A program made the translations under genes and the position numbers. A stretch of 64,000 nt of DNA from a virus. Taxonomy: Duplodnaviria > Heunggongvirae > Uroviricota > Caudoviricetes. Position 1 is the first letter of the stretch. Every line of letters begins with the position of its first letter. The stretch is from the IMG/VR virus record IMGVR_UViG_2718217807_000001, one strand, 5' to 3'. Shown one piece after another: positions 1-64,000 of this stretch. The notes below the pieces were generated by a model, which was given only the letters and a program-made list of their open reading frames with translations, did no database searches and was not told the origin of the DNA.

Positions 1-556
1 GGGGGCAGTCTCCCAAAGCATCGTAGTGACGAAAGATCGCACCTACAAAATCGGCGTGTTTGCTCGCTGTCAGTCTGGCTCCGTTGTCGATAATCAGGGC
101 AATAACAAACTGCGTATCGGCAACTCGTCTCTGCTCGTTGACTTCCAGTTTAAGCCGGCAGACCTTCCCACTGACTCGACCTGGAAGGAGATTTCCGGGA
201 CTTGGAAGGCGACGGTATCTGGCAGTGTTGGTGTCTCTATCAACTCGTCCCTAAAATCAGGTAATCAGTATTTCGATGATTTTTACTTCATCGATATCAC
301 TGACATAGTGAACATCGACGCGACGAGCAATGCGGTTGCTAGTCTGACTTCGCGAGTTACCAGTGCGGAGGGTACTGTTTCCAGTCACACCGGGAGTATC
401 ACGAATCTGAGCAATAGCCTTAATTCGTTGAATAACAAGGTTTCTGGCAAGGCCGACGCTTCGGCTCTTCAGTCACTGCAGAACACGGTTACTCAGCAAG
501 GTAAAGACTTGTCTTCTGCGAGTGGCAGTGTCACTGACCTGAAGAGTAGCCTGAAT
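1..556 (+). pseudogene. Phage tail fiber / host-specificity protein, 5' portion. The ORF enters the window from upstream with no in-frame stop before position 26. The reading frame is interrupted at 556/557 by the transposon.
   Basis: The ORF at 26-583 is open to the window edge. The protein carries a CBM-like segment (YFDDFYFIDITD) followed by Ser/Thr/Gln-rich coiled-coil repeats. Joining 556 to 6785 restores one continuous frame into the 6851-8134 ORF. Confidence 0.6.
552..556. repeat. Target-site duplication TGAAT (left copy)
   Basis: TGAAT lies immediately outside IR-L. The identical pentamer sits immediately outside IR-R at 6780-6784. Tn3-family elements make 5-bp TSDs. Confidence 0.8.
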
Positions 557-594
557 GGGGTCGTCTCAGAAAACGGAAAATAAAGCACGCTAAG
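557..594. repeat. Terminal inverted repeat IR-L, 38 bp (GGGGTCGTCTCAGAAAACGGAAAATAAAGCACGCTAAG)
   Basis: It is the exact reverse complement of 6742-6779. Confidence 0.9.
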
Positions 595-3556
595 CCGGTT
601 GCAGCGGCCGTAGCGGCCTGAACTTGCCCGCGCCGATCTTGGCGCTGCTGCGCCAGAGGTAATCGCCGGTCAGGTTGATGTGCTCCCAGCCGAGCGGCGA
701 CAGGTACTGCAACAGGCCGTCATCGACGGCTTGACCGTGGCCACGCAAGGCGTTCGCGGCCCGCTCCAGATAGACCGTGTTCCATAGCACGATGGCCGCC
801 GTCACCAGGTTGAGGCCGCTGGCCCGGTAGCGCTGCTGCTCGAAGCTGCGGTCGCGGATTTCCCCCAGGCGGTTGAAGAACACGGCGCGGGCCAGCGCGT
901 TGCGCGCCTCGCCTTTGTTCAGCCCGGCATGCACGCGGCGGCGCAGCTCGACGCTTTGCAGCCAGTCCAGGATGAACAGTGTGCGCTCGATGCGTCCCAG
1001 CTCACGCAGGGCGACGGCCAGGCCGTTCTGGCGCGGGTAGCTGCCAAGCTTCCTGAGCATCAGCGAGGCCGTCGCCGTGCCCTGCTTGATCGAGGTGGCC
1101 ATCCGCAGGATTTCATCCCAATGGGCGCGGACGTGCTTGATGTTGAGCGTGCCGCCGATCATCGGTTTCAACGCCTCGTAGGTGGCATCGCCCTTCGGGA
1201 TGTAGAGCTTGGTGTCGCCCAGGTCACGAATGCGCGGGGCGAAGCGGAAGCCCAGCAGGTGCATCAACGCGAAGACGTGGTCCGTGAACCCTGCCGTGTC
1301 GGTGTAGTGCTCCTCGATCCGCAGGTCGGATTCGTGATACAGCAGGCCGTCGAGCACGTAGGTCGAGTCGCGCACGCCGACGTTCACGACCTTGGTGTGG
1401 AACGGCGCGTACTGGTCGGAGATATGGGTGTAGAACGTCCGCCCTGGGCTGCTGCCGTATTTCGGATTGATGTGGCCGGTGCTCTCGGCCTTGCTGCCGG
1501 TGCGGAAGTTCTGGCCGTCCGACGATGACGTGGTGCCGTCGCCCCAATGCCCGGCGAAGGGATGTCGGAACTGCGCGTTGACCAGCTCGGCCAGTGCCGC
1601 CCCGTAGGTTTCGTCGCGGATGTGCCAGGCTTGCAGCCAGGCCAGCTTGGCGTAGGTCGTGCCGGGGCACGATTCCGCCATCTTGGTCAGGCCCAGGTTG
1701 ATCGCGTCGGCGAGGATCGTGGTCAGCAACAGGTTTTTGTCCTTGGCCAGGTCGCCTGACTTCAGGTGGGCGAAGTGCCGGGTGAAGCCCGTCCATTCGT
1801 CTACCTCCAGCAGCAATTCGGTGATCTTGACGTGCGGTAGGATCATCGCCGTCTGGTCGATCAGGGCCTGTGCGGTATCGGGCACCGCCGCATCGAGCGG
1901 CGTGATCTTCAGGCCCGACTCCGTGATGATGGCGTCCGGCAGCTCGTTGGCCAGCGCCATGCGGTTGACGGTGGCGAGCTGCGTTTCCAGCAGCGTCAGC
2001 CGGTCATGCAGGTACTGGTCGCAATCGGTGGCCACGGCCAGCGGCAATTCGCTGGCCTGCTTGAGGCTGGCGAATTTCGCGGGCGGCACCAGGTAGTCCT
2101 CGAAGTCCTTGAACTGGCGCGAGCCTTGCACCCAGATGTCGCCGGAGCGCAGCGCGTTCTTCAGCTCCGACAGCGCGCACAGTTCGTAGTAGCGCCGGTC
2201 GATGCCGGTGTCGGTCATCACCAGCTTCTGCCAGCGCGGCTTGATGAACTCGGTCGGCGCGTCGGTGGGCACCTTGCGGGCGTTGTCGCTGTTAATGCTG
2301 CGCAGCACCTCGATGGCGTCGAGTACGTCCTTGGCGGCGGGCGCGGCCCGCAACTTGAGCACGTCGAGAAATTCCGGCGCGTAGCGGCGCAGCGTGGCGT
2401 AGCTCTCGCCGATGCGGTGCAGGAAATCGAAGTCCTCGGGTTGCGCGAGCCGCTGCGCTTCGGTGACGCTCTCGGCGAAAGCATCCCAGGACATGACGGC
2501 CTCGATGGCGGCGAACGGATCGCGGCCCGCTTGCTTGGCCTCGATCAGCGCCTGGCCGATGCGCCCGAACAGCCGCACCTTGGCATTGATCGCCTTGCCG
2601 GATGCCTGGAACTGCTGCTGATGCTTGTTCTTGGCGGCATTGAACAGCTTGCCCAGGATGCGGTCATGCAGGTCGATGATTTCGTCGGTGACGGTGGCCA
2701 TGCCCTCGATGGCGAGCGCCACCAGGGTCGCGTAACGCCGCTGCGGCTCGAACTTCGCCAGGTCGGCGGGCGTCATCTGGCCGCCCTCGCGGGCGATCTT
2801 GAGCAGCCGGTTCTGGTGAACCAGCCGCTCGATGCCGGAGGGCAGGTCGAGCGCCTGCCACGCCTTGAGGCGTTCGATGTGTTCCAGCATGTGCCGCGAG
2901 TTCGGTTTGACCGGGGATTGCCGCAGCCAGGCCAGCCACGTCGTCTTGCCGTTGTCGCGGCGCTTGAGCAGATCGTCGAGGCGACGGCGATGCACGTCCG
3001 TCAGCGGCTCAGCCAAGGCGTCGTAGAGACGCCGGTTGGCGCGGGTAATCGCTTCGGCGCTCGCCCGCTCGACGGCGTTGAGGGCGGGCACAATGACCGA
3101 CTGCCGCCGCAGGTGCTCGATCAAGGCTCTGGCCAGCACGATGCCCTTGTCGGTTTGCATGGCCAGCTCGGTCAGCAACTGGACAGCCTGCCGGTAGTGG
3201 CCAATCGTGAACGGCTGGAAGCCGAACACCGTTTGCAGCTCGACCAGGTGCTCGCGTCGGGTCTGCTCACGCTGCCCGTACTCGTCCCAGCTTTCGATGC
3301 CGACCTTGAGCTGGTTGGCGACCAGTCTCAGCAATGGCGGGAACGGTGGCTCATCAGCGCCAAGGATGACGCCGGGAAAGCGCAGGTAGCAGAGCTGCAC
3401 CGCGAAGCCCAGCCGATTGGCCGGGCCGCGCCGCTGCCGGATGATGGAGAGGTCGCTTTCGCTGAACGTGTAGTGACGGATCAACTCATCCTTGGTGTCC
3501 GGCAACGCCAGCAGGCTTTCGCGCTCGGCGGCGGAGAGGATCGAACGGCGGGGCAT
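590..3556 (-). CDS. tnpA: Tn3-family transposase
   Basis: 988-aa ORF whose 3' end runs into IR-L. The length and position are typical of Tn3-family TnpA. Confidence 0.9.
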
Positions 3557-3708
3557 GCGGTTTCCTTCTTCTTGAAAACGTAGGTTTGTGACAAGCCCGC
3601 CAAGGCAACCGGCGCGGCACGGGAATCAAGGCATTGCGATTCTCGAAAATAGTTCTTGAAATTCTATTCTTGATTGCATATCATCTCAACGAGTTTCGAT
3701 AAGAAAGG
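3557..3708. promoter_or_regulatory. Divergent promoter region between tnpA and mntA-hepT. Contains the palindrome TTGTGACAA. Candidate operator or res-like site.
   Basis: 152-bp gap between divergent genes. Palindrome at about 3587. No resolvase subsite architecture could be verified by eye. Confidence 0.3.
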
Positions 3709-4005
3709 ATGCGCATGCGACCGTCTGTTGTGCTTGACATGAAGCGAAGCGCAGTGCGTGAAGCGGTAGGCCGCTTTCGCGCCGCGAACCCGCGCGTCTT
3801 CGGCTCGGTGCTGCATGGCACCGACCGGGATGGCAGCGACCTCGACCTGTTGGTCGATGCGCTGCCCGGTGCCACGTTGTTGGACTTGGGCGATTTGGAA
3901 GAAGAACTGAAATCGCTGCTCGGCGTTGACGTCGATCTGCTGACTCCCGGCGACCTGCCGCCGAAGTTCCGGGCCAAGGTGCTCGCGGAGGCGCAACCGA
4001 TATGA
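3709..4005 (+). CDS. mntA: Minimal nucleotidyltransferase (MNT) antitoxin
   Basis: GS-x9-DxD motif (FGSVLHGTDRDGSDLDLLV). About 98 aa. Overlaps the downstream HEPN gene by 4 nt. Confidence 0.75.
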   Translation: MRMRPSVVLDMKRSAVREAVGRFRAANPRVFGSVLHGTDRDGSDLDLLVDALPGATLLDLGDLEEELKSLLGVDVDLLTPGDLPPKFRAKVLAEAQPI

Positions 4006-4403
4006 GCGAGAACCGCCTGCCCGATTACCTCGACCACATTCAGCAGGCCGCAACCGATGCGCGCAGCTTCGTGGAAGGGATGGCCAAGGACGACTTCTTG
4101 GCCGACAAGCGCACCCAGCAGGCCGTCATCATGAGCCTGATCGTCATCGGCGAGGCGGCCACAAAGGTGATGGATGGCTACGTCGAGTTCACCCAGGCGC
4201 ATGCCGACGTGCCGTGGCGCAGCATGCGCAATATGCGTAATCGCATGGCTCACGGCTATTTCGACATCAACCTCGATGTGGTGTGGGAGACGGTACAGGA
4301 ATGGCTGCCGGCGTTGCTCCAGCAATTGCCCGCCGTGCGTCAGGATGCCGACGATGAAGACCGTAACGACAACTGTGAAAGAGGGATCTCCGATGACTGT
4401 TGA
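4002..4403 (+). CDS. hepT: HEPN-domain toxin (HepT/DUF86-like RNase)
   Basis: C-terminal RNRMAHGY motif (Rx4HxY). 133 aa. Translationally coupled to the MNT gene. Confidence 0.8.
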   Translation: MSENRLPDYLDHIQQAATDARSFVEGMAKDDFLADKRTQQAVIMSLIVIGEAATKVMDGYVEFTQAHADVPWRSMRNMRNRMAHGYFDINLDVVWETVQEWLPALLQQLPAVRQDADDEDRNDNCERGISDDC

Positions 4404-4749
4404 ATCGAGAATATTTTCTGTAGCCGAGTATGTTCAGCCGTCCGAAGGCGAGCCTATTCGTTCCGTTGTGCTTGAAACCCGAGACTCAATTATCGTGGTT
4501 TGGCATGTCCATCCCGGGCAGGAAATTGCGGCTCACATTCATCCTCACGGCCAAGACACGTGGACTGTTTTGTCGGGAATGGCTGATTACTTTCAGGGCA
4601 ATGGGATTGTTCGTGCCCTCAGGGAAGGTGAGATAGCCGTGGCAAGACCGGGCCAAGTGCACGGGGCGCGAAATACAGGTACCGAGCCATTTGTGTTAGT
4701 CTCGGTTGTGGCATCAGCCAATGCCGGTTTCGTATTGGCTGAGCGATAG
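4393..4749 (+). CDS. Cupin-domain protein
   Basis: Two His-containing cupin motifs (HVHPGQEIAAHIHPHGQDTW and PGQVHGARN). AGAGGG RBS ahead of the ATG at 4393. Confidence 0.55.
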   Translation: MTVESRIFSVAEYVQPSEGEPIRSVVLETRDSIIVVWHVHPGQEIAAHIHPHGQDTWTVLSGMADYFQGNGIVRALREGEIAVARPGQVHGARNTGTEPFVLVSVVASANAGFVLAER

Positions 4750-5003
4750 AGCCCAATCTCTGGAGTTGGTCCAATGAGCGGTCGGGGAGATAGGTAACAG
4801 ACATGCAGCGGACACGGCTGCTAAACCAGGTCGCAAACCTCCTTGCGTCGCAGCGTGCCGCAAGCGACGCGATCAATCGAATGGGGTCGGCATGAGACTG
4901 AACACCATCCAGTTCCCGACCGCGTAGCCGCCTGTCCTGCCGATCAGGTCTTGACCATCGACGCCTGGGATCAGTCCTGAATGTTCTTGGAGACCACTAC
5001 GTT

Positions 5004-5330
5004 ATGAGCCGCAGCCGCCGCAAAACACCCATCGTCGGGCACACGACCTGCGGCAGCGAGCGCGAGGACAAGAAGCTCTGGCATCAGCGCTGGCGCACCC
5101 GTGAGCGCACGGCGCTGACCAGCGCGTCGCCCGAAGCCCTGAGCGCCCATCTGCCCCTGCTGGAAAACCAGGCCAGCAGCGTCTGGTCGATGGGCAAGGA
5201 TGGCCGCTCCTACTGGCCCGTCAAGCGCCAGGCCGCCACGGCGGATCGCATCGCCAATCACAAGGGACGCAACCCGCAAGAACGCGCCTCCCTGAAAAAG
5301 CGCCTGCTGCGCAAGTGGATGAGCAAATGA
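5004..5330 (+). CDS. Hypothetical basic protein (transposon cargo)
   Basis: 108-aa ORF with high-GC codon usage. No recognisable motif. Confidence 0.35.
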   Translation: MSRSRRKTPIVGHTTCGSEREDKKLWHQRWRTRERTALTSASPEALSAHLPLLENQASSVWSMGKDGRSYWPVKRQAATADRIANHKGRNPQERASLKKRLLRKWMSK

Positions 5331-5827
5331 AGCTCTCCTTCCATCAGCACATTGCGCTGTTCTGGATGATCGGTGCTCCGGGCGTCTTCGCGCCCGTGAT
5401 CGAGAACGCCAAGCGGCCCGATGCCGGCGCCGTCATGGCGTGGGGTGTCGCGATCGTGGCGGTGATGATCCTCTTCACCCCTTTGCTGCTGCGCTGTCCA
5501 CCATTCCGGCGCTGGTATGGCCGGACGGATGCGCTGTCGGAGCGGCAGCGCCAGGCGCTTGCCGAGCGCGGCCTGCGCCGCTACTACCAGACCGCTTTCG
5601 ATGACGGCTACGTGCCCCGCGTGATGCCCTACGTGTGGCGCATCATCTGGACGGTCGGCGGGTTGATGGCTGTGACCGCCGTACTGCCTACCAACACCGG
5701 ACGGCCAGCCTTCGATGCCTTGGTGGTCTTCTCGACCTGGTATCCGATAGGCGTGATGCTGCTGGTTTTCGCGTCGAGGCCCCTTGGCCGGTTGATTCGC
5801 CAAAGAGCACAGGAGCGGCGGAAATGA
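5315..5827 (+). CDS. Hypothetical integral membrane protein (transposon cargo)
   Basis: 170 aa with three or four hydrophobic helices. The start overlaps the stop of the previous ORF. Confidence 0.45.
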   Translation: MDEQMKLSFHQHIALFWMIGAPGVFAPVIENAKRPDAGAVMAWGVAIVAVMILFTPLLLRCPPFRRWYGRTDALSERQRQALAERGLRRYYQTAFDDGYVPRVMPYVWRIIWTVGGLMAVTAVLPTNTGRPAFDALVVFSTWYPIGVMLLVFASRPLGRLIRQRAQERRK

Positions 5828-6195
5828 GCACGTCAACCATCGAGGCGCTGGCCAGCGCCTGGGCAAGGATTGCCGAGGAAGCGGAATTCCCCGCTGACTA
5901 CGAGGGGACTGCCACACCACAAGCGCATCGGGCTAGCGAAGCTATTCAGGAGCAGATTCGGGAGCGCATCGTCGCCACCAACGACATGCGGCTGTTCAGC
6001 CTGCTGCACCTGCTGGGTCAGGCGTCGCTGCGCATGGAGCAAGCGCTGTGGCCGGAGGATTACGAGCGGATGACGCGCGAGGTTGAGGAAGCCCTGCGGC
6101 AAGCCACCGACGCCAACGCCAGATCGTACACCCACGAAGAAGTGATGCAGGCGATGCAGGAACGCATCGACCGGGCGCGAGACAAGCCATGTTGA
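5824..6195 (+). CDS. Hypothetical protein (transposon cargo)
   Basis: 123-aa acidic, helical ORF. The start overlaps the upstream stop (ATGA). The end overlaps the tnpR start. Confidence 0.4.
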   Translation: MSTSTIEALASAWARIAEEAEFPADYEGTATPQAHRASEAIQEQIRERIVATNDMRLFSLLHLLGQASLRMEQALWPEDYERMTREVEEALRQATDANARSYTHEEVMQAMQERIDRARDKPC

Positions 6196-6746
6196 TTGGC
6201 TATGCGCGCGTCTCGACGCAGGATCAGAACCTGGAGCTGCAACGCGAAGCCTTGAGCAAGGCCGGATGTAAAAAGGTCTTCGAGGACAAGGTGAGTGGCA
6301 CGCGGGCAGACCGGCCTGGCTTGGCCAAGACGCTCGAAATGCTGCGCGAAGGCGATACTTTGGTCGTCTGGAAGCTCGACCGGCTGGGCCGGTCGGTCAA
6401 GCAACTGGTCGATCTGGTCGGCGATCTGCACAAGCACGGTGTCCAGTTCAGGAGCCTCACCGACTCCATCGACACCGGCACACCATCCGGGCGGTTCTTC
6501 TTCCACGTCATGGCGAGCCTTGCCGAAATGGAGCGCGAGCTGACCGTCGAGCGCACCCGCGCCGGGCTGGAAGTCGCCAAGCAGCTCGGCCGCAAAGGCG
6601 GCCGCAAGCCGAAGATGACCGACAGCAAGATCGAGTCGGCCAAGAAGCTGCTGGCCAGCGGGGTGCCGCCCAAGGACGTGGCCAAGAACCTCGGCGTGTC
6701 CATTCCGACGCTGTACCGCTGGGTGCCAGCCTCCACGCACGCTTAG
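6189..6746 (+). CDS. tnpR: Serine recombinase (resolvase)
   Basis: N-terminal GYARVSTQDQ with catalytic Ser. C-terminal HTH. 185 aa. The gene ends inside IR-R. Confidence 0.85.
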   Translation: MLIGYARVSTQDQNLELQREALSKAGCKKVFEDKVSGTRADRPGLAKTLEMLREGDTLVVWKLDRLGRSVKQLVDLVGDLHKHGVQFRSLTDSIDTGTPSGRFFFHVMASLAEMERELTVERTRAGLEVAKQLGRKGGRKPKMTDSKIESAKKLLASGVPPKDVAKNLGVSIPTLYRWVPASTHA

Positions 6747-6779
6747 CGTGCTTTATTTTCCGTTTTCTGAGACGACCCC
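6742..6779. repeat. Terminal inverted repeat IR-R, 38 bp
   Basis: Reverse complement of 557-594 with 38/38 identity. Confidence 0.9.
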
Positions 6780-6784
6780 TGAAT
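6780..6784. repeat. Target-site duplication TGAAT (right copy)
   Basis: Identical to 552-556. Confidence 0.8.
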
Positions 6785-8134
6785 ACGCTGAAGGTCCAGA
6801 GTAACCCGTGGATCGACGGTACTTTCGAAACCTATGACAACAATCAGCAGTTGGGCGGCAGCACTGCGGTTGTAACGACGGACTTCAAGAGCACCGGCAG
6901 CAAATGTCTGAAAGTTATTCGTCCGGCCAATACTGGTGGGAATGCAGACAAGACGATCGGCTCCTATTCTGCGGTGCGCCAGAGCGCGAAATATCGCGTT
7001 GAGTTTTGGGCTATGATGCCGGCAAGTGAAGCCCCGCCGTCTGGCTGGTCTGTGGCCGTTGGTCTGCACTCGATCAACAAAGATGGTGCGAACGATTGGC
7101 AGGGCATTACGTTCAACGAGTCAGGCCTTGGCGCACGCGATCAGTGGGTCAAGTTCAGTGGCGTGCTGAAGCTGGGTCCGAGCGTAACCCGTAGCCATGT
7201 ATGGGTTTCTACTCGTGGTCAGAATGGCTCCAACACACCTGGATACGCGGCGTACATTGATGATTTCGTCATTACCGATATCACTGATGCTGCGGATGCA
7301 CAGGCTACGGCGGATGCAAACGCAACGGCAATCTCATCGTTGCAGACGAAGGTCAGCGACATCGACGGAAAAGTGACAGCCCAAACGTCGCAACTGTCTT
7401 CCATGCAGTCGAAGGTTGATGGGGCAACGTCGAAGGTTGATCAGCTGTCTAAGACCATATCTGACAGCCAGAGCACACAGGCGTCTTTAAACACGAGTCT
7501 TCAGTCTCAGATCAGTGCTCAGGCGTCGGCCAACATTGCAAATCAGGCTGATCTGAATAGCACTATGACCAGTGTGGCAACCATAAAGTCGACTCAGGCC
7601 ACTCAGGCCACTCAGTTGAGTGCCGTTGCTAAGAGCCAGACCGACATGACCGCGACTCTGAATAACCAGACCGCATCTATCCAGGTACTTCAGGAAGCCG
7701 TTTCAAATAACGACTCGCTGAACAGTACCTGGATGGTGAAGATGGAAACGAACAGCGCGGGACAGAAGTATGCGGCCGGCATTGCTCTCGGTGTCGACGG
7801 CAAAAGTCTGCAAAGCCAGTTCTTAGTTCAGGCTGACAGGTTCGCTTTAATCAATACCTCGAATGGCAGCACCACGACGCCGTTTGTTATCGATAATGGC
7901 GTTACCTATATGAACGCGGCTTACATCAAAGACGGCTCTATTACCAACGCCAAGGTAGGGGATCTTCAGTCGAGCAACTACTCCAGCGGCCAGTCTGGTT
8001 GGAGGATCGGTAAAAACGGCACGATGGAGATTAACGGCACCGGGTCGGGAAGTGCCAGAACGACCATCTCCAATGGTAAGATTGAAGTTTACGATTCGAA
8101 CAACCGTCTCCGAGTGAGAATGGGTATTTTCTAA
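6785..8134 (+). pseudogene. Phage tail fiber / host-specificity protein, 3' portion. Continuation of the frame interrupted at 556.
   Basis: Carries a second CBM-like repeat (YIDDFVITDITD) and long coiled-coil S/T/Q repeats. C-terminal block: FLVQADRFALINTSNG ... NAAYIKDGSITNAKV. Confidence 0.6.
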
Positions 8135-8181
8135 AACTAAAGCCGCCCACAGGAAGTGGGCGGCATCTCAAGGAAGAGATA

Positions 8182-9726
8182 ATGAGTATGTATGAAGTAG
8201 GCACCGTAACCGGCGCCGCAAATCAGGCGAAAGTGACCGGTGTAACGACTAAGTGGTCGCAGACAGCTCTTGGTATTCAACAAGGTTCAATACTGGTTGT
8301 CTACCGCAGCGGCAATGCTGATCTTTACGCGATTAAGTCCGTAGACAGTGACACTCAGATAACGCTAACCAGAAACATCACCACCGCGTTCTCTGGCGCG
8401 TCCTATGGCATTATCACGTCAGAGACAGCCAGCACTTCAGCTTTTGCCAATCAACTCTCCAGCGCGTTCTCTCTTTGGCGTAGTGTCGTTGAGGGCTGGT
8501 CAGCGGCATTAACGGGAAGCGGGAATATAACGTTAACAGACCCCATGACCGGCAAGTCTGTCACTGTGCCAGCGATTAAAGGGATGGCCAGCATTGCCGG
8601 TGGGAATAATTTTACTGGAACACAAAGTGTGGATAGCGACGACGCCGGCTTTATTCTCGGCAAGAACGCTGATATAGGGCTGGTTAAGAAAAACGGAACA
8701 TGGGGAAAACTCATGGTCGGGAAATCTACACGATTCTCTGTTGTCAAAAGCGCTAATGACCGGATATCTGCCACGGATGTCCAGACTGAAATATTCGGTG
8801 TTAATAGCTCTGGCGATGTTGATATTTTGGGGAATATTAATGGTAAGAAAAACGCCAACTTCACGGATGGAGGTGTTAGCGCCAGAAGCATTGAGCTTTC
8901 CTATACAACACCGTTTATCGACTTCCATTATGGGAATAGCACGGCAGACTATACTCACCGAATTATTGCGGATGACCCGGTCGCATTAGGGTTCGAGTGC
9001 AGTATTCGAGTTGCCAAAAATATTCGCTCTCAGCAGGGTATCAAAGCCGATTTATATGTGCGTGCCGCTGGTCGTGCCGGCATCATAGCGCAGTACGACA
9101 ATGATCCCTCTGTGAATTTCGGGGAAATAAGGGTTGCTCCGCAATTAACCACTCAATTTGCTACGATAGGGGCGGACTCGAACGGTCAGGCAGGGGGAAA
9201 TTTTTGGTTTGAAGAGCATGTCGGAAGCAACCACCGTCTCGTTACCCAAGTCAAAGGGTATGGCGCACCCGTACAATACTGGCATCATCGCAGCGACGGA
9301 ATGATCTGGAATAGTCAGCGAGGTGATGTAGCGTGGGCCGCAACTTCAGATAAAAACCTCAAGCATGATATTAAGCCCACAGATGGCATGAAGTCGTTGA
9401 ATAATATCAATGCCATGAAACTAGTTACTTTCATCTATAACGATGACGAGAGCGGGCGCCAGCGTCGAGGTGTGATTGCTCAGCAGCTTCAGAAAATTGA
9501 CCCGTGCTACGTGAAGGTGAGTAAAGGTGTGGTAAACCACCCAGCCATAAAGGATGATGAAGGTAATGAAATTGAATCAGAACATCAGGAGATAATTGAA
9601 AAACTTGTACTGGACTCCAATCCTTTGTTGATGGACGCCTTAAGTGCTATCCAGGTATTGTCGCGGGAGATTAGCGAACTCAGAGCTGAGAACAGAGATT
9701 TACGCTCATTTGTTCATTTTGAATAG
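8182..9726 (+). CDS. Tail fiber / tailspike protein with C-terminal intramolecular chaperone (peptidase S74-like) domain
   Basis: 514 aa. C-terminal ~120 aa (NLKHDIKPTDGMKSLNNINAMKLVTFIYNDDE...GVIAQQLQKIDP) matches the autoproteolytic chaperone module of endosialidase-type fibers. AGGAAG RBS. Confidence 0.65.
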   Translation: MSMYEVGTVTGAANQAKVTGVTTKWSQTALGIQQGSILVVYRSGNADLYAIKSVDSDTQITLTRNITTAFSGASYGIITSETASTSAFANQLSSAFSLWRSVVEGWSAALTGSGNITLTDPMTGKSVTVPAIKGMASIAGGNNFTGTQSVDSDDAGFILGKNADIGLVKKNGTWGKLMVGKSTRFSVVKSANDRISATDVQTEIFGVNSSGDVDILGNINGKKNANFTDGGVSARSIELSYTTPFIDFHYGNSTADYTHRIIADDPVALGFECSIRVAKNIRSQQGIKADLYVRAAGRAGIIAQYDNDPSVNFGEIRVAPQLTTQFATIGADSNGQAGGNFWFEEHVGSNHRLVTQVKGYGAPVQYWHHRSDGMIWNSQRGDVAWAATSDKNLKHDIKPTDGMKSLNNINAMKLVTFIYNDDESGRQRRGVIAQQLQKIDPCYVKVSKGVVNHPAIKDDEGNEIESEHQEIIEKLVLDSNPLLMDALSAIQVLSREISELRAENRDLRSFVHFE

Positions 9727-9808
9727 TTAGTAAGTATTTACTTACTTTAATTCAAGAGATATGGTATAACCGGGTGGATTTAGGTTTGACAGTCATGGAG
9801 GATTAACA

Positions 9809-10123
9809 ATGTCAAACGAAACGCCCGGTGTGAGCCACAAGGAAGTGGAGCGCATCGCTCAAATTGTCGCGAGAGAAGTCCTGCAGGGGCTTCGCGATGA
9901 GGTTGGGGAAGAGGTGGATAAGCGACTGAAAGCTTACCTGGGAGACATGACCGCGACCCAGCACAGCATTCAGCATGCCAACCTGGACAAATTACTGAAC
10001 CGAATGGATGCCATTTCAAGCGGCTTTTTCGGTGGGGTAGTGTCTAAGGTCACTTCTTTCCTGATCACCGCCTTGCTGCTGGGACTGGCAGCGTATGGCG
10101 TAAAAAGCGGTATTGGAAACTAA
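9809..10123 (+). CDS. Small membrane protein, possible holin
   Basis: 104 aa. Single C-terminal TM helix. Sits immediately upstream of the lysis genes. Confidence 0.3.
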   Translation: MSNETPGVSHKEVERIAQIVAREVLQGLRDEVGEEVDKRLKAYLGDMTATQHSIQHANLDKLLNRMDAISSGFFGGVVSKVTSFLITALLLGLAAYGVKSGIGN

Positions 10124-10133
10124 GGGGAAAAGG

Positions 10134-10826
10134 ATGACTCCAAGAGGAATACGCAACAACAACCCAGGCAACCTTGATAACACGAATCCGTGGCAAGGTC
10201 TGGTTAACAACCCGGCAGAGCCTCGCTTTGCCACCTTCAAAGATCCAACGTGGGGTGTGCGTGCGCTGGCCGTCACACTCATCACCTACCACGACAAGCG
10301 GAAGGCGAAGGACGGTTCTCGCATCGACACGATCCGCGAGGTCGTTGAGCGCTGGGCGCCGCCGGTGGAGAACGACACTGAAGCGTATGTGCAAGCTGTG
10401 GCAAAAGCCGTCGGTGTCTCCCCGGATATGGAAATCGACCTGCATCAGTACGAAATTATGCGCCCGGTCGTGGAGGCGATTATTCGCCATGAAAACGGCA
10501 AAGGCCCACTGCGTACTGAGAACACCTGGTACAACCTGGATGTGATCGAAGAGGGCCTTCGTCGCGCCGGTGTTGTTAAGCAGGTGAAGATTGCGGCGTC
10601 CATCCCTGTGACGAAGGAAACTGCTGGCGCAACGATGACAGCGGGCATTGGTTTGGCGCAGCTGGCCGATGTCGCTCCACAAATCAGTACCGCTATGGAT
10701 AAGGCCCAGGGCAACATTACCAGCGGCGATACGATTCGAATCGTGTTTGGTGTGGCGACGATAGCGGTGGCGGTTTTCATTGCCATCTCCCAGGTGCGGA
10801 AATATCAGCGAGGGGTGGTGCGATGA
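10134..10826 (+). CDS. Putative endolysin-like cell-wall hydrolase with C-terminal membrane anchor
   Basis: N-terminal GIRNNNPGNL motif, recurrent in phage lysis and virion proteins. C-terminal TM helix. Located between the holin-like and spanin genes. Confidence 0.4.
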   Translation: MTPRGIRNNNPGNLDNTNPWQGLVNNPAEPRFATFKDPTWGVRALAVTLITYHDKRKAKDGSRIDTIREVVERWAPPVENDTEAYVQAVAKAVGVSPDMEIDLHQYEIMRPVVEAIIRHENGKGPLRTENTWYNLDVIEEGLRRAGVVKQVKIAASIPVTKETAGATMTAGIGLAQLADVAPQISTAMDKAQGNITSGDTIRIVFGVATIAVAVFIAISQVRKYQRGVVR

Positions 10827-11074
10827 TTGAGGGCTTAATCGCCCGATTTAAAGCGTTCGTGATGACGGCTTCGGCCGTCATTGCTGTGCTTTTCGGAGCG
10901 TATGTGTTAGGTGGTCGCTCGGCCAGGCGCTCAATGGAGATCCAGTCGCAGCAAGAAGAGAACAAGCGATTAAAGACTACCGTTGAGGTAAAGAATGAAA
11001 CGAATGATAAAGTCAGGCACATGGACGATGATGCCGTGGATAGTGAGCTTGCTGCTAACTGGATGCGTGATTAA
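10823..11074 (+). CDS. Inner-membrane spanin (Rz-like)
   Basis: 83 aa. N-terminal TM helix. Periplasmic coiled-coil with charged residues. The start overlaps the upstream stop. Confidence 0.6.
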   Translation: MIEGLIARFKAFVMTASAVIAVLFGAYVLGGRSARRSMEIQSQQEENKRLKTTVEVKNETNDKVRHMDDDAVDSELAANWMRD

Positions 11075-11228
11075 GCCACAGCAAGGGCTTTTGTTTTGCG
11101 AGACGGCCAGCCCAATCTATCTCAGCAAGGAAGACAAGTTGACCCAAGAATCAAAACGTCAAATACTGGCACATGATATCGTCGGTGAGCGCGTTTGTGG
11201 GTGGGGGCACTCCAATCGCACCAGTTAA
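10995..11228 (+). CDS. Outer-membrane spanin lipoprotein (Rz1-like), nested in the +1 frame at the 3' end of the i-spanin
   Basis: Lipobox LLLTGC after a signal peptide. 77 aa. Embedded/overlapping architecture typical of Rz/Rz1. Confidence 0.6.
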   Translation: MKRMIKSGTWTMMPWIVSLLLTGCVIKPQQGLLFCETASPIYLSKEDKLTQESKRQILAHDIVGERVCGWGHSNRTS

Positions 11229-11231
11229 TGG

Positions 11232-11264
11232 AAAACGCCCCATAATTGCTTAGGGGCGTTTTGT
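11232..11264. terminator. Bidirectional rho-independent terminator
   Basis: Hairpin AACGCCCC-N11-GGGGCGTT flanked by an A-run and a T-run. Lies between convergent genes. Confidence 0.6.
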
Positions 11265-12452
11265 CTACTCGTTGTAATATACTAGATATTGGCATTCAAC
11301 TTTTATGGCTCTTCGCAGAAAAAGAGTCGCATTGTTTACATATTCCTTTTCTGATGCATTGATGCGATTTTTCAGACCATGCACAATTGCAGAGCGTAGT
11401 TCATAAGCTTTTTTAAGTTGTTTTTTTATTTCCTCTCTATCGTCCATGCCTTTGCCGATAAGATAAGAACACCTATCAGACAATGTTTGTGTTATACCGA
11501 CACCTTGTTCCCTTTTGTCGCCTAACAATGCTTCTAGGCCCATGCATATTTGAATGAATGACATGGTTTCATCCATAACCATCTGCGAGTTCATATACCA
11601 ATCCATTGCGGATTTTATATACATGGCTGATTCAGAACTATCACTTATCAATGAATTGATAAATGATAATTTTTCTATTGAAAGGTGTTTTTTATTTTCA
11701 TTGATCTTTAGGTCGTCTAGGAAATTAGATATTTGCAACGGCAGTACGTAATCTTCAGTTATTTGATCGTGGCTTTTGTTTTTTATTTTTGCTGTCAGTA
11801 TTGGAATGCTCTTGGTCCTTCCAGGAAGGGTTTCTTCAAAGCGATACTTATGTATTAATAGTTTGCTCTTGGTTGTGAATATTCTGTTGGTCATGAAAAC
11901 GTATAAAAAAACATTAAAGTCTTGTAGATATGGCTTAATCTCATGCGTGTTGTTTTTATGTGTTAGATACCCACTTCCGGATAATCTTAAATATCTATTT
12001 GTTATTAGATTAAATGGGGATTCATCATGGCCAAGACCAATTCCTAGATCCAATACTTCAATTTTATTAGGGTCGCCATTAAATGTTGGGATGTCTAGGT
12101 TGTGTAGCGGGATTGCGACTTTGTATTCGTGTGGCAATGCTGTAAAGTAACCGAAAAGATAATCGATTAATTCAAGCTTTTCATCTTTGGTTAATTTAAT
12201 GTTGTCATCTAATAATGGAGTAAATAAATTTCTTTTTAAACTAAATGATGTTACAGCATCAAAGAATGCCCAAATTGCTGTTTGTTCATCAATAGGTGGA
12301 GGGGTTTTATTATTTGGCTTTAATTTGTCAGTGAGAGTTTTAAATTTCTTTTGGGTTCCTTCTCTAAACGGTGTTCCATTGACTTTTACCACGACTTCGT
12401 CGACCAAGTCAGAAAAAATAATTTTGATGCTTTTGACCTGCTCAGGGTGCAT
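11265..12452 (-). CDS. HEPN-domain protein, Abi-like. AT-rich moron.
   Basis: 395 aa. C-terminal ELRSAIVHG (Rx4H) within a predicted helical ~110-aa domain. GC far below the backbone. Opposite strand to its neighbours. Confidence 0.5.
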   Translation of the reverse strand: MHPEQVKSIKIIFSDLVDEVVVKVNGTPFREGTQKKFKTLTDKLKPNNKTPPPIDEQTAIWAFFDAVTSFSLKRNLFTPLLDDNIKLTKDEKLELIDYLFGYFTALPHEYKVAIPLHNLDIPTFNGDPNKIEVLDLGIGLGHDESPFNLITNRYLRLSGSGYLTHKNNTHEIKPYLQDFNVFLYVFMTNRIFTTKSKLLIHKYRFEETLPGRTKSIPILTAKIKNKSHDQITEDYVLPLQISNFLDDLKINENKKHLSIEKLSFINSLISDSSESAMYIKSAMDWYMNSQMVMDETMSFIQICMGLEALLGDKREQGVGITQTLSDRCSYLIGKGMDDREEIKKQLKKAYELRSAIVHGLKNRINASEKEYVNNATLFLRRAIKVECQYLVYYNE

Positions 12453-12600
12453 TTGTTCGGCCTCGGAATTTTCAATTATTTGTGTAGATTATAACTTTTG
12501 TATTGAGTTCAGTCATTGACCTTTTTCGGTAGTCGGCATAACATTACACACATAAGAAAACATCTTGTTTTCAAAACTAAAGACGGTACAAGGCGAAACA

Positions 12601-13266
12601 ATGGATACCAGACTCATCATAGTTGGTGGGACGAAGGGCGGACCGGGTAAGTCCACCATCGCCCAGCAGGTAGCAGCCTGTTTGCAGCTCAAAAAGAAGA
12701 AGAAGGTTCACGTCACCGATATCGACATCCAGCGTACTACGACAACCTGGTGTGAGGATCGTCGCGGCAACAAGAAACTCGAACTGCTCCCTTTTGCCTT
12801 CGTCGGCAACGAAATAATCAAACACCTTCAATCGCTCAACGGTCGTTATGAATACATCGTAGTTGACGCCGGCGGTTTCGATTCTGAAATACAGCGTGAG
12901 GCCATGCTGATAGCTGACGCCATACTGATACCTCTTCGGCCTAAACGCAGGGACCTGAAGTCCTTGCGCGACATCGACCCGGTCCTTGAGAGCGTTAAAG
13001 CCGAGAACCCAGAGGTTCAGATCCGCGTAGTGATGAACCAATGTCCATCGCTTCCATCCCAGGTGTCTCGCATACTCGCATCAAAAGAAATTATCGAGTC
13101 GTTTGGTATCGAGCCAGTGCCAGTTAACATCTACAACCGAAATATCTACGACGATGCGGAAGAGGCTGGTCGCTCTGTTTTTGAAATGAAAGGCAAAGAA
13201 CGAGACAAGAAAGCTGAAGACGAAATTGAAGAGTTAGTTGATTATCTTATTAGTTTAGAGGGTTAG
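12601..13266 (+). CDS. parA: ParA-family partition ATPase (type Ib)
   Basis: Deviant Walker A GGTKGGPGKST. 221 aa. Confidence 0.8.
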   Translation: MDTRLIIVGGTKGGPGKSTIAQQVAACLQLKKKKKVHVTDIDIQRTTTTWCEDRRGNKKLELLPFAFVGNEIIKHLQSLNGRYEYIVVDAGGFDSEIQREAMLIADAILIPLRPKRRDLKSLRDIDPVLESVKAENPEVQIRVVMNQCPSLPSQVSRILASKEIIESFGIEPVPVNIYNRNIYDDAEEAGRSVFEMKGKERDKKAEDEIEELVDYLISLEG

Positions 13267-13270
13267 TGTC

Positions 13271-13645
13271 ATGAAAATGGGAAAAATGGGCGATCTCGCC
13301 AAGCGTACTGTTGAAGAGCAACCAGTTCAGGATACTGAAGCAAAAGCCTCTAATTCGCCAATGCGTTCACCTGTACGCCCGCAGGGTCGGCCTACCCGCG
13401 GGAAGTCCAGCATCAAAAGCCGCACAATGAGCATCGAAGACGAGTTCATCAGCCTTATCTCTGTCATGGAGAACGTCGACCGCTGGAACCGCTTTACTCG
13501 CTCTGACGTCATTCGCGCCGCCATCATGAATCTGGCAAGCGAGTCACCTAAGCAGATCGCGGAAACCATCGCCGTACTTCGCGAAACACCAGCCTCTGAA
13601 GCTGAGATGCGCGGCGAACAAATTCGCCGTGAGCTGGAGCAGTAA
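13271..13645 (+). CDS. ParG/ParB-like small partition partner protein
   Basis: 124 aa, immediately downstream of parA. Basic disordered N-terminus and helical C-terminus, as in ribbon-helix-helix centromere binders. Confidence 0.45.
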   Translation: MKMGKMGDLAKRTVEEQPVQDTEAKASNSPMRSPVRPQGRPTRGKSSIKSRTMSIEDEFISLISVMENVDRWNRFTRSDVIRAAIMNLASESPKQIAETIAVLRETPASEAEMRGEQIRRELEQ

Positions 13646-13726
13646 CATCGGCTTGTACCCCTTAATTAAAAGATTTTAAAAAGAGCTTTAAATACTATCT
13701 GGAGCCAGGTTAATTAAAGCACCAGA

Positions 13727-13750
13727 ATACCAACAGAATAAGGCGCTTTT
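13727..13750. terminator. Putative terminator hairpin
   Basis: AATAAGGCGC-TTTT-GCGCCTTATT, followed by a T-rich stretch. Confidence 0.4.
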
Positions 13751-13973
13751 GGCGCCTTATTCTTTGTGTCTGGGGTGTTATTAAAAGACCTTGCTCTGGT
13801 AGTTATTATATATCTCTCTTTTGTTTTTAAATATTATGGGGTACGAAGGAATCTCTATAAGGTTCCGGTTCAAGCCTCACCCAACCCCCTAAACAACCTG
13901 TCTTTTCCGCTTTCAAAACCCCACGCCAGCGTTTATCATCTGCGTCAAATAGTAAGTAAGAGCTTATTTAGGA

Positions 13974-14720
13974 ATGAAGCGATTATTAAACACACCAGAC
14001 GGCGAGAAGTACGAGTTCATGCGAGAGATGTCGACCTCCGACATGGACAGGTGGGTATCCGAGAACATTGGACTGTCCCGCTGCGCCGGTGAGACTGAAC
14101 TGTTTGCGACGAAGTGGTTCGACTACCGCAACATGCACCCACTGGTCGCTACCTGCCTGTTCTCTGAAATCTATAAGGTCGAGTACGCACGCATCATGCT
14201 CACGCACGGCCGCGAAGACTTCCAGCGAGCACCATACCGCATTGGTCTGAAGCGTGTTGCGTATCAGGATCACGGAATGGGCGTTAAGACGTCCCTTTGG
14301 CGTGCTCGTCAGTTTGCGGATAAGTATTGCTGTTCGTATGACTATTACATCTCAACGGTACTCAGCATCGCGGCGCAGCGTCTATGGGCGAATCTCCCAC
14401 GACCCCAGCATCTTTGGCAAGACGACCTTGTCGAGATATTCGAGCAGAAACTGGCCCGTCGCTCACAGATCCGCATCGACGATAGTATCTTCAGCTATCA
14501 CAACATGCCGCAGCTGGTGGCCCCGGAAATGCAGAAAGATTACTGCATGTGGGTTATCCGGCACATCGATGCGATGAAACCATCCTCTCGCGTGAATGGC
14601 CTCCTGTCAGCCGTATACCTACGAAAGCTGATACCTGAAGTAGTGGCCGCGAAACGCTATCCCAGCCTGATTGAAGACGCGAGAGATCTGTATTTGAGCG
14701 CCTACGAAGACGAATCATAA
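13974..14720 (+). CDS. Hypothetical protein
   Basis: 248-aa ORF. No recognisable motif. Confidence 0.45.
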   Translation: MKRLLNTPDGEKYEFMREMSTSDMDRWVSENIGLSRCAGETELFATKWFDYRNMHPLVATCLFSEIYKVEYARIMLTHGREDFQRAPYRIGLKRVAYQDHGMGVKTSLWRARQFADKYCCSYDYYISTVLSIAAQRLWANLPRPQHLWQDDLVEIFEQKLARRSQIRIDDSIFSYHNMPQLVAPEMQKDYCMWVIRHIDAMKPSSRVNGLLSAVYLRKLIPEVVAAKRYPSLIEDARDLYLSAYEDES

Positions 14721-14758
14721 TTTAGAAAACAAGTTGTTTAAAACAATAAGGAAAGCAC

Positions 14759-16120
14759 ATGACCACTACCTCTTCAGCGCTTGAAACTCCTGTCCACACA
14801 GGTCGAGCGCTTTCAGAAGAGTTCGACGCTGGGTTTGAAGACCGCCTAGCTTCGTACTACTGCCGTGACAGAGAGTTCCTGATGCGTGCTGGGGATCTTG
14901 TTCTACCTGAACAGTTCTCCAATAAAGCAAATGGGTATCTGGTTAACGTCGTCGCCGGCTATTTCCGTTCGTATAAAAGTTCGCCGTCGAAGGAATACAT
15001 CATCGACATGATTAAAGAAGCGAAGAAGCGCGGGAAAATCCGTGAAGAGTTCGTGCCTGAAATCGTCGATGCGATGAAGCGAATCCTTGGGGAAAAGCTG
15101 GAAGACACCGGCTACATGATTGACCGTGTTGTGACATTCGCGCGTTCGGTTGCTTTCGATGATGCGTTTATCAAGGCAGCAGAGCTGAAGGAGAAAGGCG
15201 AGTTCGAACGAGCGATGCAGGTCATGCAGAAGGTGGATCTGGTTGGCGCGTCCGATATGGATGATGTTTACAGCTTCTATGAGCGCTCAGGTGAACGTCA
15301 CGAGCGTCGTGAGTATGAAGCGTCAGACGACTACATCCCGAATAGCATCACAACCGGCATCCCATTGCTGGATAAAATGCTCCACCAGAAAGGCTGGGGG
15401 CGTAAAGAGCTGGTGCTGTTTATGGGCTTCGCGAAGTCTGGTAAATCGACGGCCATGGGTGAGTTCGGCATCAATGCCACGCTGAAAGGTCATAACGTCC
15501 TGTATGTCTCACTGGAGGTACATAAAGACATCCTTTCAGATCGCTGGGACGCCCGTATCTCTGAAACGGAAATGTCAAAGCTGATCGAGCGTCGTGATGA
15601 CATTGCGGAAAAGCTGCGTGCCGTTGGTGCTGATGGAAAAATTGGTGATATGTGGATTGTTGAGCGTCGCGCCAACACATTCTCACCTGCAGACCTGGAT
15701 CGCCTGTTAAACAACATGAAAGCAAACGGCATGATACCAGACATGGTCATCGTCGATTACGCCGACCTGATGCGAGCCACTACACCGACTAAAGACCCTC
15801 GGACTGATGTGAAGGACATCTATACCGATTTGCGTGCTGTTATGGATAAGCACGATGTAGCCGGTATGACAGCATCCCAGACCAACCGCGAAGGTGGTGC
15901 GGCGGAAGTAGCAACGATGATGCACGCCGCGGATAACATCGAGAAAGTGCGTATCTGTGACCTGATTATCTCTATCAACAAAACCGAAGAGGAAGAGGCT
16001 AAAGGCGAAGCTCGTTTGTTCTTTGCTGGTTCACGTAACCAGAAAGGCGGGATAAGTCTACGGGTTCTTCAGGATCTGGAGCAGATGCGGTTTATCAAGC
16101 GGATTATTGACGTGCTTTAA
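14759..16120 (+). CDS. DnaB-like replicative helicase
   Basis: RecA-fold C-terminal domain with Walker A GFAKSGKST and Walker B IVDYADLM. 453 aa. Confidence 0.7.
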   Translation: MTTTSSALETPVHTGRALSEEFDAGFEDRLASYYCRDREFLMRAGDLVLPEQFSNKANGYLVNVVAGYFRSYKSSPSKEYIIDMIKEAKKRGKIREEFVPEIVDAMKRILGEKLEDTGYMIDRVVTFARSVAFDDAFIKAAELKEKGEFERAMQVMQKVDLVGASDMDDVYSFYERSGERHERREYEASDDYIPNSITTGIPLLDKMLHQKGWGRKELVLFMGFAKSGKSTAMGEFGINATLKGHNVLYVSLEVHKDILSDRWDARISETEMSKLIERRDDIAEKLRAVGADGKIGDMWIVERRANTFSPADLDRLLNNMKANGMIPDMVIVDYADLMRATTPTKDPRTDVKDIYTDLRAVMDKHDVAGMTASQTNREGGAAEVATMMHAADNIEKVRICDLIISINKTEEEEAKGEARLFFAGSRNQKGGISLRVLQDLEQMRFIKRIIDVL

Positions 16121-16255
16121 AAAATAAAGGCGTTCCAAAACGGACCGCCTTAATTTCAAATCAGAAATTCAAGTTTTCTTTGTTGTTAAAACAACAAAAG
16201 AAAACACATGTACGGCCATATTAATTGATGGCCGGTCAAATGCAAGGTTTATCAC

Positions 16256-17371
16256 ATGTCAGATTTAAAAGAGCTATTAGAAGAGTTCGACTTTGAGCAG
16301 TGGCTTGATACTGAAGGCATCTCATATCGACGTGGCTCAAGGACAGCCAAAGGCCGGGAAGTTAACATCCGTGAATGCCCATGCTGTAAAAGCAGTAAGT
16401 GGAAGGTTTACTTCAATCTGACAACCGGTCTGGGAAAGTGCTTCGCGGGTGATCATCCCGAGGAAGTCCAGTTTAACAAGCTGAGCTTTATCAAATACCA
16501 CACCGGCGAAACGTGGCGCGGCGTTGAGCGTTACATTCGGAACGAGCTGATGCAGCAGGGCTGGCGCCCGAAAGAGGAAGAGGTCGAGCTGAAGTCCGAT
16601 GTCGAACTGACTTCTGAAGTAATCCTTCCGCCGCATTACCAGCTGCCAATCGAAGGCCAGTTACCCACATACCTCGTTGAGCGTGTCATTTCCCCGGAGT
16701 TGGCCAGCTATTTTGACCTGCGATACTGCGTGGAAGGCACACACGTCTATCTCGATGAACGTAATGGCCGGCCGCACATTCAATCCTTCGATATGCGTAT
16801 CCTGATACCAATTTATGATCTGGACGGGAAGATGCGCACGTACCAGGGACGTGACATCACTGGCGAGTCAGATCGACGCTATCTCTTCCCAATATCGCTA
16901 CCAGCATCGGGCAAGTTCCTCTACAACGGACACAACGCCATCGGGAAACGCACTGTAATCGTTTCTGAGGGGGCTTTCGACGTTATGGGTATCAAGCGTG
17001 CGCTTTTTGAGGAAGAGACGCTGAGAGAGTTTGTAGAGCCGGTAGGAACGTTCGGTATGCACTTATCCGGCACGCTCGATGGGGATGCTGACGATCAGCT
17101 GGGTGCATTCCTCAAGCTGAAGCAGCAGGGGCTTGAAACCGTCGTCATGATGTGGGACTCCGAGAAGCAGGCAATACACAACACATTCGGAGCAGCCAGG
17201 CGATTGGTTGGTATCGGATTGCGGGTGAAGATCGCGTGTCTTGGGGAGGAAGGACTGGACCCAGGCGACGCAACGGTTGAGCAGGTTCTCAAAGCGTACT
17301 ATCGAGCGAAGCCATACACCAAAATGCTCGAAATGATGGCGAAACTCCACGGGATTAAAGCACTGCTTTGA
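16256..17371 (+). CDS. DNA primase (zinc-ribbon + TOPRIM)
   Basis: CPCCKS...C zinc ribbon. TOPRIM motif VIVSEGAFDVMG. 371 aa. Confidence 0.7.
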   Translation: MSDLKELLEEFDFEQWLDTEGISYRRGSRTAKGREVNIRECPCCKSSKWKVYFNLTTGLGKCFAGDHPEEVQFNKLSFIKYHTGETWRGVERYIRNELMQQGWRPKEEEVELKSDVELTSEVILPPHYQLPIEGQLPTYLVERVISPELASYFDLRYCVEGTHVYLDERNGRPHIQSFDMRILIPIYDLDGKMRTYQGRDITGESDRRYLFPISLPASGKFLYNGHNAIGKRTVIVSEGAFDVMGIKRALFEEETLREFVEPVGTFGMHLSGTLDGDADDQLGAFLKLKQQGLETVVMMWDSEKQAIHNTFGAARRLVGIGLRVKIACLGEEGLDPGDATVEQVLKAYYRAKPYTKMLEMMAKLHGIKALL

Positions 17372-17436
17372 CCGACAAAAAGATAAGCATTTACTTATTA
17401 TTTTGTATAAGATCCACAAAAAACAAAGGAGAGCAC

Positions 17437-18345
17437 ATGTTAATCAAGAGCATTGATGATGCTGTCAGAAAGGCGGTAGCTGATGCGGGGGATGTATTTA
17501 ACGGTCAGGACATCGAGAAGATAATCCAAAAGGCGTGTGAGGAAGGTGCAAAGCGCATCGACCTCAAAATGCCCGTAACCATCGCGACGAAAGACGAGCC
17601 GTGGATTTACGTTTCATCGACCGTTACTATCGACCGCAATTTTGAGATTTATGTGATCGTCGATTTGTCCGACGTGTCCGAGGACTATCTCAAGGCGAAG
17701 GTGTATCAGGGCGTATTTCTGATGAGCAGACCACGACCAGCAATCTCTGTCTATGAGCGATCAGTGATGATTAAGGCAGAAGATTATGAGCAATACGTGG
17801 GCAGCAACGCGGTAAAGAACTTCGCAAAATTCATGAGCGTATCTAGTGCGCTGTCATCACCAGACCATGCAGAGATTCTTCGGTCGGTGGAAATGTCGCT
17901 GACGAGAGTCGTGGCTGTGATGTCTGAAATACCGTCTGTCGTTAGTGACGAAGAATTAAAAACCACAACCGCATCGACAATGAGCGTGTTCGAGGCCCCA
18001 ACTTACTCACGGTCATTCAGTCTCAATTCGCCACCTGGGATTGTCGATTTGATACTCGCCAATAATAGTGCTTCAGCGAAGACGCGTTTCAACGAAAGCA
18101 TCGACCGGCAGCTACTGTGGGAAGTCGATGGCGACATGGTCGAGCTGGAAGCTGTTAAGGCAGTGTCCAAGAGCTTCGGTGGTCTTTTTACGAAGCCGAG
18201 CAATATCATCACACGCCAAGGTTACAATAAATCTTCTGCGATTGCGGAAGGCAAGAGCTATGCCCTTGCTCACGTCCGTGAAGCCATTAAAAACGCAGAG
18301 GTCAACGCTCTCATCGCAAAAAACCCTCTCTGGGGTTCCTGGTAA
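17437..18345 (+). CDS. Hypothetical protein ending in NPLWGSW
   Basis: 302 aa. Preceded by the conserved AAAGGAGAGCACATG initiation region. Confidence 0.5.
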   Translation: MLIKSIDDAVRKAVADAGDVFNGQDIEKIIQKACEEGAKRIDLKMPVTIATKDEPWIYVSSTVTIDRNFEIYVIVDLSDVSEDYLKAKVYQGVFLMSRPRPAISVYERSVMIKAEDYEQYVGSNAVKNFAKFMSVSSALSSPDHAEILRSVEMSLTRVVAVMSEIPSVVSDEELKTTTASTMSVFEAPTYSRSFSLNSPPGIVDLILANNSASAKTRFNESIDRQLLWEVDGDMVELEAVKAVSKSFGGLFTKPSNIITRQGYNKSSAIAEGKSYALAHVREAIKNAEVNALIAKNPLWGSW

Positions 18346-18431
18346 CAACTCCCGCTAAAAAAAACTTTCATGCCTGCGCCAGAGCTTTAAACTGGCGCAA
18401 TGATAAGTAAACATTTACTATAAGAAACGCC

Positions 18432-18887
18432 ATGAAAACTGATTTCAGTAAATTCCCGTCTATCGGCGGCAGTAACAGCTATTCAATGTCATGCGAAGAA
18501 GTGCGCGTCAGCAAAAGCGCGGCTCGTGTCTCTTACTCTGTATGCCAGCACACTGTTCTGGCGTTTAAAGAGAAACGACTGCCACCAGGTTCATTCGCAG
18601 ACTGTGCCGCGGCCATCCGTGCTGGCAAATGCCAGGCAGTCAAAATGATGCTTGAAGAAGTGAAGTCAGGGGAGCGGATTTACTACATCAATGGCCTCGA
18701 AGAGATGCGTAAAGTGAGAGATGAGATCGAGCGATTTTCTTCGAAAAGCGCAGAGCGTCATCAACGTAATGCCTCTTTTGGAACCAGACTCTTGCCAAAA
18801 ACTGAAACAAAGAAACCCACCGTCCTCGTCGATATTTACGCCGAAGCGGTTAATGCAGAAGCAAACAAAACAAAGGAAAACACATGA
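18432..18887 (+). CDS. Hypothetical protein
   Basis: 151-aa ORF. Confidence 0.4.
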   Translation: MKTDFSKFPSIGGSNSYSMSCEEVRVSKSAARVSYSVCQHTVLAFKEKRLPPGSFADCAAAIRAGKCQAVKMMLEEVKSGERIYYINGLEEMRKVRDEIERFSSKSAERHQRNASFGTRLLPKTETKKPTVLVDIYAEAVNAEANKTKENT

Positions 18888-19348
18888 ACTATTTAGAGCT
18901 ACACGCAGGTATGCGCTGCCAGTTTATTCACAATGCGTCTGACAACCCTCAGTGGGTGAATTGCTCCATTAAGGCTATCTCAGACGAAGGCGTAGCGATG
19001 GGTGTGGATGTCATTGAAGAAGGTCATAAAACGATTTGGTTTGACCGCTATCAAGCTGAAGTGGATCTCGTGTTCCGTCCGGTGATTGACTTCACTATCA
19101 ACTGGCAGCATCACACCGGCAAACGCTACGACATGATCTGTGTAGCCAATGAGCGCACTACCAAAAAGGGGTTTGAGCGTGTTGTGGTCTATCGCAACTC
19201 AGAGACTGGTGAAGTATTTGCTCGACCTGTCGAAGAGTTCATCCAGAAATTCATTCCGGTTTCCGACCCGATGCCAATTGCGCCTGAGTCTGATGAGATC
19301 CTCGACTCCCAGCACGCGCCGGTAGTTGTTTCTGAGGGTGTTCGATAA
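18884..19348 (+). CDS. Hypothetical protein
   Basis: 154-aa ORF. The start is preceded by AAAGGAAAACACATG. Confidence 0.5.
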   Translation: MNYLELHAGMRCQFIHNASDNPQWVNCSIKAISDEGVAMGVDVIEEGHKTIWFDRYQAEVDLVFRPVIDFTINWQHHTGKRYDMICVANERTTKKGFERVVVYRNSETGEVFARPVEEFIQKFIPVSDPMPIAPESDEILDSQHAPVVVSEGVR

Positions 19349-20676
19349 TGGAGAAGCTGATTGCCCTGCGTGGAAAACTGGACGCCATCAAAGAGATGGG
19401 AACCAACGCCAAGAAAGCAGCCCTTGCTGAGCTGGACTCGTTCGAGCAAAGCATGGTGTCAATGATGCTTAACCCATTCATCCGATTCGGGGTGAAGAAA
19501 TACAGCGTCGTAGAGCCAGCGCTTGAGAACAAAATTGCTGACGAAGACGCTATTCAGATCCTGAACTCTTTGGCCTGTCGTCAGCTTACCGGTGGCAGCG
19601 CGATTGCGGTGGTAGAGCAAGCAATTTCAGATATGACGGAAGAGGGGCAAGACGTATTCCGCCGCTTCCTGCTTAAAGATCCGAAAGCCGGCATCGGAAT
19701 CAGCCTGTGTAATAAAATTTTCGAAAACCCGATACCGGTGTTCGAGGTGCAGCTGGCGACGTCGTACAAAGAGAAAGGCGACAAGTACCCGTTCAAGGAA
19801 AACCCGAAAGCCAAGTTCCCGATGATTGCCAGTCTCAAGCTGGACGGTATGCGCGTCATTGCGGAAGTGATTGTCGACGAGGAAGAGGTTAACTTCCTGT
19901 CCAGAACCGGCAACCCTATAACGTCGCTTGACCACCTGAAGCCAGCAGTATTGGATCTCGCACGTCGAACACCTCACAAGCACATCTTCTTCGACGGCGA
20001 AGCGACTGCAGGCTCGTTTAATGCTTCTGTGTCAGCGCTGCGCAAGAAGAACGTTAAGGCGGTCGGCGCGGTGTTCCATGTCTTCGATTACTTCCTGCCA
20101 GAATGGAAGGCGATCGCTAAAACGAAGGAGTACAAAAAGACTGGTCGCAAGCTCAAAGACCGCCATATCGATTTGTGCAGCTGGACTAACTGGAAGTGCC
20201 GCCCGGACAACGAGTACAAAAACGACGTGCGTCTGCATCCGTTCCAGCTAGTGCATAGTCATAAAGAGTTTATCGATCTCTTCATGCAGGCTCTGGACGA
20301 CAACGAAGAGGGTTTCATGGGTAAAGATCCGTTCTCAGCCTATGAATTTAAGCGAACCAAAAGCTGGTGGAAGATGAAGGATGAGAATGAGGCTGATGGC
20401 GAGATCGTCGGATTCTTACCGGGCGACCCGGATGCCGGATTCGCACATACTCTTGGCAAAATCGTTGTTCGCCTGGAGGATGGGACTGAGGTGCGTGCGT
20501 CAGGTCTAAAGCACCGGTATCTCGATGAGATCTGGCTGAATCAGGACAAATACATGGGGCGTATTGTGAAGGTTAACTTCCACGAATACACGCCAGACGG
20601 CAGTCTGCGCCACCCACGCCTGAAATGGCCATCTTGTCTTCGTGATACTGAAAGCCGAATTGGAGACAAGGAATGA
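19348..20676 (+). CDS. ATP-dependent DNA ligase
   Basis: Adenylation motif I KLDGMR (lysine nucleophile). 442 aa. Confidence 0.75.
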   Translation: MEKLIALRGKLDAIKEMGTNAKKAALAELDSFEQSMVSMMLNPFIRFGVKKYSVVEPALENKIADEDAIQILNSLACRQLTGGSAIAVVEQAISDMTEEGQDVFRRFLLKDPKAGIGISLCNKIFENPIPVFEVQLATSYKEKGDKYPFKENPKAKFPMIASLKLDGMRVIAEVIVDEEEVNFLSRTGNPITSLDHLKPAVLDLARRTPHKHIFFDGEATAGSFNASVSALRKKNVKAVGAVFHVFDYFLPEWKAIAKTKEYKKTGRKLKDRHIDLCSWTNWKCRPDNEYKNDVRLHPFQLVHSHKEFIDLFMQALDDNEEGFMGKDPFSAYEFKRTKSWWKMKDENEADGEIVGFLPGDPDAGFAHTLGKIVVRLEDGTEVRASGLKHRYLDEIWLNQDKYMGRIVKVNFHEYTPDGSLRHPRLKWPSCLRDTESRIGDKE

Positions 20677-20888
20677 TCAAGTTGACCAAGCGAGAGCGTG
20701 ACACGCTGCGCGAAATAAACCAGTGGGAGGCGTTCTACGAACACTGGCGCCCGATGACTCGTGCAAAGCTGGAGCGAATGGGGTTCGTTGAAAACGTAGC
20801 TGATGAAGGTCAGCAAAAGAATTTTAAACTGACGGACAAGGGAACAACTGTTCTATCTGAACTTATCATTGCAGGGGCTTTTAATTGA
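20673..20888 (+). CDS. Hypothetical small protein
   Basis: 71 aa. Start overlaps the ligase stop (ATGA). Confidence 0.4.
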   Translation: MIKLTKRERDTLREINQWEAFYEHWRPMTRAKLERMGFVENVADEGQQKNFKLTDKGTTVLSELIIAGAFN

Positions 20889-21042
20889 TCCCATACATTT
20901 TGATGGGTGCTATCGCCGGCTTCATTGCCGGCGCTACCATAGCCCATGACTTGATTAAGCAGGAAATCAAAACAGGCGTTGTCCGACTCGGTCGACGTGT
21001 ATACCGGGTAGTTCACTCAACGGATGTAAGGAACGTAAAAAA

Positions 21043-21294
21043 ATGACCGACTACATAGTTGCCATCATCTCGCTGGTCTGCATCTTCTACACCGTCACGA
21101 AGATTGTTGGGTATAGCATCGATGTCTTTGTTGCGAAGTTCGTTGCCACTGATGCGAAGCTGGAGAAAACGGTATCGAGCTTGATCAGCTTAACTGCGCT
21201 GCGCTGGGGCAGCATTGAAGATAATAGAAATTATACTGTAAAAACAAATGGTTACGTTATCATTGTTAAAAAAAATACGGATAAGGATAAATAA
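21043..21294 (+). CDS. Hypothetical small membrane protein
   Basis: 83 aa with an N-terminal hydrophobic helix. Confidence 0.35.
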   Translation: MTDYIVAIISLVCIFYTVTKIVGYSIDVFVAKFVATDAKLEKTVSSLISLTALRWGSIEDNRNYTVKTNGYVIIVKKNTDKDK

Positions 21295-21994
21295 GCGTTT
21301 ACTTATCTATAAGAAATCAATAAGATTAACTCGTTTTCGACGTTAAGCGACTTTGCGGCCTTTAAGAAACTGACCATAAAAGTAAATGCAAACGACAATG
21401 TAGTTCTGATGGCGGCTTAACAGCCTATAAATCAGTGAGGTCTTCCGATTCCTCATTATCAAATTCGGCGCACTGATCCGGTGTGATTACGAATGGATAG
21501 CAGAGACTTACTGGTGAACCGGCGATACTGACCCACTAGCCCGTAACCATCGATAGAGTCAGACGGTGAGTCTCTGCGCACGTTTTAGCTGTTTGGGTGG
21601 TTAGACACATTCCACCAACCATGTCCCGGTTTCAGTTCGTGACTGACCGCCCAAACAGCTGCGTCGTGTGTGATTACTTTATGTCTCATTTCAACTTGGG
21701 TTAATTTGAAATTGCGACGCAGCGCCTTTCTCAAAGTTGAGCAGAGGACTTTGAGAAAGTGCGTGCTTACGATCGGACTTTCTTCTGCCATTGACAGTCT
21801 TCTTCAACGACTTGATATGTTGACCATAAGCCCAGCCGGAGGTGGCGTGATAACACCGGCAGATTGAGATGTTTGTCTAAGGAAAGAGGTTTCATACATG
21901 GGAGCCTCCGATCTCACCTCCAGACCATCAGACATGCCTCCGCTGTTTGATGACAGGCTCAATCCGTTTCCTCTTTACGATAAAAGAGGTGCAA

Positions 21995-22076
21995 GCGAAC
22001 AAAGCAGTTAGGTTACTGCGACCGAGGAAGGCGCCTGAGTCGGTAGAGAGTGGTTCGAGTCCACTTGTTCGCGCCA
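21995..22076 (+). ncRNA. tRNA-like element (acceptor stem, D-arm, GGTTCGAGTCC T-arm, CCA end). Non-canonical oversized anticodon region.
   Basis: A 7-bp acceptor GCGAACA/TGTTCGC, D-stem GCAG/CTGC, T-stem AGTGG/CCACT with loop TTCGAGT and a 3' GCCA can all be drawn. The region between the D and T arms is 28 nt, so no standard anticodon arm fits. Confidence 0.3.
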
Positions 22077-22161
22077 ATCTAAAGGGCTTTTGCGAGAGTC
22101 TTTCAGATTGGCCCGGGAGCAGAGAAGACGCCTTAGCGCAAAGGACGGTCTTTGGGAGGTT

Positions 22162-22241
22162 GCCCTTAGTTTGCTCGCAGCTGGTGGAGACGCGTTGAAG
22201 CCAGCTGTTAATCATAGGTTCGAATCCTGTGACGGGCGCCA
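22162..22241 (+). ncRNA. Second tRNA-like element (GGTTCGAATCC T-loop + CCA), non-canonical
   Basis: T-arm ATAGG-TTCGAAT-CCTGT followed by 7 nt + GCCA. A 7-bp stem CAGCTGG/CCAGCTG encloses a 16-nt loop. The acceptor pairing is imperfect. Confidence 0.25.
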
Positions 22242-22441
22242 AATCTAAGACGATGTGATTCCATACATCTCTTAGTGTCGAGGCCAAAATGGTGCGGCCA
22301 TCAACCGCATAAACAGCCATTATGCCCGAGCCACAAGCCTCGTCTGGCACTAACGTAAAGTGCAAGTAGCGTGAAATTCAGGTAGTGCGACCAGAAAAGT
22401 AACGCTGCGAACCATACAAATAAACTACAAAGAGAAAACAC

Positions 22442-23053
22442 ATGTCTGAAGTCAAAAAAGTCATTACCGTAGCAGAACGCTCCACTAAAGCACTGGTTAA
22501 AGTTGTAGCTGACGGCCAGAAGCTGTTTTCTGAACTGGCGTCTCTGTCTCAGTCCACTGTTTTACTGACCGAAGAAATCGAATTTAAGCAGGGTCAACTG
22601 GCTGATATCGACAACCAGATCGCGGCAACCGAGCGTGAAGCAAAGGCCCAGCTGCGTTTGCGCGTTATCGAAAATGAAGATAAGGTTCTTGCTGAGCTGA
22701 TGCGTTCTCGCGGTTATGCAGTAATCTCTCACGTTGAGCTGGATGCGCTGAACTCTGATCTGGTTGCGGCCAAGACTGACAACGACTTTGCAGTATCCGA
22801 AGCACGTGAAGCCGGCTACCAGGCTGCGGCTTCTAAGTACAGTGCAGAGAACCGTGAACTGATGTCTCAGCACAAGGTTGAACTGGCAGAGCATAAAGCC
22901 CAGGCAACCGCTAAAAACCAGCGTATCGGCGACCTGGAAGCACAGGTTACTGAACTGCGTGACCAGATCACCGCAGAGCGCGATACTCGTTTGGAGATTG
23001 CTCGTGCCGATGCTGGCCGCGCAGGTGTTGTGGTTAACGCCGGCAAGAACTAA
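22442..23053 (+). CDS. Coiled-coil protein, function unknown
   Basis: 203 aa, highly helical and charged. Preceded by AGAGAAAACACATG. Confidence 0.5.
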   Translation: MSEVKKVITVAERSTKALVKVVADGQKLFSELASLSQSTVLLTEEIEFKQGQLADIDNQIAATEREAKAQLRLRVIENEDKVLAELMRSRGYAVISHVELDALNSDLVAAKTDNDFAVSEAREAGYQAAASKYSAENRELMSQHKVELAEHKAQATAKNQRIGDLEAQVTELRDQITAERDTRLEIARADAGRAGVVVNAGKN

Positions 23054-23163
23054 CCACAGTCGTAGCCTCTTCGGAGGCTACAGCTGAAAGCTTTATAAGC
23101 TATTGGGCTTTCAGCTGTACTTCGACCCACAGCACTCTTTTTTTGCTTCACACCCCCCCCCCA

Positions 23164-23190
23164 AAGGAGCCGCAAGGCTCCTTTTTTATT
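23164..23190 (+). terminator. Rho-independent terminator
   Basis: GGAGCC-GCAA-GGCTCC followed by TTTTTTA. Preceded by further hairpins at 23062-23119. Confidence 0.65.
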
Positions 23191-23262
23191 GCCAAATTTA
23201 ACTAAGTGTATCAATATGAAACAGCATATCAGTCGGGATTTTTATAAAAAATAAGGAAAATT

Positions 23263-23733
23263 ATGTTAAGGCGTGCGGTGCTTTTATTACCTATTTTGTT
23301 CTCGATACCTGCTGCAAATGCTTTGGATGCGAATTATGAAAACTGTCTAAAGAAAACATCTAGCAGAGGGGATGTAGATGGATTCAGAAGCTGCGTAATT
23401 AGCCACATTAACAAGGGGAATACAAACAGAGTATTGCCCAATGGGTTAATTTTAAAAAATATTAGCCATTCAAACGGATTTTTAATAAAGAATTTGAAGA
23501 TAGAAGGCATAAAGTATGAGAAAGGTGATCCAGACTCCGAGCGTGCAAAGGCTAGTTTTATTGAATCTGTAGAAAGCACAAATGAAAGAGCTATTCAGAT
23601 TCATGCATACTGTGTAACTCTCGCAAAAGAATACAGAAAAATATTTAATGATGGCGCAATGATAAGATACTACGACCAGCGTGACAGGGTCATATACACC
23701 TCTTATGTGAAAAGTCGAGAATGTAATCCCTAA
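23263..23733 (+). CDS. Secreted hypothetical protein (AT-rich moron)
   Basis: Signal peptide ending ANA|LD. 156 aa. Low GC. Confidence 0.45.
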   Translation: MLRRAVLLLPILFSIPAANALDANYENCLKKTSSRGDVDGFRSCVISHINKGNTNRVLPNGLILKNISHSNGFLIKNLKIEGIKYEKGDPDSERAKASFIESVESTNERAIQIHAYCVTLAKEYRKIFNDGAMIRYYDQRDRVIYTSYVKSRECNP

Positions 23734-23812
23734 ACCCAGAAATAAGTAATGACTTACCTACTAATTAACTATATGATTCCTTTCTAAACATAACCATTTG
23801 AAGGGAATCATA

Positions 23813-24349
23813 ATGGATTCATCAAACAAGCAAACGCTTAAACTGCCGAAATACCAAAGCATCAAAATCGTCGAAGCGGCCGAGATTTTCAAAATCGAAA
23901 AAAAGACGCTAATGGTGTCTTTTCGCAAGCATGTGGCCAAAATTGAAGTCGACCAGTCTTATCTAGATAAACACAAGCCGGAAGTTGGCGGATATTTTGT
24001 TCGCTACGAAGACGGCTACGAATCCTTTTCTCCAAAGGGGCCATTTGAAAGCGGTTATTTGTCGGTCGATCTGGGAGAGTTCTTCCCCGACGTAGAATTA
24101 CCATTTTCTTACGCTCTGGAAGCATTGAAGGAAGGCGTTGCTGTCGCCCGGAAAGGCTGGAACGGAAAGGCTATGCACCTGCGCCTGGTCGATAGCAAGC
24201 ACTACGACGTTGGCAATGGAATTGCTCGCGACCTGGAGCTGGCATCATGGATCGGTATGAAGACGGCAGACGGAAAATTCGTACCGTGGCTGGCATCCCA
24301 GACTGATATTCTGGCCGAGGATTGGGTGATTTTGGGGATGGCTCCATGA
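23813..24349 (+). CDS. Hypothetical protein
   Basis: About 178-aa ORF. Confidence 0.45.
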   Translation: MDSSNKQTLKLPKYQSIKIVEAAEIFKIEKKTLMVSFRKHVAKIEVDQSYLDKHKPEVGGYFVRYEDGYESFSPKGPFESGYLSVDLGEFFPDVELPFSYALEALKEGVAVARKGWNGKAMHLRLVDSKHYDVGNGIARDLELASWIGMKTADGKFVPWLASQTDILAEDWVILGMAP

Positions 24350-24591
24350 AAGATCAACACACCAAAATTAAAGGCTATCGTGACCTGTCCGCCGAAGAAA
24401 TTGCGCTGATGAACGAAGGCAAAGAACTAGCCCAGAAAGTCGGCGGGTTTGTAGAGAAGCTGGAAGCCGCAGAGTTCGCGAAAAGCAATCTTCAGGTCCC
24501 GGATAAGCGTTGGCTTGCCATCGGAAAAACTGATCTGCAGAAAGGCTTTATGGCCGTTATTCGCAGCATCGCAAAACCAACGACTTTTTAA
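24346..24591 (+). CDS. Hypothetical small protein
   Basis: 81 aa. Start overlaps the upstream stop (ATGA). Confidence 0.4.
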   Translation: MKDQHTKIKGYRDLSAEEIALMNEGKELAQKVGGFVEKLEAAEFAKSNLQVPDKRWLAIGKTDLQKGFMAVIRSIAKPTTF

Positions 24592-24602
24592 AGGGAATTA
24601 AA

Positions 24603-24848
24603 ATGAAAATTACTATCTATGGGAAGGATAATTGTTCTTTCTGCAAACGTGCTGTTGAGCTTTCTAAGCAGTTGAAGTCACAGGGACATGGCGACTTCGA
24701 GTATATTGACATCGTTGCTTCTGGTATCGATGCAACAGCGCTGGGAGAGCTTGTAGGAAAGCCAGTGCGAACAGTCCCGCAAATCTTCGTCGACGGTGAG
24801 CCGATTGGCGGATACACTGAGTTGGCGGTCTTCGCCTCCATATCATAA
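24603..24848 (+). CDS. Glutaredoxin (NrdH/NrdC-like)
   Basis: CSFC active site near the N-terminus. 81 aa with a thioredoxin-fold pattern. PxxFxxG. Confidence 0.7.
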   Translation: MKITIYGKDNCSFCKRAVELSKQLKSQGHGDFEYIDIVASGIDATALGELVGKPVRTVPQIFVDGEPIGGYTELAVFASIS

Positions 24849-24880
24849 CAATAAGGGGCCAACTGGCCCCTTATTGTTAT
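24847..24880. terminator. Perfect 13-bp stem hairpin (ACAATAAGGGGCC-AACT-GGCCCCTTATTGT), likely a terminator
   Basis: Lies immediately after the glutaredoxin stop. Confidence 0.55.
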
Positions 24881-25061
24881 GATATGGACACCCTTTCTGT
24901 ATACCCTTAATGATAAGAAATGAATCAGTCATATAACGTTCTGATATATCTATACATCTTGGGGATAGTTTTGATAAGCTGTTATTATACTAAACAACCT
25001 TATAATGCGGCATTTTTATATAATTCATACATATTTCAGTTAATTAACAAGGAGTGGTGAA

Positions 25062-25397
25062 GTGGAAAGTCATTCGTATACAGAGTGGGGTGAAATCTTT
25101 GCCAAGCGTATAGCACGCTGCAAAGATGGAGATGATCGCCTGTTAGAACTAGCTAATATTTGGAGTGACATTCAGCGGTTAACGACTAATGGTAAGCCTT
25201 TGAATGAAAGTCAAAAGAACCGCATACTTCAGGAGCTTAAAAAGGCTCTTGAGAAACTTGGCTATGATGTTTCGCACCTTACTCTTGAAGACTATAAGGG
25301 TACAGAAGATTACCAGGAGTTATTGAAGAGTGGTTCAATCAGCAATGATGAGCTTCGCGAAATGATGAGAATGGTAGCAAAGGGACCAAAACCATGA
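25062..25397 (+). CDS. Hypothetical protein (AT-rich)
   Basis: GTG start preceded by an AAGGAG RBS. 111 aa. Confidence 0.4.
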   Translation: MESHSYTEWGEIFAKRIARCKDGDDRLLELANIWSDIQRLTTNGKPLNESQKNRILQELKKALEKLGYDVSHLTLEDYKGTEDYQELLKSGSISNDELREMMRMVAKGPKP

Positions 25398-25909
25398 GTG
25401 AGCATACAGTAGATTACATTGCTATTGCGATTTCAATCGGCGCTTTGATTGTTTCAGGATACTCAGCAATTCAGTATCGCAAAGCCAACTCAATCGCCAA
25501 AAAAGCACTGGACAAGACTGATAGTGCCATTAACATACAACAGTCCGCTTTAAAATTGCAGGAAGCAGCATTGGAAAACCAGATCACCAATTCTATCGGC
25601 ATGGCAAGTAAGGAGATCCGTGAGGCAGTACTAGCCTTATCGAATGTTACGACTGAATCATCAAACTATGATTTCTTTCAAAAAAATTTAAGGTCAGCGC
25701 AGGAAGCATGGTTAAATGCACACGATCAAGCATGCATGAGCTACCGCGAAGGAAAACTGAACAAAGAAACGTTCAAAAAAACCTATCTGGTTCCTATCAG
25801 GAACATTTTTGAAGACAAAGAATTCCAGCATTTCTTTAATCCACCTGATACCTCAAACTACCCATCAATCATTCACGTATATCGCGAATGGGTAACATCA
25901 CAACGATAA
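25394..25909 (+). CDS. Hypothetical protein with an N-terminal TM helix
   Basis: 171 aa. Overlapping ATGA start. Confidence 0.4.
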   Translation: MSEHTVDYIAIAISIGALIVSGYSAIQYRKANSIAKKALDKTDSAINIQQSALKLQEAALENQITNSIGMASKEIREAVLALSNVTTESSNYDFFQKNLRSAQEAWLNAHDQACMSYREGKLNKETFKKTYLVPIRNIFEDKEFQHFFNPPDTSNYPSIIHVYREWVTSQR

Positions 25910-26089
25910 TTTCAGGGCCAGTTTCGCCCCTCAAGTTCCGATAATATTGGCAGATCCGAGAGACTGATTGTTTCTTTGAAATGGCCATCGATTACAATCA
26001 AGAGCCAACTAAGACACAATCTCTTAATGAGTATTAATAGTTGGGGGCGCTATTTCGTGAAAAGGATAAGTTCGGATTTGTTAAATAGT

Positions 26090-26110
26090 AAAGCCTCTTT
26101 CGAGGCTTTA
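26090..26110. terminator. Putative bidirectional terminator hairpin
   Basis: AAAGCCTC-TTTC-GAGGCTTT lying between convergent gene sets. Confidence 0.4.
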
Positions 26111-26221
26111 CTTTAGGCTTTAGACAGAAGCTTCTCTTTACCTTTTCTCTGAAAAAAGTCATGAGTTTCTTTCATACGAGCCGCTTTCAACCGAAGAGCC
26201 TCTTCCAGTGTCAGAGGTTCT

Positions 26222-26719
26222 TTACGAGTTTTCTTTGGTTTTAAATTCAATGACATACCCTCTTCCTCCTGGTTCTAAATGAGTGTGGATCTTATCGATT
26301 CTGTCGCTAAATTCATGTCTTAACTTCATTAGCGTTCGCATGTAAAGCCGTGACAGAGCTGGCGAGTACGCCAAGAACGTATAACAATATGGCCTATGCC
26401 TATTGTAGTGGTAGATGATAGCACGGTCAATTATTGTACCAAGCTTGTTCGGGTCGTAAGACTTCGGTGGTTCGAACGAGGTGCCTTTTTTGATGTTGCT
26501 GACGAGGTCGAAGGCGATTTCGTAACATCCACCCATTTGATTCAGGAGTGTCGGCCGGACTCCAGTGAGAATGCCGTCCGGGATCTCTAAAAGAGAGTCA
26601 TCATAATCAACAATTTCGTTGAAGTGTACTTCATATACTTCAGGTGGGGTACCTACGGTATACAACATGCGATGCCGACCGTCAGGCATTAAGGCCTGCA
26701 ACTTGCTGAACATATGCAT
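26222..26719 (-). CDS. Hypothetical protein, paralog A of the minus-strand island
   Basis: 165 aa. Shares the blocks FEPP/FEKPPG, (Y/L)TF(L/E)AYS(P/A)(A/E)L(S/N)R(L/V)Y and H(L/I)E..G.YVI with the 26999-27490 protein. Confidence 0.5.
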   Translation of the reverse strand: MHMFSKLQALMPDGRHRMLYTVGTPPEVYEVHFNEIVDYDDSLLEIPDGILTGVRPTLLNQMGGCYEIAFDLVSNIKKGTSFEPPKSYDPNKLGTIIDRAIIYHYNRHRPYCYTFLAYSPALSRLYMRTLMKLRHEFSDRIDKIHTHLEPGGRGYVIEFKTKENS

Positions 26720-26825
26720 AATGATTGCTTATAAGTCTTATGAAACATGTGCAGGAAGGGATACCATTTCCGCAGAGAATCATTGCTTCGGAAGAAGAAT
26801 GCGCTTGGTCTTGATAAATGGTAAA

Positions 26826-26856
26826 CAAAAGGCTCCCATTGGGAGCCCTTTTCGTT
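26826..26856. terminator. Bidirectional terminator hairpin
   Basis: AAAAGGCTCCC-ATT-GGGAGCCCTTTT. Confidence 0.55.
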
Positions 26857-26868
26857 TAGCTGATTGAA

Positions 26869-26994
26869 TCAGACAGCAATCGGCTTAGTCACAACCTGCC
26901 CGTTCTGCTCAGCTTTCTTCTTAGCCTGCAGGAAACGCTGGATCATATCGTTCTTCTGAGCGCGGATTGCGTCGTAATTGATGTTCTTGTTCAT
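26869..26994 (-). CDS. 41-aa basic helical micro-protein (MNKNINYDAIRAQKNDMIQRFLQAKKKAEQNGQVVTKPIAV)
   Basis: Not in the supplied ORF track (<60 aa). Starts 5 nt downstream of the stop of the 26999-27490 gene on the same strand. Confidence 0.35.
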   Translation of the reverse strand: MNKNINYDAIRAQKNDMIQRFLQAKKKAEQNGQVVTKPIAV

Positions 26995-26998
26995 TTTC

Positions 26999-27490
26999 TC
27001 AGTTACTCGTCCGTATAACATAGCAAGCCCCCTCAATGTGTACTATCAGGTTCTTGTCCTGTGCATACTTCCTAACAAGTCGGTTATAGACTCGGTTCAG
27101 TTCTGCTGAGTATGCTTCAAATGTCAAAACTTGGATGCGTTCAGTTTCGGATATTCGAAGAATAATGTCAATTAGTGTTCTGTAAAGGTACTGCATCTCC
27201 GAAGGGTTCAGATCTGGCGCACCAGGTGGTTTCTCAAACATTGAATCACAAGCTTCATTGCTTTCGGCCTCGATGTTGTAAAAACTCACTACACTTATTG
27301 ATAGTGTAGCAAGTTCTGCACCAAAAAGTTGATTCAAGGTGCCATTTTCAGATTGGTCTTCGGCACAGAAAACTAACCTGAATGTAATCTGCCTGGTTTC
27401 ATCGCCTGAAAAAGTGAAGCAAACATCCGTATACTTAAAAACCTCAAAACCTTGCAATTCATCGTGCAAGATTTCGTGAAAATGCTTCAT
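26999..27490 (-). CDS. Hypothetical protein, paralog B of the minus-strand island
   Basis: 163 aa. Conserved blocks shared with 26222-26719. Confidence 0.5.
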   Translation of the reverse strand: MKHFHEILHDELQGFEVFKYTDVCFTFSGDETRQITFRLVFCAEDQSENGTLNQLFGAELATLSISVVSFYNIEAESNEACDSMFEKPPGAPDLNPSEMQYLYRTLIDIILRISETERIQVLTFEAYSAELNRVYNRLVRKYAQDKNLIVHIEGACYVIRTSN

Positions 27491-27646
27491 ATCTTTCTCT
27501 CTAAGATTAAGACTAATTGCTGAGAGGGTGGAAAAGTTGTAGTCATTCTACAGCAAAATTAAAGGGATGGGAGTAGTTCCGCACAGTTTTGCAAATCACT
27601 AAAAGATATACGCAAAAAAATTTAGTTTCCATTAAAACGCCCTTTT

Positions 27647-27677
27647 GTGATTCCATACTATATAAGTATGGAATCAC
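27647..27677. promoter_or_regulatory. Perfect 13-bp-arm palindrome GTGATTCCATACT-ATATA-AGTATGGAATCAC. Candidate operator.
   Basis: Located in the divergent intergenic region between the minus-strand island and the recombinase gene. Confidence 0.4.
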
Positions 27678-27708
27678 AGTGAAAAAGAGGGTACATTGCC
27701 GTTGACCG

Positions 27709-27732
27709 ATACAGTTAAATACAGTTAAATAC
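27709..27732. repeat. Tandem direct repeat ACAGTTAAAT x2
   Basis: Immediately upstream of the recombinase GTG start. Confidence 0.5.
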
Positions 27733-27763
27733 TGTTTATTCATACAGTGTTACGGAGGCGCAA

Positions 27764-28798
27764 GTGTATAATTCTTTTGATATTGACCGTGCATCAGAAA
27801 ATTGCTCCGCCGAAACTGTTGAATATTTGAAACAGTGCCAGGCCTTGACCGGAAAACAGATTATCTCACTCAGAGGCGATTCGTCGTTCGATGAGGCATT
27901 TATGCTTTTTACACGGCTGTCGTTGCTGGTGACTCGCCGCCGCCCGGAGCTTGGCGTTCACTGCATACTGATCCACGCTATGCCGGTGATTGGCGGAATG
28001 AAAGTTGAAGACATGAACCGCCTGGCAATCAACCGTCTGATCAATGCGCTCGTTCTGGATGGTAAGCTAGTCCAGAGCCGCCGTGTATTTTCTGTTATTA
28101 AACAGTTTCTTGGTTGGTGTGAGTTCCAGGGTATTATCGAGTCGTCGCCACTCGCCACGATGTCTCTAAACAAAGTGGCTGGCGGAGCAAAACCAAAACC
28201 GCGGGAACGAGTGCTTAGCGACGATGAGCTGGAGAAATTTTGGCATATGTGGGATTTTGCTGAAGTGTCAGAAAGTACGCGCTGGGCGGCTCGCTTTATT
28301 CTTTGCTCAGCCAGAAGACCTGATGAAGTTCTCCGGGCCAGACGAGACGAGTTCGACCTTCATAAAGATGTATGGAATCAGGGTGAGCGCAACAAATCTG
28401 GCCGCGATCACTCTCTCCCTATCAGTCCAATAATGAGGATGTGCATCGACAAAATGATAGACGCCGCTGGTGACAGTGAGTGGCTCGTACCGTCCCCAAA
28501 GACTACCGCGAAGCCAGCGTCAAAGGTGATGGTGGCACAAGCCTCGCGGCGGATAATGGCGAAGAAATATCTATCAGACGCTCTACCGGAACCGTTTGAA
28601 ATCAGAGATTTAAGACGGACAGCCAGAAGCTCACTGTCCAGACTTAACGTAGATCAGGATGTGGCCCGTAAGATAATGAACCACAGCCTTGAGGGGATAG
28701 ATCGCGTCTACAACCGACACGACTATATGGATAGGATGATCGAGGCAATGTTAGCTTACTCTGATTTTTTGATGGAAAAATGTAAAATCAATCAGTAA
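27764..28798 (+). CDS. Tyrosine recombinase / integrase
   Basis: 344 aa. C-terminal catalytic region with conserved R, H-x-x-R and Y (RDLRRTARS ... NHSLEGIDRVYNRHDY). GTG start. Confidence 0.6.
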   Translation: MYNSFDIDRASENCSAETVEYLKQCQALTGKQIISLRGDSSFDEAFMLFTRLSLLVTRRRPELGVHCILIHAMPVIGGMKVEDMNRLAINRLINALVLDGKLVQSRRVFSVIKQFLGWCEFQGIIESSPLATMSLNKVAGGAKPKPRERVLSDDELEKFWHMWDFAEVSESTRWAARFILCSARRPDEVLRARRDEFDLHKDVWNQGERNKSGRDHSLPISPIMRMCIDKMIDAAGDSEWLVPSPKTTAKPASKVMVAQASRRIMAKKYLSDALPEPFEIRDLRRTARSSLSRLNVDQDVARKIMNHSLEGIDRVYNRHDYMDRMIEAMLAYSDFLMEKCKINQ

Positions 28799-29102
28799 TG
28801 CCTAGTTTTTTCTTCATTTCATCGTTCTCTTGCTTCAGCTTTTGGATGAATTGGTAAACCTCTGGCTGACGTTCAGCGAGGTACATCATCATAAACTCGT
28901 CAGGTGGTGCGCCAACCGATTTGGCAAAAGGAATTACCTTATCGATAGAAAGATGAGCGCGGCCAGATTTGATAAGAGAGATGTTATTGGCATTTTCAAA
29001 ACCAATCTCTTTGGCCACCTGGACTTGCGTCTTACCACAGGTCAACATAGCTGCGGTCATAAATGGACGATAACGACCTTTTGACTCTTGCATGAAATTC
29101 AC
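28788..29102 (-). CDS. XRE-family HTH transcriptional regulator (repressor-like)
   Basis: 104 aa. HTH_XRE pattern QVQVAKEIGFENANNISLIKSGRAHLS. Divergent from a long AT-rich region at 29103-29697. Confidence 0.55.
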   Translation of the reverse strand: MNFMQESKGRYRPFMTAAMLTCGKTQVQVAKEIGFENANNISLIKSGRAHLSIDKVIPFAKSVGAPPDEFMMMYLAERQPEVYQFIQKLKQENDEMKKKLGITD

Positions 29103-29697
29103 TCCGCCTTGTATTTAAATTTTATATTAGTATTTACATACTTACCGTGAGCAGTAAGTAATTACATATTTATGTATTGCTCAAGACTAAACCACCAGAT
29201 GAAAAATGTAAATACACGCCGTAATTTTTGGTACGTAACCGCTCACCTACATTATGTAACCTAATATGTCAATAGGTGATCAACGTAATTTTTGTGCAAA
29301 ATTGTTGTAATTCTAAGGAAATAATAGTAATTTTGATTCGCGTCAAAATTAGGACACATTAATAAACAATAACCTATTAGATGGTACCAACATGAATACA
29401 GTTTTGAATTGGATGTACTCAGCATGTGAACAATCAGCAACCACTGTAACTGATCAGATTGGTGCAGATTTGATTTGCGAGCTGGGTGCTGAAGACCATC
29501 AAATTTCGGGTATAGATGATGTTTTTTTTCATATTAATCACTTACATAAGGAGTTTATTTTAATGCAAAGCATGTCATGTTTCATCCTCATCTGTTCCCG
29601 AATTAAGTAATATTTCGCCCCTTCTTTTTTGTCTTTTTATTTACATTGATTATGTTTATTATGCCCATAAAAGTAAGTAATCATTTATGGGCTAGGT

Positions 29698-31668
29698 ATG
29701 AAAAAAACATCTGTTAAAGACGTCATTAAGTTCCGCGAGGCAATAAAGAACATTGTATCAATGCTGGTCGATCGAGACATCCCTGTCATCGAGCGAGGCG
29801 CCAAAGCGTATGTCGAGTACAACGTCAAAGGCGAACCAGTTCTAATCTGCATACCATCCATTCCCGATGACGCCAGCGATAAATTTCTCATGACAATACG
29901 TGGATTTATCGACCATGAGGTTGCACACGTGCTGTTTACCGATGGCGTCGTTGGGAAGGGTTATGTATGGAATGCTGTAGAAGACACCTTCATCGAACGC
30001 AAAATGGGCGAGATGTTTAAAGGCTCGAAAGCGAACCTTCTTAACACTCAGCGCCATGTCATCGACACGGTATTCACTCCTAAAGAAAGCGAAGCGATCG
30101 CCGACAAATCTGGCGATCCTACGCGCATGTTTCTTGAGTTTTACCTTGTTCCAGTGCTTCGTGCGTGGAGTGGCCAGCTGCCGTTTTCTGACTATATGGC
30201 TGACCGCTGGGAACGCGTCAAAGAGCCTGTTTCTCTCTTACTGAAACACGGCGTTGATAAAATGATACCCAATATCCAGTCCACCAACGACAGCGTGGCC
30301 GTGGCCGCTAAAATCGTTCAGCTGCTGGTCGATAAACCAATGAAGGATAAGAGCGACCCGTCAGAAAGTGAAGAAACCCCGCCTGAAAAGAAAAAATCTG
30401 ACAGCTCGTCACCGACTCCAGAACCAAGCGAAGACGAATGTGACGGTGAAGACGATGCCCCTAGGCCTGATGACGGCGAGTGTGAGCCGAATGAAGACGA
30501 TAAAGCTAAAGGTGGTGATGGCGAGCCTGAGAGCGACGGCGAATCTGAAGACGACGAATCGGAGAGCGATGGTGGTGATGGCGATGGGTCGACTGGAACC
30601 GGTGATATACCAAAGCCATCTAAAGAAGATTTAGACCGTCTGGGGGCGATGGAGCTGGCTGAAGGCTCCGATGACATGTCAATGGAAGGCGCGATGAAAA
30701 GCATAATAGCCAGTGAGTCCGAGTTTTTGACCGGTTATCGCCCGTATGAAAGAACCTATGATTTCATGGGTAAAATGGAAGATGCTTACGGTTTTTTCGA
30801 AAACATAATATCCAGTGGCGTGAAAGAGTTCGATATGTACGGCTACCCAGGCAATTATAGCGTTTTACCTGCACACGAATCGATGTTTGAGAAACATATA
30901 AAGCCTTTGATAGCCGGCGACATTGTCGCGACGCTGGCTAAGGATCTTGAGCGAGCGATAGCCAGTCAGAACCGTACTCAGTTTATCCCTGGGCAGAGGA
31001 AAGGCAGACTACATGGGCCGAGTCTTCATCGTCTCACACTTAACGATGACCGGGTTTTCCGTAAAAAGGACATTCGCCGCGCGGTTAACTCGTGTGTCCA
31101 GATTGTGATTGATATGTCAGGCTCAATGAATGGCACAAAGATAAAAACAGCGTGCGCTGCCGCCTACACATTGGCTGACGCTCTGTCACGTATCAACGTT
31201 AAGACAATGATTACAGGCTTCACCACTTCCACACGACCAGTTCCAGGCAAAGGAGAGTTTAACCGCTCCGAGGCTCTTTTCCTGCCGATTATCAAGACGT
31301 GGGAAGCGCCTGTATCGGGTAAGCAGACCATGATTAATATGGGCGCAACTGCTAAAACAATGGTTCTGGCCGAGAATATCGATGGTGAAAGTATTTTAGC
31401 CTTATTGCAGCACTTCTCTGGCCGTCAGGAGGATCGGAAAATCATGCTCGTACTCAGTGACGGAATGCCACAAGCACAGGGCCGCGGATTGTCTGAGCAC
31501 CTGAAGCAAGTTACCAAGCAGATAGAGGAAGAGTCGGATATTCACCTAATGGGGATAGGCATAATGACGTCTGCGCCGCGGCACTACTATCGTGACAACA
31601 TCTGCCTGAGCAGTGTAGGCGAGCTGTCTGAGACACTGATAAATCAAATGCAACGCCTACTTTCGTAG
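29698..31668 (+). CDS. vWA-domain protein with long acidic linker (CobT-like)
   Basis: MIDAS motif DMSGSMNG. ~90-aa D/E/G/S-rich segment. 656 aa. Confidence 0.6.
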   Translation: MKKTSVKDVIKFREAIKNIVSMLVDRDIPVIERGAKAYVEYNVKGEPVLICIPSIPDDASDKFLMTIRGFIDHEVAHVLFTDGVVGKGYVWNAVEDTFIERKMGEMFKGSKANLLNTQRHVIDTVFTPKESEAIADKSGDPTRMFLEFYLVPVLRAWSGQLPFSDYMADRWERVKEPVSLLLKHGVDKMIPNIQSTNDSVAVAAKIVQLLVDKPMKDKSDPSESEETPPEKKKSDSSSPTPEPSEDECDGEDDAPRPDDGECEPNEDDKAKGGDGEPESDGESEDDESESDGGDGDGSTGTGDIPKPSKEDLDRLGAMELAEGSDDMSMEGAMKSIIASESEFLTGYRPYERTYDFMGKMEDAYGFFENIISSGVKEFDMYGYPGNYSVLPAHESMFEKHIKPLIAGDIVATLAKDLERAIASQNRTQFIPGQRKGRLHGPSLHRLTLNDDRVFRKKDIRRAVNSCVQIVIDMSGSMNGTKIKTACAAAYTLADALSRINVKTMITGFTTSTRPVPGKGEFNRSEALFLPIIKTWEAPVSGKQTMINMGATAKTMVLAENIDGESILALLQHFSGRQEDRKIMLVLSDGMPQAQGRGLSEHLKQVTKQIEEESDIHLMGIGIMTSAPRHYYRDNICLSSVGELSETLINQMQRLLS

Positions 31669-31764
31669 CATTTCTTTGGCCAAAAAAGATAAGTAAATAC
31701 TTATTTCATTGCCTATTACATATAAGTATTATTAGCACACCAAAACAATTCAAAAGGAAAACAC

Positions 31765-33003
31765 ATGACGGTCAAATCGCAAAACCAAGAGTCAGCGCCA
31801 GACTCGCCGGATGAAAAGCCAATTTCGTGCAAGTGGTGTGAGGGTGACACGCATCATGTAGGCTCTCACTTTATTCGTAAGAAGTGCAGCGCCATTCCGA
31901 CTGAGCATAAGGGGAAAACACCGGAAGAGCTGATCCGCGCTTATGTGGCGCAGTTCCCCGAAGCCCCAACGATGTCAGCTGCCGCAGCTAAAAAACTGAA
32001 AGAGAAAGAAGCAGAGAAGAAGAGTGTAAAAGAAGCTGCGGTTGTGGGTTATGCCGGTTTCGAAGATTACATGGTCGAAAAGGTAGCTGTGCATGAGGTT
32101 ATGGGTCTTGACCCGGAACTGCTTATGTCAGCGTCTGGCGAACCTCTTCGCATTACCGTGAACATCAACAAGCCATTCCCAGAGTTCGTACCAAAGGCGA
32201 AACCAGACTATGTATTCGGTGACATCGATCTGCTGAAAGATGTCCTGATGATGATCGAAATGGGTATGCCTGGTTATTTATGGGGCCACGCTGGAACCGG
32301 CAAGAGTACGCTTCCAACTCAGATTTGCGCACGTCTGAATCGCCCCATCATTCGCTCCCAGCACACCGCCTCGACTGAAGAGTCGCATATTTGCGGTCAG
32401 ATTCTGGTTAAAAGCGGGGCGACTTATTTTGAACCGGGATTACTGGCAAGCGCTATGCGTAATGGCTGGGTATATCTGGCTGATGAGTACGACTTTGCCT
32501 ATCCGCAAATCCTCGGCGTGTACCAGCCAGTGCTGGAAGGTGAACCACTGATCATCAAAGAAGCGACACCGGAATGGCGCTACGTTGAGCCTCACAAACG
32601 ATTTGCCTTTATCGGAACTGGCAACACTAACGGCTCTGGTGACGAGACTGGTCTGTATCAAGGCACCAACATTCAGAATGCGGCGAACTTCTCACGCTTC
32701 GGCATCGTCTCCCATGTTAAGTACATGAGTGTAGACCAGGAGCGGTTGATGCTGGAGCAGATGGGCCTACCAAAAGCTCACGCGACTATGCTTGTCGATT
32801 TTGCCACTCGTATTCGTAACGGCTATGAAGCGGGGAGCATTAGCCAGCCAATCGGACCTCGTGAACTGCGCAATGCAGCGATGCTCGGCATGGCTCATCA
32901 CAACTTCAGGAAAGGCGTTACAAAGTCATTCATTAACAAACTGCCATCCACCAGCGCTCTCGCGGCGACAGAGATGGCTCAGCGTGTATTCGGTGATGGA
33001 TAA
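31765..33003 (+). CDS. AAA+ ATPase, MoxR/CobS-like
   Basis: Walker A GHAGTGKST. Walker B VYLADEYDF. 412 aa. Adjacent to its vWA partner. Confidence 0.65.
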   Translation: MTVKSQNQESAPDSPDEKPISCKWCEGDTHHVGSHFIRKKCSAIPTEHKGKTPEELIRAYVAQFPEAPTMSAAAAKKLKEKEAEKKSVKEAAVVGYAGFEDYMVEKVAVHEVMGLDPELLMSASGEPLRITVNINKPFPEFVPKAKPDYVFGDIDLLKDVLMMIEMGMPGYLWGHAGTGKSTLPTQICARLNRPIIRSQHTASTEESHICGQILVKSGATYFEPGLLASAMRNGWVYLADEYDFAYPQILGVYQPVLEGEPLIIKEATPEWRYVEPHKRFAFIGTGNTNGSGDETGLYQGTNIQNAANFSRFGIVSHVKYMSVDQERLMLEQMGLPKAHATMLVDFATRIRNGYEAGSISQPIGPRELRNAAMLGMAHHNFRKGVTKSFINKLPSTSALAATEMAQRVFGDG

Positions 33004-33180
33004 AGGTTGTTTTGGTTCGGCGCTAACAGCGTCAGAAAAAAGCGAGGTCTGCGCCCGTTGTGGTGACAGGCCTCGCTGTCATGATGAAGCTCGTAAAAAC
33101 ATTGAGTCCATGTTTGGAAAGTTCGCTGGTTTCCCGGTCGACAGCATCAAAAATAAAAAGAAAACAAAGAAGGAAAGCAC

Positions 33181-35553
33181 ATGAAAGCATTAATGGTACG
33201 CACTGACTTTTCCCTCGGGGAGTCGGCGTTAAAAGTCGGTTGTGTCGTGCAAGTGGCAAAAGAGCTTGGTTACTCAGCCGTCATTAGCGCTGACACAATG
33301 AACCTGGCATCAATCATCCCGCTGCAGCAATCAGCCGGCGACGACATGGCCGTCGTCTGCGGCGTTCGTCTTATCGTTAGTGATAACCCATTCCATGAAG
33401 GACTGGTGAAGAAAGCAAAAGAATCAGGTGAGGAAGTACCCGTTTGCAAAATGGGTCGCCAGTACAGCTTTACTGCGCTGATCAAAAACAACGAAGGGTA
33501 TAAAGACCTTTGCGAGCTGATGACGCTGGGCAACCGCCGCGAGCAGTTTTACTTTATACCGCGGATCTCATTGAGGCAGCTGATTGAGACATATGCCAAA
33601 GGCAACATCTTACTTCTGACTTCTGACCGTGACAGCATCTTCCACCGGCCTGATTTCGTCAGTATTTTATCCGCCCTACTTTCTACGGGTGGTCGCGACA
33701 ACTTCTATAGCGTCGTGTACCCCATTTCCACGCCTTTGTATGACCAGTTGAACAAGAAGGCAATGAGCGTCGCACAGGCTCTTAAAATCGCTCCTGTGGC
33801 ATTCTATCCTGCATATTACGAAAAGGAAGAGGATGCTGACCTGCGTGACATCGCGCACATGGTTATCAATAACATCAAAACAGATCAGCCTTATCGCTTC
33901 CATATCCCTCACCAACGCGATAACTCAATTCAGGATCGCAAGCATTTGCTGGTTCGCCTGATGGAGTTCGCCAAGCGCATGAACGTCGAGGGCGTCAGTT
34001 CTGCCATGGTTAACGACACTCAGGATGAGATCATCGCGGAGTGCAGCTGGCGATGGCATGAAATGCCGGTGAGTCTTCCAGTAATGGCAGAAGACGAAGG
34101 CGAAAAGCTAACTCGCATGGCAGCTGAAGGTCTGAAACGACGCTTAACGACGCTTGAGTTTGGGTGGAAGCCACCGGCCGAACAGTACCCAATGTATATC
34201 AACCGTCTCCGCTATGAGTTATCTGTGCTGAAGCGCCTGGGTTTCTGCGGTTACTTCCTGATGGTGGAGAACCTGCTTACGTGGGCGCGAGAAGAAGATA
34301 TTCCCGTTGGTCCTGGTCGCGGTTCATCTGCAGGCTCATTGGTTGCATGGGCTATTGGGATCACCAATATTGACCCTCTACGTCATGGATTGCTGTTTGA
34401 GCGTTTCATCAACCCGGAGCGTCTCGACTTACCAGATGCTGATCTGGACTTCAGCCAGGCACAGCGCCAGCGTGTTCTTGAATATCTTGAAGAGCATTAC
34501 GGTGAAGACTATGTCGCCGGCATTCCAAACTTCTCATACCTGGGCATGGCTTCGGCATTGCGTGACACTGCGCGAATTTATGGCGTGTCGTCTGAAGATA
34601 TGGCCGTATCAAAGCAGCTGAAGCCATTCGATGACGAGGGCTTATCTCTCGAAGAAACACGCGAGCAGCTGGGGGCGTTGGACAAATATGCTAAAGCCAA
34701 TCCAGAAGCCTTCGACGCGGCTTGTAAACTCCAGTCACTGATGCGCAGCTTCAGCAAACACGCTGCAGGGGTAATTGTGTCTGGTGTTCCGTTGACAGAA
34801 CGTACACCAGTGGAATTACGCAACGGTGTGCGCTGTATCGCGTTTGACAAACGTTTCTGTGAATCCATGGGGCTTATCAAACTGGACGTGTTAGGGCTGG
34901 CTACGCTCGACCTGCTGGCGCTGGCTAAGCGCTATATCAAAGAGAATGAGGGTGTAGACGTCAACCTCGATGCGATCCCTCTGGACGACAAGCGCGTACT
35001 CGACGGCATGGCGCTGGGCGAAACAACCGGCGTATTCCAGTTCGAGTCTGGCGGCATGAGAAACCTGCTTAAAAATTTGGGAAGCGGCATAAAGCCCATG
35101 TCGTTTGAGATGGCCGTTGCCACGACAGCGCTCTACCGACCTGGCCCGATGCAGTCGGGCATGATGGATACCTACGTCAGTGTTGCGCGTGGCTATGAAG
35201 ACGCTTCGTCGCTTCACCCAAGTCTTGACGATCTGACAAGAGAGACAAACGGCGTTTTGGTCTATCAGGAACAGATCATGAAGGCGTCGCAGATTCTGGC
35301 TGGGTTCTCACTGGCGGAGGCTGACATGGTTAGGAAAGCGATCGGTAAAAAAGACATCGAGAAGATGAAAAAGATCGGTGCTGATTTCTCAGAACGTGCG
35401 CAGCTGGGTTGGCTGGAGGTTCAAACTGATGATGGCCAGACTGTCATTGTTCACCGCGCAGCACTTCACCCATGCACTGACGGCAAAAAGCGAACTGCCA
35501 TCCAGGCGATGGAAGACGATGCCGACATTATTGAATTTGACACCTCAAAATAA
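33181..35553 (+). CDS. dnaE: DNA polymerase III alpha (DnaE-type), N-terminal 790-aa part: PHP, palm, thumb and part of fingers
   Basis: N-terminal PHP-like segment. The ...EADMVRKAIGKK... block aligns with E. coli DnaE ...EADMLRRAMGKK.... The ORF then ends after a 49-aa non-homologous tail. Confidence 0.7.
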   Translation: MKALMVRTDFSLGESALKVGCVVQVAKELGYSAVISADTMNLASIIPLQQSAGDDMAVVCGVRLIVSDNPFHEGLVKKAKESGEEVPVCKMGRQYSFTALIKNNEGYKDLCELMTLGNRREQFYFIPRISLRQLIETYAKGNILLLTSDRDSIFHRPDFVSILSALLSTGGRDNFYSVVYPISTPLYDQLNKKAMSVAQALKIAPVAFYPAYYEKEEDADLRDIAHMVINNIKTDQPYRFHIPHQRDNSIQDRKHLLVRLMEFAKRMNVEGVSSAMVNDTQDEIIAECSWRWHEMPVSLPVMAEDEGEKLTRMAAEGLKRRLTTLEFGWKPPAEQYPMYINRLRYELSVLKRLGFCGYFLMVENLLTWAREEDIPVGPGRGSSAGSLVAWAIGITNIDPLRHGLLFERFINPERLDLPDADLDFSQAQRQRVLEYLEEHYGEDYVAGIPNFSYLGMASALRDTARIYGVSSEDMAVSKQLKPFDDEGLSLEETREQLGALDKYAKANPEAFDAACKLQSLMRSFSKHAAGVIVSGVPLTERTPVELRNGVRCIAFDKRFCESMGLIKLDVLGLATLDLLALAKRYIKENEGVDVNLDAIPLDDKRVLDGMALGETTGVFQFESGGMRNLLKNLGSGIKPMSFEMAVATTALYRPGPMQSGMMDTYVSVARGYEDASSLHPSLDDLTRETNGVLVYQEQIMKASQILAGFSLAEADMVRKAIGKKDIEKMKKIGADFSERAQLGWLEVQTDDGQTVIVHRAALHPCTDGKKRTAIQAMEDDADIIEFDTSK

Positions 35554-35623
35554 TAAGTAACATGTGAAAACAAGTTGTTTTCTAAACACGTAAACAGCTT
35601 GTTTTTCTAACAAAGGAAAACAC

Positions 35624-36784
35624 ATGAAGATCACTAAAATCGTTTCAGAGCGCCCAGGACTCGGTGAGCTGAAAGCTAAAGAAGTATGGGACGCCTTCGA
35701 GAAGTTCGGATCGTATGGTTTTAACAAATCCCACGCAGTGGCGTACACCGCGATCAGCTATCAGTCGATGTATCTGAAGACACATCACCCAGCGGCGTTC
35801 TTTGCGGCCGCATTGACCATTCAAGACGATGAGAAGCATCGCGCAGTGGTTAAAGATGCGCTGGCGCGTGGGGTCATCGTCATGCCGCCCGACATTAACA
35901 TCTCAACTGAGCGTATCGAGATAAAGGAGCTGTCAGACGGCCGCACTGCTCTTTATGCCCCCTTCTCCGCTGTTAAAGGTTGTTCTGAGAAAGGCTGTTT
36001 CGCCATCGTTCGTGCTCGCGAACGTGTCGGCGGAGCTTTCGAGTCCAGAGCGCAATTCAAAGAGGCGATCGAAGCCAGGCTGTGCAATATCCGTGTACAG
36101 GAAGCGCTGGACGCCGTTGGCGCATTTGCCAGTATTGAACCGGGGAGCGAGCCAGCGCTGGCTGAGTCACGACGCAAGGCTCAATCTGAGCTGATGGGTA
36201 GTCTTATTATCGACGCTGTGAAAATTGACCGTCCGTTCGAGATGAACCCGAAGCGCCAGGCGGAAGTTTCTATGCTGATGGAAGAGCTTCGCAGAGAGGT
36301 TGGTATAGAGGAAGATCTAGTGACTCCGCACATCGGCGTCTCTCCTAAATTGATGATTATCCTCGACACGGCCAATGGCAACGATATCAGGACGGGGATC
36401 TTCATGGAGAACGGCTACGACGACCTGAAGGCCAAGATGCTTGTTAACGGTGATCTGCGTATGAGCGAGGTGTATGTCACCGGCGTCATCAAGCAGGACA
36501 AAAAGCTACCGCTGTCCCGCGATGCAGAAAACACCTATATCGAGTTCATGAAGAAAGAGTTGGAGCTGATCAAGCCAACCTACGTCCTGACGTGTGGCCG
36601 AATCTCGTCAGCGCTTTTTAACGACAAAACGAAACCGACGGATCTGGTCGGGCGTAAAGAGTATTTCTCAGCAATGGATTTGACCGTCTTCTACGGGTTT
36701 AATCCGGGCATTCTTCACTTCCGCCCAGAGGAAGGTGAAAAGCTGGAGCTGATTATGGAAGACATCAAAGAGGCATTAGCATGA
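35624..36784 (+). CDS. dnaE: DNA polymerase III alpha (DnaE-type), C-terminal 386-aa part
   Basis: FGSYGFNKSHAVAYTAISYQSMYLKTHHPAAFFAAALT aligns with E. coli DnaE [35 protein letters not shown]. The ORF has its own AAAGGAAAACACATG initiation region. Confidence 0.7.
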   Translation: MKITKIVSERPGLGELKAKEVWDAFEKFGSYGFNKSHAVAYTAISYQSMYLKTHHPAAFFAAALTIQDDEKHRAVVKDALARGVIVMPPDINISTERIEIKELSDGRTALYAPFSAVKGCSEKGCFAIVRARERVGGAFESRAQFKEAIEARLCNIRVQEALDAVGAFASIEPGSEPALAESRRKAQSELMGSLIIDAVKIDRPFEMNPKRQAEVSMLMEELRREVGIEEDLVTPHIGVSPKLMIILDTANGNDIRTGIFMENGYDDLKAKMLVNGDLRMSEVYVTGVIKQDKKLPLSRDAENTYIEFMKKELELIKPTYVLTCGRISSALFNDKTKPTDLVGRKEYFSAMDLTVFYGFNPGILHFRPEEGEKLELIMEDIKEALA

Positions 36785-37203
36785 CAGAAGTTACCGTGTC
36801 ACAAGAGTTTATCGACAAGGCCAGCGTTGCTGTAAACAAATCTGCTTTCTGGGAGATAGCCGATAGCCCTGTCACTGTTCGCCTCGCGATGAAAGTTGCC
36901 GTTCTTGGCGGCGAACGCGCGAATAAGGCGGCACGTAGTTGCGCCAGAGTGATGTTGAAACGGGTAAATAACTCCGAGGTGCGCGGGCGTCTAGTCAAAC
37001 TGGCAAAAGCAACGGATGTCGAGAAGGAGCTGACTGAGTTCGAAGCATTCAGGGATTCTCTAATCATGAAGGTGGCGAGAGAGTTTATGGAAGTCGAAAA
37101 GTCCAACAGCGTGAGAGACTATCGCAAGCATCGCGCACAGCGGATAATGACCGCATGCAAGGATGCAGGTCAAAATTCAAATGCAGGGAGTATTGCTGCA
37201 TAA
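36781..37203 (+). CDS. Hypothetical protein
   Basis: 140 aa. Start overlaps the dnaE-C stop. Confidence 0.45.
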   Translation: MTEVTVSQEFIDKASVAVNKSAFWEIADSPVTVRLAMKVAVLGGERANKAARSCARVMLKRVNNSEVRGRLVKLAKATDVEKELTEFEAFRDSLIMKVAREFMEVEKSNSVRDYRKHRAQRIMTACKDAGQNSNAGSIAA

Positions 37204-37499
37204 ATCCTAACGTCAGGCTATTTGTGTCTCATATAGCCTGACGTCTCTTCTGCTAGATGCTTTGCTCACCTAATAATCAACAAGTCTCAATCAAAGCCCC
37301 TTGAGTGAATTTATGGTTCACGGTGAACCATATTTAGGTATACAGAAACATCAAAAAATTACATTTTAATCATTAAAATCAAATATATATAATTACAGTG
37401 CTAACTCATATCTTTCTAGATAGATTTTACTGAAGGCGTTACAACGCCTTCAGGCTCTGACATAATTTCTTCAACGAGGGCAAACAAAAAGGCAAAAAG

Positions 37500-37637
37500 A
37501 TGATTAAAACGACTGAACAGATTGTGTCTCTAGCAGAGCGGCTTTCGAAAGTGGCTGTGGTTATCACTAACCTTGTGTTATCACTTGCTCTACTTGGTAT
37601 GGTCTACTTTATCTTTCAAAATGTTACGCTGAGGTAA
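37500..37637 (+). CDS. 45-aa small membrane protein
   Basis: Not in the ORF track. MIKTTEQIVSLAERLSKVAVVITNLVLSLALLGMVYFIFQNVTLR with one TM helix. Ends 3 nt before the next start. Confidence 0.35.
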   Translation: MIKTTEQIVSLAERLSKVAVVITNLVLSLALLGMVYFIFQNVTLR

Positions 37638-37640
37638 TTT

Positions 37641-38351
37641 ATGCTTTACTGGAAAAAAATGCCGTCACTATGGATTGGAAACAGGATCTCAGAATTTGGG
37701 GAACTTGATACTGCAAAAGCGATAGCGGCGTTGAAAATTTATTTAACCTTCTGTTTATTCAGCAAGAATAATGAATCTAACATTCGAACTATCGAACTAA
37801 CCTTCAGTAATCTGTGCGAAATTGCATCATTAAGCCGTTCATTGGTAAACGAGGGGCTTAAGATTTTGTATGCAAAAGACCTGATCAGGAACATCTCCCC
37901 TACTGTGAGGAAGAAAATTTATACTGTTGATGTGCTTGAAGAACACAATGATGGTTGGTGCAAACTACCGTTTAAAGGGGTTGTTGGCGAGGACGGAAAA
38001 ATCGGTGCGTTTCAGTCAATGCACAACCGATACCCCTTTGAGTTAGTTGCCCTGCAGGTCTACATGTATCTTCTTTACGCGAGAGACAACAATGATGACT
38101 TTACGCTGGCCAGAAAACATACGATATGTAAAAAATTAAAGTGCCGACTGCCTGATCTCAACAAGGCAATTACCAATCTTATTCACATTGGTCTGCTTGA
38201 TAAGATAGTAAAAAAATCGATCGAAAACCGTCCGAGCGATTTGTTCCATGATTCTTACTATTTCTATGTAAAAACAGGCATTAAAGGCGCATTAACATAC
38301 CGAGTAAAGTCACTGGCTAATACAATTACGGATGGGGACATACCGTTCTAA
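37641..38351 (+). CDS. Hypothetical protein ending ...TDGDIPF (SSB C-terminal-tip-like). AT-rich moron.
   Basis: 236 aa. Low GC. The last four residues, DIPF, are preceded by acidic residues. Confidence 0.45.
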   Translation: MLYWKKMPSLWIGNRISEFGELDTAKAIAALKIYLTFCLFSKNNESNIRTIELTFSNLCEIASLSRSLVNEGLKILYAKDLIRNISPTVRKKIYTVDVLEEHNDGWCKLPFKGVVGEDGKIGAFQSMHNRYPFELVALQVYMYLLYARDNNDDFTLARKHTICKKLKCRLPDLNKAITNLIHIGLLDKIVKKSIENRPSDLFHDSYYFYVKTGIKGALTYRVKSLANTITDGDIPF

Positions 38352-38511
38352 TTTCATCCTACAGAATCAAAATGCCTTGGTCTAAGCAAAGACCGACTAC
38401 AAGCTCACGTAAGTCTACTCGTTCTACATAAATTACTTCCCCCTTATAATCCATGCTAGCATAGTGATAACTAAACACTTACTTAGTTGCATTGAGATTA
38501 TAGAGACCTAA

Positions 38512-38952
38512 ATGGATAAAAACATAATCCGGGAAGTTATGGACGACATCCGTCTGAATACGAACGATTTAGATGCTGTATGGCGCCGACAGCCAGAGCT
38601 AGTTGCCATCTATGGCTTTAAACAAGTTGAAGCTGAACATGCTGCCACAACTGCAAAACGTGACCTTGAATCTGCTGAGTCACGGCTTTACTCAACAACC
38701 CGCGCAGCGTTGAGTTTTGACGGTGTGAAGATCAGTGAATCCATCATTGAAGCGAAGGTCAAGTCATCCCCTGTCTATTTAGCCGCTCGCCAGAATTACG
38801 ATGATGCAAAGTACCTGTCTGACTTCTACAAGCAGGTAACAAATGCGCTAAGTCATCGTCGAGACATGATTGTCCAGGCATCAAAAAAGGCAATTTCAGA
38901 GTACGAGAAAACAGGCGCCGATCGGTTTCACGCCCCTAAAAATGTATCTTGA
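38512..38952 (+). CDS. Hypothetical protein (possible recombination mediator by position)
   Basis: 146-aa helical protein. Placement ahead of the SSB and recombinase genes is the only basis for the function. Confidence 0.35.
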   Translation: MDKNIIREVMDDIRLNTNDLDAVWRRQPELVAIYGFKQVEAEHAATTAKRDLESAESRLYSTTRAALSFDGVKISESIIEAKVKSSPVYLAARQNYDDAKYLSDFYKQVTNALSHRRDMIVQASKKAISEYEKTGADRFHAPKNVS

Positions 38953-39018
38953 TAATAAGTGATCGCTTATCTATCATAGCCAAAAACTAATAAAGCTATT
39001 AACAACAAAGGAAATCAC

Positions 39019-39999
39019 ATGTCCGCCTTAATGAAACTCCTGAAGAAAAGCCAAGACGTTGCGAAAAGTGCTCGTAACAACCGCGGCAGCGATCTGCAAA
39101 AGATGCAGACAGGCGAGAACTACGTTCGCATCATCTTGAACAAAGATGACCCGGAAAACGCGCCATTCTCCCATAAATACGGCATCCACTACGCCAAGAC
39201 CAAAGGCGAAGACGGAAAGGACGTGTATAGCGCACACCTTTGCTTCCAGCATACTCACGACAAGCCGTGTGAAATGTGTGAGATGGTCATGGAAGCCAAA
39301 GCGAAGTACAAAGGCAACAAAGCCATGGAGAAAGTCATCGACGACATGCGTGCCTCTCCGCGTATGGCTGTTGTCGGTATGTACTCGCAGAAAGAAGACT
39401 TCAGCGATACTGAAAAAACCTCTCTGATTGACATGCCTATTTCCGTCTTTGATGACCTGATGGATGCCATCATGCAGGACATGAACGACGAAATTGGTGA
39501 GCCGCTTGATCGCGAAAAAGGTTACGCATATCAGATCCTGCGAACTGGTTCCGGTATGGATACTGATTACAAAGTTAAGCCAATGCGTAAAAACAAAATG
39601 GCGGTTCCGTCTAAGTTCTGGGACAACCAGCCTTCACTGGAAAATTTCGCCAATCAGTCCGATCCGACAAAACTGATGGCGACCTCGAAAATGATCGCTC
39701 GTGCAACCGGTGTAGCTCTGCCAGCTTCCATGGGGTCAACTGCGGGTACTCTGCCAGCAGCAGCTGGTACGGCCGCTCTTCTCCCAGGCATGGGCAGTGC
39801 GTCGATTACCGGCGTGGATGACTCAACCCCAGAGGCTTCACTGTTGGATAAGGAAGTGGAGTACGCGAAAGACGCGGTATTCGAGCCAACCGCTGAAGAG
39901 AAAGCAGTTACCCCAGCGGCTGAAGAACCAGCAGCCACCCCGCCAGCAGACGAAGACCTGGACGACATCTACGCGCAGCTTTCCGCGCTCGCTATGTAA
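39019..39999 (+). CDS. T4 gp32-like single-stranded DNA-binding protein
   Basis: H-x-C ... C-x-x-C zinc motif (HLCFQHTHDKPCEMCE). Acidic C-terminus. 326 aa. Confidence 0.5.
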   Translation: MSALMKLLKKSQDVAKSARNNRGSDLQKMQTGENYVRIILNKDDPENAPFSHKYGIHYAKTKGEDGKDVYSAHLCFQHTHDKPCEMCEMVMEAKAKYKGNKAMEKVIDDMRASPRMAVVGMYSQKEDFSDTEKTSLIDMPISVFDDLMDAIMQDMNDEIGEPLDREKGYAYQILRTGSGMDTDYKVKPMRKNKMAVPSKFWDNQPSLENFANQSDPTKLMATSKMIARATGVALPASMGSTAGTLPAAAGTAALLPGMGSASITGVDDSTPEASLLDKEVEYAKDAVFEPTAEEKAVTPAAEEPAATPPADEDLDDIYAQLSALAM

Positions 40000-40044
40000 C
40001 CCAGCCGTTGATTCAAGAGGCGTCTTCGGACGCCTTATTTATTC

Positions 40045-41022
40045 GTGGAGAATAATGCCGTGAACATCTTAATAATCGACGGAAACAGCCTCGGTTACTA
40101 CCACCAGCAGCAGCCTAAAAAGCTGCATAGCGGTGACATGGAGACTCAAGCAGTCTTCGGTTTCATTACCAACATGCGTCGCTATGCGTCCCTGTTAAAA
40201 GCGCGTCCAGTCGTGTTGTGGGACGGATTCAGCGATGCGCGTCGCAGCTACTACCCGGAATACAAAGCGAATCGCGACGACAACCTAGAGATGACGAAAA
40301 TGAAGGAAGGCTTCGCCATTCAGAAGCCATTCATTAAGAAGGCGATCACTTCGCTGGGTGTCGACCAAATTACAGCGTTAGACGGTGAGGCTGATGATTT
40401 GGCCGGCATTCTGAAAAAACGCTATGTGGCGAACAAAGAGGTCGAGCACATTTACCTGCTAACAGCTGACTCTGACTGGATTCAGCTTGTTGACGAAAAG
40501 GTTACGTGGGTCAGTCTGCGGGAAGATGCTAAGCACAAGCGTATCACCATTGAAGCGTTCTCTGAGCTTACCGGCTACCCACACCAGCGCGGCTTTTTGG
40601 AAGGTAAAGCGCTGCAGGGCGATAAGTCAGACAACATTCAGCAAGTCGGCGGCATTGGTGAAAAAGGCGCGATGGATCTGATTAATGAATATGGCTCGAT
40701 GGTCACGCTTGTTAAGGGCATCTGCGACGGCTCTATCGTCATAGACAAGGGGCGTAACAAGACAGCAGTTAACAACCTGGCCAAGAATGCGTTCAACGAG
40801 AAAACCGGTTGTCGGATGCTTGAGGCGTTCATGCGGAACATCAAACTGATGGACCTGATTGACACGAAGTTCCTGCCTCAGAAACTGGAAGTAACCCGCG
40901 GCGAGCAGAGTCTGGAAACCTTTAAGCAAATCTGTATGCAGCTGAGTTTCCAGTCAATCATGAGCGACCTCGAAGTATTCATCGTGCCGTTCGTTAAGCG
41001 TTGTGGGTTGGTGCCTGAATGA
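40045..41022 (+). CDS. 5'-3' exonuclease / flap endonuclease (Pol I N-terminal domain-like)
   Basis: ILIIDGNSLGY motif. Acidic clusters. H3TH motif GIGEKGAMDLI. Confidence 0.75.
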   Translation: MENNAVNILIIDGNSLGYYHQQQPKKLHSGDMETQAVFGFITNMRRYASLLKARPVVLWDGFSDARRSYYPEYKANRDDNLEMTKMKEGFAIQKPFIKKAITSLGVDQITALDGEADDLAGILKKRYVANKEVEHIYLLTADSDWIQLVDEKVTWVSLREDAKHKRITIEAFSELTGYPHQRGFLEGKALQGDKSDNIQQVGGIGEKGAMDLINEYGSMVTLVKGICDGSIVIDKGRNKTAVNNLAKNAFNEKTGCRMLEAFMRNIKLMDLIDTKFLPQKLEVTRGEQSLETFKQICMQLSFQSIMSDLEVFIVPFVKRCGLVPE

Positions 41023-41279
41023 TTACGTCAATCGTTAACGGGAAATCGACCACCCCGACCGCACTGGCGAAAGAACTGGTGTTCACGTATGGCGAGTACG
41101 CCTTGTCTGATTTTAAAACCTGCATCTCCGGCCACAAAATCGCACTGACCGCTCGTGAAGTAGACATCGTGAAAAACCACGTTGTCACCATTATCGAGCG
41201 TTCGGCCAAGATGATGAATTGTGACACCGTCACTTTCAATCGCGAACTGGCCGAAAAAGAAATTGGCTTAACCAAATAA
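41019..41279 (+). CDS. Hypothetical small protein
   Basis: 86 aa. Overlapping start. Confidence 0.4.
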   Translation: MITSIVNGKSTTPTALAKELVFTYGEYALSDFKTCISGHKIALTAREVDIVKNHVVTIIERSAKMMNCDTVTFNRELAEKEIGLTK

Positions 41280-41296
41280 TAAACAAAGGAAAACAC

Positions 41297-42334
41297 ATGA
41301 AAAAGTCACCATTAGCAGCCGCAATGAAAAAACGTATCGGTGGAAACGATGAGATCCAAAAAGTAGAGCAGTGGCTGGATACCGGATACCCGCCATTAAA
41401 CGAAGCCGTTTCTGGGGATCTGGAAGGTGGTCTTCCTTGCGGCCGCATCGTTGAAATCTTTGGACCTCCAAGCGCAGGTAAAACATACCTGGCTACGAAA
41501 GCCATGGTATCCGCTCAGAAGAAAGGTGGCATCGCTGTATTCCTTGACCATGAAAACAGCTTCGACGTTGGCCTGGCAGAAGCGAACGGGCTTCAATCCG
41601 ATGAGGATGAAGGCAATTGGGTTTATAAGCAGCCAGATACGTTTGAGGATGCTATCGATCTGACAGGTCAAATTTTGTCTCTAGTTCGCAAAGAGAAACT
41701 CATCCCTGAAGATGCTCCGATCGTCATCGTTTATGACTCTCTGGCCTCCATGGTTCCACGCCAGAAGTTTGAGAAATTCGAGAAGATGGCTGATGGTACG
41801 GCCAAAGAGAAAGACGAGCTGAACATGAACGACAACACTGCTCTGGCACGTGCTACTTCCGCGAATCTCCCGACACTAGCTAAGTGGGCGCAGAAGTATA
41901 ATGCCTGTCTTATCTTCCTGAACCAGACTCGTACCAAAATGGGCGTTATGTTTGGTGATCCAACGACTTCGCCAGGCGGCGATTCTCCAAAGTTCTACGC
42001 TTCCGTCCGTATTAAGTTGGGAGGTGGCCAGCTGAAGGAAGGATCTGAACGCGTCGGCCAACTGGTCAAAGCAGAGTGCGTCAAAAACAAGGTGGCACCA
42101 CCTTTCCAGAAATGCGAGTGGAACTTCTACTTTGACCCTGCGCGTGGTCTGGACGTCATTGAGTCGCTCGTAGAGTACATGCTCGACAAGGGCTACATTC
42201 CGAAGACGTCAACCGGGCGCATTGAGATTGGCGATAAGAAGTACACCAAGTCGCAGATCGTCGACATGTACCGCGAGAAGGATTTAACCGAAATCGTGAA
42301 GGCTGTTAAGTCGATTCAGGCTAAGGCCCACTAA
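41297..42334 (+). CDS. RecA/RadA-family recombinase (UvsX/Sak4-like)
   Basis: Walker A GPPSAGKT. Walker B IVYDSLAS. 345 aa. Confidence 0.65.
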   Translation: MKKSPLAAAMKKRIGGNDEIQKVEQWLDTGYPPLNEAVSGDLEGGLPCGRIVEIFGPPSAGKTYLATKAMVSAQKKGGIAVFLDHENSFDVGLAEANGLQSDEDEGNWVYKQPDTFEDAIDLTGQILSLVRKEKLIPEDAPIVIVYDSLASMVPRQKFEKFEKMADGTAKEKDELNMNDNTALARATSANLPTLAKWAQKYNACLIFLNQTRTKMGVMFGDPTTSPGGDSPKFYASVRIKLGGGQLKEGSERVGQLVKAECVKNKVAPPFQKCEWNFYFDPARGLDVIESLVEYMLDKGYIPKTSTGRIEIGDKKYTKSQIVDMYREKDLTEIVKAVKSIQAKAH

Positions 42335-43040
42335 TAACAACCATAGGGGCAGGAGAAGCTTGCCCCTTACTTTTATGGTAAATCTGTATCGCTTCAACCA
42401 TTTCTTTAAGATATCGGCTCAACTCTTCAACTACGTAGTCAAGAAAATCATCACCTAAGTCCACTTTCCCAAAGATCACCTGTATATCTGCCCCTTCATC
42501 TTCAGCTCTTTTAACTGCTTTCTTTTCATTTTCCCGCAGGATGCCGTCATTATGAGCCATAATATTTCTAATCTTATTGATATGGCTGACATCTCTAACA
42601 TTACCTCCTATTACCTCCGTAAGTACTTTATGTGTTTGACCCGTCACGCCATCCCTGATCCGTGCGTTATATCCTGAGATATGTCGCATCAACTCCAGAG
42701 ATCCATTAATGCCATGCTCAAACAGACCATAAATAGTGAGCAAAGCTGAGCGGCGAGTTAGTTGCGTTATCAAGTTATCGTACTCCAACAAAACCTCGTA
42801 TTTATTGTCCTGATAGCAGGGGCCATAAGCATAATAGGTTACAGGATATGGAGTAGGCTCCCCGTCATCACCGGTACGCAAACCTTCTATTTCCATCTCT
42901 CTAATAGCCCCAGGTTCTCTGGCTTCTCTGAGAGCTAGGTCAATATTTCTACGGGCTTGCTCAGCCAGCATCTTCATCGTCTCGATCGAAGATGTCGCCT
43001 CGTAAAGTCGAACACTAAATAAGAAACCAAGATTCGCCAT
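42321..43040 (-). CDS. HEPN-domain protein (standalone, opposite strand)
   Basis: C-terminal KIRNIMAHNDG (Rx4H). GGAG RBS 8 nt ahead of the ATG at 43040. About 239 aa. Confidence 0.5.
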   Translation of the reverse strand: MANLGFLFSVRLYEATSSIETMKMLAEQARRNIDLALREAREPGAIREMEIEGLRTGDDGEPTPYPVTYYAYGPCYQDNKYEVLLEYDNLITQLTRRSALLTIYGLFEHGINGSLELMRHISGYNARIRDGVTGQTHKVLTEVIGGNVRDVSHINKIRNIMAHNDGILRENEKKAVKRAEDEGADIQVIFGKVDLGDDFLDYVVEELSRYLKEMVEAIQIYHKSKGQASPAPMVVISGP

Positions 43041-43124
43041 ATCAAAACTCCAATGAAAAAACGACTTGATGATAAGTAAGCACTTATCTATCATGTATAA
43101 GTTTGTTAAAACAAGAGAAAACAC

Positions 43125-43328
43125 ATGTCCTCAAAACTGTATTTCAATATCTGTCTGCTGGGCGCTGTAGCCATGGCGATGTTCGGTTTGATCATCCCCT
43201 ACTTCGTGTCTCAGAAGAGCGATGTCGCTGTCCTGATTGGATTCGCTCTGATGTTCGCAACCCCCTTCGTCTCTTACAAAGCGGCGAAACATATTATTCA
43301 ACAAGTTATCAAAGGAACCAAAAAATGA
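43125..43328 (+). CDS. Small 2-TM membrane protein
   Basis: 67 aa. Its stop overlaps the start of the SPFH gene. Confidence 0.45.
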   Translation: MSSKLYFNICLLGAVAMAMFGLIIPYFVSQKSDVAVLIGFALMFATPFVSYKAAKHIIQQVIKGTKK

Positions 43329-44152
43329 AAAAGGGAATTTTCGCGCTGGCTATCGTTGCAGCTATGACCGCACTGACCGGCTGCGAGTACGTTAAGCCGG
43401 GTGAAGTGGGCATCAAGGTTAACAAATTAGGCGACGACAAAGGTGTTGGCGAAGTCGTTGGTGTTGGTCGTGTCTGGACTGGTATCAACACAACGCTGTA
43501 TACGTTCCCGACATTCAAACAGATGAAATCCTATGAGGATGCCTTCAACTTCCAAATGAGCGACGGTACAGCTATTGGTTATCACGTCGGCGTTACGTAC
43601 AAAGTCGACCCAACCAAAATTACTACTATCTTCCAGACGTACCGTAAAGGTGTGGATGATATTACCGATACCGATCTTAAGCAGAAGATTGCCGATGTAC
43701 TGATTAAGCAAGCCAGTCGCATGACCACCGACCGTTTCATTGACGGCGGTAAGACCGAACTTCTCGAAACTGCGCTGAAGTCGATTCAATCTGAAATGGG
43801 GCCGGTTGGCATTCAGGTAATCAGTCTTTCATGGATGGGCAAACCTGATTACCCAGCTACGGTAATCGACTCTATCAACGCCAAAGTGACGGCGAACCAG
43901 ACCACACTACAACGTGAGCAGCAGGTTAAGCAGAAGGAAGCGGAGGCGAATATGAACCGCGCCCAAGCAGCCGGTGAAGCTGACGCTATACGCACCCGCG
44001 CTCGGGCAGAAGCTGACGCTATCAAATTGCGTGGCGACGCTCTCCGAGAGAATCCTGGCGTAATGCAGCTGGAAGCCATCAACAAATGGAACGGCACCCT
44101 GCCGCAGTACATGACCGCAGGAACCAGCACCCCGTTCATTACCGTTAAGTAA
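43327..44152 (+). CDS. SPFH/band-7 (stomatin/prohibitin-like) lipoprotein
   Basis: Lipobox LTGC. SPFH core followed by an A/E-rich coiled-coil (REQQVKQKEAEANMNRAQAAGEADAIRTRARAEADAIKLRGDA). Confidence 0.6.
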
Positions 44153-44287
44153 TCGAACAATCCCAAAGGCGTCATTTTTGGCGCCTTTTCTTTCTCCGTA
44201 AAATATCAAGCATAAGAAAACAACTTGTTTAAGGAGTTGCTATGAATACAGAGGCTGATTCATACCCCGTAATGTGTGAGAGAGAAA

Positions 44288-45028
44288 ACAATGGCGAGAA
44301 TTAAACAGAAGCCTGAAGAGAGAAGCGGCGAAGCGTTCAAAGGTCGGGATATGGTGACGCACCCAGCGTTTGGTCTGGTACGAGTTGGTCGCGTCAGTTC
44401 GTCCGGTACAAATCTGTTCGACTCAGACATCGATCATAGTGAGCTGATTGAATTAACGTTCCATCGAGCGGCTATCGAGCGGGATGGCTACAGCTATCGA
44501 GTCACAAAGTCAGAAGACCGTAGCGCTCTTATGGTGGTTCAACTCAGCGCAGCACAGTGGGCGGCGATGGTGTCCAGTTTCGGCGTTGGTGAGGGCGTCC
44601 CATGTACTCTTTCATCGATCCGCGACGGAAAGCTGGTTCACCTTCCCGAAATAGAGAAGGCTGAGACGATGCACGAGCGGTTCTCTAAAGATATTGCTGC
44701 ACGGGTTCGGAAAGACGTTGCCGGCATCGAGAACCTCGTCGACCAACTCGGTGCGCTGATTGCCACCGGTAAGGCTGGCAAGCGCGATCTCCGCGCCATT
44801 TACGAATCACTGTCCAGCGCGGTAATCAATCTTCCAGGCAATATGGCGTTCGGCGCGGAACTCACGCAGGAAGCTGTCGACAACATCGTCTCAGCTGGCA
44901 AAGCAGAAGTTGAGGCGTATGTGGCTGGCGCCGCGATGCGTCTGGGTCTTGACCAAATAACTTCAGCGCCAGAAATCGATCTCAACGAGTCAATCAGACT
45001 TCTGCTGGAAGCTCGAGATGACGCCTAA
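44288..45028 (+). CDS. Hypothetical protein
   Basis: 246-aa ORF. Confidence 0.45.
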   Translation, partial: TMARIKQKPEERSGEAFKGRDMVTHPAFGLVRVGRVSSSGTNLFDSDIDHSELIELTFHRAAIERDGYSYRVTKSEDRSALMVVQLSAAQWAAMVSSFGVGEGVPCTLSSIRDGKLVHLPEIEKAETMHERFSKDIAARVRKDVAGIENLVDQLGALIATGKAGKRDLRAIYESLSSAVINLPGNMAFGAELTQEAVDNIVSAGKAEVEAYVAGAAMRLGLDQITSAPEIDLNESIRLLLEARDDA

Positions 45029-45111
45029 TATCCAACTCAACGGCGAAATGAGCGTCCGCCAGCAGGAAGCCTTTTTAAACACGTTTGCCACTAAACACGA
45101 AAGGAATTCAG

Positions 45112-45264
45112 ATGCGTAACAAATACCCCGGTTGCTGCTACTACTGCAAAAATTGGGTCGCCAAAGGAGAAGGACATTTTGAACGATTCGCTGGGAGGTT
45201 CCGCGTCATTCACGCCGAATGCGTGCTAAAGCAACGCCAAGAAAAATCCGCGGCCGCAGCGTAA
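45112..45264 (+). CDS. 50-aa Cys-rich zinc-ribbon-like micro-protein
   Basis: CCYYC ... H ... C pattern. Not in the ORF track. Confidence 0.3.
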   Translation: MRNKYPGCCYYCKNWVAKGEGHFERFAGRFRVIHAECVLKQRQEKSAAAA

Positions 45265-45310
45265 TACGGCTCCTATCCAAAGCATGTTGTAACTATACAA
45301 GGTAAATAAA

Positions 45311-45565
45311 ATGATCACTATCGAATGCACCGGCACACGTCCAGGCATCAACTGGTTTACTCCGGGGAAAACATACTCTGGCTACTCCGACGCTGATGGA
45401 CAGGCTATACACACGAAAGACGATCTCGGTCGCGATGCGTTTGTGTTTATCAACGCCTCTCTTCACGGAACGTTCCGCGAGATCAAGAGCCAATCCATTG
45501 AGTCGCCAGTAGTTCGCCAGAGAAACACCGTGATGGCAGAAGCATTCGCTAACTGCGGTATGTGA
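45311..45565 (+). CDS. Hypothetical small protein
   Basis: 84 aa. Confidence 0.4.
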   Translation: MITIECTGTRPGINWFTPGKTYSGYSDADGQAIHTKDDLGRDAFVFINASLHGTFREIKSQSIESPVVRQRNTVMAEAFANCGM

Positions 45566-45639
45566 CCGTGTAACGTTTTTGATTGACCTTAATTAAACAC
45601 ATAAGATAACAACTTGTTTATTACAATAAAGGAAAACAC

Positions 45640-45912
45640 ATGAAAGCTTTGCTGCACGTATGCGCCTCACTTAACACGTCATACTCACCTTATTCGATTC
45701 TGGACGTGCCAGAAGGCACCGGGGGGGATGAATTGCGGATTATCGCAGATCAGATTTTACCATCGCTCTATGGTAGCGAAGACACCGTAGCAGTCGATAA
45801 GGACGGGGTTTGCTGGAACAATGGTGAATGCTGGTATATCGAGGGATTGCACTTCATTAGCGAAGAAGACGCAGAGCACTTAACCCGTATTCTGGGCATT
45901 TGCACGCTCTAA
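45640..45912 (+). CDS. Hypothetical small protein
   Basis: 90 aa. Preceded by AAAGGAAAACACATG. Confidence 0.45.
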   Translation: MKALLHVCASLNTSYSPYSILDVPEGTGGDELRIIADQILPSLYGSEDTVAVDKDGVCWNNGECWYIEGLHFISEEDAEHLTRILGICTL

Positions 45913-45946
45913 ATAATAAGTAGACATTTATCTAATGAGGTGTATT

Positions 45947-46099
45947 ATGCCGCTCCTGTATTTAGCTACATCAATTTTTTTACTTTTTGACAGCATCTTT
46001 ATCGGCAGTTTTCGACAATCACTGAAACCTGTTAACGGACGAATCGTCGACATCATTGTAGGCGCATTCATCGCACTCACGATGGAGAAGCTGCTTTGA
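45947..46099 (+). CDS. 50-aa small membrane protein
   Basis: Two hydrophobic helices. Not in the ORF track. Confidence 0.3.
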   Translation: MPLLYLATSIFLLFDSIFIGSFRQSLKPVNGRIVDIIVGAFIALTMEKLL

Positions 46100-46443
46100 C
46101 TGTAAATAAACTCGTTGCCGCTGGTCTGGCGTTATTTTCCTCATACGCATTTAGTAGCGAGGAAGCGGTCATGAAGTGCCAGATGAGCATTTTAAAGTTC
46201 AAAGACGGTCAGATGATTGGCGAGCCTCACCAAGTGGCGGAAGCCATACTGACAGCCGATAGCCAACAATTTTACGCGGTTATCGGGGAGAGAGTGATCA
46301 ACTCACCGGTCTTATTTGAGCATAAAGGCGACATGGCCGGATACCATGCTGGCGCCGCATATTTCATAAGAAAAGCCAGCTACGGCGTTATGTATGATGA
46401 CTTTGGGTATGTGTTTGACGAATGTGTAAAGGTGACGGCATGA
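46096..46443 (+). CDS. Secreted hypothetical protein
   Basis: TTG start. Signal peptide (AFS|SEE). 115 aa. Confidence 0.4.
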   Translation: MTVNKLVAAGLALFSSYAFSSEEAVMKCQMSILKFKDGQMIGEPHQVAEAILTADSQQFYAVIGERVINSPVLFEHKGDMAGYHAGAAYFIRKASYGVMYDDFGYVFDECVKVTA

Positions 46444-46652
46444 ACTTAGCAAATAGCATGGAAATGGAAAAGAGCCGAGGCTACTGGCGCTCGAAGGGCT
46501 TCACTCGTCCGGCTGATTATTCTGTCCGTCTTGACCGCGATGATTGTCGAGTTGTCTACAGATACAACTCATGGCAGATGATCGAGAACGGGGAAACCAA
46601 GCCGAGGCATAAGTCAAAAAGTCTTTATACTCTGCTGTCATCATTCACCTAA
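46440..46652 (+). CDS. Hypothetical small protein
   Basis: 70 aa. Start overlaps the upstream stop (ATGA). Confidence 0.35.
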   Translation: MNLANSMEMEKSRGYWRSKGFTRPADYSVRLDRDDCRVVYRYNSWQMIENGETKPRHKSKSLYTLLSSFT

Positions 46653-46925
46653 TTACCGCTCATAGCATACTTGCCTTGTAGCACCGCTGCCAGCATATAC
46701 AGATGCCGCTGGCAGCATATCAAATACCGCTCACAGCATATGTTCAAAGAAAACTACCGCTGACAACATACGTTTACTCCGGTAACAGACAAAAGCCCCC
46801 TCCCCTCTTCACCCATAAAACTATTTCGAGTACCGCTGGCAGCATACAAACAGCCGCTGACAGCATACTAATAAGCCTATTTGCCGCTGACAGCATACTC
46901 AATACCGCTGACAACATATCAAACA
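46650..46925. repeat. Iteron array (~9 copies of CCGCTGACAGCATA-like 14-16-mers), incA-like, downstream of repA
   Basis: Copies start at about 46655, 46683, 46707, 46729, 46757, 46833, 46855, 46886 and 46905. Confidence 0.75.
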
Positions 46926-48043
46926 AGCTTCAGGCTGTTGCTAAGGATCTCAATAAGCCTAATATTCTCGGGGGTCAGGTCCTTGGAAAGCTCAGCTATC
47001 TTATTGATAAGATTCTGCTTAGTGTCCGAATTACCTTCCACTGGAGGCTTCTCTTTAGGTGGTTCATCAGGCTTGCCACCAGTGACTTTCAGCTTCGGAT
47101 TTCGGTTATGAATTTGGATATAGACAGACCGGCCACGCTTGATCTCGCTGTAGTCGAGATACCCAAGTTCCTGGAGAGACTTGAGGCCATTTCGGATCGT
47201 CTGATTTTGGGAGCTAACGTTGTTCGAACTCAGATTGAGTCTGGCTCTTAGCCTCGCTAGGGAGATGGGGGCCGGCTTTGTTGGGAGACTTTCGATGAAC
47301 GTATACAGCGCCTGGGCCGTCTCCTTACGCGGGAGTTTGTTTATGACCTTCAGTTGCAGGAGCACCTTATGGTCGAACCTATACAGCTCTGACAGCTTAG
47401 GCTCGGCCTGAAAAATGATGGTGTCTTTCTTCTCGTTGTAATCAACGCTGTTTATGAGGTGCATCATCAGGAGCGAGATCTTATTCGAGCCGTCGACGTT
47501 CTTCTCTTCATACGTGCGCTGGAAGGAAAGCGTCGTCCGCATTATTTTCAGAAGGCTATTTGTGAGCCTGTCACGTAATGTTTTGCGGATTTGCGATGAA
47601 GGATAGCCGCAGAATTTTGCAAACTTCGTAATGCTCAACTCCACGCGCCCACTGGCCTCGCCGTATTCAGCTAAAGAACGAACCACCCCAACCCATGTTT
47701 TGAAGTCGTGATCCATGTCCAGTCTGGGGCCGGTGATTTTGATGTCGGCATAACCTTCGGAACGAGCGACTTCCAGCTGAACCAGCTCTTTCGAGGCGTC
47801 TATCTCATTCGACTTGTTTCGTTTACTATTCCTTGTGCCTTTTAGTGTCGGGACAAATAAACCAAGTCGCATTAACGCGATAGGTTGAACTGTGTTGTTG
47901 CTATTGGGGGTCAGATCGCCTGTATAAAGTTTGAGAGAGCCTTCATCAAGGTCATCTGGCTCTGTGGATGAGTCCACATCAAAGATCTCATTTTCTGAAT
48001 CTTCAGCTATGTTTTTTCTGCCTTTTTTCTTGGCTGTGGACAT
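46919..48043 (-). CDS. repA: Plasmid replication initiator (RepA, iteron-binding)
   Basis: 374-aa ORF bracketed by iteron arrays, which is the layout of iteron-controlled plasmid replicons. Confidence 0.6.
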   Translation of the reverse strand: MSTAKKKGRKNIAEDSENEIFDVDSSTEPDDLDEGSLKLYTGDLTPNSNNTVQPIALMRLGLFVPTLKGTRNSKRNKSNEIDASKELVQLEVARSEGYADIKITGPRLDMDHDFKTWVGVVRSLAEYGEASGRVELSITKFAKFCGYPSSQIRKTLRDRLTNSLLKIMRTTLSFQRTYEEKNVDGSNKISLLMMHLINSVDYNEKKDTIIFQAEPKLSELYRFDHKVLLQLKVINKLPRKETAQALYTFIESLPTKPAPISLARLRARLNLSSNNVSSQNQTIRNGLKSLQELGYLDYSEIKRGRSVYIQIHNRNPKLKVTGGKPDEPPKEKPPVEGNSDTKQNLINKIAELSKDLTPENIRLIEILSNSLKLV

Positions 48044-48062
48044 GTGGATACCTCTTCAGATC

Positions 48063-48175
48063 TACCGCTGACAGCATACACGGCTTACCGCTGACAGCAT
48101 GTGTTTTACTGGTGACAGCATACAGTAAACCGCTAGCAGCATATAGTAAACCGTCGACAGCATACGAGAACATGC
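48063..48175. repeat. Iteron array (5 copies at ~22-bp spacing), incC/origin-like, upstream of repA
   Basis: ACCGCTGACAGCATAC, TACCGCTGACAGCATG, CTGGTGACAGCATAC, CCGCTAGCAGCATAT, CCGTCGACAGCATAC. Confidence 0.75.
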
Positions 48176-48205
48176 TCTCAGACCAGATACAGCGCGGCTC
48201 TCAGC

Positions 48206-48291
48206 GATCGGGGATCTATTTAGGATCTGCTTATGATCTCATTATGATCTTACTTATTGGGATCTATCCGGTTGATATGTGGATAACTTTT
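48206..48291. promoter_or_regulatory. Origin region: cluster of 7 GATC (Dam) sites plus a perfect DnaA box TGTGGATAA (48278-48286). A second near-consensus box lies at 48043-48051.
   Basis: GATC at 48206, 48213, 48224, 48235, 48246 and 48261. AT-rich. Confidence 0.6.
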
Positions 48292-48361
48292 TTCAGGCTA
48301 TTTTCAACCTCAGCCTGAAATTTGGTTTAGTGTGATAAAAAAGTACAAGGCCACAATAACA

Positions 48362-49009
48362 ATGGATATCAAACAGTCACGCTACATCAGAAGGCTAGAG
48401 GATGGGACTTACACCATCAAGCCTGATTCAAAACTGGCCGCGTCAAAGGAGATGTGTGACGTTTGCGGCATAAAGACCGCCTGCCCAATTTACAAGACCC
48501 GGTCATCACTACTGAAGCAAGGCGCGTCGTTCGAAATTAACACCTGTGCTCGATACGTTCCGCTAATCTCGTTTAGAAAGCCTTACCTGGGGTTGAAAGA
48601 CGCCTACTTCAATACGATGCGAAGCGGTGTCACATGGGTAAATCGCGTCAGCGAAAACTCCATTGTCTGCCTAGTTGGCGCAGAAGACGGTGAGATAATC
48701 CGTTTTGCTCGTGTCGCTAAAGTCTTTTCAGGTCCCGTCGAGGATATGCTGAGGAAGCACGCCAGGTTCAATCACCTGTGCGTAGGCGGCAAAAAGCAGG
48801 AAGATGTCAGAACAGTGATTAAGAAGTCATACGGACATTTCCTGAAAGACGACAGCACGCTAACCGCCATCTATCTTAAAAGCCTGAAATACGAATACGA
48901 TTGGGAGTATCACACTGATGAAGAGATCAGGATGATGGAAGACGTAACCCCGCCAGATAACGTTGTCAGCCTCGGCGAACTTAGACGCCGCTTCGAATCA
49001 AAGATATAA
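48362..49009 (+). CDS. Hypothetical protein
   Basis: About 215-aa ORF next to the replicon. Confidence 0.4.
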   Translation: MDIKQSRYIRRLEDGTYTIKPDSKLAASKEMCDVCGIKTACPIYKTRSSLLKQGASFEINTCARYVPLISFRKPYLGLKDAYFNTMRSGVTWVNRVSENSIVCLVGAEDGEIIRFARVAKVFSGPVEDMLRKHARFNHLCVGGKKQEDVRTVIKKSYGHFLKDDSTLTAIYLKSLKYEYDWEYHTDEEIRMMEDVTPPDNVVSLGELRRRFESKI

Positions 49010-49245
49010 CGCCAATTTAAGCCCCCTCTACGTCGCTCTGAGGGGCTTTCAGCCATAAACCACACATTCACTTAAACCTAAAGCACTGACCTCTCAGAAA
49101 GCGTCTGACGCCCTCTTGTGTTTTCGTACAATCAAAATTAAATAAGTAATTACTTACTATTTGGTGTTTAATATGTGCCTTGTGAAGTTGCTTGGTGGCC
49201 TGTTAACCCACTCTATCATCGAATAAAACAACGACAGGAAAACAC

Positions 49246-50331
49246 ATGAAAACGATCTACGGTGTGATCTCCGATCCGCACTATCATAGCTGGTCTGCTT
49301 TTTCGACGATCAGCGTAAACGGTTTAAATTCACGTCTCAAAATCCAGCTCGAAGCTACCATCGAAGCGGCGAAAGCCATTAAAGCATCTGGTGCGAAATA
49401 CATGCTGGTGGCTGGTGACACGTTCCACACGCGCGGCTCTATCACCCCGACAGTCCTTCACTTTGTAACTGAAGCATACAAAGAGATCATCAACGAAATT
49501 GGCCTGGAAGTCTGGATGCTGGCCGGTAATCATGATCTGGAAACAAACGACTCAGTATTCTCCGCAAATGCTGCGGCGTCATTGCAGTCTATCGGCGTCA
49601 ATATTGTTTGTGGACCTGCCCAAAGCCTCAAAATCGATGACGTGACCGTCCACTTTATCAGCTGGCGTAACAGCCATGCTGAGCTTCTGGCCGACATGAA
49701 AGCGTTGCGTGAAAAAGCTGGCGACGGTATTCACGACATCGTGATCCACACCGGAATTAACAAGGCGATTCCGACGATGCCTGATGTGGGAATTGAGGCT
49801 AACGACCTGAAAGAGCTGGGCTACCGTCTGGTGCTGTCTGGTCACTACCACAACCACAAAGAAATCATCCCTGGCGTTGTATCCGTTGGCGCTCTGACGC
49901 ACCAGAATTGGGGCGACGTAGGGACGTTGGCTGGTTACATGCTGGTCAATGAGGATGCCTCTTTCACTCATCACGAAACGAAAGCACCGAAGTTCGTCTC
50001 TCTCGAAGGTGATGTCACTGAAGATGAGATCCGCGGCAACTACATTCGCTATCGCGCTGTGATTGAGGACGAAAACGAAGGCATCCAGATCAAAGAGCAA
50101 TTGGTGACGCTGGGCGCTGCCGGCGTTGTGACGAATCTCATCAAAAAAGCATCAATGATGGCCGGCACTGCCAGCACTGAGTCCACCAGCAAAATTGACA
50201 GCTTGTCTGAGTCCATTAGTGCCTATTGCAAGGTTGTTCACGACACTGACGGCGGTTTCGATCTATCAAAACTCGACTCACTGTGTAGCGAAATTCTCTT
50301 AGAAGCGGAAAGCGCGGGGGCGTCTGAATGA
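49246..50331 (+). CDS. sbcD: SbcD/Mre11-family nuclease
   Basis: Calcineurin-like phosphoesterase motifs: DPH, GDTFH, GNHD, GHYH. Confidence 0.8.
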   Translation: MKTIYGVISDPHYHSWSAFSTISVNGLNSRLKIQLEATIEAAKAIKASGAKYMLVAGDTFHTRGSITPTVLHFVTEAYKEIINEIGLEVWMLAGNHDLETNDSVFSANAAASLQSIGVNIVCGPAQSLKIDDVTVHFISWRNSHAELLADMKALREKAGDGIHDIVIHTGINKAIPTMPDVGIEANDLKELGYRLVLSGHYHNHKEIIPGVVSVGALTHQNWGDVGTLAGYMLVNEDASFTHHETKAPKFVSLEGDVTEDEIRGNYIRYRAVIEDENEGIQIKEQLVTLGAAGVVTNLIKKASMMAGTASTESTSKIDSLSESISAYCKVVHDTDGGFDLSKLDSLCSEILLEAESAGASE

Positions 50332-52244
50332 AATTCCTGAACCTGAAAGTAGAAAACTTCATGGTCATCGCCGACGCCAGCGTCGATCTCGACAGTCGCG
50401 GTCTTGTGCTGGTTCAGGGCATCAACTCTGCTGACTCCAGCGCTGCCAGCAATGGCGCCGGTAAATCAACGCTGATGAATGCGCTAATGTGGTGCCTGTA
50501 TGGTGAGACAGCGACCGGCTACAAGGGCGACGATGTCCTGAACTCCACCACACCAAAGAACTGCCGCGTGGCTGTGACGATTGAGGATGAGGGCCGAACT
50601 TATGCGGTGATCCGCCATCGCGCTCACAAGGAGTTCAAGAACCGCCTCATCGTTCGCAGTGAAGATGGTGATCTGACGAAGGGCAAAGACACGCTGACAC
50701 AGACACTGGTAGAGCGCCTGATCGGCTCGTCGAAGGAGGTGTTTATGGCTTCCATCTATGCCAGTCAGGAAGCGATGCCGGATTTGCCAGGTATGACGGA
50801 CAAGAATTTAAAGGGCATTGTCGAAGAAGCGGCCGGCATCGACCGTCTGACTAAGGCTTATACAATTGCTCGCGACAGAGCGAACGCGATGACGGCACGT
50901 TTGGATCGAGCGACTGCTCAGGCTGATAACGCTGTTTCGTTAATCACTTCCACGGAGTCGGAGATCGAGACAAGCAGCGCGGCCGTGTCGAGCTGGGAGA
51001 AGACCAGGATAGAACGTCTATCGGCGGCGCGTGTTTACGCGAACGAAATGGAGGTGAAAGTAACTGAGGTCAGCATGGAGCTGTCCGACATACCTCTTAC
51101 GATAAAAACGATTGAGAATAAGATCACGGATGAAAAGAAAAAACTATCAGGTCGGACTGAACATGATAAGAAAGTTCAGGCAGCGAACACAATGGTGGCT
51201 GATGCAGCGGCGGAGATCCGAGCGACAGAAGCAGCCCGAGACAAAGCCGTCAGCGCAGCCAAAAGAGCCAAGCTCAACGCAGACAACGTAAGTTCCAGTG
51301 TCGGGAAGCCATGCTTAACGTGCGGCAAGCCATACACCAGCGATGATCTATCACACGTTCACGACACTCATGCTGGTGAAGTCCGCAAGCAGGTCGATGA
51401 GGCCAAATCACTGACTGCTGACTTAGCGGCCAAAAAAGAACGTTACGATAAAATGGTCGCACTGCGTGACAGACTTGTTGAGTCGACACCGGACGTCTCC
51501 GCAATCACTGAGCGCATCTCTGGGCTTACCCGCGAGCTGGGTGATGTGAAGTCACGTCAGATTGAAATAAAAGCGGCAGAGAGCGCCCTGCAGCGTGCTA
51601 ATGCGCAAGTCTTGTCTATTTCCGAAGAGAGCAATCCGCATAACGCGGCCGTTCAGCGACATCGCGAAAATCTGGCTACGCACAAAGATAAGCTGAAAGA
51701 GATCCGCCGCGAAATCGAAGGAATGAAGGATCAGGCGCTACTGCTTGAGAAAGCGCGTCAGGTTTACTCGCCATCTGGCGTCCGCTCCCACGTTCTGACG
51801 GCGGTGACGCCATTCTTGAATGACAAAACAGCCGAGTATCTGAGCACGATGTCAGACGGCAATATCACTGCGGTCTGGTCGACAATGGATACCACCAAGA
51901 AAGGCGAGATCCGCGACAAATTCAACATTGCCGTCGAGAAAATCGGTTTCAGCAAAGACTTCCGTGGTTTGTCCGGTGGTGAAAAGCGAAAAGTCCGTTT
52001 GGCGTGTGCGCTGGCGCTTCAGGACATGGTTGCTAACCGTGCCAGCAAAAGCATTCAGCTGTTTATCGGTGACGAGATTGATGATGCACTGGATCAGGCT
52101 GGGCTTGAGCGTTTGATGGGTATTCTGGAAGCGAAGGCGCGTGAGCGTGGCACGGTGATGATCGTCTCTCACAAAGAGATGAAGTCGTGGTTCCGCGAAA
52201 CGGTAACGCTGGAAGTGAAAGAGGGCCGCAGTTATGTCGTCTAA
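50328..52244 (+). CDS. sbcC: SbcC/Rad50-family ATPase
   Basis: Walker A SNGAGKST. CxxC zinc hook CLTCGKP within a central coiled coil. ABC signature LSGGEKRK. Walker B LFIGDEIDD. Confidence 0.8.
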   Translation: MKFLNLKVENFMVIADASVDLDSRGLVLVQGINSADSSAASNGAGKSTLMNALMWCLYGETATGYKGDDVLNSTTPKNCRVAVTIEDEGRTYAVIRHRAHKEFKNRLIVRSEDGDLTKGKDTLTQTLVERLIGSSKEVFMASIYASQEAMPDLPGMTDKNLKGIVEEAAGIDRLTKAYTIARDRANAMTARLDRATAQADNAVSLITSTESEIETSSAAVSSWEKTRIERLSAARVYANEMEVKVTEVSMELSDIPLTIKTIENKITDEKKKLSGRTEHDKKVQAANTMVADAAAEIRATEAARDKAVSAAKRAKLNADNVSSSVGKPCLTCGKPYTSDDLSHVHDTHAGEVRKQVDEAKSLTADLAAKKERYDKMVALRDRLVESTPDVSAITERISGLTRELGDVKSRQIEIKAAESALQRANAQVLSISEESNPHNAAVQRHRENLATHKDKLKEIRREIEGMKDQALLLEKARQVYSPSGVRSHVLTAVTPFLNDKTAEYLSTMSDGNITAVWSTMDTTKKGEIRDKFNIAVEKIGFSKDFRGLSGGEKRKVRLACALALQDMVANRASKSIQLFIGDEIDDALDQAGLERLMGILEAKARERGTVMIVSHKEMKSWFRETVTLEVKEGRSYVV

Positions 52245-52932
52245 GCTGACTGGCAATCAGTTTGGTCAGATTGCTACCTGTGTTGCAGCTGCACGACACA
52301 TGGCCGTTCGTTTTGGCGGTAATGTGGATTTTGGCTCTTTCGATAGCCATTACAAAGATGCAGTAACGCGCCAGCGTCTCATTGAAGGGAGTGAAGCTCT
52401 GTTCGATGCACAGCGCGGCGGTAGCTGTGAGCTGTGTTATCTGGGTAACGTATTTGGCCCAGACCACTTGGGGAGAGGTGTGATTATGTCGTCCAATGAG
52501 GATAATGAAATCACCTTCCACGCCACTGAGTCCGGGAAAGCGACTGATCGCGTTCAGCATATGAGCGCCAGACTTGCTGTTCGTCGCGTTCAAGGTGAAA
52601 TGGCGCGATATGGAAAACGAGACAAATCCAGACCATTCAGAAAGGTTGAAATGCCAGTGACACTGATGGGTGAAGGCACTTTGTATTTTGGTATTTGTTT
52701 CGATGATGAGGTGAAGACAGGCTTCATTGTGACGACCGCTGAACCGAGCGACGCAAAAGATAGCCTGCAGTACGCCACCGATGTCATGAAAAAACTCGCT
52801 GATGCCATCACTGAAGTCTGGCCTACTGTGATCAATGGCTTTTTCGAAAGCCAGCCAGCTGAAGGCGTTCTGGATGAGTTCAGTGGAATTAGGGAACTTA
52901 GAAAATCAAACCCTCTGTGGGGTTCGTGGTAA
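52234..52932 (+). CDS. Hypothetical protein ending in NPLWGSW
   Basis: 232 aa. Its C-terminal heptapeptide and the underlying DNA are shared with the 17437-18345 gene. Confidence 0.45.
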   Translation: MSSKLTGNQFGQIATCVAAARHMAVRFGGNVDFGSFDSHYKDAVTRQRLIEGSEALFDAQRGGSCELCYLGNVFGPDHLGRGVIMSSNEDNEITFHATESGKATDRVQHMSARLAVRRVQGEMARYGKRDKSRPFRKVEMPVTLMGEGTLYFGICFDDEVKTGFIVTTAEPSDAKDSLQYATDVMKKLADAITEVWPTVINGFFESQPAEGVLDEFSGIRELRKSNPLWGSW

Positions 52933-52948
52933 TAACAAAGGAAAGCAC

Positions 52949-53521
52949 ATGAGTAGTAAAATTATTCGATTTGCAGGTTTTGACCCTAGTCTGCGTAATT
53001 TTGGGGTCGTCACCGGTCTGCTGAACCTGGATACATCCAGAATTAGCGAGGTGGAGATAAAGTTAATTGAAACTGAGGCCACTGCGTCAAAGAAAACAGT
53101 CCGTACCAACAGTGATGATCTGCGACGGGCTAACGAGCTGTGGCGCGGCATAAAGCCCATCGTCGATAGCGTGAATATCGTCTTTGCTGAGCTGCCTGTT
53201 GGTAGCCAGTCATCTCGTGCGCAAACCTCATATGGTCTGTGCCTGGGGGTTCTGGCTTGTATCGATAAACCTATTATTCAGTTGACTCCTAATGACATCA
53301 AAATGCACATTGGCGGAAAAAAAGACACCTCCAAAAACACCATCATCGAGTGGGCTGTATCTAAACACCCGGACGCTGGTTGGTTTACGAAAAAGACTAA
53401 AGGTGAAGTAAGTCTTTTAGCTAAAAACGAACACCCAGCCGACGCACTGGCCGCTGTCTATACCGGTTTGGAAACTGACCAGTATCGCCAAGCCGTATCA
53501 ATGATGAGGGCTTTCTTTTAA
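52949..53521 (+). CDS. RuvC-like Holliday-junction resolvase
   Basis: N-terminal IRFAGFDPSLRNFG (RuvC-like DxS/G motif). C-terminal EHPADALAAVYTG (RuvC-like D-A-x-A). Confidence 0.5.
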   Translation: MSSKIIRFAGFDPSLRNFGVVTGLLNLDTSRISEVEIKLIETEATASKKTVRTNSDDLRRANELWRGIKPIVDSVNIVFAELPVGSQSSRAQTSYGLCLGVLACIDKPIIQLTPNDIKMHIGGKKDTSKNTIIEWAVSKHPDAGWFTKKTKGEVSLLAKNEHPADALAAVYTGLETDQYRQAVSMMRAFF

Positions 53522-53563
53522 CTTCACTCGTATTGATAAGTAAGGGTTTACTTATTACTATAG

Positions 53564-53589
53564 GCCACTACATTTAGTGGCCTTTTTTA
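53564..53589 (+). terminator. Rho-independent terminator
   Basis: GGCCACTA-CATT-TAGTGGCC followed by TTTTTTAT. Confidence 0.65.
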
Positions 53590-53603
53590 TTTCGGACAAC
53601 AAC

Positions 53604-55934
53604 ATGATTCAAATTACCAAACGGAACGGCAGCGCAGAGCCACTGTGCGAAGAGAAGTATAACCGTGTCGTCTTATGGGCGACGGATGGTATCGAAGGCG
53701 TAAGCGCCTCCGCAATCGCCATGGGAGCGGCGGCAAGTATCGTTAATGGGATGGCCACCAGCCAGGTGCATGACGCACTGATCAAAGCTGCTGCTGATCT
53801 CATTAGCGCTGACAATCCGAATTACAGCAAAGTTGCTGCACGCCTGGCCATCTTCAAGATCCGCAAAGATGCCCATGGCCAGTACGAATACCCGGACTTC
53901 TACGAACATATCCTGAAGAACGTTACCCGCGGCGTTTATGACCGCGAACTCATGGACAAATACAGCTGCGAAGAAATCAACCAGCTGGGTGTTTACATGA
54001 GACCTGAGCGTGATGACAAGTTTGGTTATGCGGCCACCACTCAGCTGCGTGGCAAATATTTGGTTCAACACCGAGTGAACGGGGAAGTTTATGAGTCACC
54101 TCAACATATCTACATGCTGGTGGGCATGTGTCTATATCAGAGCTGGGTTGATGGCGATATGGGCAAAACCCGCCTGGAAATGGTCAAGGGCTTCTACGAC
54201 GTCACCAGTACGTTTAAGTTGTCGCTTCCTACTCCGATTATGGCTGGCGTCCGCACCCCTACTCGTCAGTTCTCCAGCTGCGTTCTGATTGAATCTGGCG
54301 ACTCGCTGAAGTCAATCAACGCAACCACTGCGGCTATCGTCGAGTACATTTCTCAGCGTGCCGGCATTGGCGTTAACTTCGGATCTCTTCGTGCGCTGGG
54401 CAGTCCGATCCGCAACGGTGAAGCGACGCATACCGGTGTCATTCCATTCCTGAAGCTATTCCAGGCGGCGGTGAAGTCCTGCTCTCAAGGCGGTGTTCGT
54501 GGCGGCGCAGCAACGGCGTACTACCCGCTATGGCACCTCGAAACAAACAGCCTGCTGGTGCTGAAGAACAACCGCGGCGTTGAAAGCAATCGCGTGCGTC
54601 ACATGGATTACGGTGTCGAGCTGAACCGTCTCATGTATCGTCGTCTTCTGGAAGGTGGCAAGATCACGCTGTTTAGTCCTCATGACGTTCCTGGGTTACT
54701 GGATGCGTTCTATGCCAATCAGGACGAATTTGACCGTCTGTATGTTCAGTACGAGAACGACCCGTCCATTCGTAAAGAGTCAGTCCCTGCGGTCGACCTG
54801 TTCTCTTCTCTGATGCAGGAGCGAGCATCCACCGGCCGCATTTACATCGCGAACATTGACCACATGAATACGCATGGCGCGTTCGATGAAGCGGTTGCCC
54901 CGATTAAGCAGTCAAACCTCTGCGCTGAAATCGCTCTACCAACGAAGCCACTCGCCTTCACTGACGATCCGAACGGTGAAATTGCCCTTTGCACGTTGTC
55001 CGCGTTCAACCTCGGTGCGCTGGAGTCACTGGACGATCTGGAAGAAGTCGCCTTCTATGCTGTATCTGCGCTGGATTGTCTGTTGGATTACCAGAATTAC
55101 CCTATGTTGGCAGCGGAGATCCCCGCTAAAGCGCGTCGCAGTCTGGGTGTGGGCGTGACTAACTTCGCTTACTGGTTGGCTAAGAACGGCGTGAAGTATT
55201 CCGGCGTCGACGGCAATAAGCTGGTTCACGAAACGTTCGAAGCGGTCCAATTCTATCTGCTGAAGGCCAGCAATCTGCTTGCAGCACACAAAGGCGCCTG
55301 TGAGTGGTTTGGTCAGACCAAGTATGCAAAAGGTTTGCTGCCTATCGACCATTACCGTAAGCAGCTGGACGCCGCTGATCTGAACGCTAACCACCCTCTT
55401 CTACTGGATTGGGAAAGTCTGCGTACCGATATTGCGACTCACGGTTTGCGCAACTCCACGCTATCAGCGCAGATGCCTTGTGAGACGTCGAGCCAGATCA
55501 CCAACTCCACCAATGGCATTGAGCCATCGCGTGGCCCAGTATCCGTCAAGTCGTCCAAAGATGGTGTCGTGAAAATGGTTGTGCCGGAGTTCTCCCGCAT
55601 CGGTCACCAGTATGAATACCTGTGGGACATTGCTGACAATTTTGGCTACCTGACCAAAGTCGCGATCATGCAGAAATTCATCGACCAGTCGATTTCGGCC
55701 AATACCAACTATGACCCTTCGCGCTTCCAGAGCGGCCGCGTGCCGATGCAGCAAATGCTGACTGATTTGCTGGATGCATACCGCATGGGCGTTAAAACGC
55801 TTTATTACCACAATACCCGCGATGGTGCTGGTGCGCGTGAAGAAGACAAAGTCATACACCAGGCTCATCTCCCAACGTCGCCAGAAGTTATTGAAGAGGA
55901 TGACGACGAGTGCGGGGGCGCCTGCAAGATCTAA
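53604..55934 (+). CDS. nrdA: Ribonucleotide reductase class Ia alpha subunit
   Basis: ATP-cone at the N-terminus. Active-site NLCAEI. C-terminal CGGAC-like tail (DECGGACKI). Confidence 0.9.
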   Translation: MIQITKRNGSAEPLCEEKYNRVVLWATDGIEGVSASAIAMGAAASIVNGMATSQVHDALIKAAADLISADNPNYSKVAARLAIFKIRKDAHGQYEYPDFYEHILKNVTRGVYDRELMDKYSCEEINQLGVYMRPERDDKFGYAATTQLRGKYLVQHRVNGEVYESPQHIYMLVGMCLYQSWVDGDMGKTRLEMVKGFYDVTSTFKLSLPTPIMAGVRTPTRQFSSCVLIESGDSLKSINATTAAIVEYISQRAGIGVNFGSLRALGSPIRNGEATHTGVIPFLKLFQAAVKSCSQGGVRGGAATAYYPLWHLETNSLLVLKNNRGVESNRVRHMDYGVELNRLMYRRLLEGGKITLFSPHDVPGLLDAFYANQDEFDRLYVQYENDPSIRKESVPAVDLFSSLMQERASTGRIYIANIDHMNTHGAFDEAVAPIKQSNLCAEIALPTKPLAFTDDPNGEIALCTLSAFNLGALESLDDLEEVAFYAVSALDCLLDYQNYPMLAAEIPAKARRSLGVGVTNFAYWLAKNGVKYSGVDGNKLVHETFEAVQFYLLKASNLLAAHKGACEWFGQTKYAKGLLPIDHYRKQLDAADLNANHPLLLDWESLRTDIATHGLRNSTLSAQMPCETSSQITNSTNGIEPSRGPVSVKSSKDGVVKMVVPEFSRIGHQYEYLWDIADNFGYLTKVAIMQKFIDQSISANTNYDPSRFQSGRVPMQQMLTDLLDAYRMGVKTLYYHNTRDGAGAREEDKVIHQAHLPTSPEVIEEDDDECGGACKI

Positions 55935-56029
55935 CAAACAGGTGGGCGAAAGCCCACCTCATCTATCTGATTAGTAAGCCTATAAACCCCAATTAACATA
56001 GCTCCACTGATAAACAAAGCGGAATTGAA

Positions 56030-56434
56030 ATGACCATTTACGATCTGTCTGAGTTCGACATTAACAAACGTCTAGCCAATTTATTAGAGTTGGAAGTTCA
56101 GGAAATTGACAACACTCGTTCAACCGGTATGACGGCATGGTATCACCACCACTTTCCTCACACGGTTTGGGTGACAGACCAGGAAACGCCTTGGCGTCAG
56201 TTCTGTGCCACTCGTACATGGGAAGACATCGGTCCGACAATCACTCGCCTGCATATCTCACTGTCACCCGAATCGCATGATGGTCGTGAAGGCACTGAAA
56301 ACTCAGAAAGATGGATGGCCAACGTCTATTACTCAGGCGGTGAAGAGTTCACTACCCAATATGTCGAGCGACCAGAGCTGGCTGCATCCCTCGCTGCGCT
56401 GGTTGCACTAAGCGGCACTGAATTTATTAAATAA
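56030..56434 (+). CDS. Hypothetical protein between nrdA and nrdB
   Basis: 134 aa. Confidence 0.4.
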
Positions 56435-56447
56435 CAAAGGAAAATAC

Positions 56448-57590
56448 ATGTCTTATTCAACCTTCCGTCTCGGCGCCAACGATGCGACGAAAGAGCCGAT
56501 GTTCCTCGGCAATTCCGTAAACGTGTCGCGCTACGACATTCAAAAGTACCGTGAGTTTGAAAAGCTGATCGAGAAACAGCTGTCATTCTTCTGGCGCCCG
56601 GAAGAAGTAGACATCTCACAAGACCGTATCGACTTCCAGACGAAGCTGGCCCCGCACGAACGACAGATCTTTATCAACAACCTGCGTTACCAGACACTTC
56701 TGGACAGCGTTCAGGGTCGAAGCCCAAACGTGACTCTTCTGCCGCTGGCCTCTATCCCAGAGCTGGAAACGTGGATCGAGACTTGGTCATTCTCTGAAAC
56801 GATTCATAGCCGCAGCTATACGCATATTATCCGCGGCATGGTGGACGATCCGAGCGTAGTCTTCGACGGTATCGTGACGGACGAGGAAATTATCAGCCGC
56901 GCATCAAGCGTCTCGGCGGAATACGATAAGCTGTATCAGATGATCTGTGCGCGTGAGTATCTCGGTGAGGATGAATTTGAGCGTCTGTATGCAGGAGATT
57001 TCAATGGCTACCCATATCCTATGCATCGCCAGATTTATCGCACCCTCGTCGCTGTGAACGCGCTGGAGGCCATTCGCTTCTATGTCAGCTTTGCGTGTAC
57101 GTTCGCGTTTGGTGAAAGAAAGCTGCTGGAAGGCAACGCAAAAATAATGCGACTGATTGCGCGTGATGAGGCGCTTCACTGCGAAGGCACTGAGCGCATG
57201 ATGCGTAACATCAAAGCCGGTCGCGAAGGGTTGCTCTGGAAGCAGATCGCCGAAGACGAAGAACCGTTCGTCTATCAAACCATGCTCGATGTGGCCGAGC
57301 AGGAAATGCGCTGGGCTGACTACCTGTTTAAAGACGGTTCGATGATTGGTCTGAACGCGAAGATCCTGAAGCAGTACGTTAAATACCGTACCAACCTGGC
57401 CATGCGTCGCCTACACCTCAACCCACTCTTTGACGACGTCACTTCTGATCCGCTGCCGTGGATGAGTAGCTGGTTGTTAACCGACAACGTTCAGGTTGCT
57501 CCGCAAGAGACGGAGATCCCGTCTTATCTGGTTGGGCAGATTGACGCCGCGGTCGACACGTCCTCGCTGGGTGGATTTGGCGACCTGTAA
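56448..57590 (+). CDS. nrdB: Ribonucleotide reductase class Ia beta subunit
   Basis: FFWRPEEVD and [12 protein letters not shown] iron-ligand motifs. Confidence 0.85.
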
Positions 57591-57663
57591 ACCTTGCTTT
57601 TTATCTTTGTGGCCTAGGTTGCTGGGTCACAATGAACGAATCGAAACGAACGGAATTATAAAA

Positions 57664-58530
57664 ATGTTGAAGAAATTATTAGAAAATCACCGCCTGAAGT
57701 CAGATGCAAAAAATGGCGCTGTCATTGAACAATTCCATGAGGCTTACCCGGGCGGGATTGACACCACAATGAAAATTGGAGAGATGGTGTGCGAGTTCCA
57801 TGAGCTGTTTCAGCATCCTATTGCGGCAGAGATTACGCCAGAACTGTTAGAGCTTCGCGCTCGCCTTATCCGCGAAGAGGCGGTAGATGAGGCAGCTGAA
57901 GCCGTTGAGTTGCTGGATCTGGACAAGGTGCTGGATGCCATGGCTGATGGCCTGTACGTGGGTATTGGTACGATGATCAGCTTGCGTGGCGGCGTGACAA
58001 ATGCCATGGCGTATTTCACAAAAGAGCAAAGCGAAGACACCTACAACAACTATGTTCACGCTCATAGCAAAAAGCCGCAGGATGACATCATCCTTGGTCT
58101 GTCTCAATTTGTGGTCGTCGTGGACGAAATTGAGGCTATTGCTGCCAAAATCCGCTCTGGTTATGTCGATGAGACGAAGCTGGCGATTGAGATGCGCGGT
58201 GCGATGAACCGAATTTACGTGGCATCCCAGATGACCTACCAATTGGCGGATCTGATGAACGTACCCGTTGTCGAGCTGGTGGCCGAAGTCCACCGCAGTA
58301 ATATGACAAAGCTTTGGCCGTCAGACGCAGGACTGCGTACTGAGTTGGTTGCGAACTGCAAATATGACAAAGACGACCTGGCTTTCCGCGTCGCTGAAGG
58401 GCGCGATGGTATGATCGGCTATCGTATTTCTGATGGGAAAATCCTGAAATCGCCAACGTATGAGCCGGCCGACTTGTCCAGGTTTGTTGATATGGCTCTC
58501 AACTCAGTAATCGGGCGTCATTTTTTCTAA
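57664..58530 (+). CDS. Putative MazG-like NTP pyrophosphohydrolase-domain protein
   Basis: N-terminal EExxE-type helical pattern (ELRARLIREEAVDEAAEAVELLD ... DGLYV). 288 aa. Confidence 0.35.
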   Translation: MLKKLLENHRLKSDAKNGAVIEQFHEAYPGGIDTTMKIGEMVCEFHELFQHPIAAEITPELLELRARLIREEAVDEAAEAVELLDLDKVLDAMADGLYVGIGTMISLRGGVTNAMAYFTKEQSEDTYNNYVHAHSKKPQDDIILGLSQFVVVVDEIEAIAAKIRSGYVDETKLAIEMRGAMNRIYVASQMTYQLADLMNVPVVELVAEVHRSNMTKLWPSDAGLRTELVANCKYDKDDLAFRVAEGRDGMIGYRISDGKILKSPTYEPADLSRFVDMALNSVIGRHFF

Positions 58531-58726
58531 AAAAATGATGGGTTTTTGTTGATAAGTAAGTGCTTATTAATATATATTCCCTACCGCCTTGTATCACATA
58601 GATTATTTTCAATTCATATATAGCATTCCTTTTGCGGTCAGCCTTTTAGTTGACCGTTTTTTTTTCTTTAACGCCTCCTTTTGTTGTGTAAAATAAGTAA
58701 ACGAATACTTATTAATAAGGGACAGC

Positions 58727-59818
58727 ATGAACGAATCCTTCGACAATGGCCTTTTGACTGATGCAGCTTATGGCTGTGTTCTGGCTGAAGCCGTATCTAC
58801 CGGCATCAAATCCGACAATCGAACCGGCGTGCCAACAGTTGGGACTTGCTACGTCAACTCACAATATCCGCTGTGGGGCGCTGCTGTGCCTCTCATCTCA
58901 TCTAAAGCCGTAAACCTGAAGCCGCTGCTGGTCGAACTTGAGTGGTATCTGAAAGGAACCGGCGACGTAGCGTTTCTCCGCGAGCATGACGTCAAAATCT
59001 GGGAAGCCTGGACGCGCGAGGATGGGACATTAGGCCCGGTATACGGCAAGCAGTGGCGCCGTTGGAGCGATACCCGGATTGTTGAGCGCTATGACTTCGT
59101 TAAAAACGGTCTGGACTACCGCGCTCGCGGATACAAAGTTGAGGGGTATCTGGGAGCCGACGAAGATCGCGTCGTCCTCTCTCGCGAAATCGACCAGCTA
59201 CAGCGCATCGTCGACAAACTGCGAAGCGACCCCGCCGATCGTCGCATTATGATGAGCGCCTGGAACGTTGGTGAACTCGAAGATATGGCGCTGCCACCTT
59301 GCCACTTCCTCTACCACACCTGGAGCCGCGAGATGGGGTTTGAAGAGCGTCTGCGCCAGGCTAATGCTGTTGGCGAAGCCCACGCTAAATATCTCCATGA
59401 ATCACGTTATACAGCGCTTTTGGCCGAGATAGCACGACGTGGCGAAGCCACTGAGGAAATACTGGACGAGCTGGGTATCCCGCGTCGTGCCCTGTGTGCT
59501 GCCATGATTCAGCGCAGTGTCGATGTGTTTGTTGGGATGCCATTCAACATCTCCGGCTATGGCGTGCTGACTGCGCTGATCGCCCAGGTAACAAACCACA
59601 TGCCGATGATGCTCTCCCATTTTGGTATGGACGTTCACGTCTACGAAAACCATATGGACGGCGTTAACGAGATGATGGATCGCGACATCCCTGAAGACTC
59701 AAACCCTGTCGTTCTTCTGCCTGACTCATGGGAAGAGGTCGACGATTTCCGCTGGCAGGATGTCCGTATCGAGGGCTACAACCCGCTGCCGTGGATCAAA
59801 GTGCCGGTGGCTGTCTGA
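58727..59818 (+). CDS. thyA: Thymidylate synthase (ThyA) with a ~50-aa in-frame insertion after the catalytic Cys
   Basis: LPPCH catalytic motif. QRS.D.F.G.PFNI block. Confidence 0.85.
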   Translation: MNESFDNGLLTDAAYGCVLAEAVSTGIKSDNRTGVPTVGTCYVNSQYPLWGAAVPLISSKAVNLKPLLVELEWYLKGTGDVAFLREHDVKIWEAWTREDGTLGPVYGKQWRRWSDTRIVERYDFVKNGLDYRARGYKVEGYLGADEDRVVLSREIDQLQRIVDKLRSDPADRRIMMSAWNVGELEDMALPPCHFLYHTWSREMGFEERLRQANAVGEAHAKYLHESRYTALLAEIARRGEATEEILDELGIPRRALCAAMIQRSVDVFVGMPFNISGYGVLTALIAQVTNHMPMMLSHFGMDVHVYENHMDGVNEMMDRDIPEDSNPVVLLPDSWEEVDDFRWQDVRIEGYNPLPWIKVPVAV

Positions 59819-59819
59819 T

Positions 59820-60233
59820 ATGGCAAAGGGAATGTTTGCAGTTGTCGAGATTGATGATGTTGTCGCAGACAGCAGGCATCGTGCCGCCGCAGACATTGAG
59901 AAAGATCGCATCAACCTGATGGCTGGCGATGAGCTGGTGTATCCGACGAGCAGAATGCTGAAAGGCTTCTATCGCTCCGGTATCGAGGTTGTTCTGGTGA
60001 CGAGCAAGCGTCTCCTGAAAGAAGAGAGGGAGGTCACGCGAGCGTGGCTTTCCGCTCATGGCATCGGTTACGACTATCTGGTTCAGGTAGAAGCACCCGA
60101 GCATCTGGCTCAATGGATAAAAGAAAACCAGCGGGAAAATATATTTGTCATGGCGATCTGCGCCAGTAATCAGCTGATCACCATGGCGAACAACCACCCG
60201 CACAAGCCTCATATTTACCGAGTACACCGATGA
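59820..60233 (+). CDS. Hypothetical protein (possible HAD-like phosphatase)
   Basis: 137 aa. N-terminal VVEIDDVVAD resembles a DxD motif. Confidence 0.35.
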   Translation: MAKGMFAVVEIDDVVADSRHRAAADIEKDRINLMAGDELVYPTSRMLKGFYRSGIEVVLVTSKRLLKEEREVTRAWLSAHGIGYDYLVQVEAPEHLAQWIKENQRENIFVMAICASNQLITMANNHPHKPHIYRVHR

Positions 60234-60706
60234 GAATGATAGTGGCCGTTGGCCAAAATTTTGAGATTGGCAAAGGAAATGATCTGCCGTGGAAATGCCC
60301 TGCAGATCTGCAACTTTTCAAAGAGCTGACGCACGGCTTTACGGTCATCATGGGGAGAAAGACAGCAGAGAGTTTGGGAAGGCCTCTACCCGGACGTCGC
60401 AATGTCATGCTCACTCATGGTGGTGAGGCGCCGTCAGGCTTTCACGTGGCCTCTTTGGCGCGGTGTCTGCGTGAGTTCCCCAATGCCTGGGTTATTGGGG
60501 GCGGCGTTGTATATGAGGCGATGCTTTCGCATGTCGATGAGATCTGGATTAGTCATATCGATACCAGCGTGCCGGCCGCTGACGCATTCTTCCCATTTGA
60601 GAAAATGCGTCAGATGGGGTTTGAAGCAGTTGCTACCACTCATGAATACGCAGGTGATGGATATTCACCAGCGTTTAAACAAATTGTTTACAGGAAGTTG
60701 AAATGA
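60230..60706 (+). CDS. folA: Dihydrofolate reductase
   Basis: MIVAVGQNFEIG ... LPW ... GRKT motifs. 158 aa. Confidence 0.85.
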   Translation: MRMIVAVGQNFEIGKGNDLPWKCPADLQLFKELTHGFTVIMGRKTAESLGRPLPGRRNVMLTHGGEAPSGFHVASLARCLREFPNAWVIGGGVVYEAMLSHVDEIWISHIDTSVPAADAFFPFEKMRQMGFEAVATTHEYAGDGYSPAFKQIVYRKLK

Positions 60707-61353
60707 AAATAGGCCTTTGCGGTGCGCAGGGAACTGGCAAAACAACACTGGCAAAAGCATACAGTGAGGCCACTGGCATTCCATATATCGATGCGAAAGT
60801 CGGCGACTTCCTTCTGGATAGTGGCGTAGATCTGTCACGCAGCGACATTCCCGTCATTGAGCGAATGAAGGCTCAACTTATGGTGGCTGGGCATATCGCG
60901 TCGACAATTGAAGCCCCTGGGCTTAGCAAGACCGGATTCATTACCGACAGAACGCCGATCGATGTTATGGCTCATACGCACGATATTGCGGCGCCGCACT
61001 ACAAAAATGACGAGGTCATGGAACTGTACACCCAGACTCACATGGTATGCACAGAGACGACCATCGAAAACTTCAACCTGAGCCTGATACTCCGCCCGGG
61101 TGTTCCGTTAACTGAAGAAGATCACCAGCGACAGCAGCGAGGATCGCTAAACCCCTTCTATGTGAACCACATGGATATGCTGATGTCGTCATTCATCCTC
61201 TCATTCTCAAAATTACCGAACCGCGGGATGTTGTCGCGCTTTGCTTTTATGAAGGATGAGGTCATTGATTTGGATCTCCGAGTGGAGTCTCTGGCAGAGG
61301 TCGTGAATACGATCGCCACTGATTCCGGGCATTCCTGCGAACCTATCCATTGA
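60703..61353 (+). CDS. P-loop NTPase, putative (deoxy)nucleotide kinase
   Basis: Walker A GLCGAQGTGKTT at the N-terminus. Sits in the nucleotide-metabolism cluster. Confidence 0.45.
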   Translation: MKIGLCGAQGTGKTTLAKAYSEATGIPYIDAKVGDFLLDSGVDLSRSDIPVIERMKAQLMVAGHIASTIEAPGLSKTGFITDRTPIDVMAHTHDIAAPHYKNDEVMELYTQTHMVCTETTIENFNLSLILRPGVPLTEEDHQRQQRGSLNPFYVNHMDMLMSSFILSFSKLPNRGMLSRFAFMKDEVIDLDLRVESLAEVVNTIATDSGHSCEPIH

Positions 61354-61406
61354 TGTTGAGTCCCTTCCAGGATGGGTGAAAATAATAAAAAAACAGAGGA
61401 AAACAC

Positions 61407-61814
61407 ATGTATAGCGTCGATGAAGAGCTGGATAGAAAGGTGTCTGAGACACTCGTGGACATCATCACAAAGCAGACCAGTGGGTTGATGCCTACATATG
61501 AGGCTAGAGCAGCAATCCATGCGGTGTTTTGCTCTGTCATGGGGTTGGTCGGTACTGAAGTGGCTGAACTTCTCGAAGAGGCAATGAACTCGATAGAAAA
61601 AGAGCCTCCTTCCCCGTTCCCACTTTATTTGAAAACAACCGGTGGCGTTTATATCTCCGTGTCGCCGGATACCACGACAAGAAAGGTCAAGGTTCGCGTC
61701 ATGGCGAGTGAATACAAGCCAGTCGAATATGAATGCGACAGTGCTGCCGCGACTATGAAAAAGGCACTCAGCGTAGTGCATTTACTTATTAAACAGGGTG
61801 CAGAACGCTTATGA
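61407..61814 (+). CDS. Hypothetical protein
   Basis: 135 aa. Preceded by GAGGAAAACACATG. Confidence 0.45.
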   Translation: MYSVDEELDRKVSETLVDIITKQTSGLMPTYEARAAIHAVFCSVMGLVGTEVAELLEEAMNSIEKEPPSPFPLYLKTTGGVYISVSPDTTTRKVKVRVMASEYKPVEYECDSAAATMKKALSVVHLLIKQGAERL

Positions 61815-62353
61815 CAGTTGCAACGGGCATAGACATTGAGACAACTGGGCTTGATGTCTATAGCGGCCACAAAATTATCGAAATCGCCCTCGTATCTTAT
61901 GAGATCGAGACAGCAAATAAACTCAGAGAGGTATCTCTTCGCTTTAACCCACGTCGAAATATCGACGCAAAGGCCCAAGCGATTCATGGGATCTCGCTGG
62001 AAATGTTAGCCGATTCTCCGCTGTTCGAAGACAAAGCCGCAGCGCTGGCAAAAGCGATGGCCGCGTCCGACATCTGGGTTGCGCACAACGGGCGTAAGTT
62101 CGATATTCCATTCATCACCAAGCAAATGAGTGATTGCGGCGTAGAGCTGGTGCAGCGCCCTCTGATCGACACAATGGATGCACGATGGGCGTGCGAGAAT
62201 GGCAAGATCCCACGCCTGCAGGAATTGGCCGTTGCCATGGGATTCGTCTACGACGAAGAGAAAGCGCACGGGGCGCTTTATGATACGGACCTCATGATGA
62301 AGTGTTTTATCAAGGCCAGAAAAGACTACGGATTCTTCCCCATCCCCGCTTGA
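61811..62353 (+). CDS. DnaQ-like 3'-5' exonuclease (DEDDh)
   Basis: Exo I GIDIETTG. Exo II HNGRKFDIPF. Exo III HGALYDTD. Confidence 0.75.
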   Translation: MTVATGIDIETTGLDVYSGHKIIEIALVSYEIETANKLREVSLRFNPRRNIDAKAQAIHGISLEMLADSPLFEDKAAALAKAMAASDIWVAHNGRKFDIPFITKQMSDCGVELVQRPLIDTMDARWACENGKIPRLQELAVAMGFVYDEEKAHGALYDTDLMMKCFIKARKDYGFFPIPA

Positions 62354-62356
62354 CAG

Positions 62357-62380
62357 AAAGCCGCCGATTGGCGGCTTTTC
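62357..62380 (+). terminator. Rho-independent terminator
   Basis: AAAGCCGCC-GATT-GGCGGCTTTTCTT. Confidence 0.65.
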
Positions 62381-62487
62381 TTATGCCTCAAAACAACTTG
62401 TTTACCTGTTTTATTTACTTCTTTGCCTGATGACACATGACAAAATATATCCATCGAAACGATTACAATAAAACAAAGGAAAAACAC

Positions 62488-63300
62488 ATGAGCGCTATTC
62501 ATTCAACTGGTAAAGATAATAGCAATGCAGACCTGATCGCTATGCTGTCAGAACTCGATGCGCTGGAAGAGCCAAGCACCGAAAAAACTGAAGTCGTCGA
62601 GGTGAAAAAAACATCCACCTTCACAACTGATGATCTGTTCAGTGAGCTGCTTCCGCTGGTGGCTTCACCTAAGTCCGAAGTCAATAAAAGTGAGAAAGAG
62701 GTGATCGCAACGTTGCTGGGTGACATCGAGGATGAAATCGAGGTCGTGATCCCGCCACCAGCTGAAGAAAAACCGATTGTTGAGACTGTGGCTGAAACGA
62801 AAGCAGAACAAGAGGGAGATAAGCCTGCAGAAGAGCCAGTCATTGAGGCTGCACCGGAACCAGCGCCGGCACCAGCTAAAAGAGAGCCTGCAGCGCGTCG
62901 TAAACGCTTCTCTCTGGATCAGCTTTCCGACGAGACGATGGCCAGCCTGGGTTTTGAGAGAAAAACCTTTATGGATGGGTATAACGCGTGTCCAGTTAAA
63001 GCGATGGATAAGGTGCAGAACGTCATGGCATGGAGCCAGGGGTTATCAGATCTAAGTATCTATACGATAATTTCCGTGAACCACCTCATTAAATCAGGAT
63101 CAGCAGATACCGCTGGGTTCCGTCTGGCTATGATGAGTAACCCGGAAAAGCCATACCCATCCTCTACCGCTTCAGCTCAGGCTGGGCAGATGATGAGCAT
63201 CCTGCCGGTGCTAGGCATGGCGACGAGAGACGATAAAATTTTAAAGATCGACGAAGATTCACCGTTGGTTAAAAAATTTAGAAGGGAAATACTTTCGTAA
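62488..63300 (+). CDS. Acidic hypothetical protein
   Basis: 270 aa with an E/P/A-rich low-complexity middle. Preceded by AAAGGAAAAACACATG. Confidence 0.45.
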   Translation: MSAIHSTGKDNSNADLIAMLSELDALEEPSTEKTEVVEVKKTSTFTTDDLFSELLPLVASPKSEVNKSEKEVIATLLGDIEDEIEVVIPPPAEEKPIVETVAETKAEQEGDKPAEEPVIEAAPEPAPAPAKREPAARRKRFSLDQLSDETMASLGFERKTFMDGYNACPVKAMDKVQNVMAWSQGLSDLSIYTIISVNHLIKSGSADTAGFRLAMMSNPEKPYPSSTASAQAGQMMSILPVLGMATRDDKILKIDEDSPLVKKFRREILS

Positions 63301-63561
63301 AGAAACATTATCATCGATAGTTACTTTTCGATAACACACACCGTGTTACTTATGTGTGATGTTGAGATTATATACAATTTTTTTGAAGTGCAGTTCTGTA
63401 TGTTTGAAACACAGACGACTACCTTCTTAGCTTGCTAAATGATTTCATGAGTTAGATAATGCCGCTTAGGGTGTTATAAGACGAAGAGAGTCTTAAGCAT
63501 TCAGTTAGTGAGTTGGTTAAATTATCTGCGATTTGTATATTGCCAAGATGGATAAACTAAT

Positions 63562-63990
63562 ATGGTTATAAAAATGAAAAAACAAATCATCGCATCCTTG
63601 CTGCTTATGGTTGGCTTTAATGCGTCGGCAGAACCTGTTTGTCGTTACGCAGCATTTCAATTAAATGATCCTTCGACAGAAGTATTGCTTTGTAAAAATA
63701 CAACTGGAAATCTAATAATAGCAAGTAGAGTAAATGGAAGGATAGATAATCATTTTTGGGGCGTTCCAGATAAACAACTGAAAAAAATAGAAAAGATAGA
63801 AAACGGCTCAAATGTAAAGGGCTATCAAGTTACTTACTATAATTTATTGAATCATAAGGTGGTTGTTTCTCTCTTAGTTAAAGATAATAATGGAAAAATA
63901 ACATCTGAAATGAGAAAGGTGAATAAACAAGAACATGTGGATGACACTATCAAAATGAATCCAAATGGTATGACATTCAATTTTTATTGA
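63562..63990 (+). CDS. Secreted hypothetical protein (AT-rich moron)
   Basis: Signal peptide ...GFNASA|EP. 142 aa. Very low GC. Confidence 0.4.
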   Translation: MVIKMKKQIIASLLLMVGFNASAEPVCRYAAFQLNDPSTEVLLCKNTTGNLIIASRVNGRIDNHFWGVPDKQLKKIEKIENGSNVKGYQVTYYNLLNHKVVVSLLVKDNNGKITSEMRKVNKQEHVDDTIKMNPNGMTFNFY

Positions 63991-64000
63991 AAGGTCGTCG

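Follow-up and report, generated by a model that had tools for sequence, protein, structure and literature searches.

A recent Tn3-family transposon insertion splits a lambda-J-like tail tip gene in an SSU5-type phage-plasmid of hospital K. oxytoca

Related transposons, phage-plasmids, and tail tip proteins

Mobile-element insertions in SSU5-type phage-plasmids have been documented (PMC12466754; Pfeifer et al. 2022, PMC9600943; bioRxiv 10.1101/2025.09.12.675607). Those insertions bear resistance genes and reportedly spare the genes for capsid, portal, tail, and fibre. The case described here resembles them in that a Tn3-like unit transposon resides in a ~110 kb phage-plasmid of a clinical enterobacterium, but it differs in that no resistance gene is carried and a tail gene is broken. 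ISPa38 has been published as a 6,455-bp element, and an 'ISPa38-like' Klebsiella form has 96% coverage, 99% identity, and 5-bp duplications (PMC12466754). ISPa38/TnPa38, including the 'ISPa38-like' copies of pKPN_CZ (PMC12466754), shares with the present element a gene set of tnpA, six passengers, and tnpR, as well as 38/39-bp inverted repeats and 5-bp duplications; the present element is 232 bp shorter, as measured against 6,455-bp contigs of the reported length. TnSod9, a Tn21-subgroup transposon of a Shewanella oneidensis megaplasmid, is the only Tn3-family element with a HEPN/MNT pair tabulated by Lima-Mendez et al. (2020, PMC7157771). Likened by layout alone, TnSod9 and the present element both have tnpA diverging from antitoxin-toxin...tnpR, but the latter harbors a cupin gene and three further genes between the toxin gene and tnpR. 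Transposons of the Tn21/Tn501/TnAs3 type likewise possess 38-bp GGGG...TAAG ends targeted by IS4321, can host Tn402/Tn5053 res hunters, and are among the Tn3-family elements whose tnpA genes show 83-93% nucleotide identity to the one here. The order in Tn21/Tn501 is res, then tnpR, then, immediately following and in the same orientation, tnpA, whereas the element has tnpR at the opposite end, divergent from tnpA, and the homology ends exactly at the tnpA start codon.

For the interrupted protein, a described counterpart is lambda J (PDB 8iyk and related entries). Both follow TMP-M-L-K-I and have a C-terminal central-fibre domain in common; lambda J comprises 1,132 aa versus 4,141 aa for the J-like protein, in which hub and fibre are separated by ~2,800 additional residues forming CBM_4_9 and coiled-coil modules.

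The insertion and its empty-site sibling

The window, the whole stretch of 64,000 nucleotides that was analyzed, is part of pCAV1335-118, an SSU5-type phage-plasmid of the hospital strain K. oxytoca CAV1335. The 6,223-bp element in it is delimited by the following features:

552-556, strand not applicable: left target-site duplication TGAAT, a single copy of which occupies the empty site of pCAV1099-111
557-594, strand not applicable: terminal inverted repeat at the tnpA end, 38 bp, GGGGTCGTCTCAGAAAACGGAAAATAAAGCACGCTAAG, holding the tnpA stop codon
6742-6779, strand not applicable: terminal inverted repeat at the tnpR end, 38 bp, reverse complement of 557-594
6780-6784, strand not applicable: right target-site duplication TGAAT, second copy of 552-556

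Self-alignment of the inverted repeats gives 38/38 matches, and their complementarity extends by one more base to 39 nt (557-595 and 6741-6779); by rough estimate, not calculation, ~1e-14 perfect 38-mer inverted repeats would be expected by chance in 64 kb. A terminator-like hairpin (6737-6751) is found at the right inverted repeat. When the element is removed together with one TGAAT, 1-556 and 6785 onward constitute a single ORF from position 2 to the stop codon at 8132-8134, with DLKSSLN followed directly by TLKVQSNPW at the junction. The window joined in this way is the same as pCAV1099-111 (NZ_CP011594.1) at 57,772/57,772 bases. Over the whole replicon, pCAV1335-118 treated likewise is identical to pCAV1099-111 at 111,395/111,395 positions, the insertion being the sole difference between the two plasmids. 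The empty site of pCAV1099-111 holds a single TGAAT at 49386-49390. A plasmid of CAV1015, also 111,395 bp in length, matches at 100% over the 19.2-kb flank and is empty at this site as well. Because an identical plasmid without the insertion exists, the insertion is real and recent, and it is of a well-understood kind. CAV1099 (site empty) was isolated in April 2009 and CAV1335 (site filled) in December 2010 (PMC4879409), which makes the event at most about 20 months old.

These data bear out the first-pass annotation, which had described a clean insertion into a tail gene of a phage-plasmid, with perfect 38-bp inverted repeats, a flanking TGAAT duplication, and in-frame fusion at exactly this junction upon removal of the element. 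The relative with an uninterrupted gene that it had proposed to look for is pCAV1099-111, otherwise identical.

Identity, gene content, and movement of the element

The transposition and passenger genes are arranged as follows:

590-3556, minus strand: tnpA, Tn3-family DDE transposase, 988 aa (Pfam DDE_Tnp_Tn3, 3e-158, and DUF4158)
3557-3714, strand not applicable: tnpA-mntA spacer, 46% GC, candidate res, with divergent promoter-like hexamers and TTCTYGAAA repeats
3715-4005, plus strand: mntA-like minimal nucleotidyltransferase (antitoxin), 96 aa (Pfam NTP_transf_2, 37 bits, cutoff 21)
4002-4403, plus strand: hepT-like HEPN RNase toxin, 133 aa (Pfam HepT-like, 93.6 bits; Rx4H motif RNRMAH)
4393-4749, plus strand: cupin-domain passenger gene, 118 aa (Pfam Cupin_2; PGAP annotation)
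5004-5330, 5327-5827, and 5824-6195, plus strand: three overlapping passenger genes, translationally coupled to tnpR
6189-6746, plus strand: tnpR, serine resolvase, 185 aa (Pfam Resolvase, 7e-49, and HTH_7), with its stop codon within the right inverted repeat

TnpA scores 1311 bits against the NCBIfam model transpos_Tn3 (cutoff 500), and PGAP names it 'Tn3-like element ISPa38 family'. Relative to 6,455-bp stand-alone contigs, the element is 99.9% identical save for one 232-bp gap—a deletion at about 4371/4372 by which the hepT-cupin spacer is gone and the last few HepT codons are changed—and this fits the published figures for ISPa38 and its 'ISPa38-like' form. By nucleotide comparison, the element is assigned as an enterobacterial, 232-bp-shorter form of ISPa38/TnPa38, a Tn3-family transposon with Tn21-type ends. 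It is already described and very common: at least 276 plasmid records in PLSDB have a match covering at least 80% of it. The present copy has a full-length TnpA, a serine resolvase, perfect repeats, a 5-bp duplication, and an unbroken tnpA-mntA spacer; its earlier description as an intact Tn3-family transposon therefore stands.

The spacer is likely to represent a res/promoter region. Although uninterrupted in pCAV1335-118, it is broken at 3610-3614 (window numbering) in 27 of 50 copies from other species, and nearly all of these breaks are adjoined by a 25-bp end of Tn402/Tn5053 type. Such 'res hunter' elements are directed to res in carriers of the Tn21/Tn501 type (PMC7765201). Among the passengers, the mntA-like product features a GS...DLD motif and the PADLOC label PDC-S09; it reaches 36 bits against NCBIfam MntA_antitoxin, under the cutoff of 60. 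The three genes at 5004-6195 have no match in Pfam, NCBIfam, or PADLOC. In representative genomes, the passenger segment occurs in 74 DNA stretches, mostly of environmental Beta- and Gammaproteobacteria.

The element has 63.2% GC versus 48.1% for the remaining window, which the first-pass annotation took as a sign of acquisition from a different lineage. The gap of 15 points and the environmental distribution of the passenger segment agree with a foreign origin, but the immediate source was most likely not a distant lineage: among the plasmid copies compared, the most likely donor is the one on pCAV1335-115, an IncFIB plasmid of the same strain, which is identical in sequence. Identical 6,223-bp copies with 5-bp duplications of their own occur in pCAV1099-114 (TACCT) and, at the matching location, in pCAV1335-115; a further one is found in pCAV1015-12 (TTATC). 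It follows that the element transposed more than once within this lineage, the donor keeping its copy. In the pCAV1335-115 copy, IS4321 is inserted 21 nt inside the inverted repeat at the tnpA end; Tn21-family ends are a known IS4321 target. Hence, either the jump predates the IS4321 insertion or another copy was the donor.

Taken as a whole, the locus very probably arose by ordinary replicative transposition of the 6,223-bp element into the SSU5-type phage-plasmid of a hospital K. oxytoca, after the CAV1099 and CAV1335 lineages had split. According to the known Tn3-family pathway, TnpA would act on both 38-bp inverted repeats and connect their ends to target DNA cut at TGAAT with a 5-bp stagger. 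Replication across the transposon would then yield a donor-target cointegrate, to be resolved by TnpR at res in the tnpA-mntA spacer with one copy left per replicon. Along with the element, the plasmid acquired an MntA/HepT toxin-antitoxin pair.

The interrupted gene and the fate of the phage

Three features of the surrounding phage DNA are relevant:

2-556, plus strand: 3' part of the truncated gpJ-like tip attachment/central fibre gene, ending with codon 3692
6785-8134, plus strand: severed 3' end of the gpJ-like gene, codons 3693-4141, with the last CBM-like module, coiled coil, and central straight fibre/Phage_Tail_Tip
8182-9726, plus strand: side tail-fibre gene, 514 aa, intact, outside the transposon, with a C-terminal endosialidase-chaperone domain (Pfam Peptidase_S74)

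In pCAV1099-111, the intact gene measures 12,426 nt and encodes 4,141 aa. The gene order TMP-M-L-K-I-J places it at J, and the protein harbors the Pfam domains FNIII-A_GpJ, Phage-tail_3, and Phage_Tail_Tip. Its N-terminal ~840-870 aa match lambda J (8iyk_J) with E=1e-121, and its C-terminal part aligns with the C-terminal ends of other J-like proteins (9l9p_S, 2e-30; lambda J residues 848-960). By gene order, Pfam domains, and PDB matches, the target is a lambda-J-like tip attachment/central fibre protein. The original reading of an interrupted tail-fiber gene thus holds insofar as a phage tail gene is split in frame; its product is a giant gpJ-like tip protein rather than an ordinary side fibre. 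The second fiber gene noted at 8182-9726 is confirmed, and this side fibre is relevant to any residual infectivity.

The truncated CDS continues for eight codons of transposon sequence (GVVSENGK) to a stop at 581-583, so that the J-like protein now ends after residue 3692 plus eight transposon-encoded residues. The break lies within a coiled-coil segment that links repeated CBM modules. It leaves 89% of the protein, with the entire lambda-J-like hub region and most CBM/coiled-coil modules, and removes the conserved C-terminal part consisting of the last module, the central straight fibre, and the tail-tip domain. On the severed part, PGAP annotates an ORF of 427 aa that starts with TTG at 6851; this C-terminal fragment might be produced separately. 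Virions, if still formed, would probably have no working distal tip and show little or no adsorption, while the replicon would persist as a plasmid. Loss of infectivity is plausible.

Alternatively, the insertion might be tolerated. The truncated J would then build the tip, or the side fibre would recognize the host, and the phage would still be infective, perhaps with an altered host range; its virions could ferry the transposon between cells. The retained hub, the break in a linker, and the intact side fibre are consistent with such an outcome, and some read-out is possible because the mntA...tnpR operon is co-directional with the phage genes downstream of the element. We consider this the less probable fate. 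The terminator-like hairpin at the right inverted repeat speaks against it, and the lost segment is conserved with J-like C-termini including the lambda central straight fibre and is kept at ~82% nucleotide identity in K. pneumoniae relatives. Moreover, the reported avoidance of structural genes by mobile elements in SSU5-type phage-plasmids suggests counter-selection there (bioRxiv 10.1101/2025.09.12.675607), and the insertion enlarges the plasmid by 6.2 kb (+5.6%), making it the longest among the matches listed for its flank.

Domestication toward a pure plasmid, raised in the first-pass annotation, would mean that phage function is abandoned and the toxin-antitoxin module takes over maintenance. 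A structural gene is indeed broken and an MntA/HepT pair gained, and published work discusses how phage-plasmids turn into plasmids. Yet the event is young, the plasmid shows zero further differences from its uninterrupted sibling, and the other phage genes are all annotated intact; a single hit is indistinguishable from a neutral or mildly harmful accident. Beyond the insertion itself, nothing points to domestication, which we regard as improbable.

That the assembler misplaced a transposon copy from another replicon is very unlikely: the identical copy on pCAV1335-115 of the same strain is a repeat of the kind that can mislead assembly, but pCAV1335-118 is a closed circle of exactly 111,395 + 6,223 + 5 bp, and the perfect 5-bp duplication of a sequence that is single at the empty site would not arise from a misjoin. 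Transposition in the Tn3 family is replicative, and precise excision does not occur at useful rates. The least credible reading, that the filled site is ancestral and that precise excision gave rise to both pCAV1099-111 and its CAV1015 counterpart, conflicts with this behavior, with the empty site of the earlier isolate and its presence in two independent isolates, and with related Klebsiella phage-plasmids whose match to the DNA is unbroken from the insertion point on. With replicative insertion as the preferred reading, pCAV1335-118 and pCAV1099-111 constitute a natural isogenic pair usable for experiments.

The insertion and its empty site

The sequence belongs to the phage-plasmid pCAV1335-118 of Klebsiella oxytoca CAV1335 (NZ_CP011616.1, 117,623 bp, circular), window position 1 corresponding to record position 53,911 and the final 287 nt wrapping to the record start. 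A 6,223-bp element occupies positions 557-6779. Its terminal segments (557-594 and 6742-6779) are reverse complements of each other at 38 of 38 positions (GGGGTCGTCTCAGAAAACGGAAAATAAAGCACGCTAAG), with pairing reaching 39 nt, one base beyond the 38, and both ends fit the Tn3-family pattern of ~38-bp inverted repeats with a GGGG start and a TAAG end; we estimate that chance does not account for such a perfect 38-mer pairing in 64 kb. The pentamer TGAAT directly abuts the element on both sides (552-556 and 6780-6784). Joining 1-556 with 6785 onward restores a single open frame spanning position 2 through the stop codon at 8132-8134, with the junction peptide ...DLKSSLN/TLKVQSNPW... (slash at the join). 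The GC content of the element is 63.2%, against 48.1% for the remaining window.

An empty-site control is provided by the sibling plasmid pCAV1099-111 (NZ_CP011594.1, 111,395 bp) of K. oxytoca CAV1099 from the same hospital, which carries a single TGAAT at 49386-49390 and is shorter than pCAV1335-118 by exactly 6,228 bp (6,223 + 5). Once the element and one TGAAT are removed, the window matches this plasmid at 57,772 of 57,772 positions and the whole of pCAV1335-118 at 111,395 of 111,395. A third plasmid, from isolate CAV1015 and likewise 111,395 bp, matches the 19.2-kb flank at 100%. CAV1099 was isolated in April 2009 and CAV1335 in December 2010, both with the same 113,105-bp KPC plasmid at 0 SNVs (PMC4879409). 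Because an identical plasmid with an empty site exists and in view of the isolation dates, the filled site is derived, recent and the sole change in the replicon. The first-pass annotation had claimed the inverted repeats, the TGAAT duplication, the in-frame fusion and the higher GC of the element, all of which are borne out here; the relative with an uninterrupted gene that it proposed to look for is pCAV1099-111, where the gene is a single CDS of 12,426 nt encoding 4,141 aa (316-12741 of L002, a locus from this plasmid).

Identity, layout and cargo of the transposon

Genes of the element (window coordinates, strand, description)
590-3556, minus: tnpA, full-length Tn3-family transposase, 988 aa
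3715-4005, plus: MNT nucleotidyltransferase (mntA-like), Pfam NTP_transf_2 above the gathering cutoff
4002-4403, plus: HepT/HEPN RNase, Pfam HepT-like above the gathering cutoff
4393-4749, plus: cupin gene
5004-6195, plus: three genes without a family match
6189-6746, plus: tnpR, serine resolvase, 185 aa

By its transposase, its inverted repeats and its 5-bp duplication, the element is a Tn3-family transposon. TnpA is a Tn3-type large DDE transposase according to Pfam (DDE_Tnp_Tn3 and DUF4158; 3e-158 and 2e-56) and scores 1311 bits with the NCBIfam equivalog transpos_Tn3 (cutoff 500), covering model positions 2-954 of 954. The stop codons of tnpA and tnpR both lie inside the terminal inverted repeats. 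Tn21-subgroup transposons such as TnAs3 share 83-93% nucleotide identity with the inverted repeat and tnpA of the element, and this homology ends exactly at the tnpA start codon. In the Tn21 layout, tnpR and tnpA are co-oriented and res lies upstream of tnpR, whereas here tnpA (minus) and tnpR (plus) sit at opposite ends with the passengers between them. This arrangement resembles TnSod9, the sole one among the Tn3-family elements surveyed by Lima-Mendez et al. (PMC7157771) to carry a HEPN/MNT pair. The ends are of Tn21 type and bear the repeat sequence recognised by IS4321/IS5075: many PLSDB copies match the element only from position 22 or only to position 6202, and many are broken at the same inverted-repeat point as the copy on pCAV1335-115, which is interrupted by IS4321. 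Tn21-family ends are the target of IS4321 according to the title of Partridge & Hall (2003), as cited in PMC11187229.

The element, which the first-pass annotation had left to be named, is of the ISPa38 type. PGAP names its transposase 'Tn3-like element ISPa38 family', and two stand-alone 6,455-bp contigs from environmental Betaproteobacteria (L019 and L062) match it at 99.9% identity in two blocks separated by a 232-bp gap. ISPa38/TnPa38 has been described as a 6,455-bp element of eight genes bounded by 39-bp inverted repeats, and 'ISPa38-like' copies in Klebsiella plasmids have been reported with 96% coverage, 99% identity and 5-bp duplications (2025 paper, PMC12466754); membership was judged on the contigs and this published description. 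Relative to the 6,455-bp form, the 232 bp are missing at ~4371/4372, which takes out the hepT-cupin spacer and alters only the last few HepT codons, the C-terminus ...NDKGMEP becoming ...NDNCERGISDDC. Besides the window element, copies with this deletion are found mostly in Enterobacterales genomes; in environmental Betaproteobacteria and Pseudomonas, the 6,455-bp form is frequent. Copies 100% identical to the element are present in many Enterobacterales plasmids, and at least 276 PLSDB records contain a match spanning at least 80% of it. The element itself is absent from the INPHARED phage collection, where only tnpA relatives occur, for the most part in phage records of the P1/SJ46 type. Tn6603 was rejected as the identity of the element, being 7,315 bp long with co-oriented tnpR and tnpA and a different cargo, as were Tn1403/Tn1013, the cargo of which (orfA-D) consists of an anion transporter, UspA, DnaK and a DNA-binding protein.

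All passenger genes lie on the plus strand and are closely packed, the adjacent MNT and HEPN genes overlapping by 4 nt. Their translations contain the motifs GS...DLD in MntA (family GSX10DXD) and RNRMAH in HepT (family Rx4-6H). Since both fall short of the NCBIfam equivalog cutoffs (36-37 bits against 60), the assignment holds at family level only: the pair is a putative member of the HepT/MntA toxin-antitoxin family. MntA is also the sole PADLOC match (candidate system PDC-S09). The three genes at 5004-6195 have no match in PADLOC, NCBIfam or Pfam. The passenger segment occurs in 74 DNA stretches of representative genomes, mostly Beta- and Gammaproteobacteria, and this host spread, together with the high GC, is consistent with a non-enterobacterial origin.

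A candidate res site very probably lies in the 158-bp spacer between tnpA and mntA (3557-3714). This placement is made because the spacer is AT-richer than the element around it (46% GC within 63%), carries divergent promoter-like hexamers and TTCTYGAAA repeats, and is, in other copies, a target of res-hunting transposons at 3610-3614. A search for res subsites among the repeats of 3557-3714 returned only TTCTYGAAA-like repeats and weak dyads, and no subsite model. Among 50 copies from other species with the spacer anchor (loci L011-L079), 27 are broken at window positions 3610-3614. Nearly all of these breaks adjoin a 25-bp Tn402/Tn5053-type end (TGTCRYTTTCAGAAG...) in several sequence variants, class 1 integron ends are among the interruptions, and flanks available from both sides of a break share a 5-bp overlap. 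Transposons of the Tn402/Tn5053 type insert in the res regions of Tn21/Tn501-type carriers (PMC7765201). Because 27 of 50 copies carry insertions, nearly all of this type, ISPa38-type elements look like a frequent carrier platform. In the window copy, the spacer is uninterrupted. The gap at 4750-5003 was rejected as res, being devoid of promoter-like sites and repeats, with the res-hunter insertions clustering in the tnpA-mntA spacer.

Copies on related plasmids and the likely donor

Identical copies reside on other plasmids of the same lineage. The IncFIB plasmid pCAV1099-114 (NZ_CP011596.1) bears one such copy, 6,223 bp long and bounded by TACCT. The same copy is found at the same site in pCAV1335-115 (NZ_CP011617.1), the IncFIB plasmid co-resident with the phage-plasmid, plus an IS4321 (1,327 bp, 46273-47599) located 21 nt inside the tnpA-side inverted repeat. 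The corresponding plasmid of CAV1099, the earlier isolate, lacks this IS4321, which explains the size difference between the two plasmids (115,319 vs 113,992 bp). Among the CAV1335 copies examined, both ends are intact only in that of the phage-plasmid. A further identical copy, flanked by TTATC, lies at 2647-8869 of pCAV1015-12 (NZ_CP017933.1), an 11.6-kb mobilisable plasmid of CAV1015, within the mobilisation region between mbeB and mbeD; this location offers the element a mobilisable vehicle.

Identical copies at differing sites, each with its own 5-bp duplication, imply at least two moves within the lineage with the donor retaining its copy. Such a pattern points, indirectly, to replicative transposition, as expected for the Tn3 family. 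The copy on the co-resident pCAV1335-115 is the likely donor; the jump into the phage-plasmid presumably predates the IS4321 insertion, or came from another copy. The first-pass annotation had suggested acquisition from a different lineage, which fits the high GC and the probable non-enterobacterial ancestry of the element, but not the immediate source, which is likely a plasmid in the same strain.

The interrupted J-like gene in its phage-plasmid

The replicon carries terminase, portal, capsid, tape measure, L, K, I, J and fibre genes alongside genes for RepB, ParB, DnaB and a primase, and on this gene content pCAV1335-118 can be classed as an SSU5-type phage-plasmid. SSU5 itself shows weak nucleotide similarity, at 77% across 5% of the query. 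PLSDB backbone matches amount to 262 records, among those listed mostly ~108-116 kb and non-mobilizable.

The first-pass annotation had the target as a tail-fiber gene. A phage tail gene it is, but homology and gene order argue for a giant lambda gpJ-like tip attachment/central fibre protein. The gene follows those for the tape measure and the M-, L-, K- (C40 peptidase) and I-like proteins. Residues 28-869 of its product align with residues 3-836 of lambda tip attachment protein J (8iyk_J, E=1e-121), Pfam matches comprise FNIII-A_GpJ, Phage-tail_3 and Phage_Tail_Tip (the latter at residues 3992-4121), and the last 449 residues resemble J-like C-termini and the central straight fibre of lambda (J residues 848-960). 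Hub homology, a C-terminal central fibre and gene position together identify the predicted protein as gpJ-like, at ~3.7x the length of lambda J. Its middle part features fn3, three CBM_4_9 stretches and coiled-coil segments, with repeated modules in which a CBM_4_9-like domain is followed by a coiled coil, e.g., YFDDFYFIDITD and YIDDFVITDITD (window 268-303 and 7252-7287). In K. pneumoniae relatives, J regions are equally large, the C-terminal part sharing ~82% nucleotide identity. One of these, pVH1-2-1 (NZ_CP027801.1, 1104-13974), has its J region annotated as two CDSs (1,824 and 2,476 aa) with a 35-nt overlap; it was not accepted as evidence for a natural split, a frameshift or sequencing error being possible.

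The transposon sits after residue 3692, within a coiled-coil linker. The truncated protein comprises 3,700 aa and ends in ...SSLNGVVSENGK; the downstream piece is annotated by PGAP as a separate 427-aa ORF with a TTG start. The insertion removes the distal fibre and tip, and the hub-forming part is kept, so that tail assembly may proceed. In lambda, the distal region of J is responsible for receptor binding. Virions of pCAV1335-118 would, on balance, be expected to adsorb poorly or not at all. Polar effects on the side fibre gene downstream and those after it are possible, packaging may be strained by a genome 5.6% longer, and the MntA/HepT module gained may help plasmid retention.

Loss of the receptor-binding tip and gain of a HepT/MntA addiction module at one stroke could be read as the first step from phage-plasmid to plain plasmid in a hospital lineage. 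If so, selection would from then on act only on plasmid maintenance, and CAV1099 and CAV1335 would form an isogenic before-and-after pair. We consider this reading improbable. As to the domestication toward a pure plasmid raised as a possibility in the first pass, no sign of an ongoing process emerges, because the replicon shows zero other changes.

The finding adds no new biology, the transposon having been described before and being very common. Transposons, integrons and insertion sequences have been documented in SSU5-type phage-plasmids (PMC9600943; bioRxiv 10.1101/2025.09.12.675607), where mobile-element insertions are said to avoid structural genes (bioRxiv 10.1101/2025.09.12.675607). 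The present insertion is one mild exception, as expected for a very young insertion before selection removes it. The public annotation of NZ_CP011616.1 names the transposase and lists both J-gene fragments as separate genes. In the genome-release paper (PMC4879409), CAV1099 and CAV1335 appear only in the blaKPC plasmid table, the word 'phage' is absent and the insertion is not discussed. The value lies in a natural isogenic pair, two sequenced clinical isolates with phage-plasmids differing solely by the insertion, which would allow one to test whether the infectivity of SSU5-type phage-plasmids depends on the distal portion of their giant J-like protein, and whether a transposon-borne toxin-antitoxin pair alters plasmid stability.

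Two further features of the backbone were observed. Tandem 21-bp repeats at 46683-46741, 46884-46922 and 48114-48165 flank the gene for a RepB-family initiator (~46919-48043, minus) and probably serve as iterons in the replication origin of the plasmid. Across the whole window, no tRNA was detected and no Rfam family reached threshold. The segment 21250-21420 (plus), overlapping an ORF-poor gap (21295-22441), gives a sub-threshold match to tmRNA_permuted (RF04321; 33.3 bits, gathering score 47, E ~5e-5); ARAGORN found no tmRNA. It might represent a tmRNA-like element of the phage-plasmid. The sequence GCAAACGACAATGTAGTTCTGATGGCGGCTTAA encodes ANDNVVLMAA*, resembling a tmRNA tag peptide, and ~150 nt (21344-21496) are 83-85% identical to unannotated DNA of unrelated virulent phages of Salmonella, Shigella and Klebsiella.

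Follow-up and report, generated by a model that had tools for sequence, protein, structure and literature searches.

A stand-alone HEPN-domain gene in a cargo slot of SSU5-related phage-plasmids, a candidate abortive-infection gene of an uncharacterised family

HepS (PMC13043305), DARNA and ApeA are single-protein HEPN anticodon nucleases that abort infection, and some of them are carried by prophages. The trigger is a tail protein for HepS, SSB-bound single-stranded DNA for DARNA and deoxydinucleotides for ApeA. The HEPN superfamily to which they belong is defined by a helical bundle of two α-hairpins and an Rx4-6H motif with a polar residue following the arginine, most commonly N, D or H; a further acidic residue is found upstream, typically within E-x3-[KR] (PMC3710099).

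The gene described here lies in a stretch of viral DNA of 64,000 nucleotides (IMG/VR record IMGVR_UViG_2718217807_000001), referred to here as the window. Located between the lysis cassette and the partition gene parA is an open reading frame for a protein of 395 residues, antisense to the flanking genes, which are all on the plus strand (Table 1). The original prediction, made from the sequence letters and a list of open reading frames, had described an antisense gene in an AT-rich trough at just this place, and both the flanking genes and the base composition agree with it. GC content is 0.32–0.35 over positions ~11300–12500 as against ~0.50 in the flanks, making this the GC minimum of the 64-kb window at cassette size (0.348; window mean 0.497; z = −2.6). 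The encoded protein is WP_047719672.1 in RefSeq, where it bears the product name ‘HEPN domain-containing protein’, and is 100% identical to the CDS in NZ_CP011594.1; a literature search for the accession found nothing. The gene order of the lysis cassette, holin/endolysin/Rz/Rz1, is the same in the annotations of SSU5 and Cyrano.

Forming the left boundary of the cassette is a GC-rich hairpin that is kept in all sister elements, and within it a terminator scan gives a minus-strand match at 11255..11238. It is probably a bidirectional terminator serving both the lysis operon and the HEPN gene. At the opposite end, two promoter-like sites lie back to back, one facing the HEPN gene and the other facing parA; as promoter-like sites in the region do not exceed chance (4 found, with 4.8 expected from shuffled sequence), the promoter evidence is weak.

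Table 1. Features of the HEPN-gene cassette and its surroundings in the window.
Feature	Position	Strand	Basis or remark
HEPN gene, CDS, 395 aa	11265..12452	−	ATG start, stop codon 11265-11267; ORF list
N-terminal region, residues 1-252	11697..12452	−	
C-terminal domain with predicted HEPN fold, residues 253-395	11268..11696	−	
R353-S-A-I-V-H358 codons, Rx4H catalytic signature of HEPN RNases	11379..11396	−	Read from sequence
Variable cassette, 1,287 bp, GC 0.348	11263..12549		Gene plus 97 bp upstream; blastn junction mapping against L002-L005
GC-rich hairpin CGCCCC-N11-GGGGCG	11230..11262		T-runs on both strands; left boundary of the cassette
Putative RBS GAGG	12461-12464	−	8 nt before ATG; read from sequence
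Putative sigma-70-like promoter ATGACT-17-TATAAT	12516..12488	−	Consensus scan, 10/12 matches
parA-side promoter-like site	12516..12544	+	Back to back with the putative promoter of the HEPN gene
Lysis cassette overall	9809..11228	+	Upstream context of the HEPN gene
Holin-like gene	9809-10123	+	ORF list
Endolysin	10134-10826	+	78% identical to Salmonella phage SSU5 endolysin
Rz-like i-spanin gene	10823-11074	+	ORF list
Rz1-like o-spanin (lipoprotein) ORF	10995-11228	+	Overlaps the Rz-like gene
parA partition ATPase, divergent	12601-13266	+	Pfam AAA_31, MipZ, VirC1, CbiA and ParA matches; RefSeq annotation

Positions 9000–15000 of the window are 100% identical to the Klebsiella oxytoca plasmid pCAV1099-111 (NZ_CP011594.1) and to two sister plasmids, and share 80–95% identity with about 30 non-mobilizable Klebsiella plasmids, mostly of ~108–112 kb. 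Plasmids of the pCAV1099-111 type are SSU5-related phage-plasmids (PMC7969092). In blastn comparisons, backbone homology with the sister phage-plasmids ends at 11262 and is back at 12550; the cassette enclosed contains nothing beyond the HEPN gene and the 97 bp upstream of it, and has room for one gene only. Four sister elements share these junctions and differ in what lies between them. The slot is empty in L003 (78 bp); in L002 it holds a 1,426-bp cassette encoding a TacA antitoxin (Pfam E = 2e-25), a GNAT toxin and a 69-aa ORF; in L004 it holds a 1,071-bp cassette with a 263-aa protein matching Pfam MtlR (1e-8) and, weakly, HEPN_RiboL-PSP; and in L005 it is occupied by an allele of the HEPN gene at 62% identity. 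Found in the same slot are also a KacT-type toxin–antitoxin pair in phage Cyrano and two hypothetical genes in SSU5. MtlR is itself a HEPN-superfamily protein (PMC3710099). The original prediction had suggested looking at the position of the gene in related phage-plasmids: alleles and homologs sit in the same slot in Klebsiella, Cronobacter and Enterobacter elements, the Cronobacter and Enterobacter homologs at ~30% identity.

Cargoes of the slot with measured composition are all AT-rich (GC 0.32–0.41), and all cargoes except the two genes of SSU5 run antisense to the backbone. In the handful of slot-bearing elements inspected, the cargoes are toxin-like or HEPN proteins only. Variable presence at a fixed site, deviant GC content and a terminator hairpin, all expected of a moron in a hotspot, are found here, together with a weak promoter-like site. 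On the best explanation, the HEPN gene is an accessory cassette (‘moron’) that stands alone and reached SSU5-related elements by horizontal transfer, entering a conserved hotspot between the terminator of the lysis operon and the promoter of parA. Hotspots in P2 and P4 temperate phages (PMC9122126) are alike in their fixed backbone site, precise junctions and alternative AT-rich cargoes with expression signals of their own; the Rz/Rz1 terminator-to-parA promoter hotspot of the SSU5 supergroup is not described in PMC7969092.

The AlphaFold2 model of the 395-residue protein (pLDDT 80, pTM 0.81) comprises an N-terminal region of four helices (residues 3–104) followed by a mixed α/β subdomain (108–250), and a C-terminal domain with predicted helices at residues 255–270, 274–291, 295–308, 320–332, 336–357 and 366–394. 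The Rx4H motif is placed at the end of helix 336–357, ahead of the long final helix. The top structural matches of the C-terminal domain are HEPN proteins, including the HepT toxins of HEPN–MNT pairs (for example, PDB 7ae2 and 5yep), with the sacsin HEPN, AbiV and Las1 at lower ranks. Modelled alone, the N-terminal 252 residues match neither a HEPN protein nor a CARF or other nucleotide-sensor fold, and no known family or fold was found for residues 1–252; nor was a DNA-binding domain found in the 395-residue protein by Pfam or by the N-terminal fold search. A single weak match of the N-terminus to Csn2-like 3zth (E = 0.076, PDB profile search) was treated as noise.

Searches with the sequence of the protein gave nothing significant in Pfam, NCBIfam or PADLOC, and 67 homologs gave nothing significant in Pfam or PADLOC. 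HEPN_Apea is the only HEPN family of Pfam that recurs at E ≤ 5, in three of the 67 members (best E = 0.13) and not in the query, whose sole PHROG match is a family of unknown function (E = 0.0097). Three family profiles found nothing relevant among PDB sequences, and a Foldseek search of the whole model against the PDB returned no match at E ≤ 0.001. As there is no family match at the sequence level, the HEPN call rests on fold and motif, and on these grounds the C-terminal ~140 residues are a HEPN domain: the model shows the helical fold, and the sequence has Rx4-6H with a polar residue, S354, after the arginine. The upstream acidic residue, E307, is at least 90% conserved, but its context, G-L-E-A-L-L-G (E-x3-G), is non-canonical.

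The original prediction had read ELRSAIVHG as the signature of a helical HEPN domain of ~110 residues, behind an N-terminal region with no motif that could be named. The motif, the helical fold and the nameless N-terminus all stand, and the domain is larger than had been thought, at ~140 residues. A match to a HEPN or Abi family had also been anticipated; it is seen in the structural matches of the C-terminal domain, but not at the sequence level in Pfam, NCBIfam, PADLOC or PDB sequences. The prediction had staked itself on the motif falling within a HEPN fold and on the homologs being something other than structural proteins: the motif closes helix 336–357 inside the six-helix domain, and no homolog is a structural protein.

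A word-indexed search found only 9 relatives of the protein. An exhaustive profile search of cluster representatives, with clusters at the 50% identity level, found 3,912 at E ≤ 1e-3, 1,229 at E ≤ 1e-10 and 287 at E ≤ 1e-30, most of the last set being full-length proteins of 380–450 aa. Across an alignment of 67 diverse members with 20–30% identity to the query, G161, W285, R339, R353, H358, G359 and E386 are invariant, and P107, A282, C303, E307, G311, T321, L324, D326, R327, C328, Y350, S354, V357 and L379 are conserved in at least 90%. R353-x4-H358 is also invariant in 22 C-terminal domains. Because R353, H358 and G359 do not vary in 67 homologs as distant as this, the Rx4H is not a chance match.

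The two parts of the protein evolve at different rates. Values of dN/dS between alleles are 0.09–0.28, indicating purifying selection on both halves, with 0.21–0.28 in the N-terminal half versus 0.09–0.13 in the HEPN half. Klebsiella alleles share 51–71% identity in the N-terminal part versus 79–94% in the HEPN part, and across the family the median identities are 17% versus 35%; the N-terminal part thus diverges about twice as fast. A faster N-terminus joined to a conserved HEPN domain is the pattern expected of a variable sensor attached to a conserved effector, and suggests such an arrangement here. Members of the family reside mostly in bacterial chromosomes of several phyla rather than in phages. 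The family is carried by 12 IMG/VR contigs, one of which, N15/lambda-like, has a 402-aa homolog as an antisense insert of GC 0.34 within a structural region of GC 0.55–0.58; no member was found among the INPHARED phages.

Genomic neighbours were compared at 32 chromosomal or MAG loci from Gamma-, Beta- and ‘Delta’-proteobacteria, Nitrospirota, Nitrospinota, Bacteroidota and others, each of which (32/32) has one full-length member of ~400 aa. Clustering of the neighbours reveals no gene family common to more than three loci, and MNT or other nucleotidyltransferases are absent from the 25 most frequent Pfam families of the neighbouring ORFs. At the window locus, neither tandem repeats nor an Rfam RNA were found. 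A two-gene toxin–antitoxin system or an RNA antitoxin is disfavoured, since there is no conserved neighbour, no repeat and no Rfam match.

Evidence on a role in defence is indirect and comes, besides mobility, the uneven evolution of the two parts and the precedents of HepS, DARNA and ApeA, from neighbourhoods and from an independent machine-learning prediction. When 257 neighbouring ORFs were scanned with Pfam and PADLOC, most proved to have housekeeping functions, and enrichment in defence was only modest; among them are integrases, transposases, a Mu portal, one type I restriction–modification system, PD-Lambda-2, AriA, MADS components and DpdF. The Edaphovirga homolog adjoins an integrase and a CAP12-PCTIR_TIR-domain protein, and the homolog on an E. 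mori plasmid is near genes for NACHT and large P-loop NTPase proteins. Such neighbourhoods are suggestive of defence, not decisive. A full-length family member, WP_156480093.1 (E = 1.4e-68 to the family profile), is listed in the DefensePredictor supplement as a ‘predicted novel defense gene’ with log-odds of 13.7, the strict cutoff being 4; its nearest known system is the HEPN of ApeA (HHblits probability 91%, coverage of 13%, corresponding to the catalytic core). The motifs of the family are absent from the DefensePredictor files of cloned and tested systems. The overall validation rate in that study was 45%, and higher with higher score. Context and this independent prediction together make the gene a candidate for the abortive-infection or exclusion function that the original prediction had proposed.

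We consider it reasonably probable that the protein is a single-protein abortive-infection RNase of the ApeA, HepS and DARNA kind, representing a new family. Expression would take place in the plasmid or lysogenic state, driven by the gene’s own promoter; the orientation of the gene and its own putative promoter beside parA suggest lysogenic-state expression rather than expression with the late genes. The N-terminal ~250 residues, presumably a sensor or regulatory part, would hold the nuclease in check until they detect a trigger, some sign that another phage or mobile element has infected the cell. As in other HEPN enzymes, the HEPN domains would dimerise, creating or uncovering a composite RNase site that needs no metal and is built from two R353-x4-H358 motifs. 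Cleavage of RNA, the likeliest target being tRNA anticodon loops by analogy with ApeA, HepS and DARNA, would lead to growth arrest and aborted infection, a defence phenotype that would protect both the population of lysogens and the phage-plasmid residing in it.

A further-reaching reading, to which we give somewhat less than even chances, takes the family to be uncatalogued single-protein immune sensors, with this gene as its founding phage-plasmid-borne example and the N-terminus as a new phage-sensing module, its fold with no relative in the PDB, that controls a HEPN RNase. An SSU5-like element would then have to avoid triggering its own nuclease at induction, as is the case with HepS and Gifsy-1, and the hotspot alleles (100/79/73/62/31% identity) would be the trace of an arms race for the specificity of the trigger.

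The surroundings of the gene could also call to mind plasmid addiction: the TacA/GNAT modules (KacAT-type) occupy the same slot of sister elements, next to parA, and HepT toxins of HEPN–MNT pairs are among the best structural matches. The protein would in that case be a toxin acting in post-segregational killing or under stress, and neutralised in cis by its N-terminus or by an antitoxin that has escaped recognition. The cassette, however, has one gene, the 32 loci show neither a conserved neighbour nor a recurring MNT, RNA-antitoxin-like repeats and Rfam matches are lacking at the locus, and many homologs are chromosomal, off plasmids. Post-segregational killing is moreover impossible without a labile antitoxin, and it is for want of an antitoxin that we regard an addiction toxin as unlikely. 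A weapon of counter-defence or of competition between elements, degrading cyclic-oligonucleotide signals in the manner of Csm6 or the RNAs of host or competitor in favour of the element’s own lytic cycle, would use the same predicted nuclease. Here the N-terminus, with no CARF or other nucleotide-sensor fold, the distribution of the family, mostly in chromosomes of several phyla rather than in phages, and an orientation and putative promoter that suggest lysogenic-state expression all argue the other way, and make this reading very improbable.

The presence of an MtlR-like protein in the same slot of NZ_CP065827 raises a different prospect, that of a non-catalytic HEPN protein which binds RNA or regulates phage-plasmid or host genes, as some HEPN families, MtlR included, are regulatory (PMC3710099). 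Regulatory HEPN proteins usually have a degraded motif (PMC3710099), whereas in this family the catalytic arginine and histidine are invariant and accompanied by conserved S354 and E307, and the protein has no DNA-binding domain. A regulator of this kind is disfavoured by the invariant catalytic residues, and we see only a slim chance for it. That the reading frame is a chance product of AT-rich DNA, where long open reading frames are common and the promoter-like sites do not exceed chance, or a decaying remnant, has next to no probability. The family counts thousands of homologs, with the 287 representatives at E ≤ 1e-30 mostly full length; each half has a dN/dS far under 1; the AlphaFold2 model is confident; and the motif residues are invariant. 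A chance or non-functional ORF is refuted by these conservation data.

The HEPN name in RefSeq and the defence prediction for a family member by DefensePredictor were already known. The present analysis contributes an account of how large the family is and which anatomy it conserves, an N-terminal region that appears to be novel, and the definition of the SSU5-supergroup hotspot together with its alternative toxin or HEPN cargoes. Phage-plasmids of the SSU5 type occur commonly in clinical Klebsiella, Enterobacter, Cronobacter, E. coli and Salmonella, and a cargo gene that aborts infection by other phages would, if the proposal is true, affect the outcome of phage therapy and competition among mobile elements in those hosts. 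As a large, broad and uncatalogued family of single genes with a high DefensePredictor score, it offers a cheap and well-defined candidate for validation and, potentially, a new trigger-sensing domain. The slot between spanin terminator and parA is a practical place in which to mine accessory, toxin or defence genes of this phage-plasmid supergroup.

Among the closest known systems, ApeA (Gao et al. 2020; PF18739) is likewise a single polypeptide with no partner, a homology-less N-terminus and a C-terminal Rx4H HEPN RNase. ApeA differs in its length of ~580 aa, in its N-terminal, Mid and split-HEPN domains with insertions, and in the position of its catalytic arginine near residue 500. The 395-residue protein is shorter, with a compact six-helix HEPN domain, and its similarity to the ApeA HMM is not significant (best E = 0.13); neither the query nor the 67 homologs match the ApeA models of PADLOC. 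HepS, the ‘HEPN Solo’ of the Gifsy-1 prophage (PMC13043305), is a stand-alone HEPN protein of <250 aa with R100-H105; it assembles as a tetramer, and the tail-tip protein J activates it. By comparison, the protein described here has an extra N-terminal region of ~250 residues, conserved throughout the family, and is not detectably related to HepS in sequence. In DARNA/PD-T7-3 the order of domains is reversed, with the HEPN domain (R117-H122) at the N-terminus and an all-helical, Pds5-like sensor domain; the PADLOC PD-T7-3 model matches neither the query nor any of the 67 homologs.

Other HEPN proteins also differ. Those of AbiF/Abi2 type belong to systems resembling type III toxin–antitoxin modules, and here there is no Abi_2 match in Pfam and no repeat RNA antitoxin upstream. 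HepT toxins, from type II/VII toxin–antitoxin pairs, are minimal proteins of 130–150 aa, encoded beside an MNT antitoxin that AMPylates them, whereas the 395-residue protein has a large N-terminal extension and neither an MNT gene nor any other partner. Csm6 and Csx1 HEPN RNases have an N-terminal CARF domain and an association with CRISPR loci, features that the 395-residue protein lacks. The protein is best assigned to a family that is new and uncharacterised, of the known kind of abortive-infection RNases that join sensor and HEPN domain in a single protein, but outside ApeA, HepS and DARNA.

SSU5-related phage-plasmids and phages share a hotspot for accessory genes, a slot flanked by the Rz/Rz1 terminator hairpin and by the parA promoter. 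Its junctions are precise when the window is compared with sister elements and phages. The slot is occupied by alternative cargoes, namely the HEPN gene, TacA/GNAT or KacT toxin–antitoxin pairs, or an MtlR/RiboL-PSP-like HEPN protein; in SSU5 it holds two hypothetical genes, and in some elements it contains nothing.

Occupying the slot of one sister phage-plasmid, in a position and orientation identical to those of the HEPN gene, is a protein annotated as an 'MltR family transcriptional regulator' (WP_117269941.1). It matches Pfam MtlR (1e-8) and, weakly, HEPN_RiboL-PSP (0.0017), so that the slot hosts a second protein of the HEPN superfamily, unrelated to the first. Rather than a regulator, this protein could be a further candidate for a toxin or defence role.

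Two promoter-like sites stand back to back between the HEPN gene and parA: the minus strand carries ATGACT-17-TATAAT, and the plus strand TTGACC-17-TAACAT. Statistically weak as they are, these sequence matches suggest that the HEPN gene and parA could have one divergent control region in common.

Table. Coordinates of the slot and of the features discussed
Feature	Locus	Interval	Strand	Remarks
Slot	window	11263-12549		HEPN gene
Slot	L002 (sister phage-plasmid)	2765-4190		TacA/GNAT
Slot	L003 (sister phage-plasmid)	2584-2661		empty
Slot	L004 (sister phage-plasmid)	2045-3115		MtlR-like
Slot	L065 (further locus)	4604-6099
Slot	L066 (further locus)	4577-5725
WP_117269941.1	L004 (NZ_CP065827.1)	2120-2911	-	263 aa
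Promoter-like sites	window	12488-12544	both	position 12516 common to both
HEPN gene homolog	L059 (IMGVR_UViG_3300011157_000006)	5707-6915	+	402 aa
Additional AT-rich troughs	window	37254-38540, 28719-30005, 24871-26157, 26588-27874, 23087-24373, 62709-63995		GC 0.38-0.41
Site-specific integrase	window	about 27764-28798		annotation; in troughs
HTH regulator	window	about 28788-29093		annotation; in troughs
SSU5-type endolysin	window	10134-10826	+	RefSeq name 'membrane protein'
Rz1 o-spanin-like ORF	window	10995-11228	+	77 aa; out-of-frame overlap with Rz-like gene; lipoprotein signal

The homolog in the lambda-like viral contig L059 is an antisense insert (GC 0.34) directly adjoining N15/HK225-like head–tail genes (GC 0.55–0.58), and its location inside or at the edge of a structural module is an uncommon moron site. 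Adjoining the chromosomal homolog of Edaphovirga cremea (QOVA01000005.1; loci L014/L010) are a tyrosine integrase, a CAP12-PCTIR_TIR-domain protein and a transposase. The plasmid homolog of E. mori pHS08-091 (locus L012) has a 1,213-aa P-loop NTPase and a NACHT protein close by. Each of these two neighbourhoods resembles a small defence island.

Six further AT-rich troughs elsewhere in the window could mark more islands of accessory or regulatory genes. Where annotation was checked, they contain hypothetical proteins, small minus-strand ORFs, the integrase and the HTH regulator.

Upstream of the slot, the C-terminal segment of the endolysin is hydrophobic (…IVFGVATIAVAVFIAISQV…) and a Pfam search with this protein gave no match. 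The enzyme could represent an endolysin type so far undescribed, one tethered to the membrane. The 77-aa ORF, with its lipoprotein signal (…LLLTGC…), looks like an Rz1 o-spanin; it is absent from the annotation in the RefSeq record of pCAV1099-111, the Klebsiella oxytoca plasmid matching the window, and its equivalents are annotated in SSU5 and Cyrano.

Follow-up and report, generated by a model that had tools for sequence, protein, structure and literature searches.

Two tandem large-gene and micro-gene pairs next to the recombinase gene in an SSU5-like phage-plasmid as candidate toxin-antidote-type cassettes

What is encoded by a short block of minus-strand genes beside the tyrosine recombinase gene of a tailed-virus DNA, and what might the element gain from it? 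The block was studied within a stretch of 64,000 nucleotides, referred to here as the window. A preliminary description had read it as a trio, in which two large proteins flank a single micro-ORF. We find instead that the block consists of two tandem gene pairs, A with a and B with b, all on the minus strand, and that the host element is an SSU5-like Klebsiella phage-plasmid. The best explanation is that the block holds two tandem, independently transcribed copies of one compact, mobile kind of cassette. We tentatively favor the reading that these cassettes are toxin-antidote-type addiction or defence modules, giving it somewhat less than an even chance.

Layout of the two gene pairs

Both large minus-strand open reading frames exist as originally claimed, with products of 163 aa (26999-27490) and 165 aa (26222-26719). 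The first is gene A, the large component of cassette 1, whose product is acidic (pI 4.7) and is predicted to adopt a divergent GNAT-like fold. Its small partner, gene a (26869-27021, minus strand), encodes a basic, helical micro-protein. The 41-aa ORF noted earlier at 26869-26994 is real, but it is not unannotated, as RefSeq carries it as WP_254919872.1 (41 aa from 26994), and its ATG is separated from the stop codon of gene A by 4 nt, not 5. Gene a likely begins further upstream, at the in-frame ATG 27021, because this start is conserved in relatives. Counted from there the product has 50 aa, the gene overlaps gene A by 23 nt, and a Shine-Dalgarno sequence (GAGGGGG at 27028-27034) lies within gene A; the conserved embedded start would correct the RefSeq call from 41 to 50 aa. 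The charges of the two products are complementary (-11 for A and +5.5 for a).

The second micro-gene had been overlooked. Gene B (26222-26719, minus strand) is the large component of cassette 2, and its 165-aa product also has a predicted GNAT-like fold; the true start may be the Met at 26689, giving 155 aa, because several homologues begin at the corresponding Met. The small component, gene b (26113-26256, minus strand), overlaps the 3' end of gene B by 35 nt, is preceded by a Shine-Dalgarno sequence (AGGAGGA at 26264-26270) and encodes a very basic 47-aa micro-protein (pI 10.35; RefSeq WP_176678772.1) with homologues in Tatumella, Raoultella and others. The conserved unit is a large gene with its micro-gene; the proposed trio is wrong, and each pair is also found alone in other genomes.

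An intrinsic terminator hairpin lies 3' of gene a (26827-26851, minus strand; -19.9 kcal/mol, RNA fold z -4.1), as had been noted after the 41-aa ORF. It is followed by a U-tract, UUUUGUUU, is usable in both directions and parts cassette 1 from cassette 2. A terminator-like hairpin with a weak U-tract lies 3' of gene b, between convergent genes, and closes the block (26087-26112, minus strand; -17.9 kcal/mol, z -6.8). Bidirectional terminators had been described at the block edges, but on the int (upstream) side a terminator is absent. Similarly, the block is lower in GC (0.40-0.455) than the gene train (about 0.50), but its description as an AT-rich island is weakened by a left flank (24.8-26 kb) that is just as low (0.39-0.41). 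The genes flanking the block are on the plus strand, and the block adjoins a tyrosine recombinase gene (int, 27764-28798) and an XRE-type regulator gene (28788-29102), in agreement with the antisense setting first described.

Conservation, decay and mobility of the pair

We examined more than 25 distinct loci spanning the A family, a Cyrano-like subfamily (35% identity), P0054 and P0047 as the most divergent relatives, and the B family. Every intact large gene among them has an overlapping small ORF downstream (overlap 17-44 nt across loci), which bears out the conservation of the micro-ORF, and none lacks its small partner. In nearly the whole superfamily the micro-ORF ATG falls at a Tyr-Val/Ala codon junction of the last strand of the large gene, and in both A/a and B/b a GGAGG-like Shine-Dalgarno sequence lies inside the large gene, in the preceding Gly codons. 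In both cassettes these signals occupy codons for the predicted last beta-hairpin of the large protein. A programmed +1 frameshift fusing A to a was considered and rejected, as the conserved Shine-Dalgarno sequence and ATG favor independent initiation. Annotation pipelines overlook the small partner in some records, such as pHCM2 and Cyrano.

Both micro-ORFs are real genes under strong purifying selection: dN for gene a is 0.1-0.2 with dS saturated, and gene b compared with its Tatumella homologue gives pS 0.69 and pN 0.24. Percent identities of the large and small partners fall in step (69/77, 60/56, 36/42 and 25/24). The small partner is thus as conserved as the large one, an observation that sits uneasily with a toxin-antidote reading; antitoxins usually evolve faster than toxins. 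Four loci are decayed, each with a broken large gene next to a small ORF that has stayed intact or almost intact. As a test for a toxic partner this asymmetry is suggestive but not statistically significant, the large gene being a 3.4-fold larger mutational target.

The preliminary description had called the two large proteins paralogous. They do share the sequence blocks quoted there, with 32% identity over 91 aa by BLASTP (E 8e-4) and a profile-profile match over the C-terminal 61 columns (E 3.5e-5, probability 72%), but they are ancient relatives and not recent paralogues. For the small partners, an hhalign comparison of the a and b families returned a probability of 0.9%, and homology was undetected, a point against the toxin-antidote reading. 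The idea that b is a divergent DUF5486 protein was dropped given this result. In B-type small partners the N-terminal 35 or so residues are conserved and extensions of 90-120 aa can follow, one of them ending in an AT-hook-like GRGRPRR.

The distribution of the pairs is patchy and mobile, with insertions in housekeeping regions, plasmids and prophages. In SSU5-like phage-plasmids the content of the slot beside int varies. A single A-type pair occupies it in pHCM2 and in Cyrano/pLF82, and a B-type pair in plasmids of K. variicola and Citrobacter; pCTHL.F3a and the window have both types. This variable slot supports the earlier suggestion that the block is accessory cargo. Isolated two-gene insertions occur in chromosomes of Y. 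enterocolitica (between rsxC and rsxD), where the pair is fixed in thousands of assemblies, Atlantibacter (downstream of glyA) and Tatumella (between malG and malQ). Other settings include the end of a prophage next to int, the cargo of an ICE and a P2-like remnant. A Morganella locus lies in a defence island, with Csy genes on one side and a ThsB-like TIR protein (E 6.6e-30) plus PDC-M50A on the other, and a K. aerogenes locus adjoins a CapH/CapP-like pair. The large family has 25 representatives among 1.84 billion, and A and B are absent from virulent phages. Together these results indicate that the pair is inseparable, conserved and mobile, and its two adjacent, co-directional, overlapping genes, always found together, are a toxin-antitoxin-like trait.

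Two signals upstream of A were assigned to the backbone or to int. A perfect inverted repeat (13-14 bp) upstream of A is conserved in Cyrano, pHCM2 and pCTHL.F3a. As a candidate toxin-antitoxin operator it was rejected: it is limited to SSU5-like backbones, is absent upstream of all chromosomal cassettes, and was reassigned to the backbone as a lox-like site. A 13-7-13 inverted repeat occupies 27646-27678. The upstream regions of chromosomal cassettes share no palindrome of at least 8 bp, and no autoregulatory operator travelling with the cassette was found, which counts against a toxin-antidote reading. A LexA box (27732-27747) immediately follows a TTGACC-17-TTAAAT promoter that faces int; the box was assigned to int rather than to A, and SOS control of the cassette was rejected.

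Predicted fold of the large proteins and phage relatives of the small one

A and B are each predicted to have a divergent GNAT-like (acyl-CoA N-acyltransferase-like) fold. The models contain the GNAT core, a mixed beta-sheet in the beta4-alpha3-beta5-alpha4-beta6-beta7 arrangement. The motif A pyrophosphate loop (Q/R-x-x-G-x-G/A) at the start of alpha3 is absent; the residues there are E-x-x-Y-L/F-Y/F in the A superfamily and, in B, K-L-G/S-T-I-I, and the beta4-alpha3 connection is modeled as a low-confidence loop of about 26 residues. The KPPGAP of A is not conserved across the superfamily. By eye only, an invariant alpha4 Tyr (Y135 in A, Y126 in B) coincides with the Tyr that commonly serves as general acid in GNATs. 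A by-eye motif-B alignment was not upheld when hhalign compared the A family with the verified E. coli RimI sequence (probability 0.1%, no similarity) and remains an unsupported structural analogy. None of 28 superfamily members matched a Pfam acetyltransferase family at E<=10. Catalysis by the large proteins appears doubtful, given the absent CoA loop, the lack of a Pfam GNAT match and the negative RimI comparison; furthermore, the predicted fold is matched just as well by GNAT-like folds that are not enzymes, antizyme among them.

Other searches placed the proteins largely outside known families. Sequence-profile searches of the PDB with the large proteins gave chance matches only, and a BFVD fold search gave only weak, uncharacterised ones. 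Scans of A, B, a and b against Pfam, NCBIfam, PADLOC and PHROGs linked A only to phrog_28788, a family of unknown function, and a only to DUF5486 and phrog_2140. No curated Pfam, NCBIfam or PADLOC family matched A or B, as the preliminary description had expected, and the family scan detected no DNA-binding domain in any of the four proteins. The defence-system catalogues likewise gave nothing: A, a, B and b had no match in PADLOC-DB 2.0.0 at E<=1, and in a published screen of pHCM2-like phage-plasmids DefenseFinder 1.3.0 detected no system (bioRxiv 10.1101/2025.09.12.675607). These elements carry A with a. Our literature searches found nothing on DUF5486, PF17588, the PHROG identifiers or the WP accessions, and the literature on GNAT toxin-antitoxin systems and on pHCM2 toxin-antitoxin systems held nothing about this pair.

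Micro-protein a has relatives among small phage proteins of unknown function. Its score of 24.7 bits against DUF5486 (PF17588; E 2.2e-5) falls short of the curated gathering cut-off of 27 bits; it matches phrog_2140 with E 3.5e-11, and PF17588 matches are precomputed for its close homologues. A helix motif, DY-AI---K--M--RF--AK--AE--G-V--K-I, is common to a and to DUF5486/phrog_2140, phrog_10481 and phrog_38350. In virulent phages the DUF5486 segment either makes up the whole protein (34 aa) or is preceded by a Cys-rich N-terminal domain (82-85 aa). Three free-standing homologues, namely phiEa21-4 gp36, 4HA13 gp81 (34 aa) and a protein of 85 aa from T4-like Klebsiella phages, have no large gene beside them. 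Micro-protein a differs from them in always being encoded next to an overlapping gene for a GNAT-like partner, and b differs in having no DUF5486 match. With 154 records from virulent phages, DUF5486-like proteins far outnumber members of the large family from any source.

Candidate roles and known systems

In the toxin-antidote reading, which we tentatively favor, the embedded start would lead to the two proteins being made by coupled translation, as suggested by the position of the micro-protein start within the large gene. The large protein would be the effector, harmful or growth-arresting when free, and might act by non-canonical acyl transfer or by binding a target through a remodelled cofactor cleft. 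The micro-protein would be its stoichiometric neutraliser; the extensions of B-type partners, which resemble those of modular antitoxins, count toward the small partner as antidote. The phage-plasmid would benefit through post-segregational killing that stabilises the prophage, through abortion of competing phages, or both. In favor of this reading stand the structure of the pair, its mobility, the defence neighbours in Morganella and K. aerogenes, the predicted fold, the decay pattern and the phage homologues that match the small partner alone. DUF5486 homologues of a in virulent Enterobacterales phages could then act as decoy antidotes. Extended in this way, the proposal would make the pair an unrecognised toxin-antidote/abortive-infection class from which virulent T4-like, FelixO1-like and Chaseviridae phages captured DUF5486 as a counter-defence decoy. 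We regard this extension as unlikely, and the 154 phage records set against 25 large-family representatives fit poorly with a pure decoy-antidote role.

The preliminary description had proposed a defence or anti-defence module. Its view of the block as accessory cargo stands, but defence or anti-defence is a candidate role only, and neither PADLOC nor the DefenseFinder screen of pHCM2-like elements found a system. Anti-defence is the less likely half, because pairs are fixed at non-mobile sites in Yersinia, Atlantibacter and Tatumella. One version of it needs no killing: the GNAT-fold protein would act on a target in the host or a phage, by binding or modification, with the micro-protein activating or directing it, giving lysogenic conversion or anti-defence by analogy with the GNAT anti-CRISPR AcrVA5 or Mu Mom. 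We consider this rather unlikely. An anti-defence use is not obvious for chromosomal pairs outside any phage context, as in the thousands of Y. enterocolitica assemblies; the patchy, self-contained two-gene insertions are the classic toxin-antitoxin pattern; and the CoA-binding signature is missing. A related enzyme-peptide arrangement, in which a RiPP precursor is encoded with its modifying enzyme, was set aside, as the peptide is hydrophilic and neither an exporter nor a leader logic is present.

The roles could also be reversed, with the basic micro-protein as effector or toxin, a peptide aimed at the host like those that virulent phages use, and the upstream GNAT-fold protein as its neutraliser, which might sequester it or modify its Lys-rich helix in the manner of type VII systems. 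The gene order would then be the canonical antitoxin-first one with coupled translation, the a family has a conserved Lys-rich motif (AKKKAEQ) that might serve as acyl acceptor, and lone DUF5486 proteins in virulent phages fit an effector that needs no partner. Nevertheless we judge this reversal quite improbable: the four decayed loci, although a small sample, keep an intact or nearly intact small ORF beside a destroyed large gene, a state that a toxic small protein would make lethal, the large protein lacks the CoA loop, and the large, variable C-terminal extensions of B-type partners are more antitoxin-like than toxin-like. Finally, in SSU5-like elements the pair keeps a constant place next to int and the XRE gene and shares the intergenic region that contains the lox-like repeat and the LexA box, which might suggest that it helps control the recombinase, the repressor or the phage-plasmid life cycle and that chromosomal copies are remnants, but this is very unlikely, as pairs far from any recombinase keep intact ORFs under purifying selection, the slot alternates between A-type, B-type or both unlike a core regulator, and A, B, a and b have no DNA-binding domain.

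If the toxin-antidote reading is correct, the cassettes would be the first addiction/exclusion module identified for SSU5-like phage-plasmids, a group to which pHCM2 of S. Typhi and pLF82/Cyrano of AIEC E. coli belong. The repertoire of GNAT-fold toxins would gain a lineage without the canonical CoA loop, and the pair would offer a clean case of a conserved, functional micro-protein of about 50 aa whose start codon is dual-coded in its partner gene. It would also point to a role for DUF5486 proteins, which are widespread in virulent phages yet uncharacterised; should the decoy proposal hold as well, this would be a first function for DUF5486 and a new defence/counter-defence pair in Enterobacterales.

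Among known systems, the GNAT type II toxin-antitoxin systems TacT/TacA, AtaT/AtaR, KacT/KacA and ItaT/ItaR invite comparison. A and B differ from these in lacking a Pfam acetyltransferase match and the Q/R-x-x-G-x-G/A loop. In those systems an RHH/DUF1778 antitoxin of about 90 aa is encoded upstream, whereas here a 47-50-aa micro-protein is encoded downstream in an overlapping gene; no upstream RHH/DUF1778 antitoxin gene is present at the block, the micro-ORFs match neither DUF1778 nor RHH, and no operator was found at the cassettes. Ornithine decarboxylase antizyme and PanZ, a regulatory binder of PanD, show that GNAT-like folds can be non-catalytic, but they have no sequence relationship to the large proteins and another biological context, and the cassette partner is a co-encoded micro-protein. 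In the translationally coupled, toxin-first type II systems HigBA, HicAB and MqsRA, the second gene encodes a DNA-binding antitoxin similar to or larger than the toxin, in contrast to the single-helix micro-protein found here, and the folds are unrelated. In organization, however, these systems resemble the cassettes, with a first gene followed by an overlapping partner and a patchy, mobile distribution on plasmids and in prophages.

Two pairs of overlapping genes on an SSU5-like phage-plasmid

The window region matches the Klebsiella oxytoca plasmid pCAV1099-111 (NZ_CP011594.1, 111 kb, non-mobilizable) at 100% identity, and a few other Klebsiella plasmids of ~110 kb at 94-99%. By gene content and synteny, pCAV1099-111 and these plasmids belong with pHCM2 of S. 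Typhi and pLF82/phage Cyrano of E. coli among the SSU5-like phage-plasmids; a primase, a ligase, grxA, a vWA/'porphyrin biosynthesis' protein, a tyrosine recombinase and an XRE regulator are among the shared features. Four ORFs on the minus strand separate the plus-strand gene train from the recombinase gene: two large, A (26999-27490, 163 aa) and B (26222-26719, 165 aa), and two small, a (41 aa at 26869-26994, or 50 aa at 26869-27021) and b (26113-26256, 47 aa). The preliminary description had seen A, B and a but overlooked b, and its parsing as two paralogues with one micro-ORF gives way to a conserved gene pair present twice in the window. Nor is a unannotated, since RefSeq has annotation for both a and b, and the supposed AT-rich island has a GC content of 0.40-0.455, modestly reduced and not below that of the left flank. 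Gene a is followed by a strong hairpin and a U-tract (26827-26851, z -4.1), and b by another hairpin (26087-26112, z -6.8); the stretch from the terminator at 26827-26851 to B yielded no sigma-70-like promoter. Where B starts is uncertain, as the Met equivalent to 26689 (MPDGRHRM...) begins several homologues and would give 155 aa (window 26689-26719); neither candidate ATG has a clear Shine-Dalgarno sequence upstream.

In nearly the whole superfamily of A-like and B-like large proteins, B/b included, the ATG of the small ORF is formed at the junction of a Tyr codon and the next Val or Ala codon (TAT-GTx or TAT-GCx), within the C-terminal 'G-x-x-Y-[VA]-I' strand of the large protein, and Gly-rich codons just before it encode a GGAGG-like Shine-Dalgarno sequence. 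The exceptions are Proteus (Tyr-Phe junction, ATG upstream) and Citrobacter (Asn-Val junction). In the window these minus-strand starts are ATG 27021 for a (Shine-Dalgarno GAGGGGG, 27028-27034) and ATG 26256 for b (AGGAGGA, 26264-26270). The start of a at 26994 given by RefSeq and the preliminary description is probably 9 codons too short, because the conserved embedded ATG and its Shine-Dalgarno sequence give 27021. The embedded start implies coupled translation of the large and small genes, and it accounts in part for Tyr157 and Gly154 being invariant.

Conservation, ancestry and predicted fold

The A family comprises 31 homologues, confined to Enterobacterales, and the B family 13. A small ORF overlapping the 3' end of the large gene was present in every locus fetched, including the most divergent relatives recovered by exhaustive profile search, and 32 further metagenomic and viral loci have the same pairing. 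A-type pairs occur in Y. enterocolitica (small ORF of 47 aa, MLYERTTKMNTNINYNAIKTQKNEMLQRFLQAKKKAEQAGQVVAKPI), Morganella, Atlantibacter, Providencia, Acerihabitans, Pectobacterium, Kalamiella and Proteus, and pairs are also found in K. aerogenes prophages and a Pantoea ICE; Tatumella morbirosei encodes a 48-aa homologue of b 3' of its B-type gene. The micro-ORFs 3' of the A-type genes of phage Cyrano (L012 4494-4655) and pHCM2 (L041 3461-3604) are absent from the retrieved annotation tables of these reference records. With dN of 0.1-0.2 and saturated dS in the non-overlapping core of a, and pN of 0.24 against pS of 0.69 in b, substitution patterns mark both micro-ORFs as genuine protein-coding genes.

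Several lines of evidence point to an ancient homology of A and B and not a recent duplication. The proteins match by BLASTP at E 8e-4 (32% over 91 aa) and in profile-profile comparison at E 3.5e-5 (probability 72%), their joint alignment holds four invariant residues (F85, F124, Y135 and Y157), their AF2 models have an identical order of secondary-structure elements, and the embedded-start architecture is common to A/a and B/b. An exhaustive search of 1.84 billion representatives with the A-family HMM retrieved just 25 proteins, B not among them. No homology of a with b was detectable; the two are positional and physicochemical analogues. The divergent plasmid pCTHL.F3a carries an A-type pair in tandem with a B-type pair, each ~34% identical to its counterpart in the window, which argues that the association is old. 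In the same int-proximal slot, plasmids of K. variicola and Citrobacter carry a B-type pair alone, and pHCM2 and Cyrano an A-type pair alone.

Both large proteins are predicted to adopt a GNAT-like fold (AF2 models: A, pLDDT 79, pTM 0.75; B, pLDDT 74.6, pTM 0.74), with fold matches that include TacT2, TacT3, Mu Mom, PanZ and the non-enzymatic antizyme. The fold was not detected by a Pfam scan of 28 superfamily members at E<=10 or by PDB profile searches, and hhalign found no similarity to RimI. In place of the Q/R-x-x-G-x-G/A CoA loop there is a long loop that is poorly predicted and carries a conserved F-x-K/P-P, and alpha3 begins with bulky aromatics. Since sequence methods fail and the CoA loop is replaced, we label the fold GNAT-like and withhold the term acetyltransferase.

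Genomic settings and neighbouring features

Pairs occupy four kinds of setting. Some are isolated insertions in housekeeping regions, which separate rsxC from rsxD in Y. enterocolitica (together with an AraC/GyrI-like gene) and malG from malQ in Tatumella, follow glyA in Atlantibacter, or adjoin an alkaline phosphatase gene. Others sit beside int at a prophage end. A third group consists of ICE cargo between traC and traU and a pair in a P2-like remnant. In Morganella, the fourth setting, the pair has Csy genes on one side and a ThsB-like TIR protein and PDC-M50A on the other. In the chromosomal Y. enterocolitica loci (L003-L007, 4946-6613) the regulator and the A-type pair, in opposite orientation, split the rsx/rnf operon; an identical protein is indexed in ~2,467 blocks of an assembly collection, so the insertion appears widespread in the species. 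At the K. aerogenes prophage end (L035), a CapH/CapP-like HTH and M78-peptidase regulator pair (1282-2171; PADLOC capH 4.6e-10, capP 1.1e-10) lies between the host gene and the prophage integrase, ~800 nt upstream of the A-type pair; it is absent from the sister locus L038.

The int-A intergenic region of the window has features of its own. At 27646-27678 a perfect inverted repeat of 13-14 bp flanks an asymmetric spacer of 5-7 bp (TGTGATTCCATAC-TTATATA-GTATGGAATCACA); the element is kept in Cyrano/pLF82, pHCM2 and pCTHL.F3a and absent upstream of chromosomal cassettes. Because it has the layout of a lox/FRT/dif-type core site, it may be a resolution site of the adjoining tyrosine recombinase, in a Cre/loxP-like arrangement in SSU5-like phage-plasmids. 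A consensus LexA box (CTGTTTATTCATACAG) at 27732-27747 (window 27702-27747) directly follows a plus-strand TTGACC-17-TTAAAT promoter-like element and lies 17 nt ahead of the GTG start codon of the recombinase gene; its position and its conservation in Cyrano and pHCM2 suggest SOS regulation of the 'integrase' in these phage-plasmids. The spacer holds a 10-bp direct repeat (ATACAGTTAA x2, 27709-27728). Elsewhere, ~22215-22245 resembles a tRNA T-arm and acceptor 3' end (GGTTCGAATCCTGTGACGGGCGCCA); ARAGORN called no tRNA gene there, and the element may be a tRNA remnant, given that the syntenic region of Cyrano has tRNA-Ser, tRNA-Thr and tRNA-Asn genes. A plus-strand 156-aa ORF at 23263-23733, with very low GC (~0.35) and an N-terminal signal-peptide-like segment (MLRRAVLLLPILFSIPAANA), is a probable further cargo gene inside the gene train.

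Possible function of the pairs

Our preferred, still tentative, reading is that the pairs are toxin-antidote and defence cargo, since each pair is inseparable, apparently translationally coupled, co-diverging, charge-complementary and mobile as a self-contained unit, and since the landing sites are cargo hotspots and random housekeeping sites. We found no curated family, defence model or publication that covers the pair. That such a pair instead forms a non-toxic enzyme-plus-adaptor complex seems rather doubtful. In a toxin-antidote system the large protein would be the harmful component. At four decayed loci the large gene is broken and the small ORF intact or nearly so, the reverse never being seen, an asymmetry that is statistically non-significant given a large gene 3.4-fold larger than the small one. 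This pattern makes the large protein the likelier harmful partner, and a reversal of the two roles is improbable. That the pairs serve as accessories of lysogeny or recombination is very improbable.

The small partners have relatives elsewhere. Protein a matches phrog_2140 at E 3.5e-11 and, slightly below the Pfam cut-off, DUF5486 at E 2.2e-5. Virulent phages encode its helix motif without a neighbouring GNAT-like gene, either at the C-terminus of 82-85-aa Cys-rich proteins (phiEa21-4 gp36; T4-like Klebsiella phages) or as a protein of 34 aa (Chaseviridae 4HA13 gp81). Virulent phages lack A and B; in bacteria and temperate elements each DUF5486-like micro-protein traced has a large partner upstream. 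Under the toxin-antidote reading the free-standing phage proteins would be candidate decoy antidotes, an idea that their abundance, set against the rarity of the large family, weakens. Some SSU5-like plasmids encode B-type partners of 139-168 aa and not 47 aa (L043, Citrobacter pRHB20-C15_2, 2862-3368; L040, 3362-3781; L042, 2856-3275), which retain the b-like N-terminus (MSYERQN...AARM) and add a C-terminal extension, ending in Citrobacter with an AT-hook-like GRGRPRR.

Two-gene toxin-antidote-like mobile cassettes with a GNAT-fold component are already known. New to the searches made here is the combination of a degenerate GNAT fold with a downstream micro-protein whose start is dual-coded.
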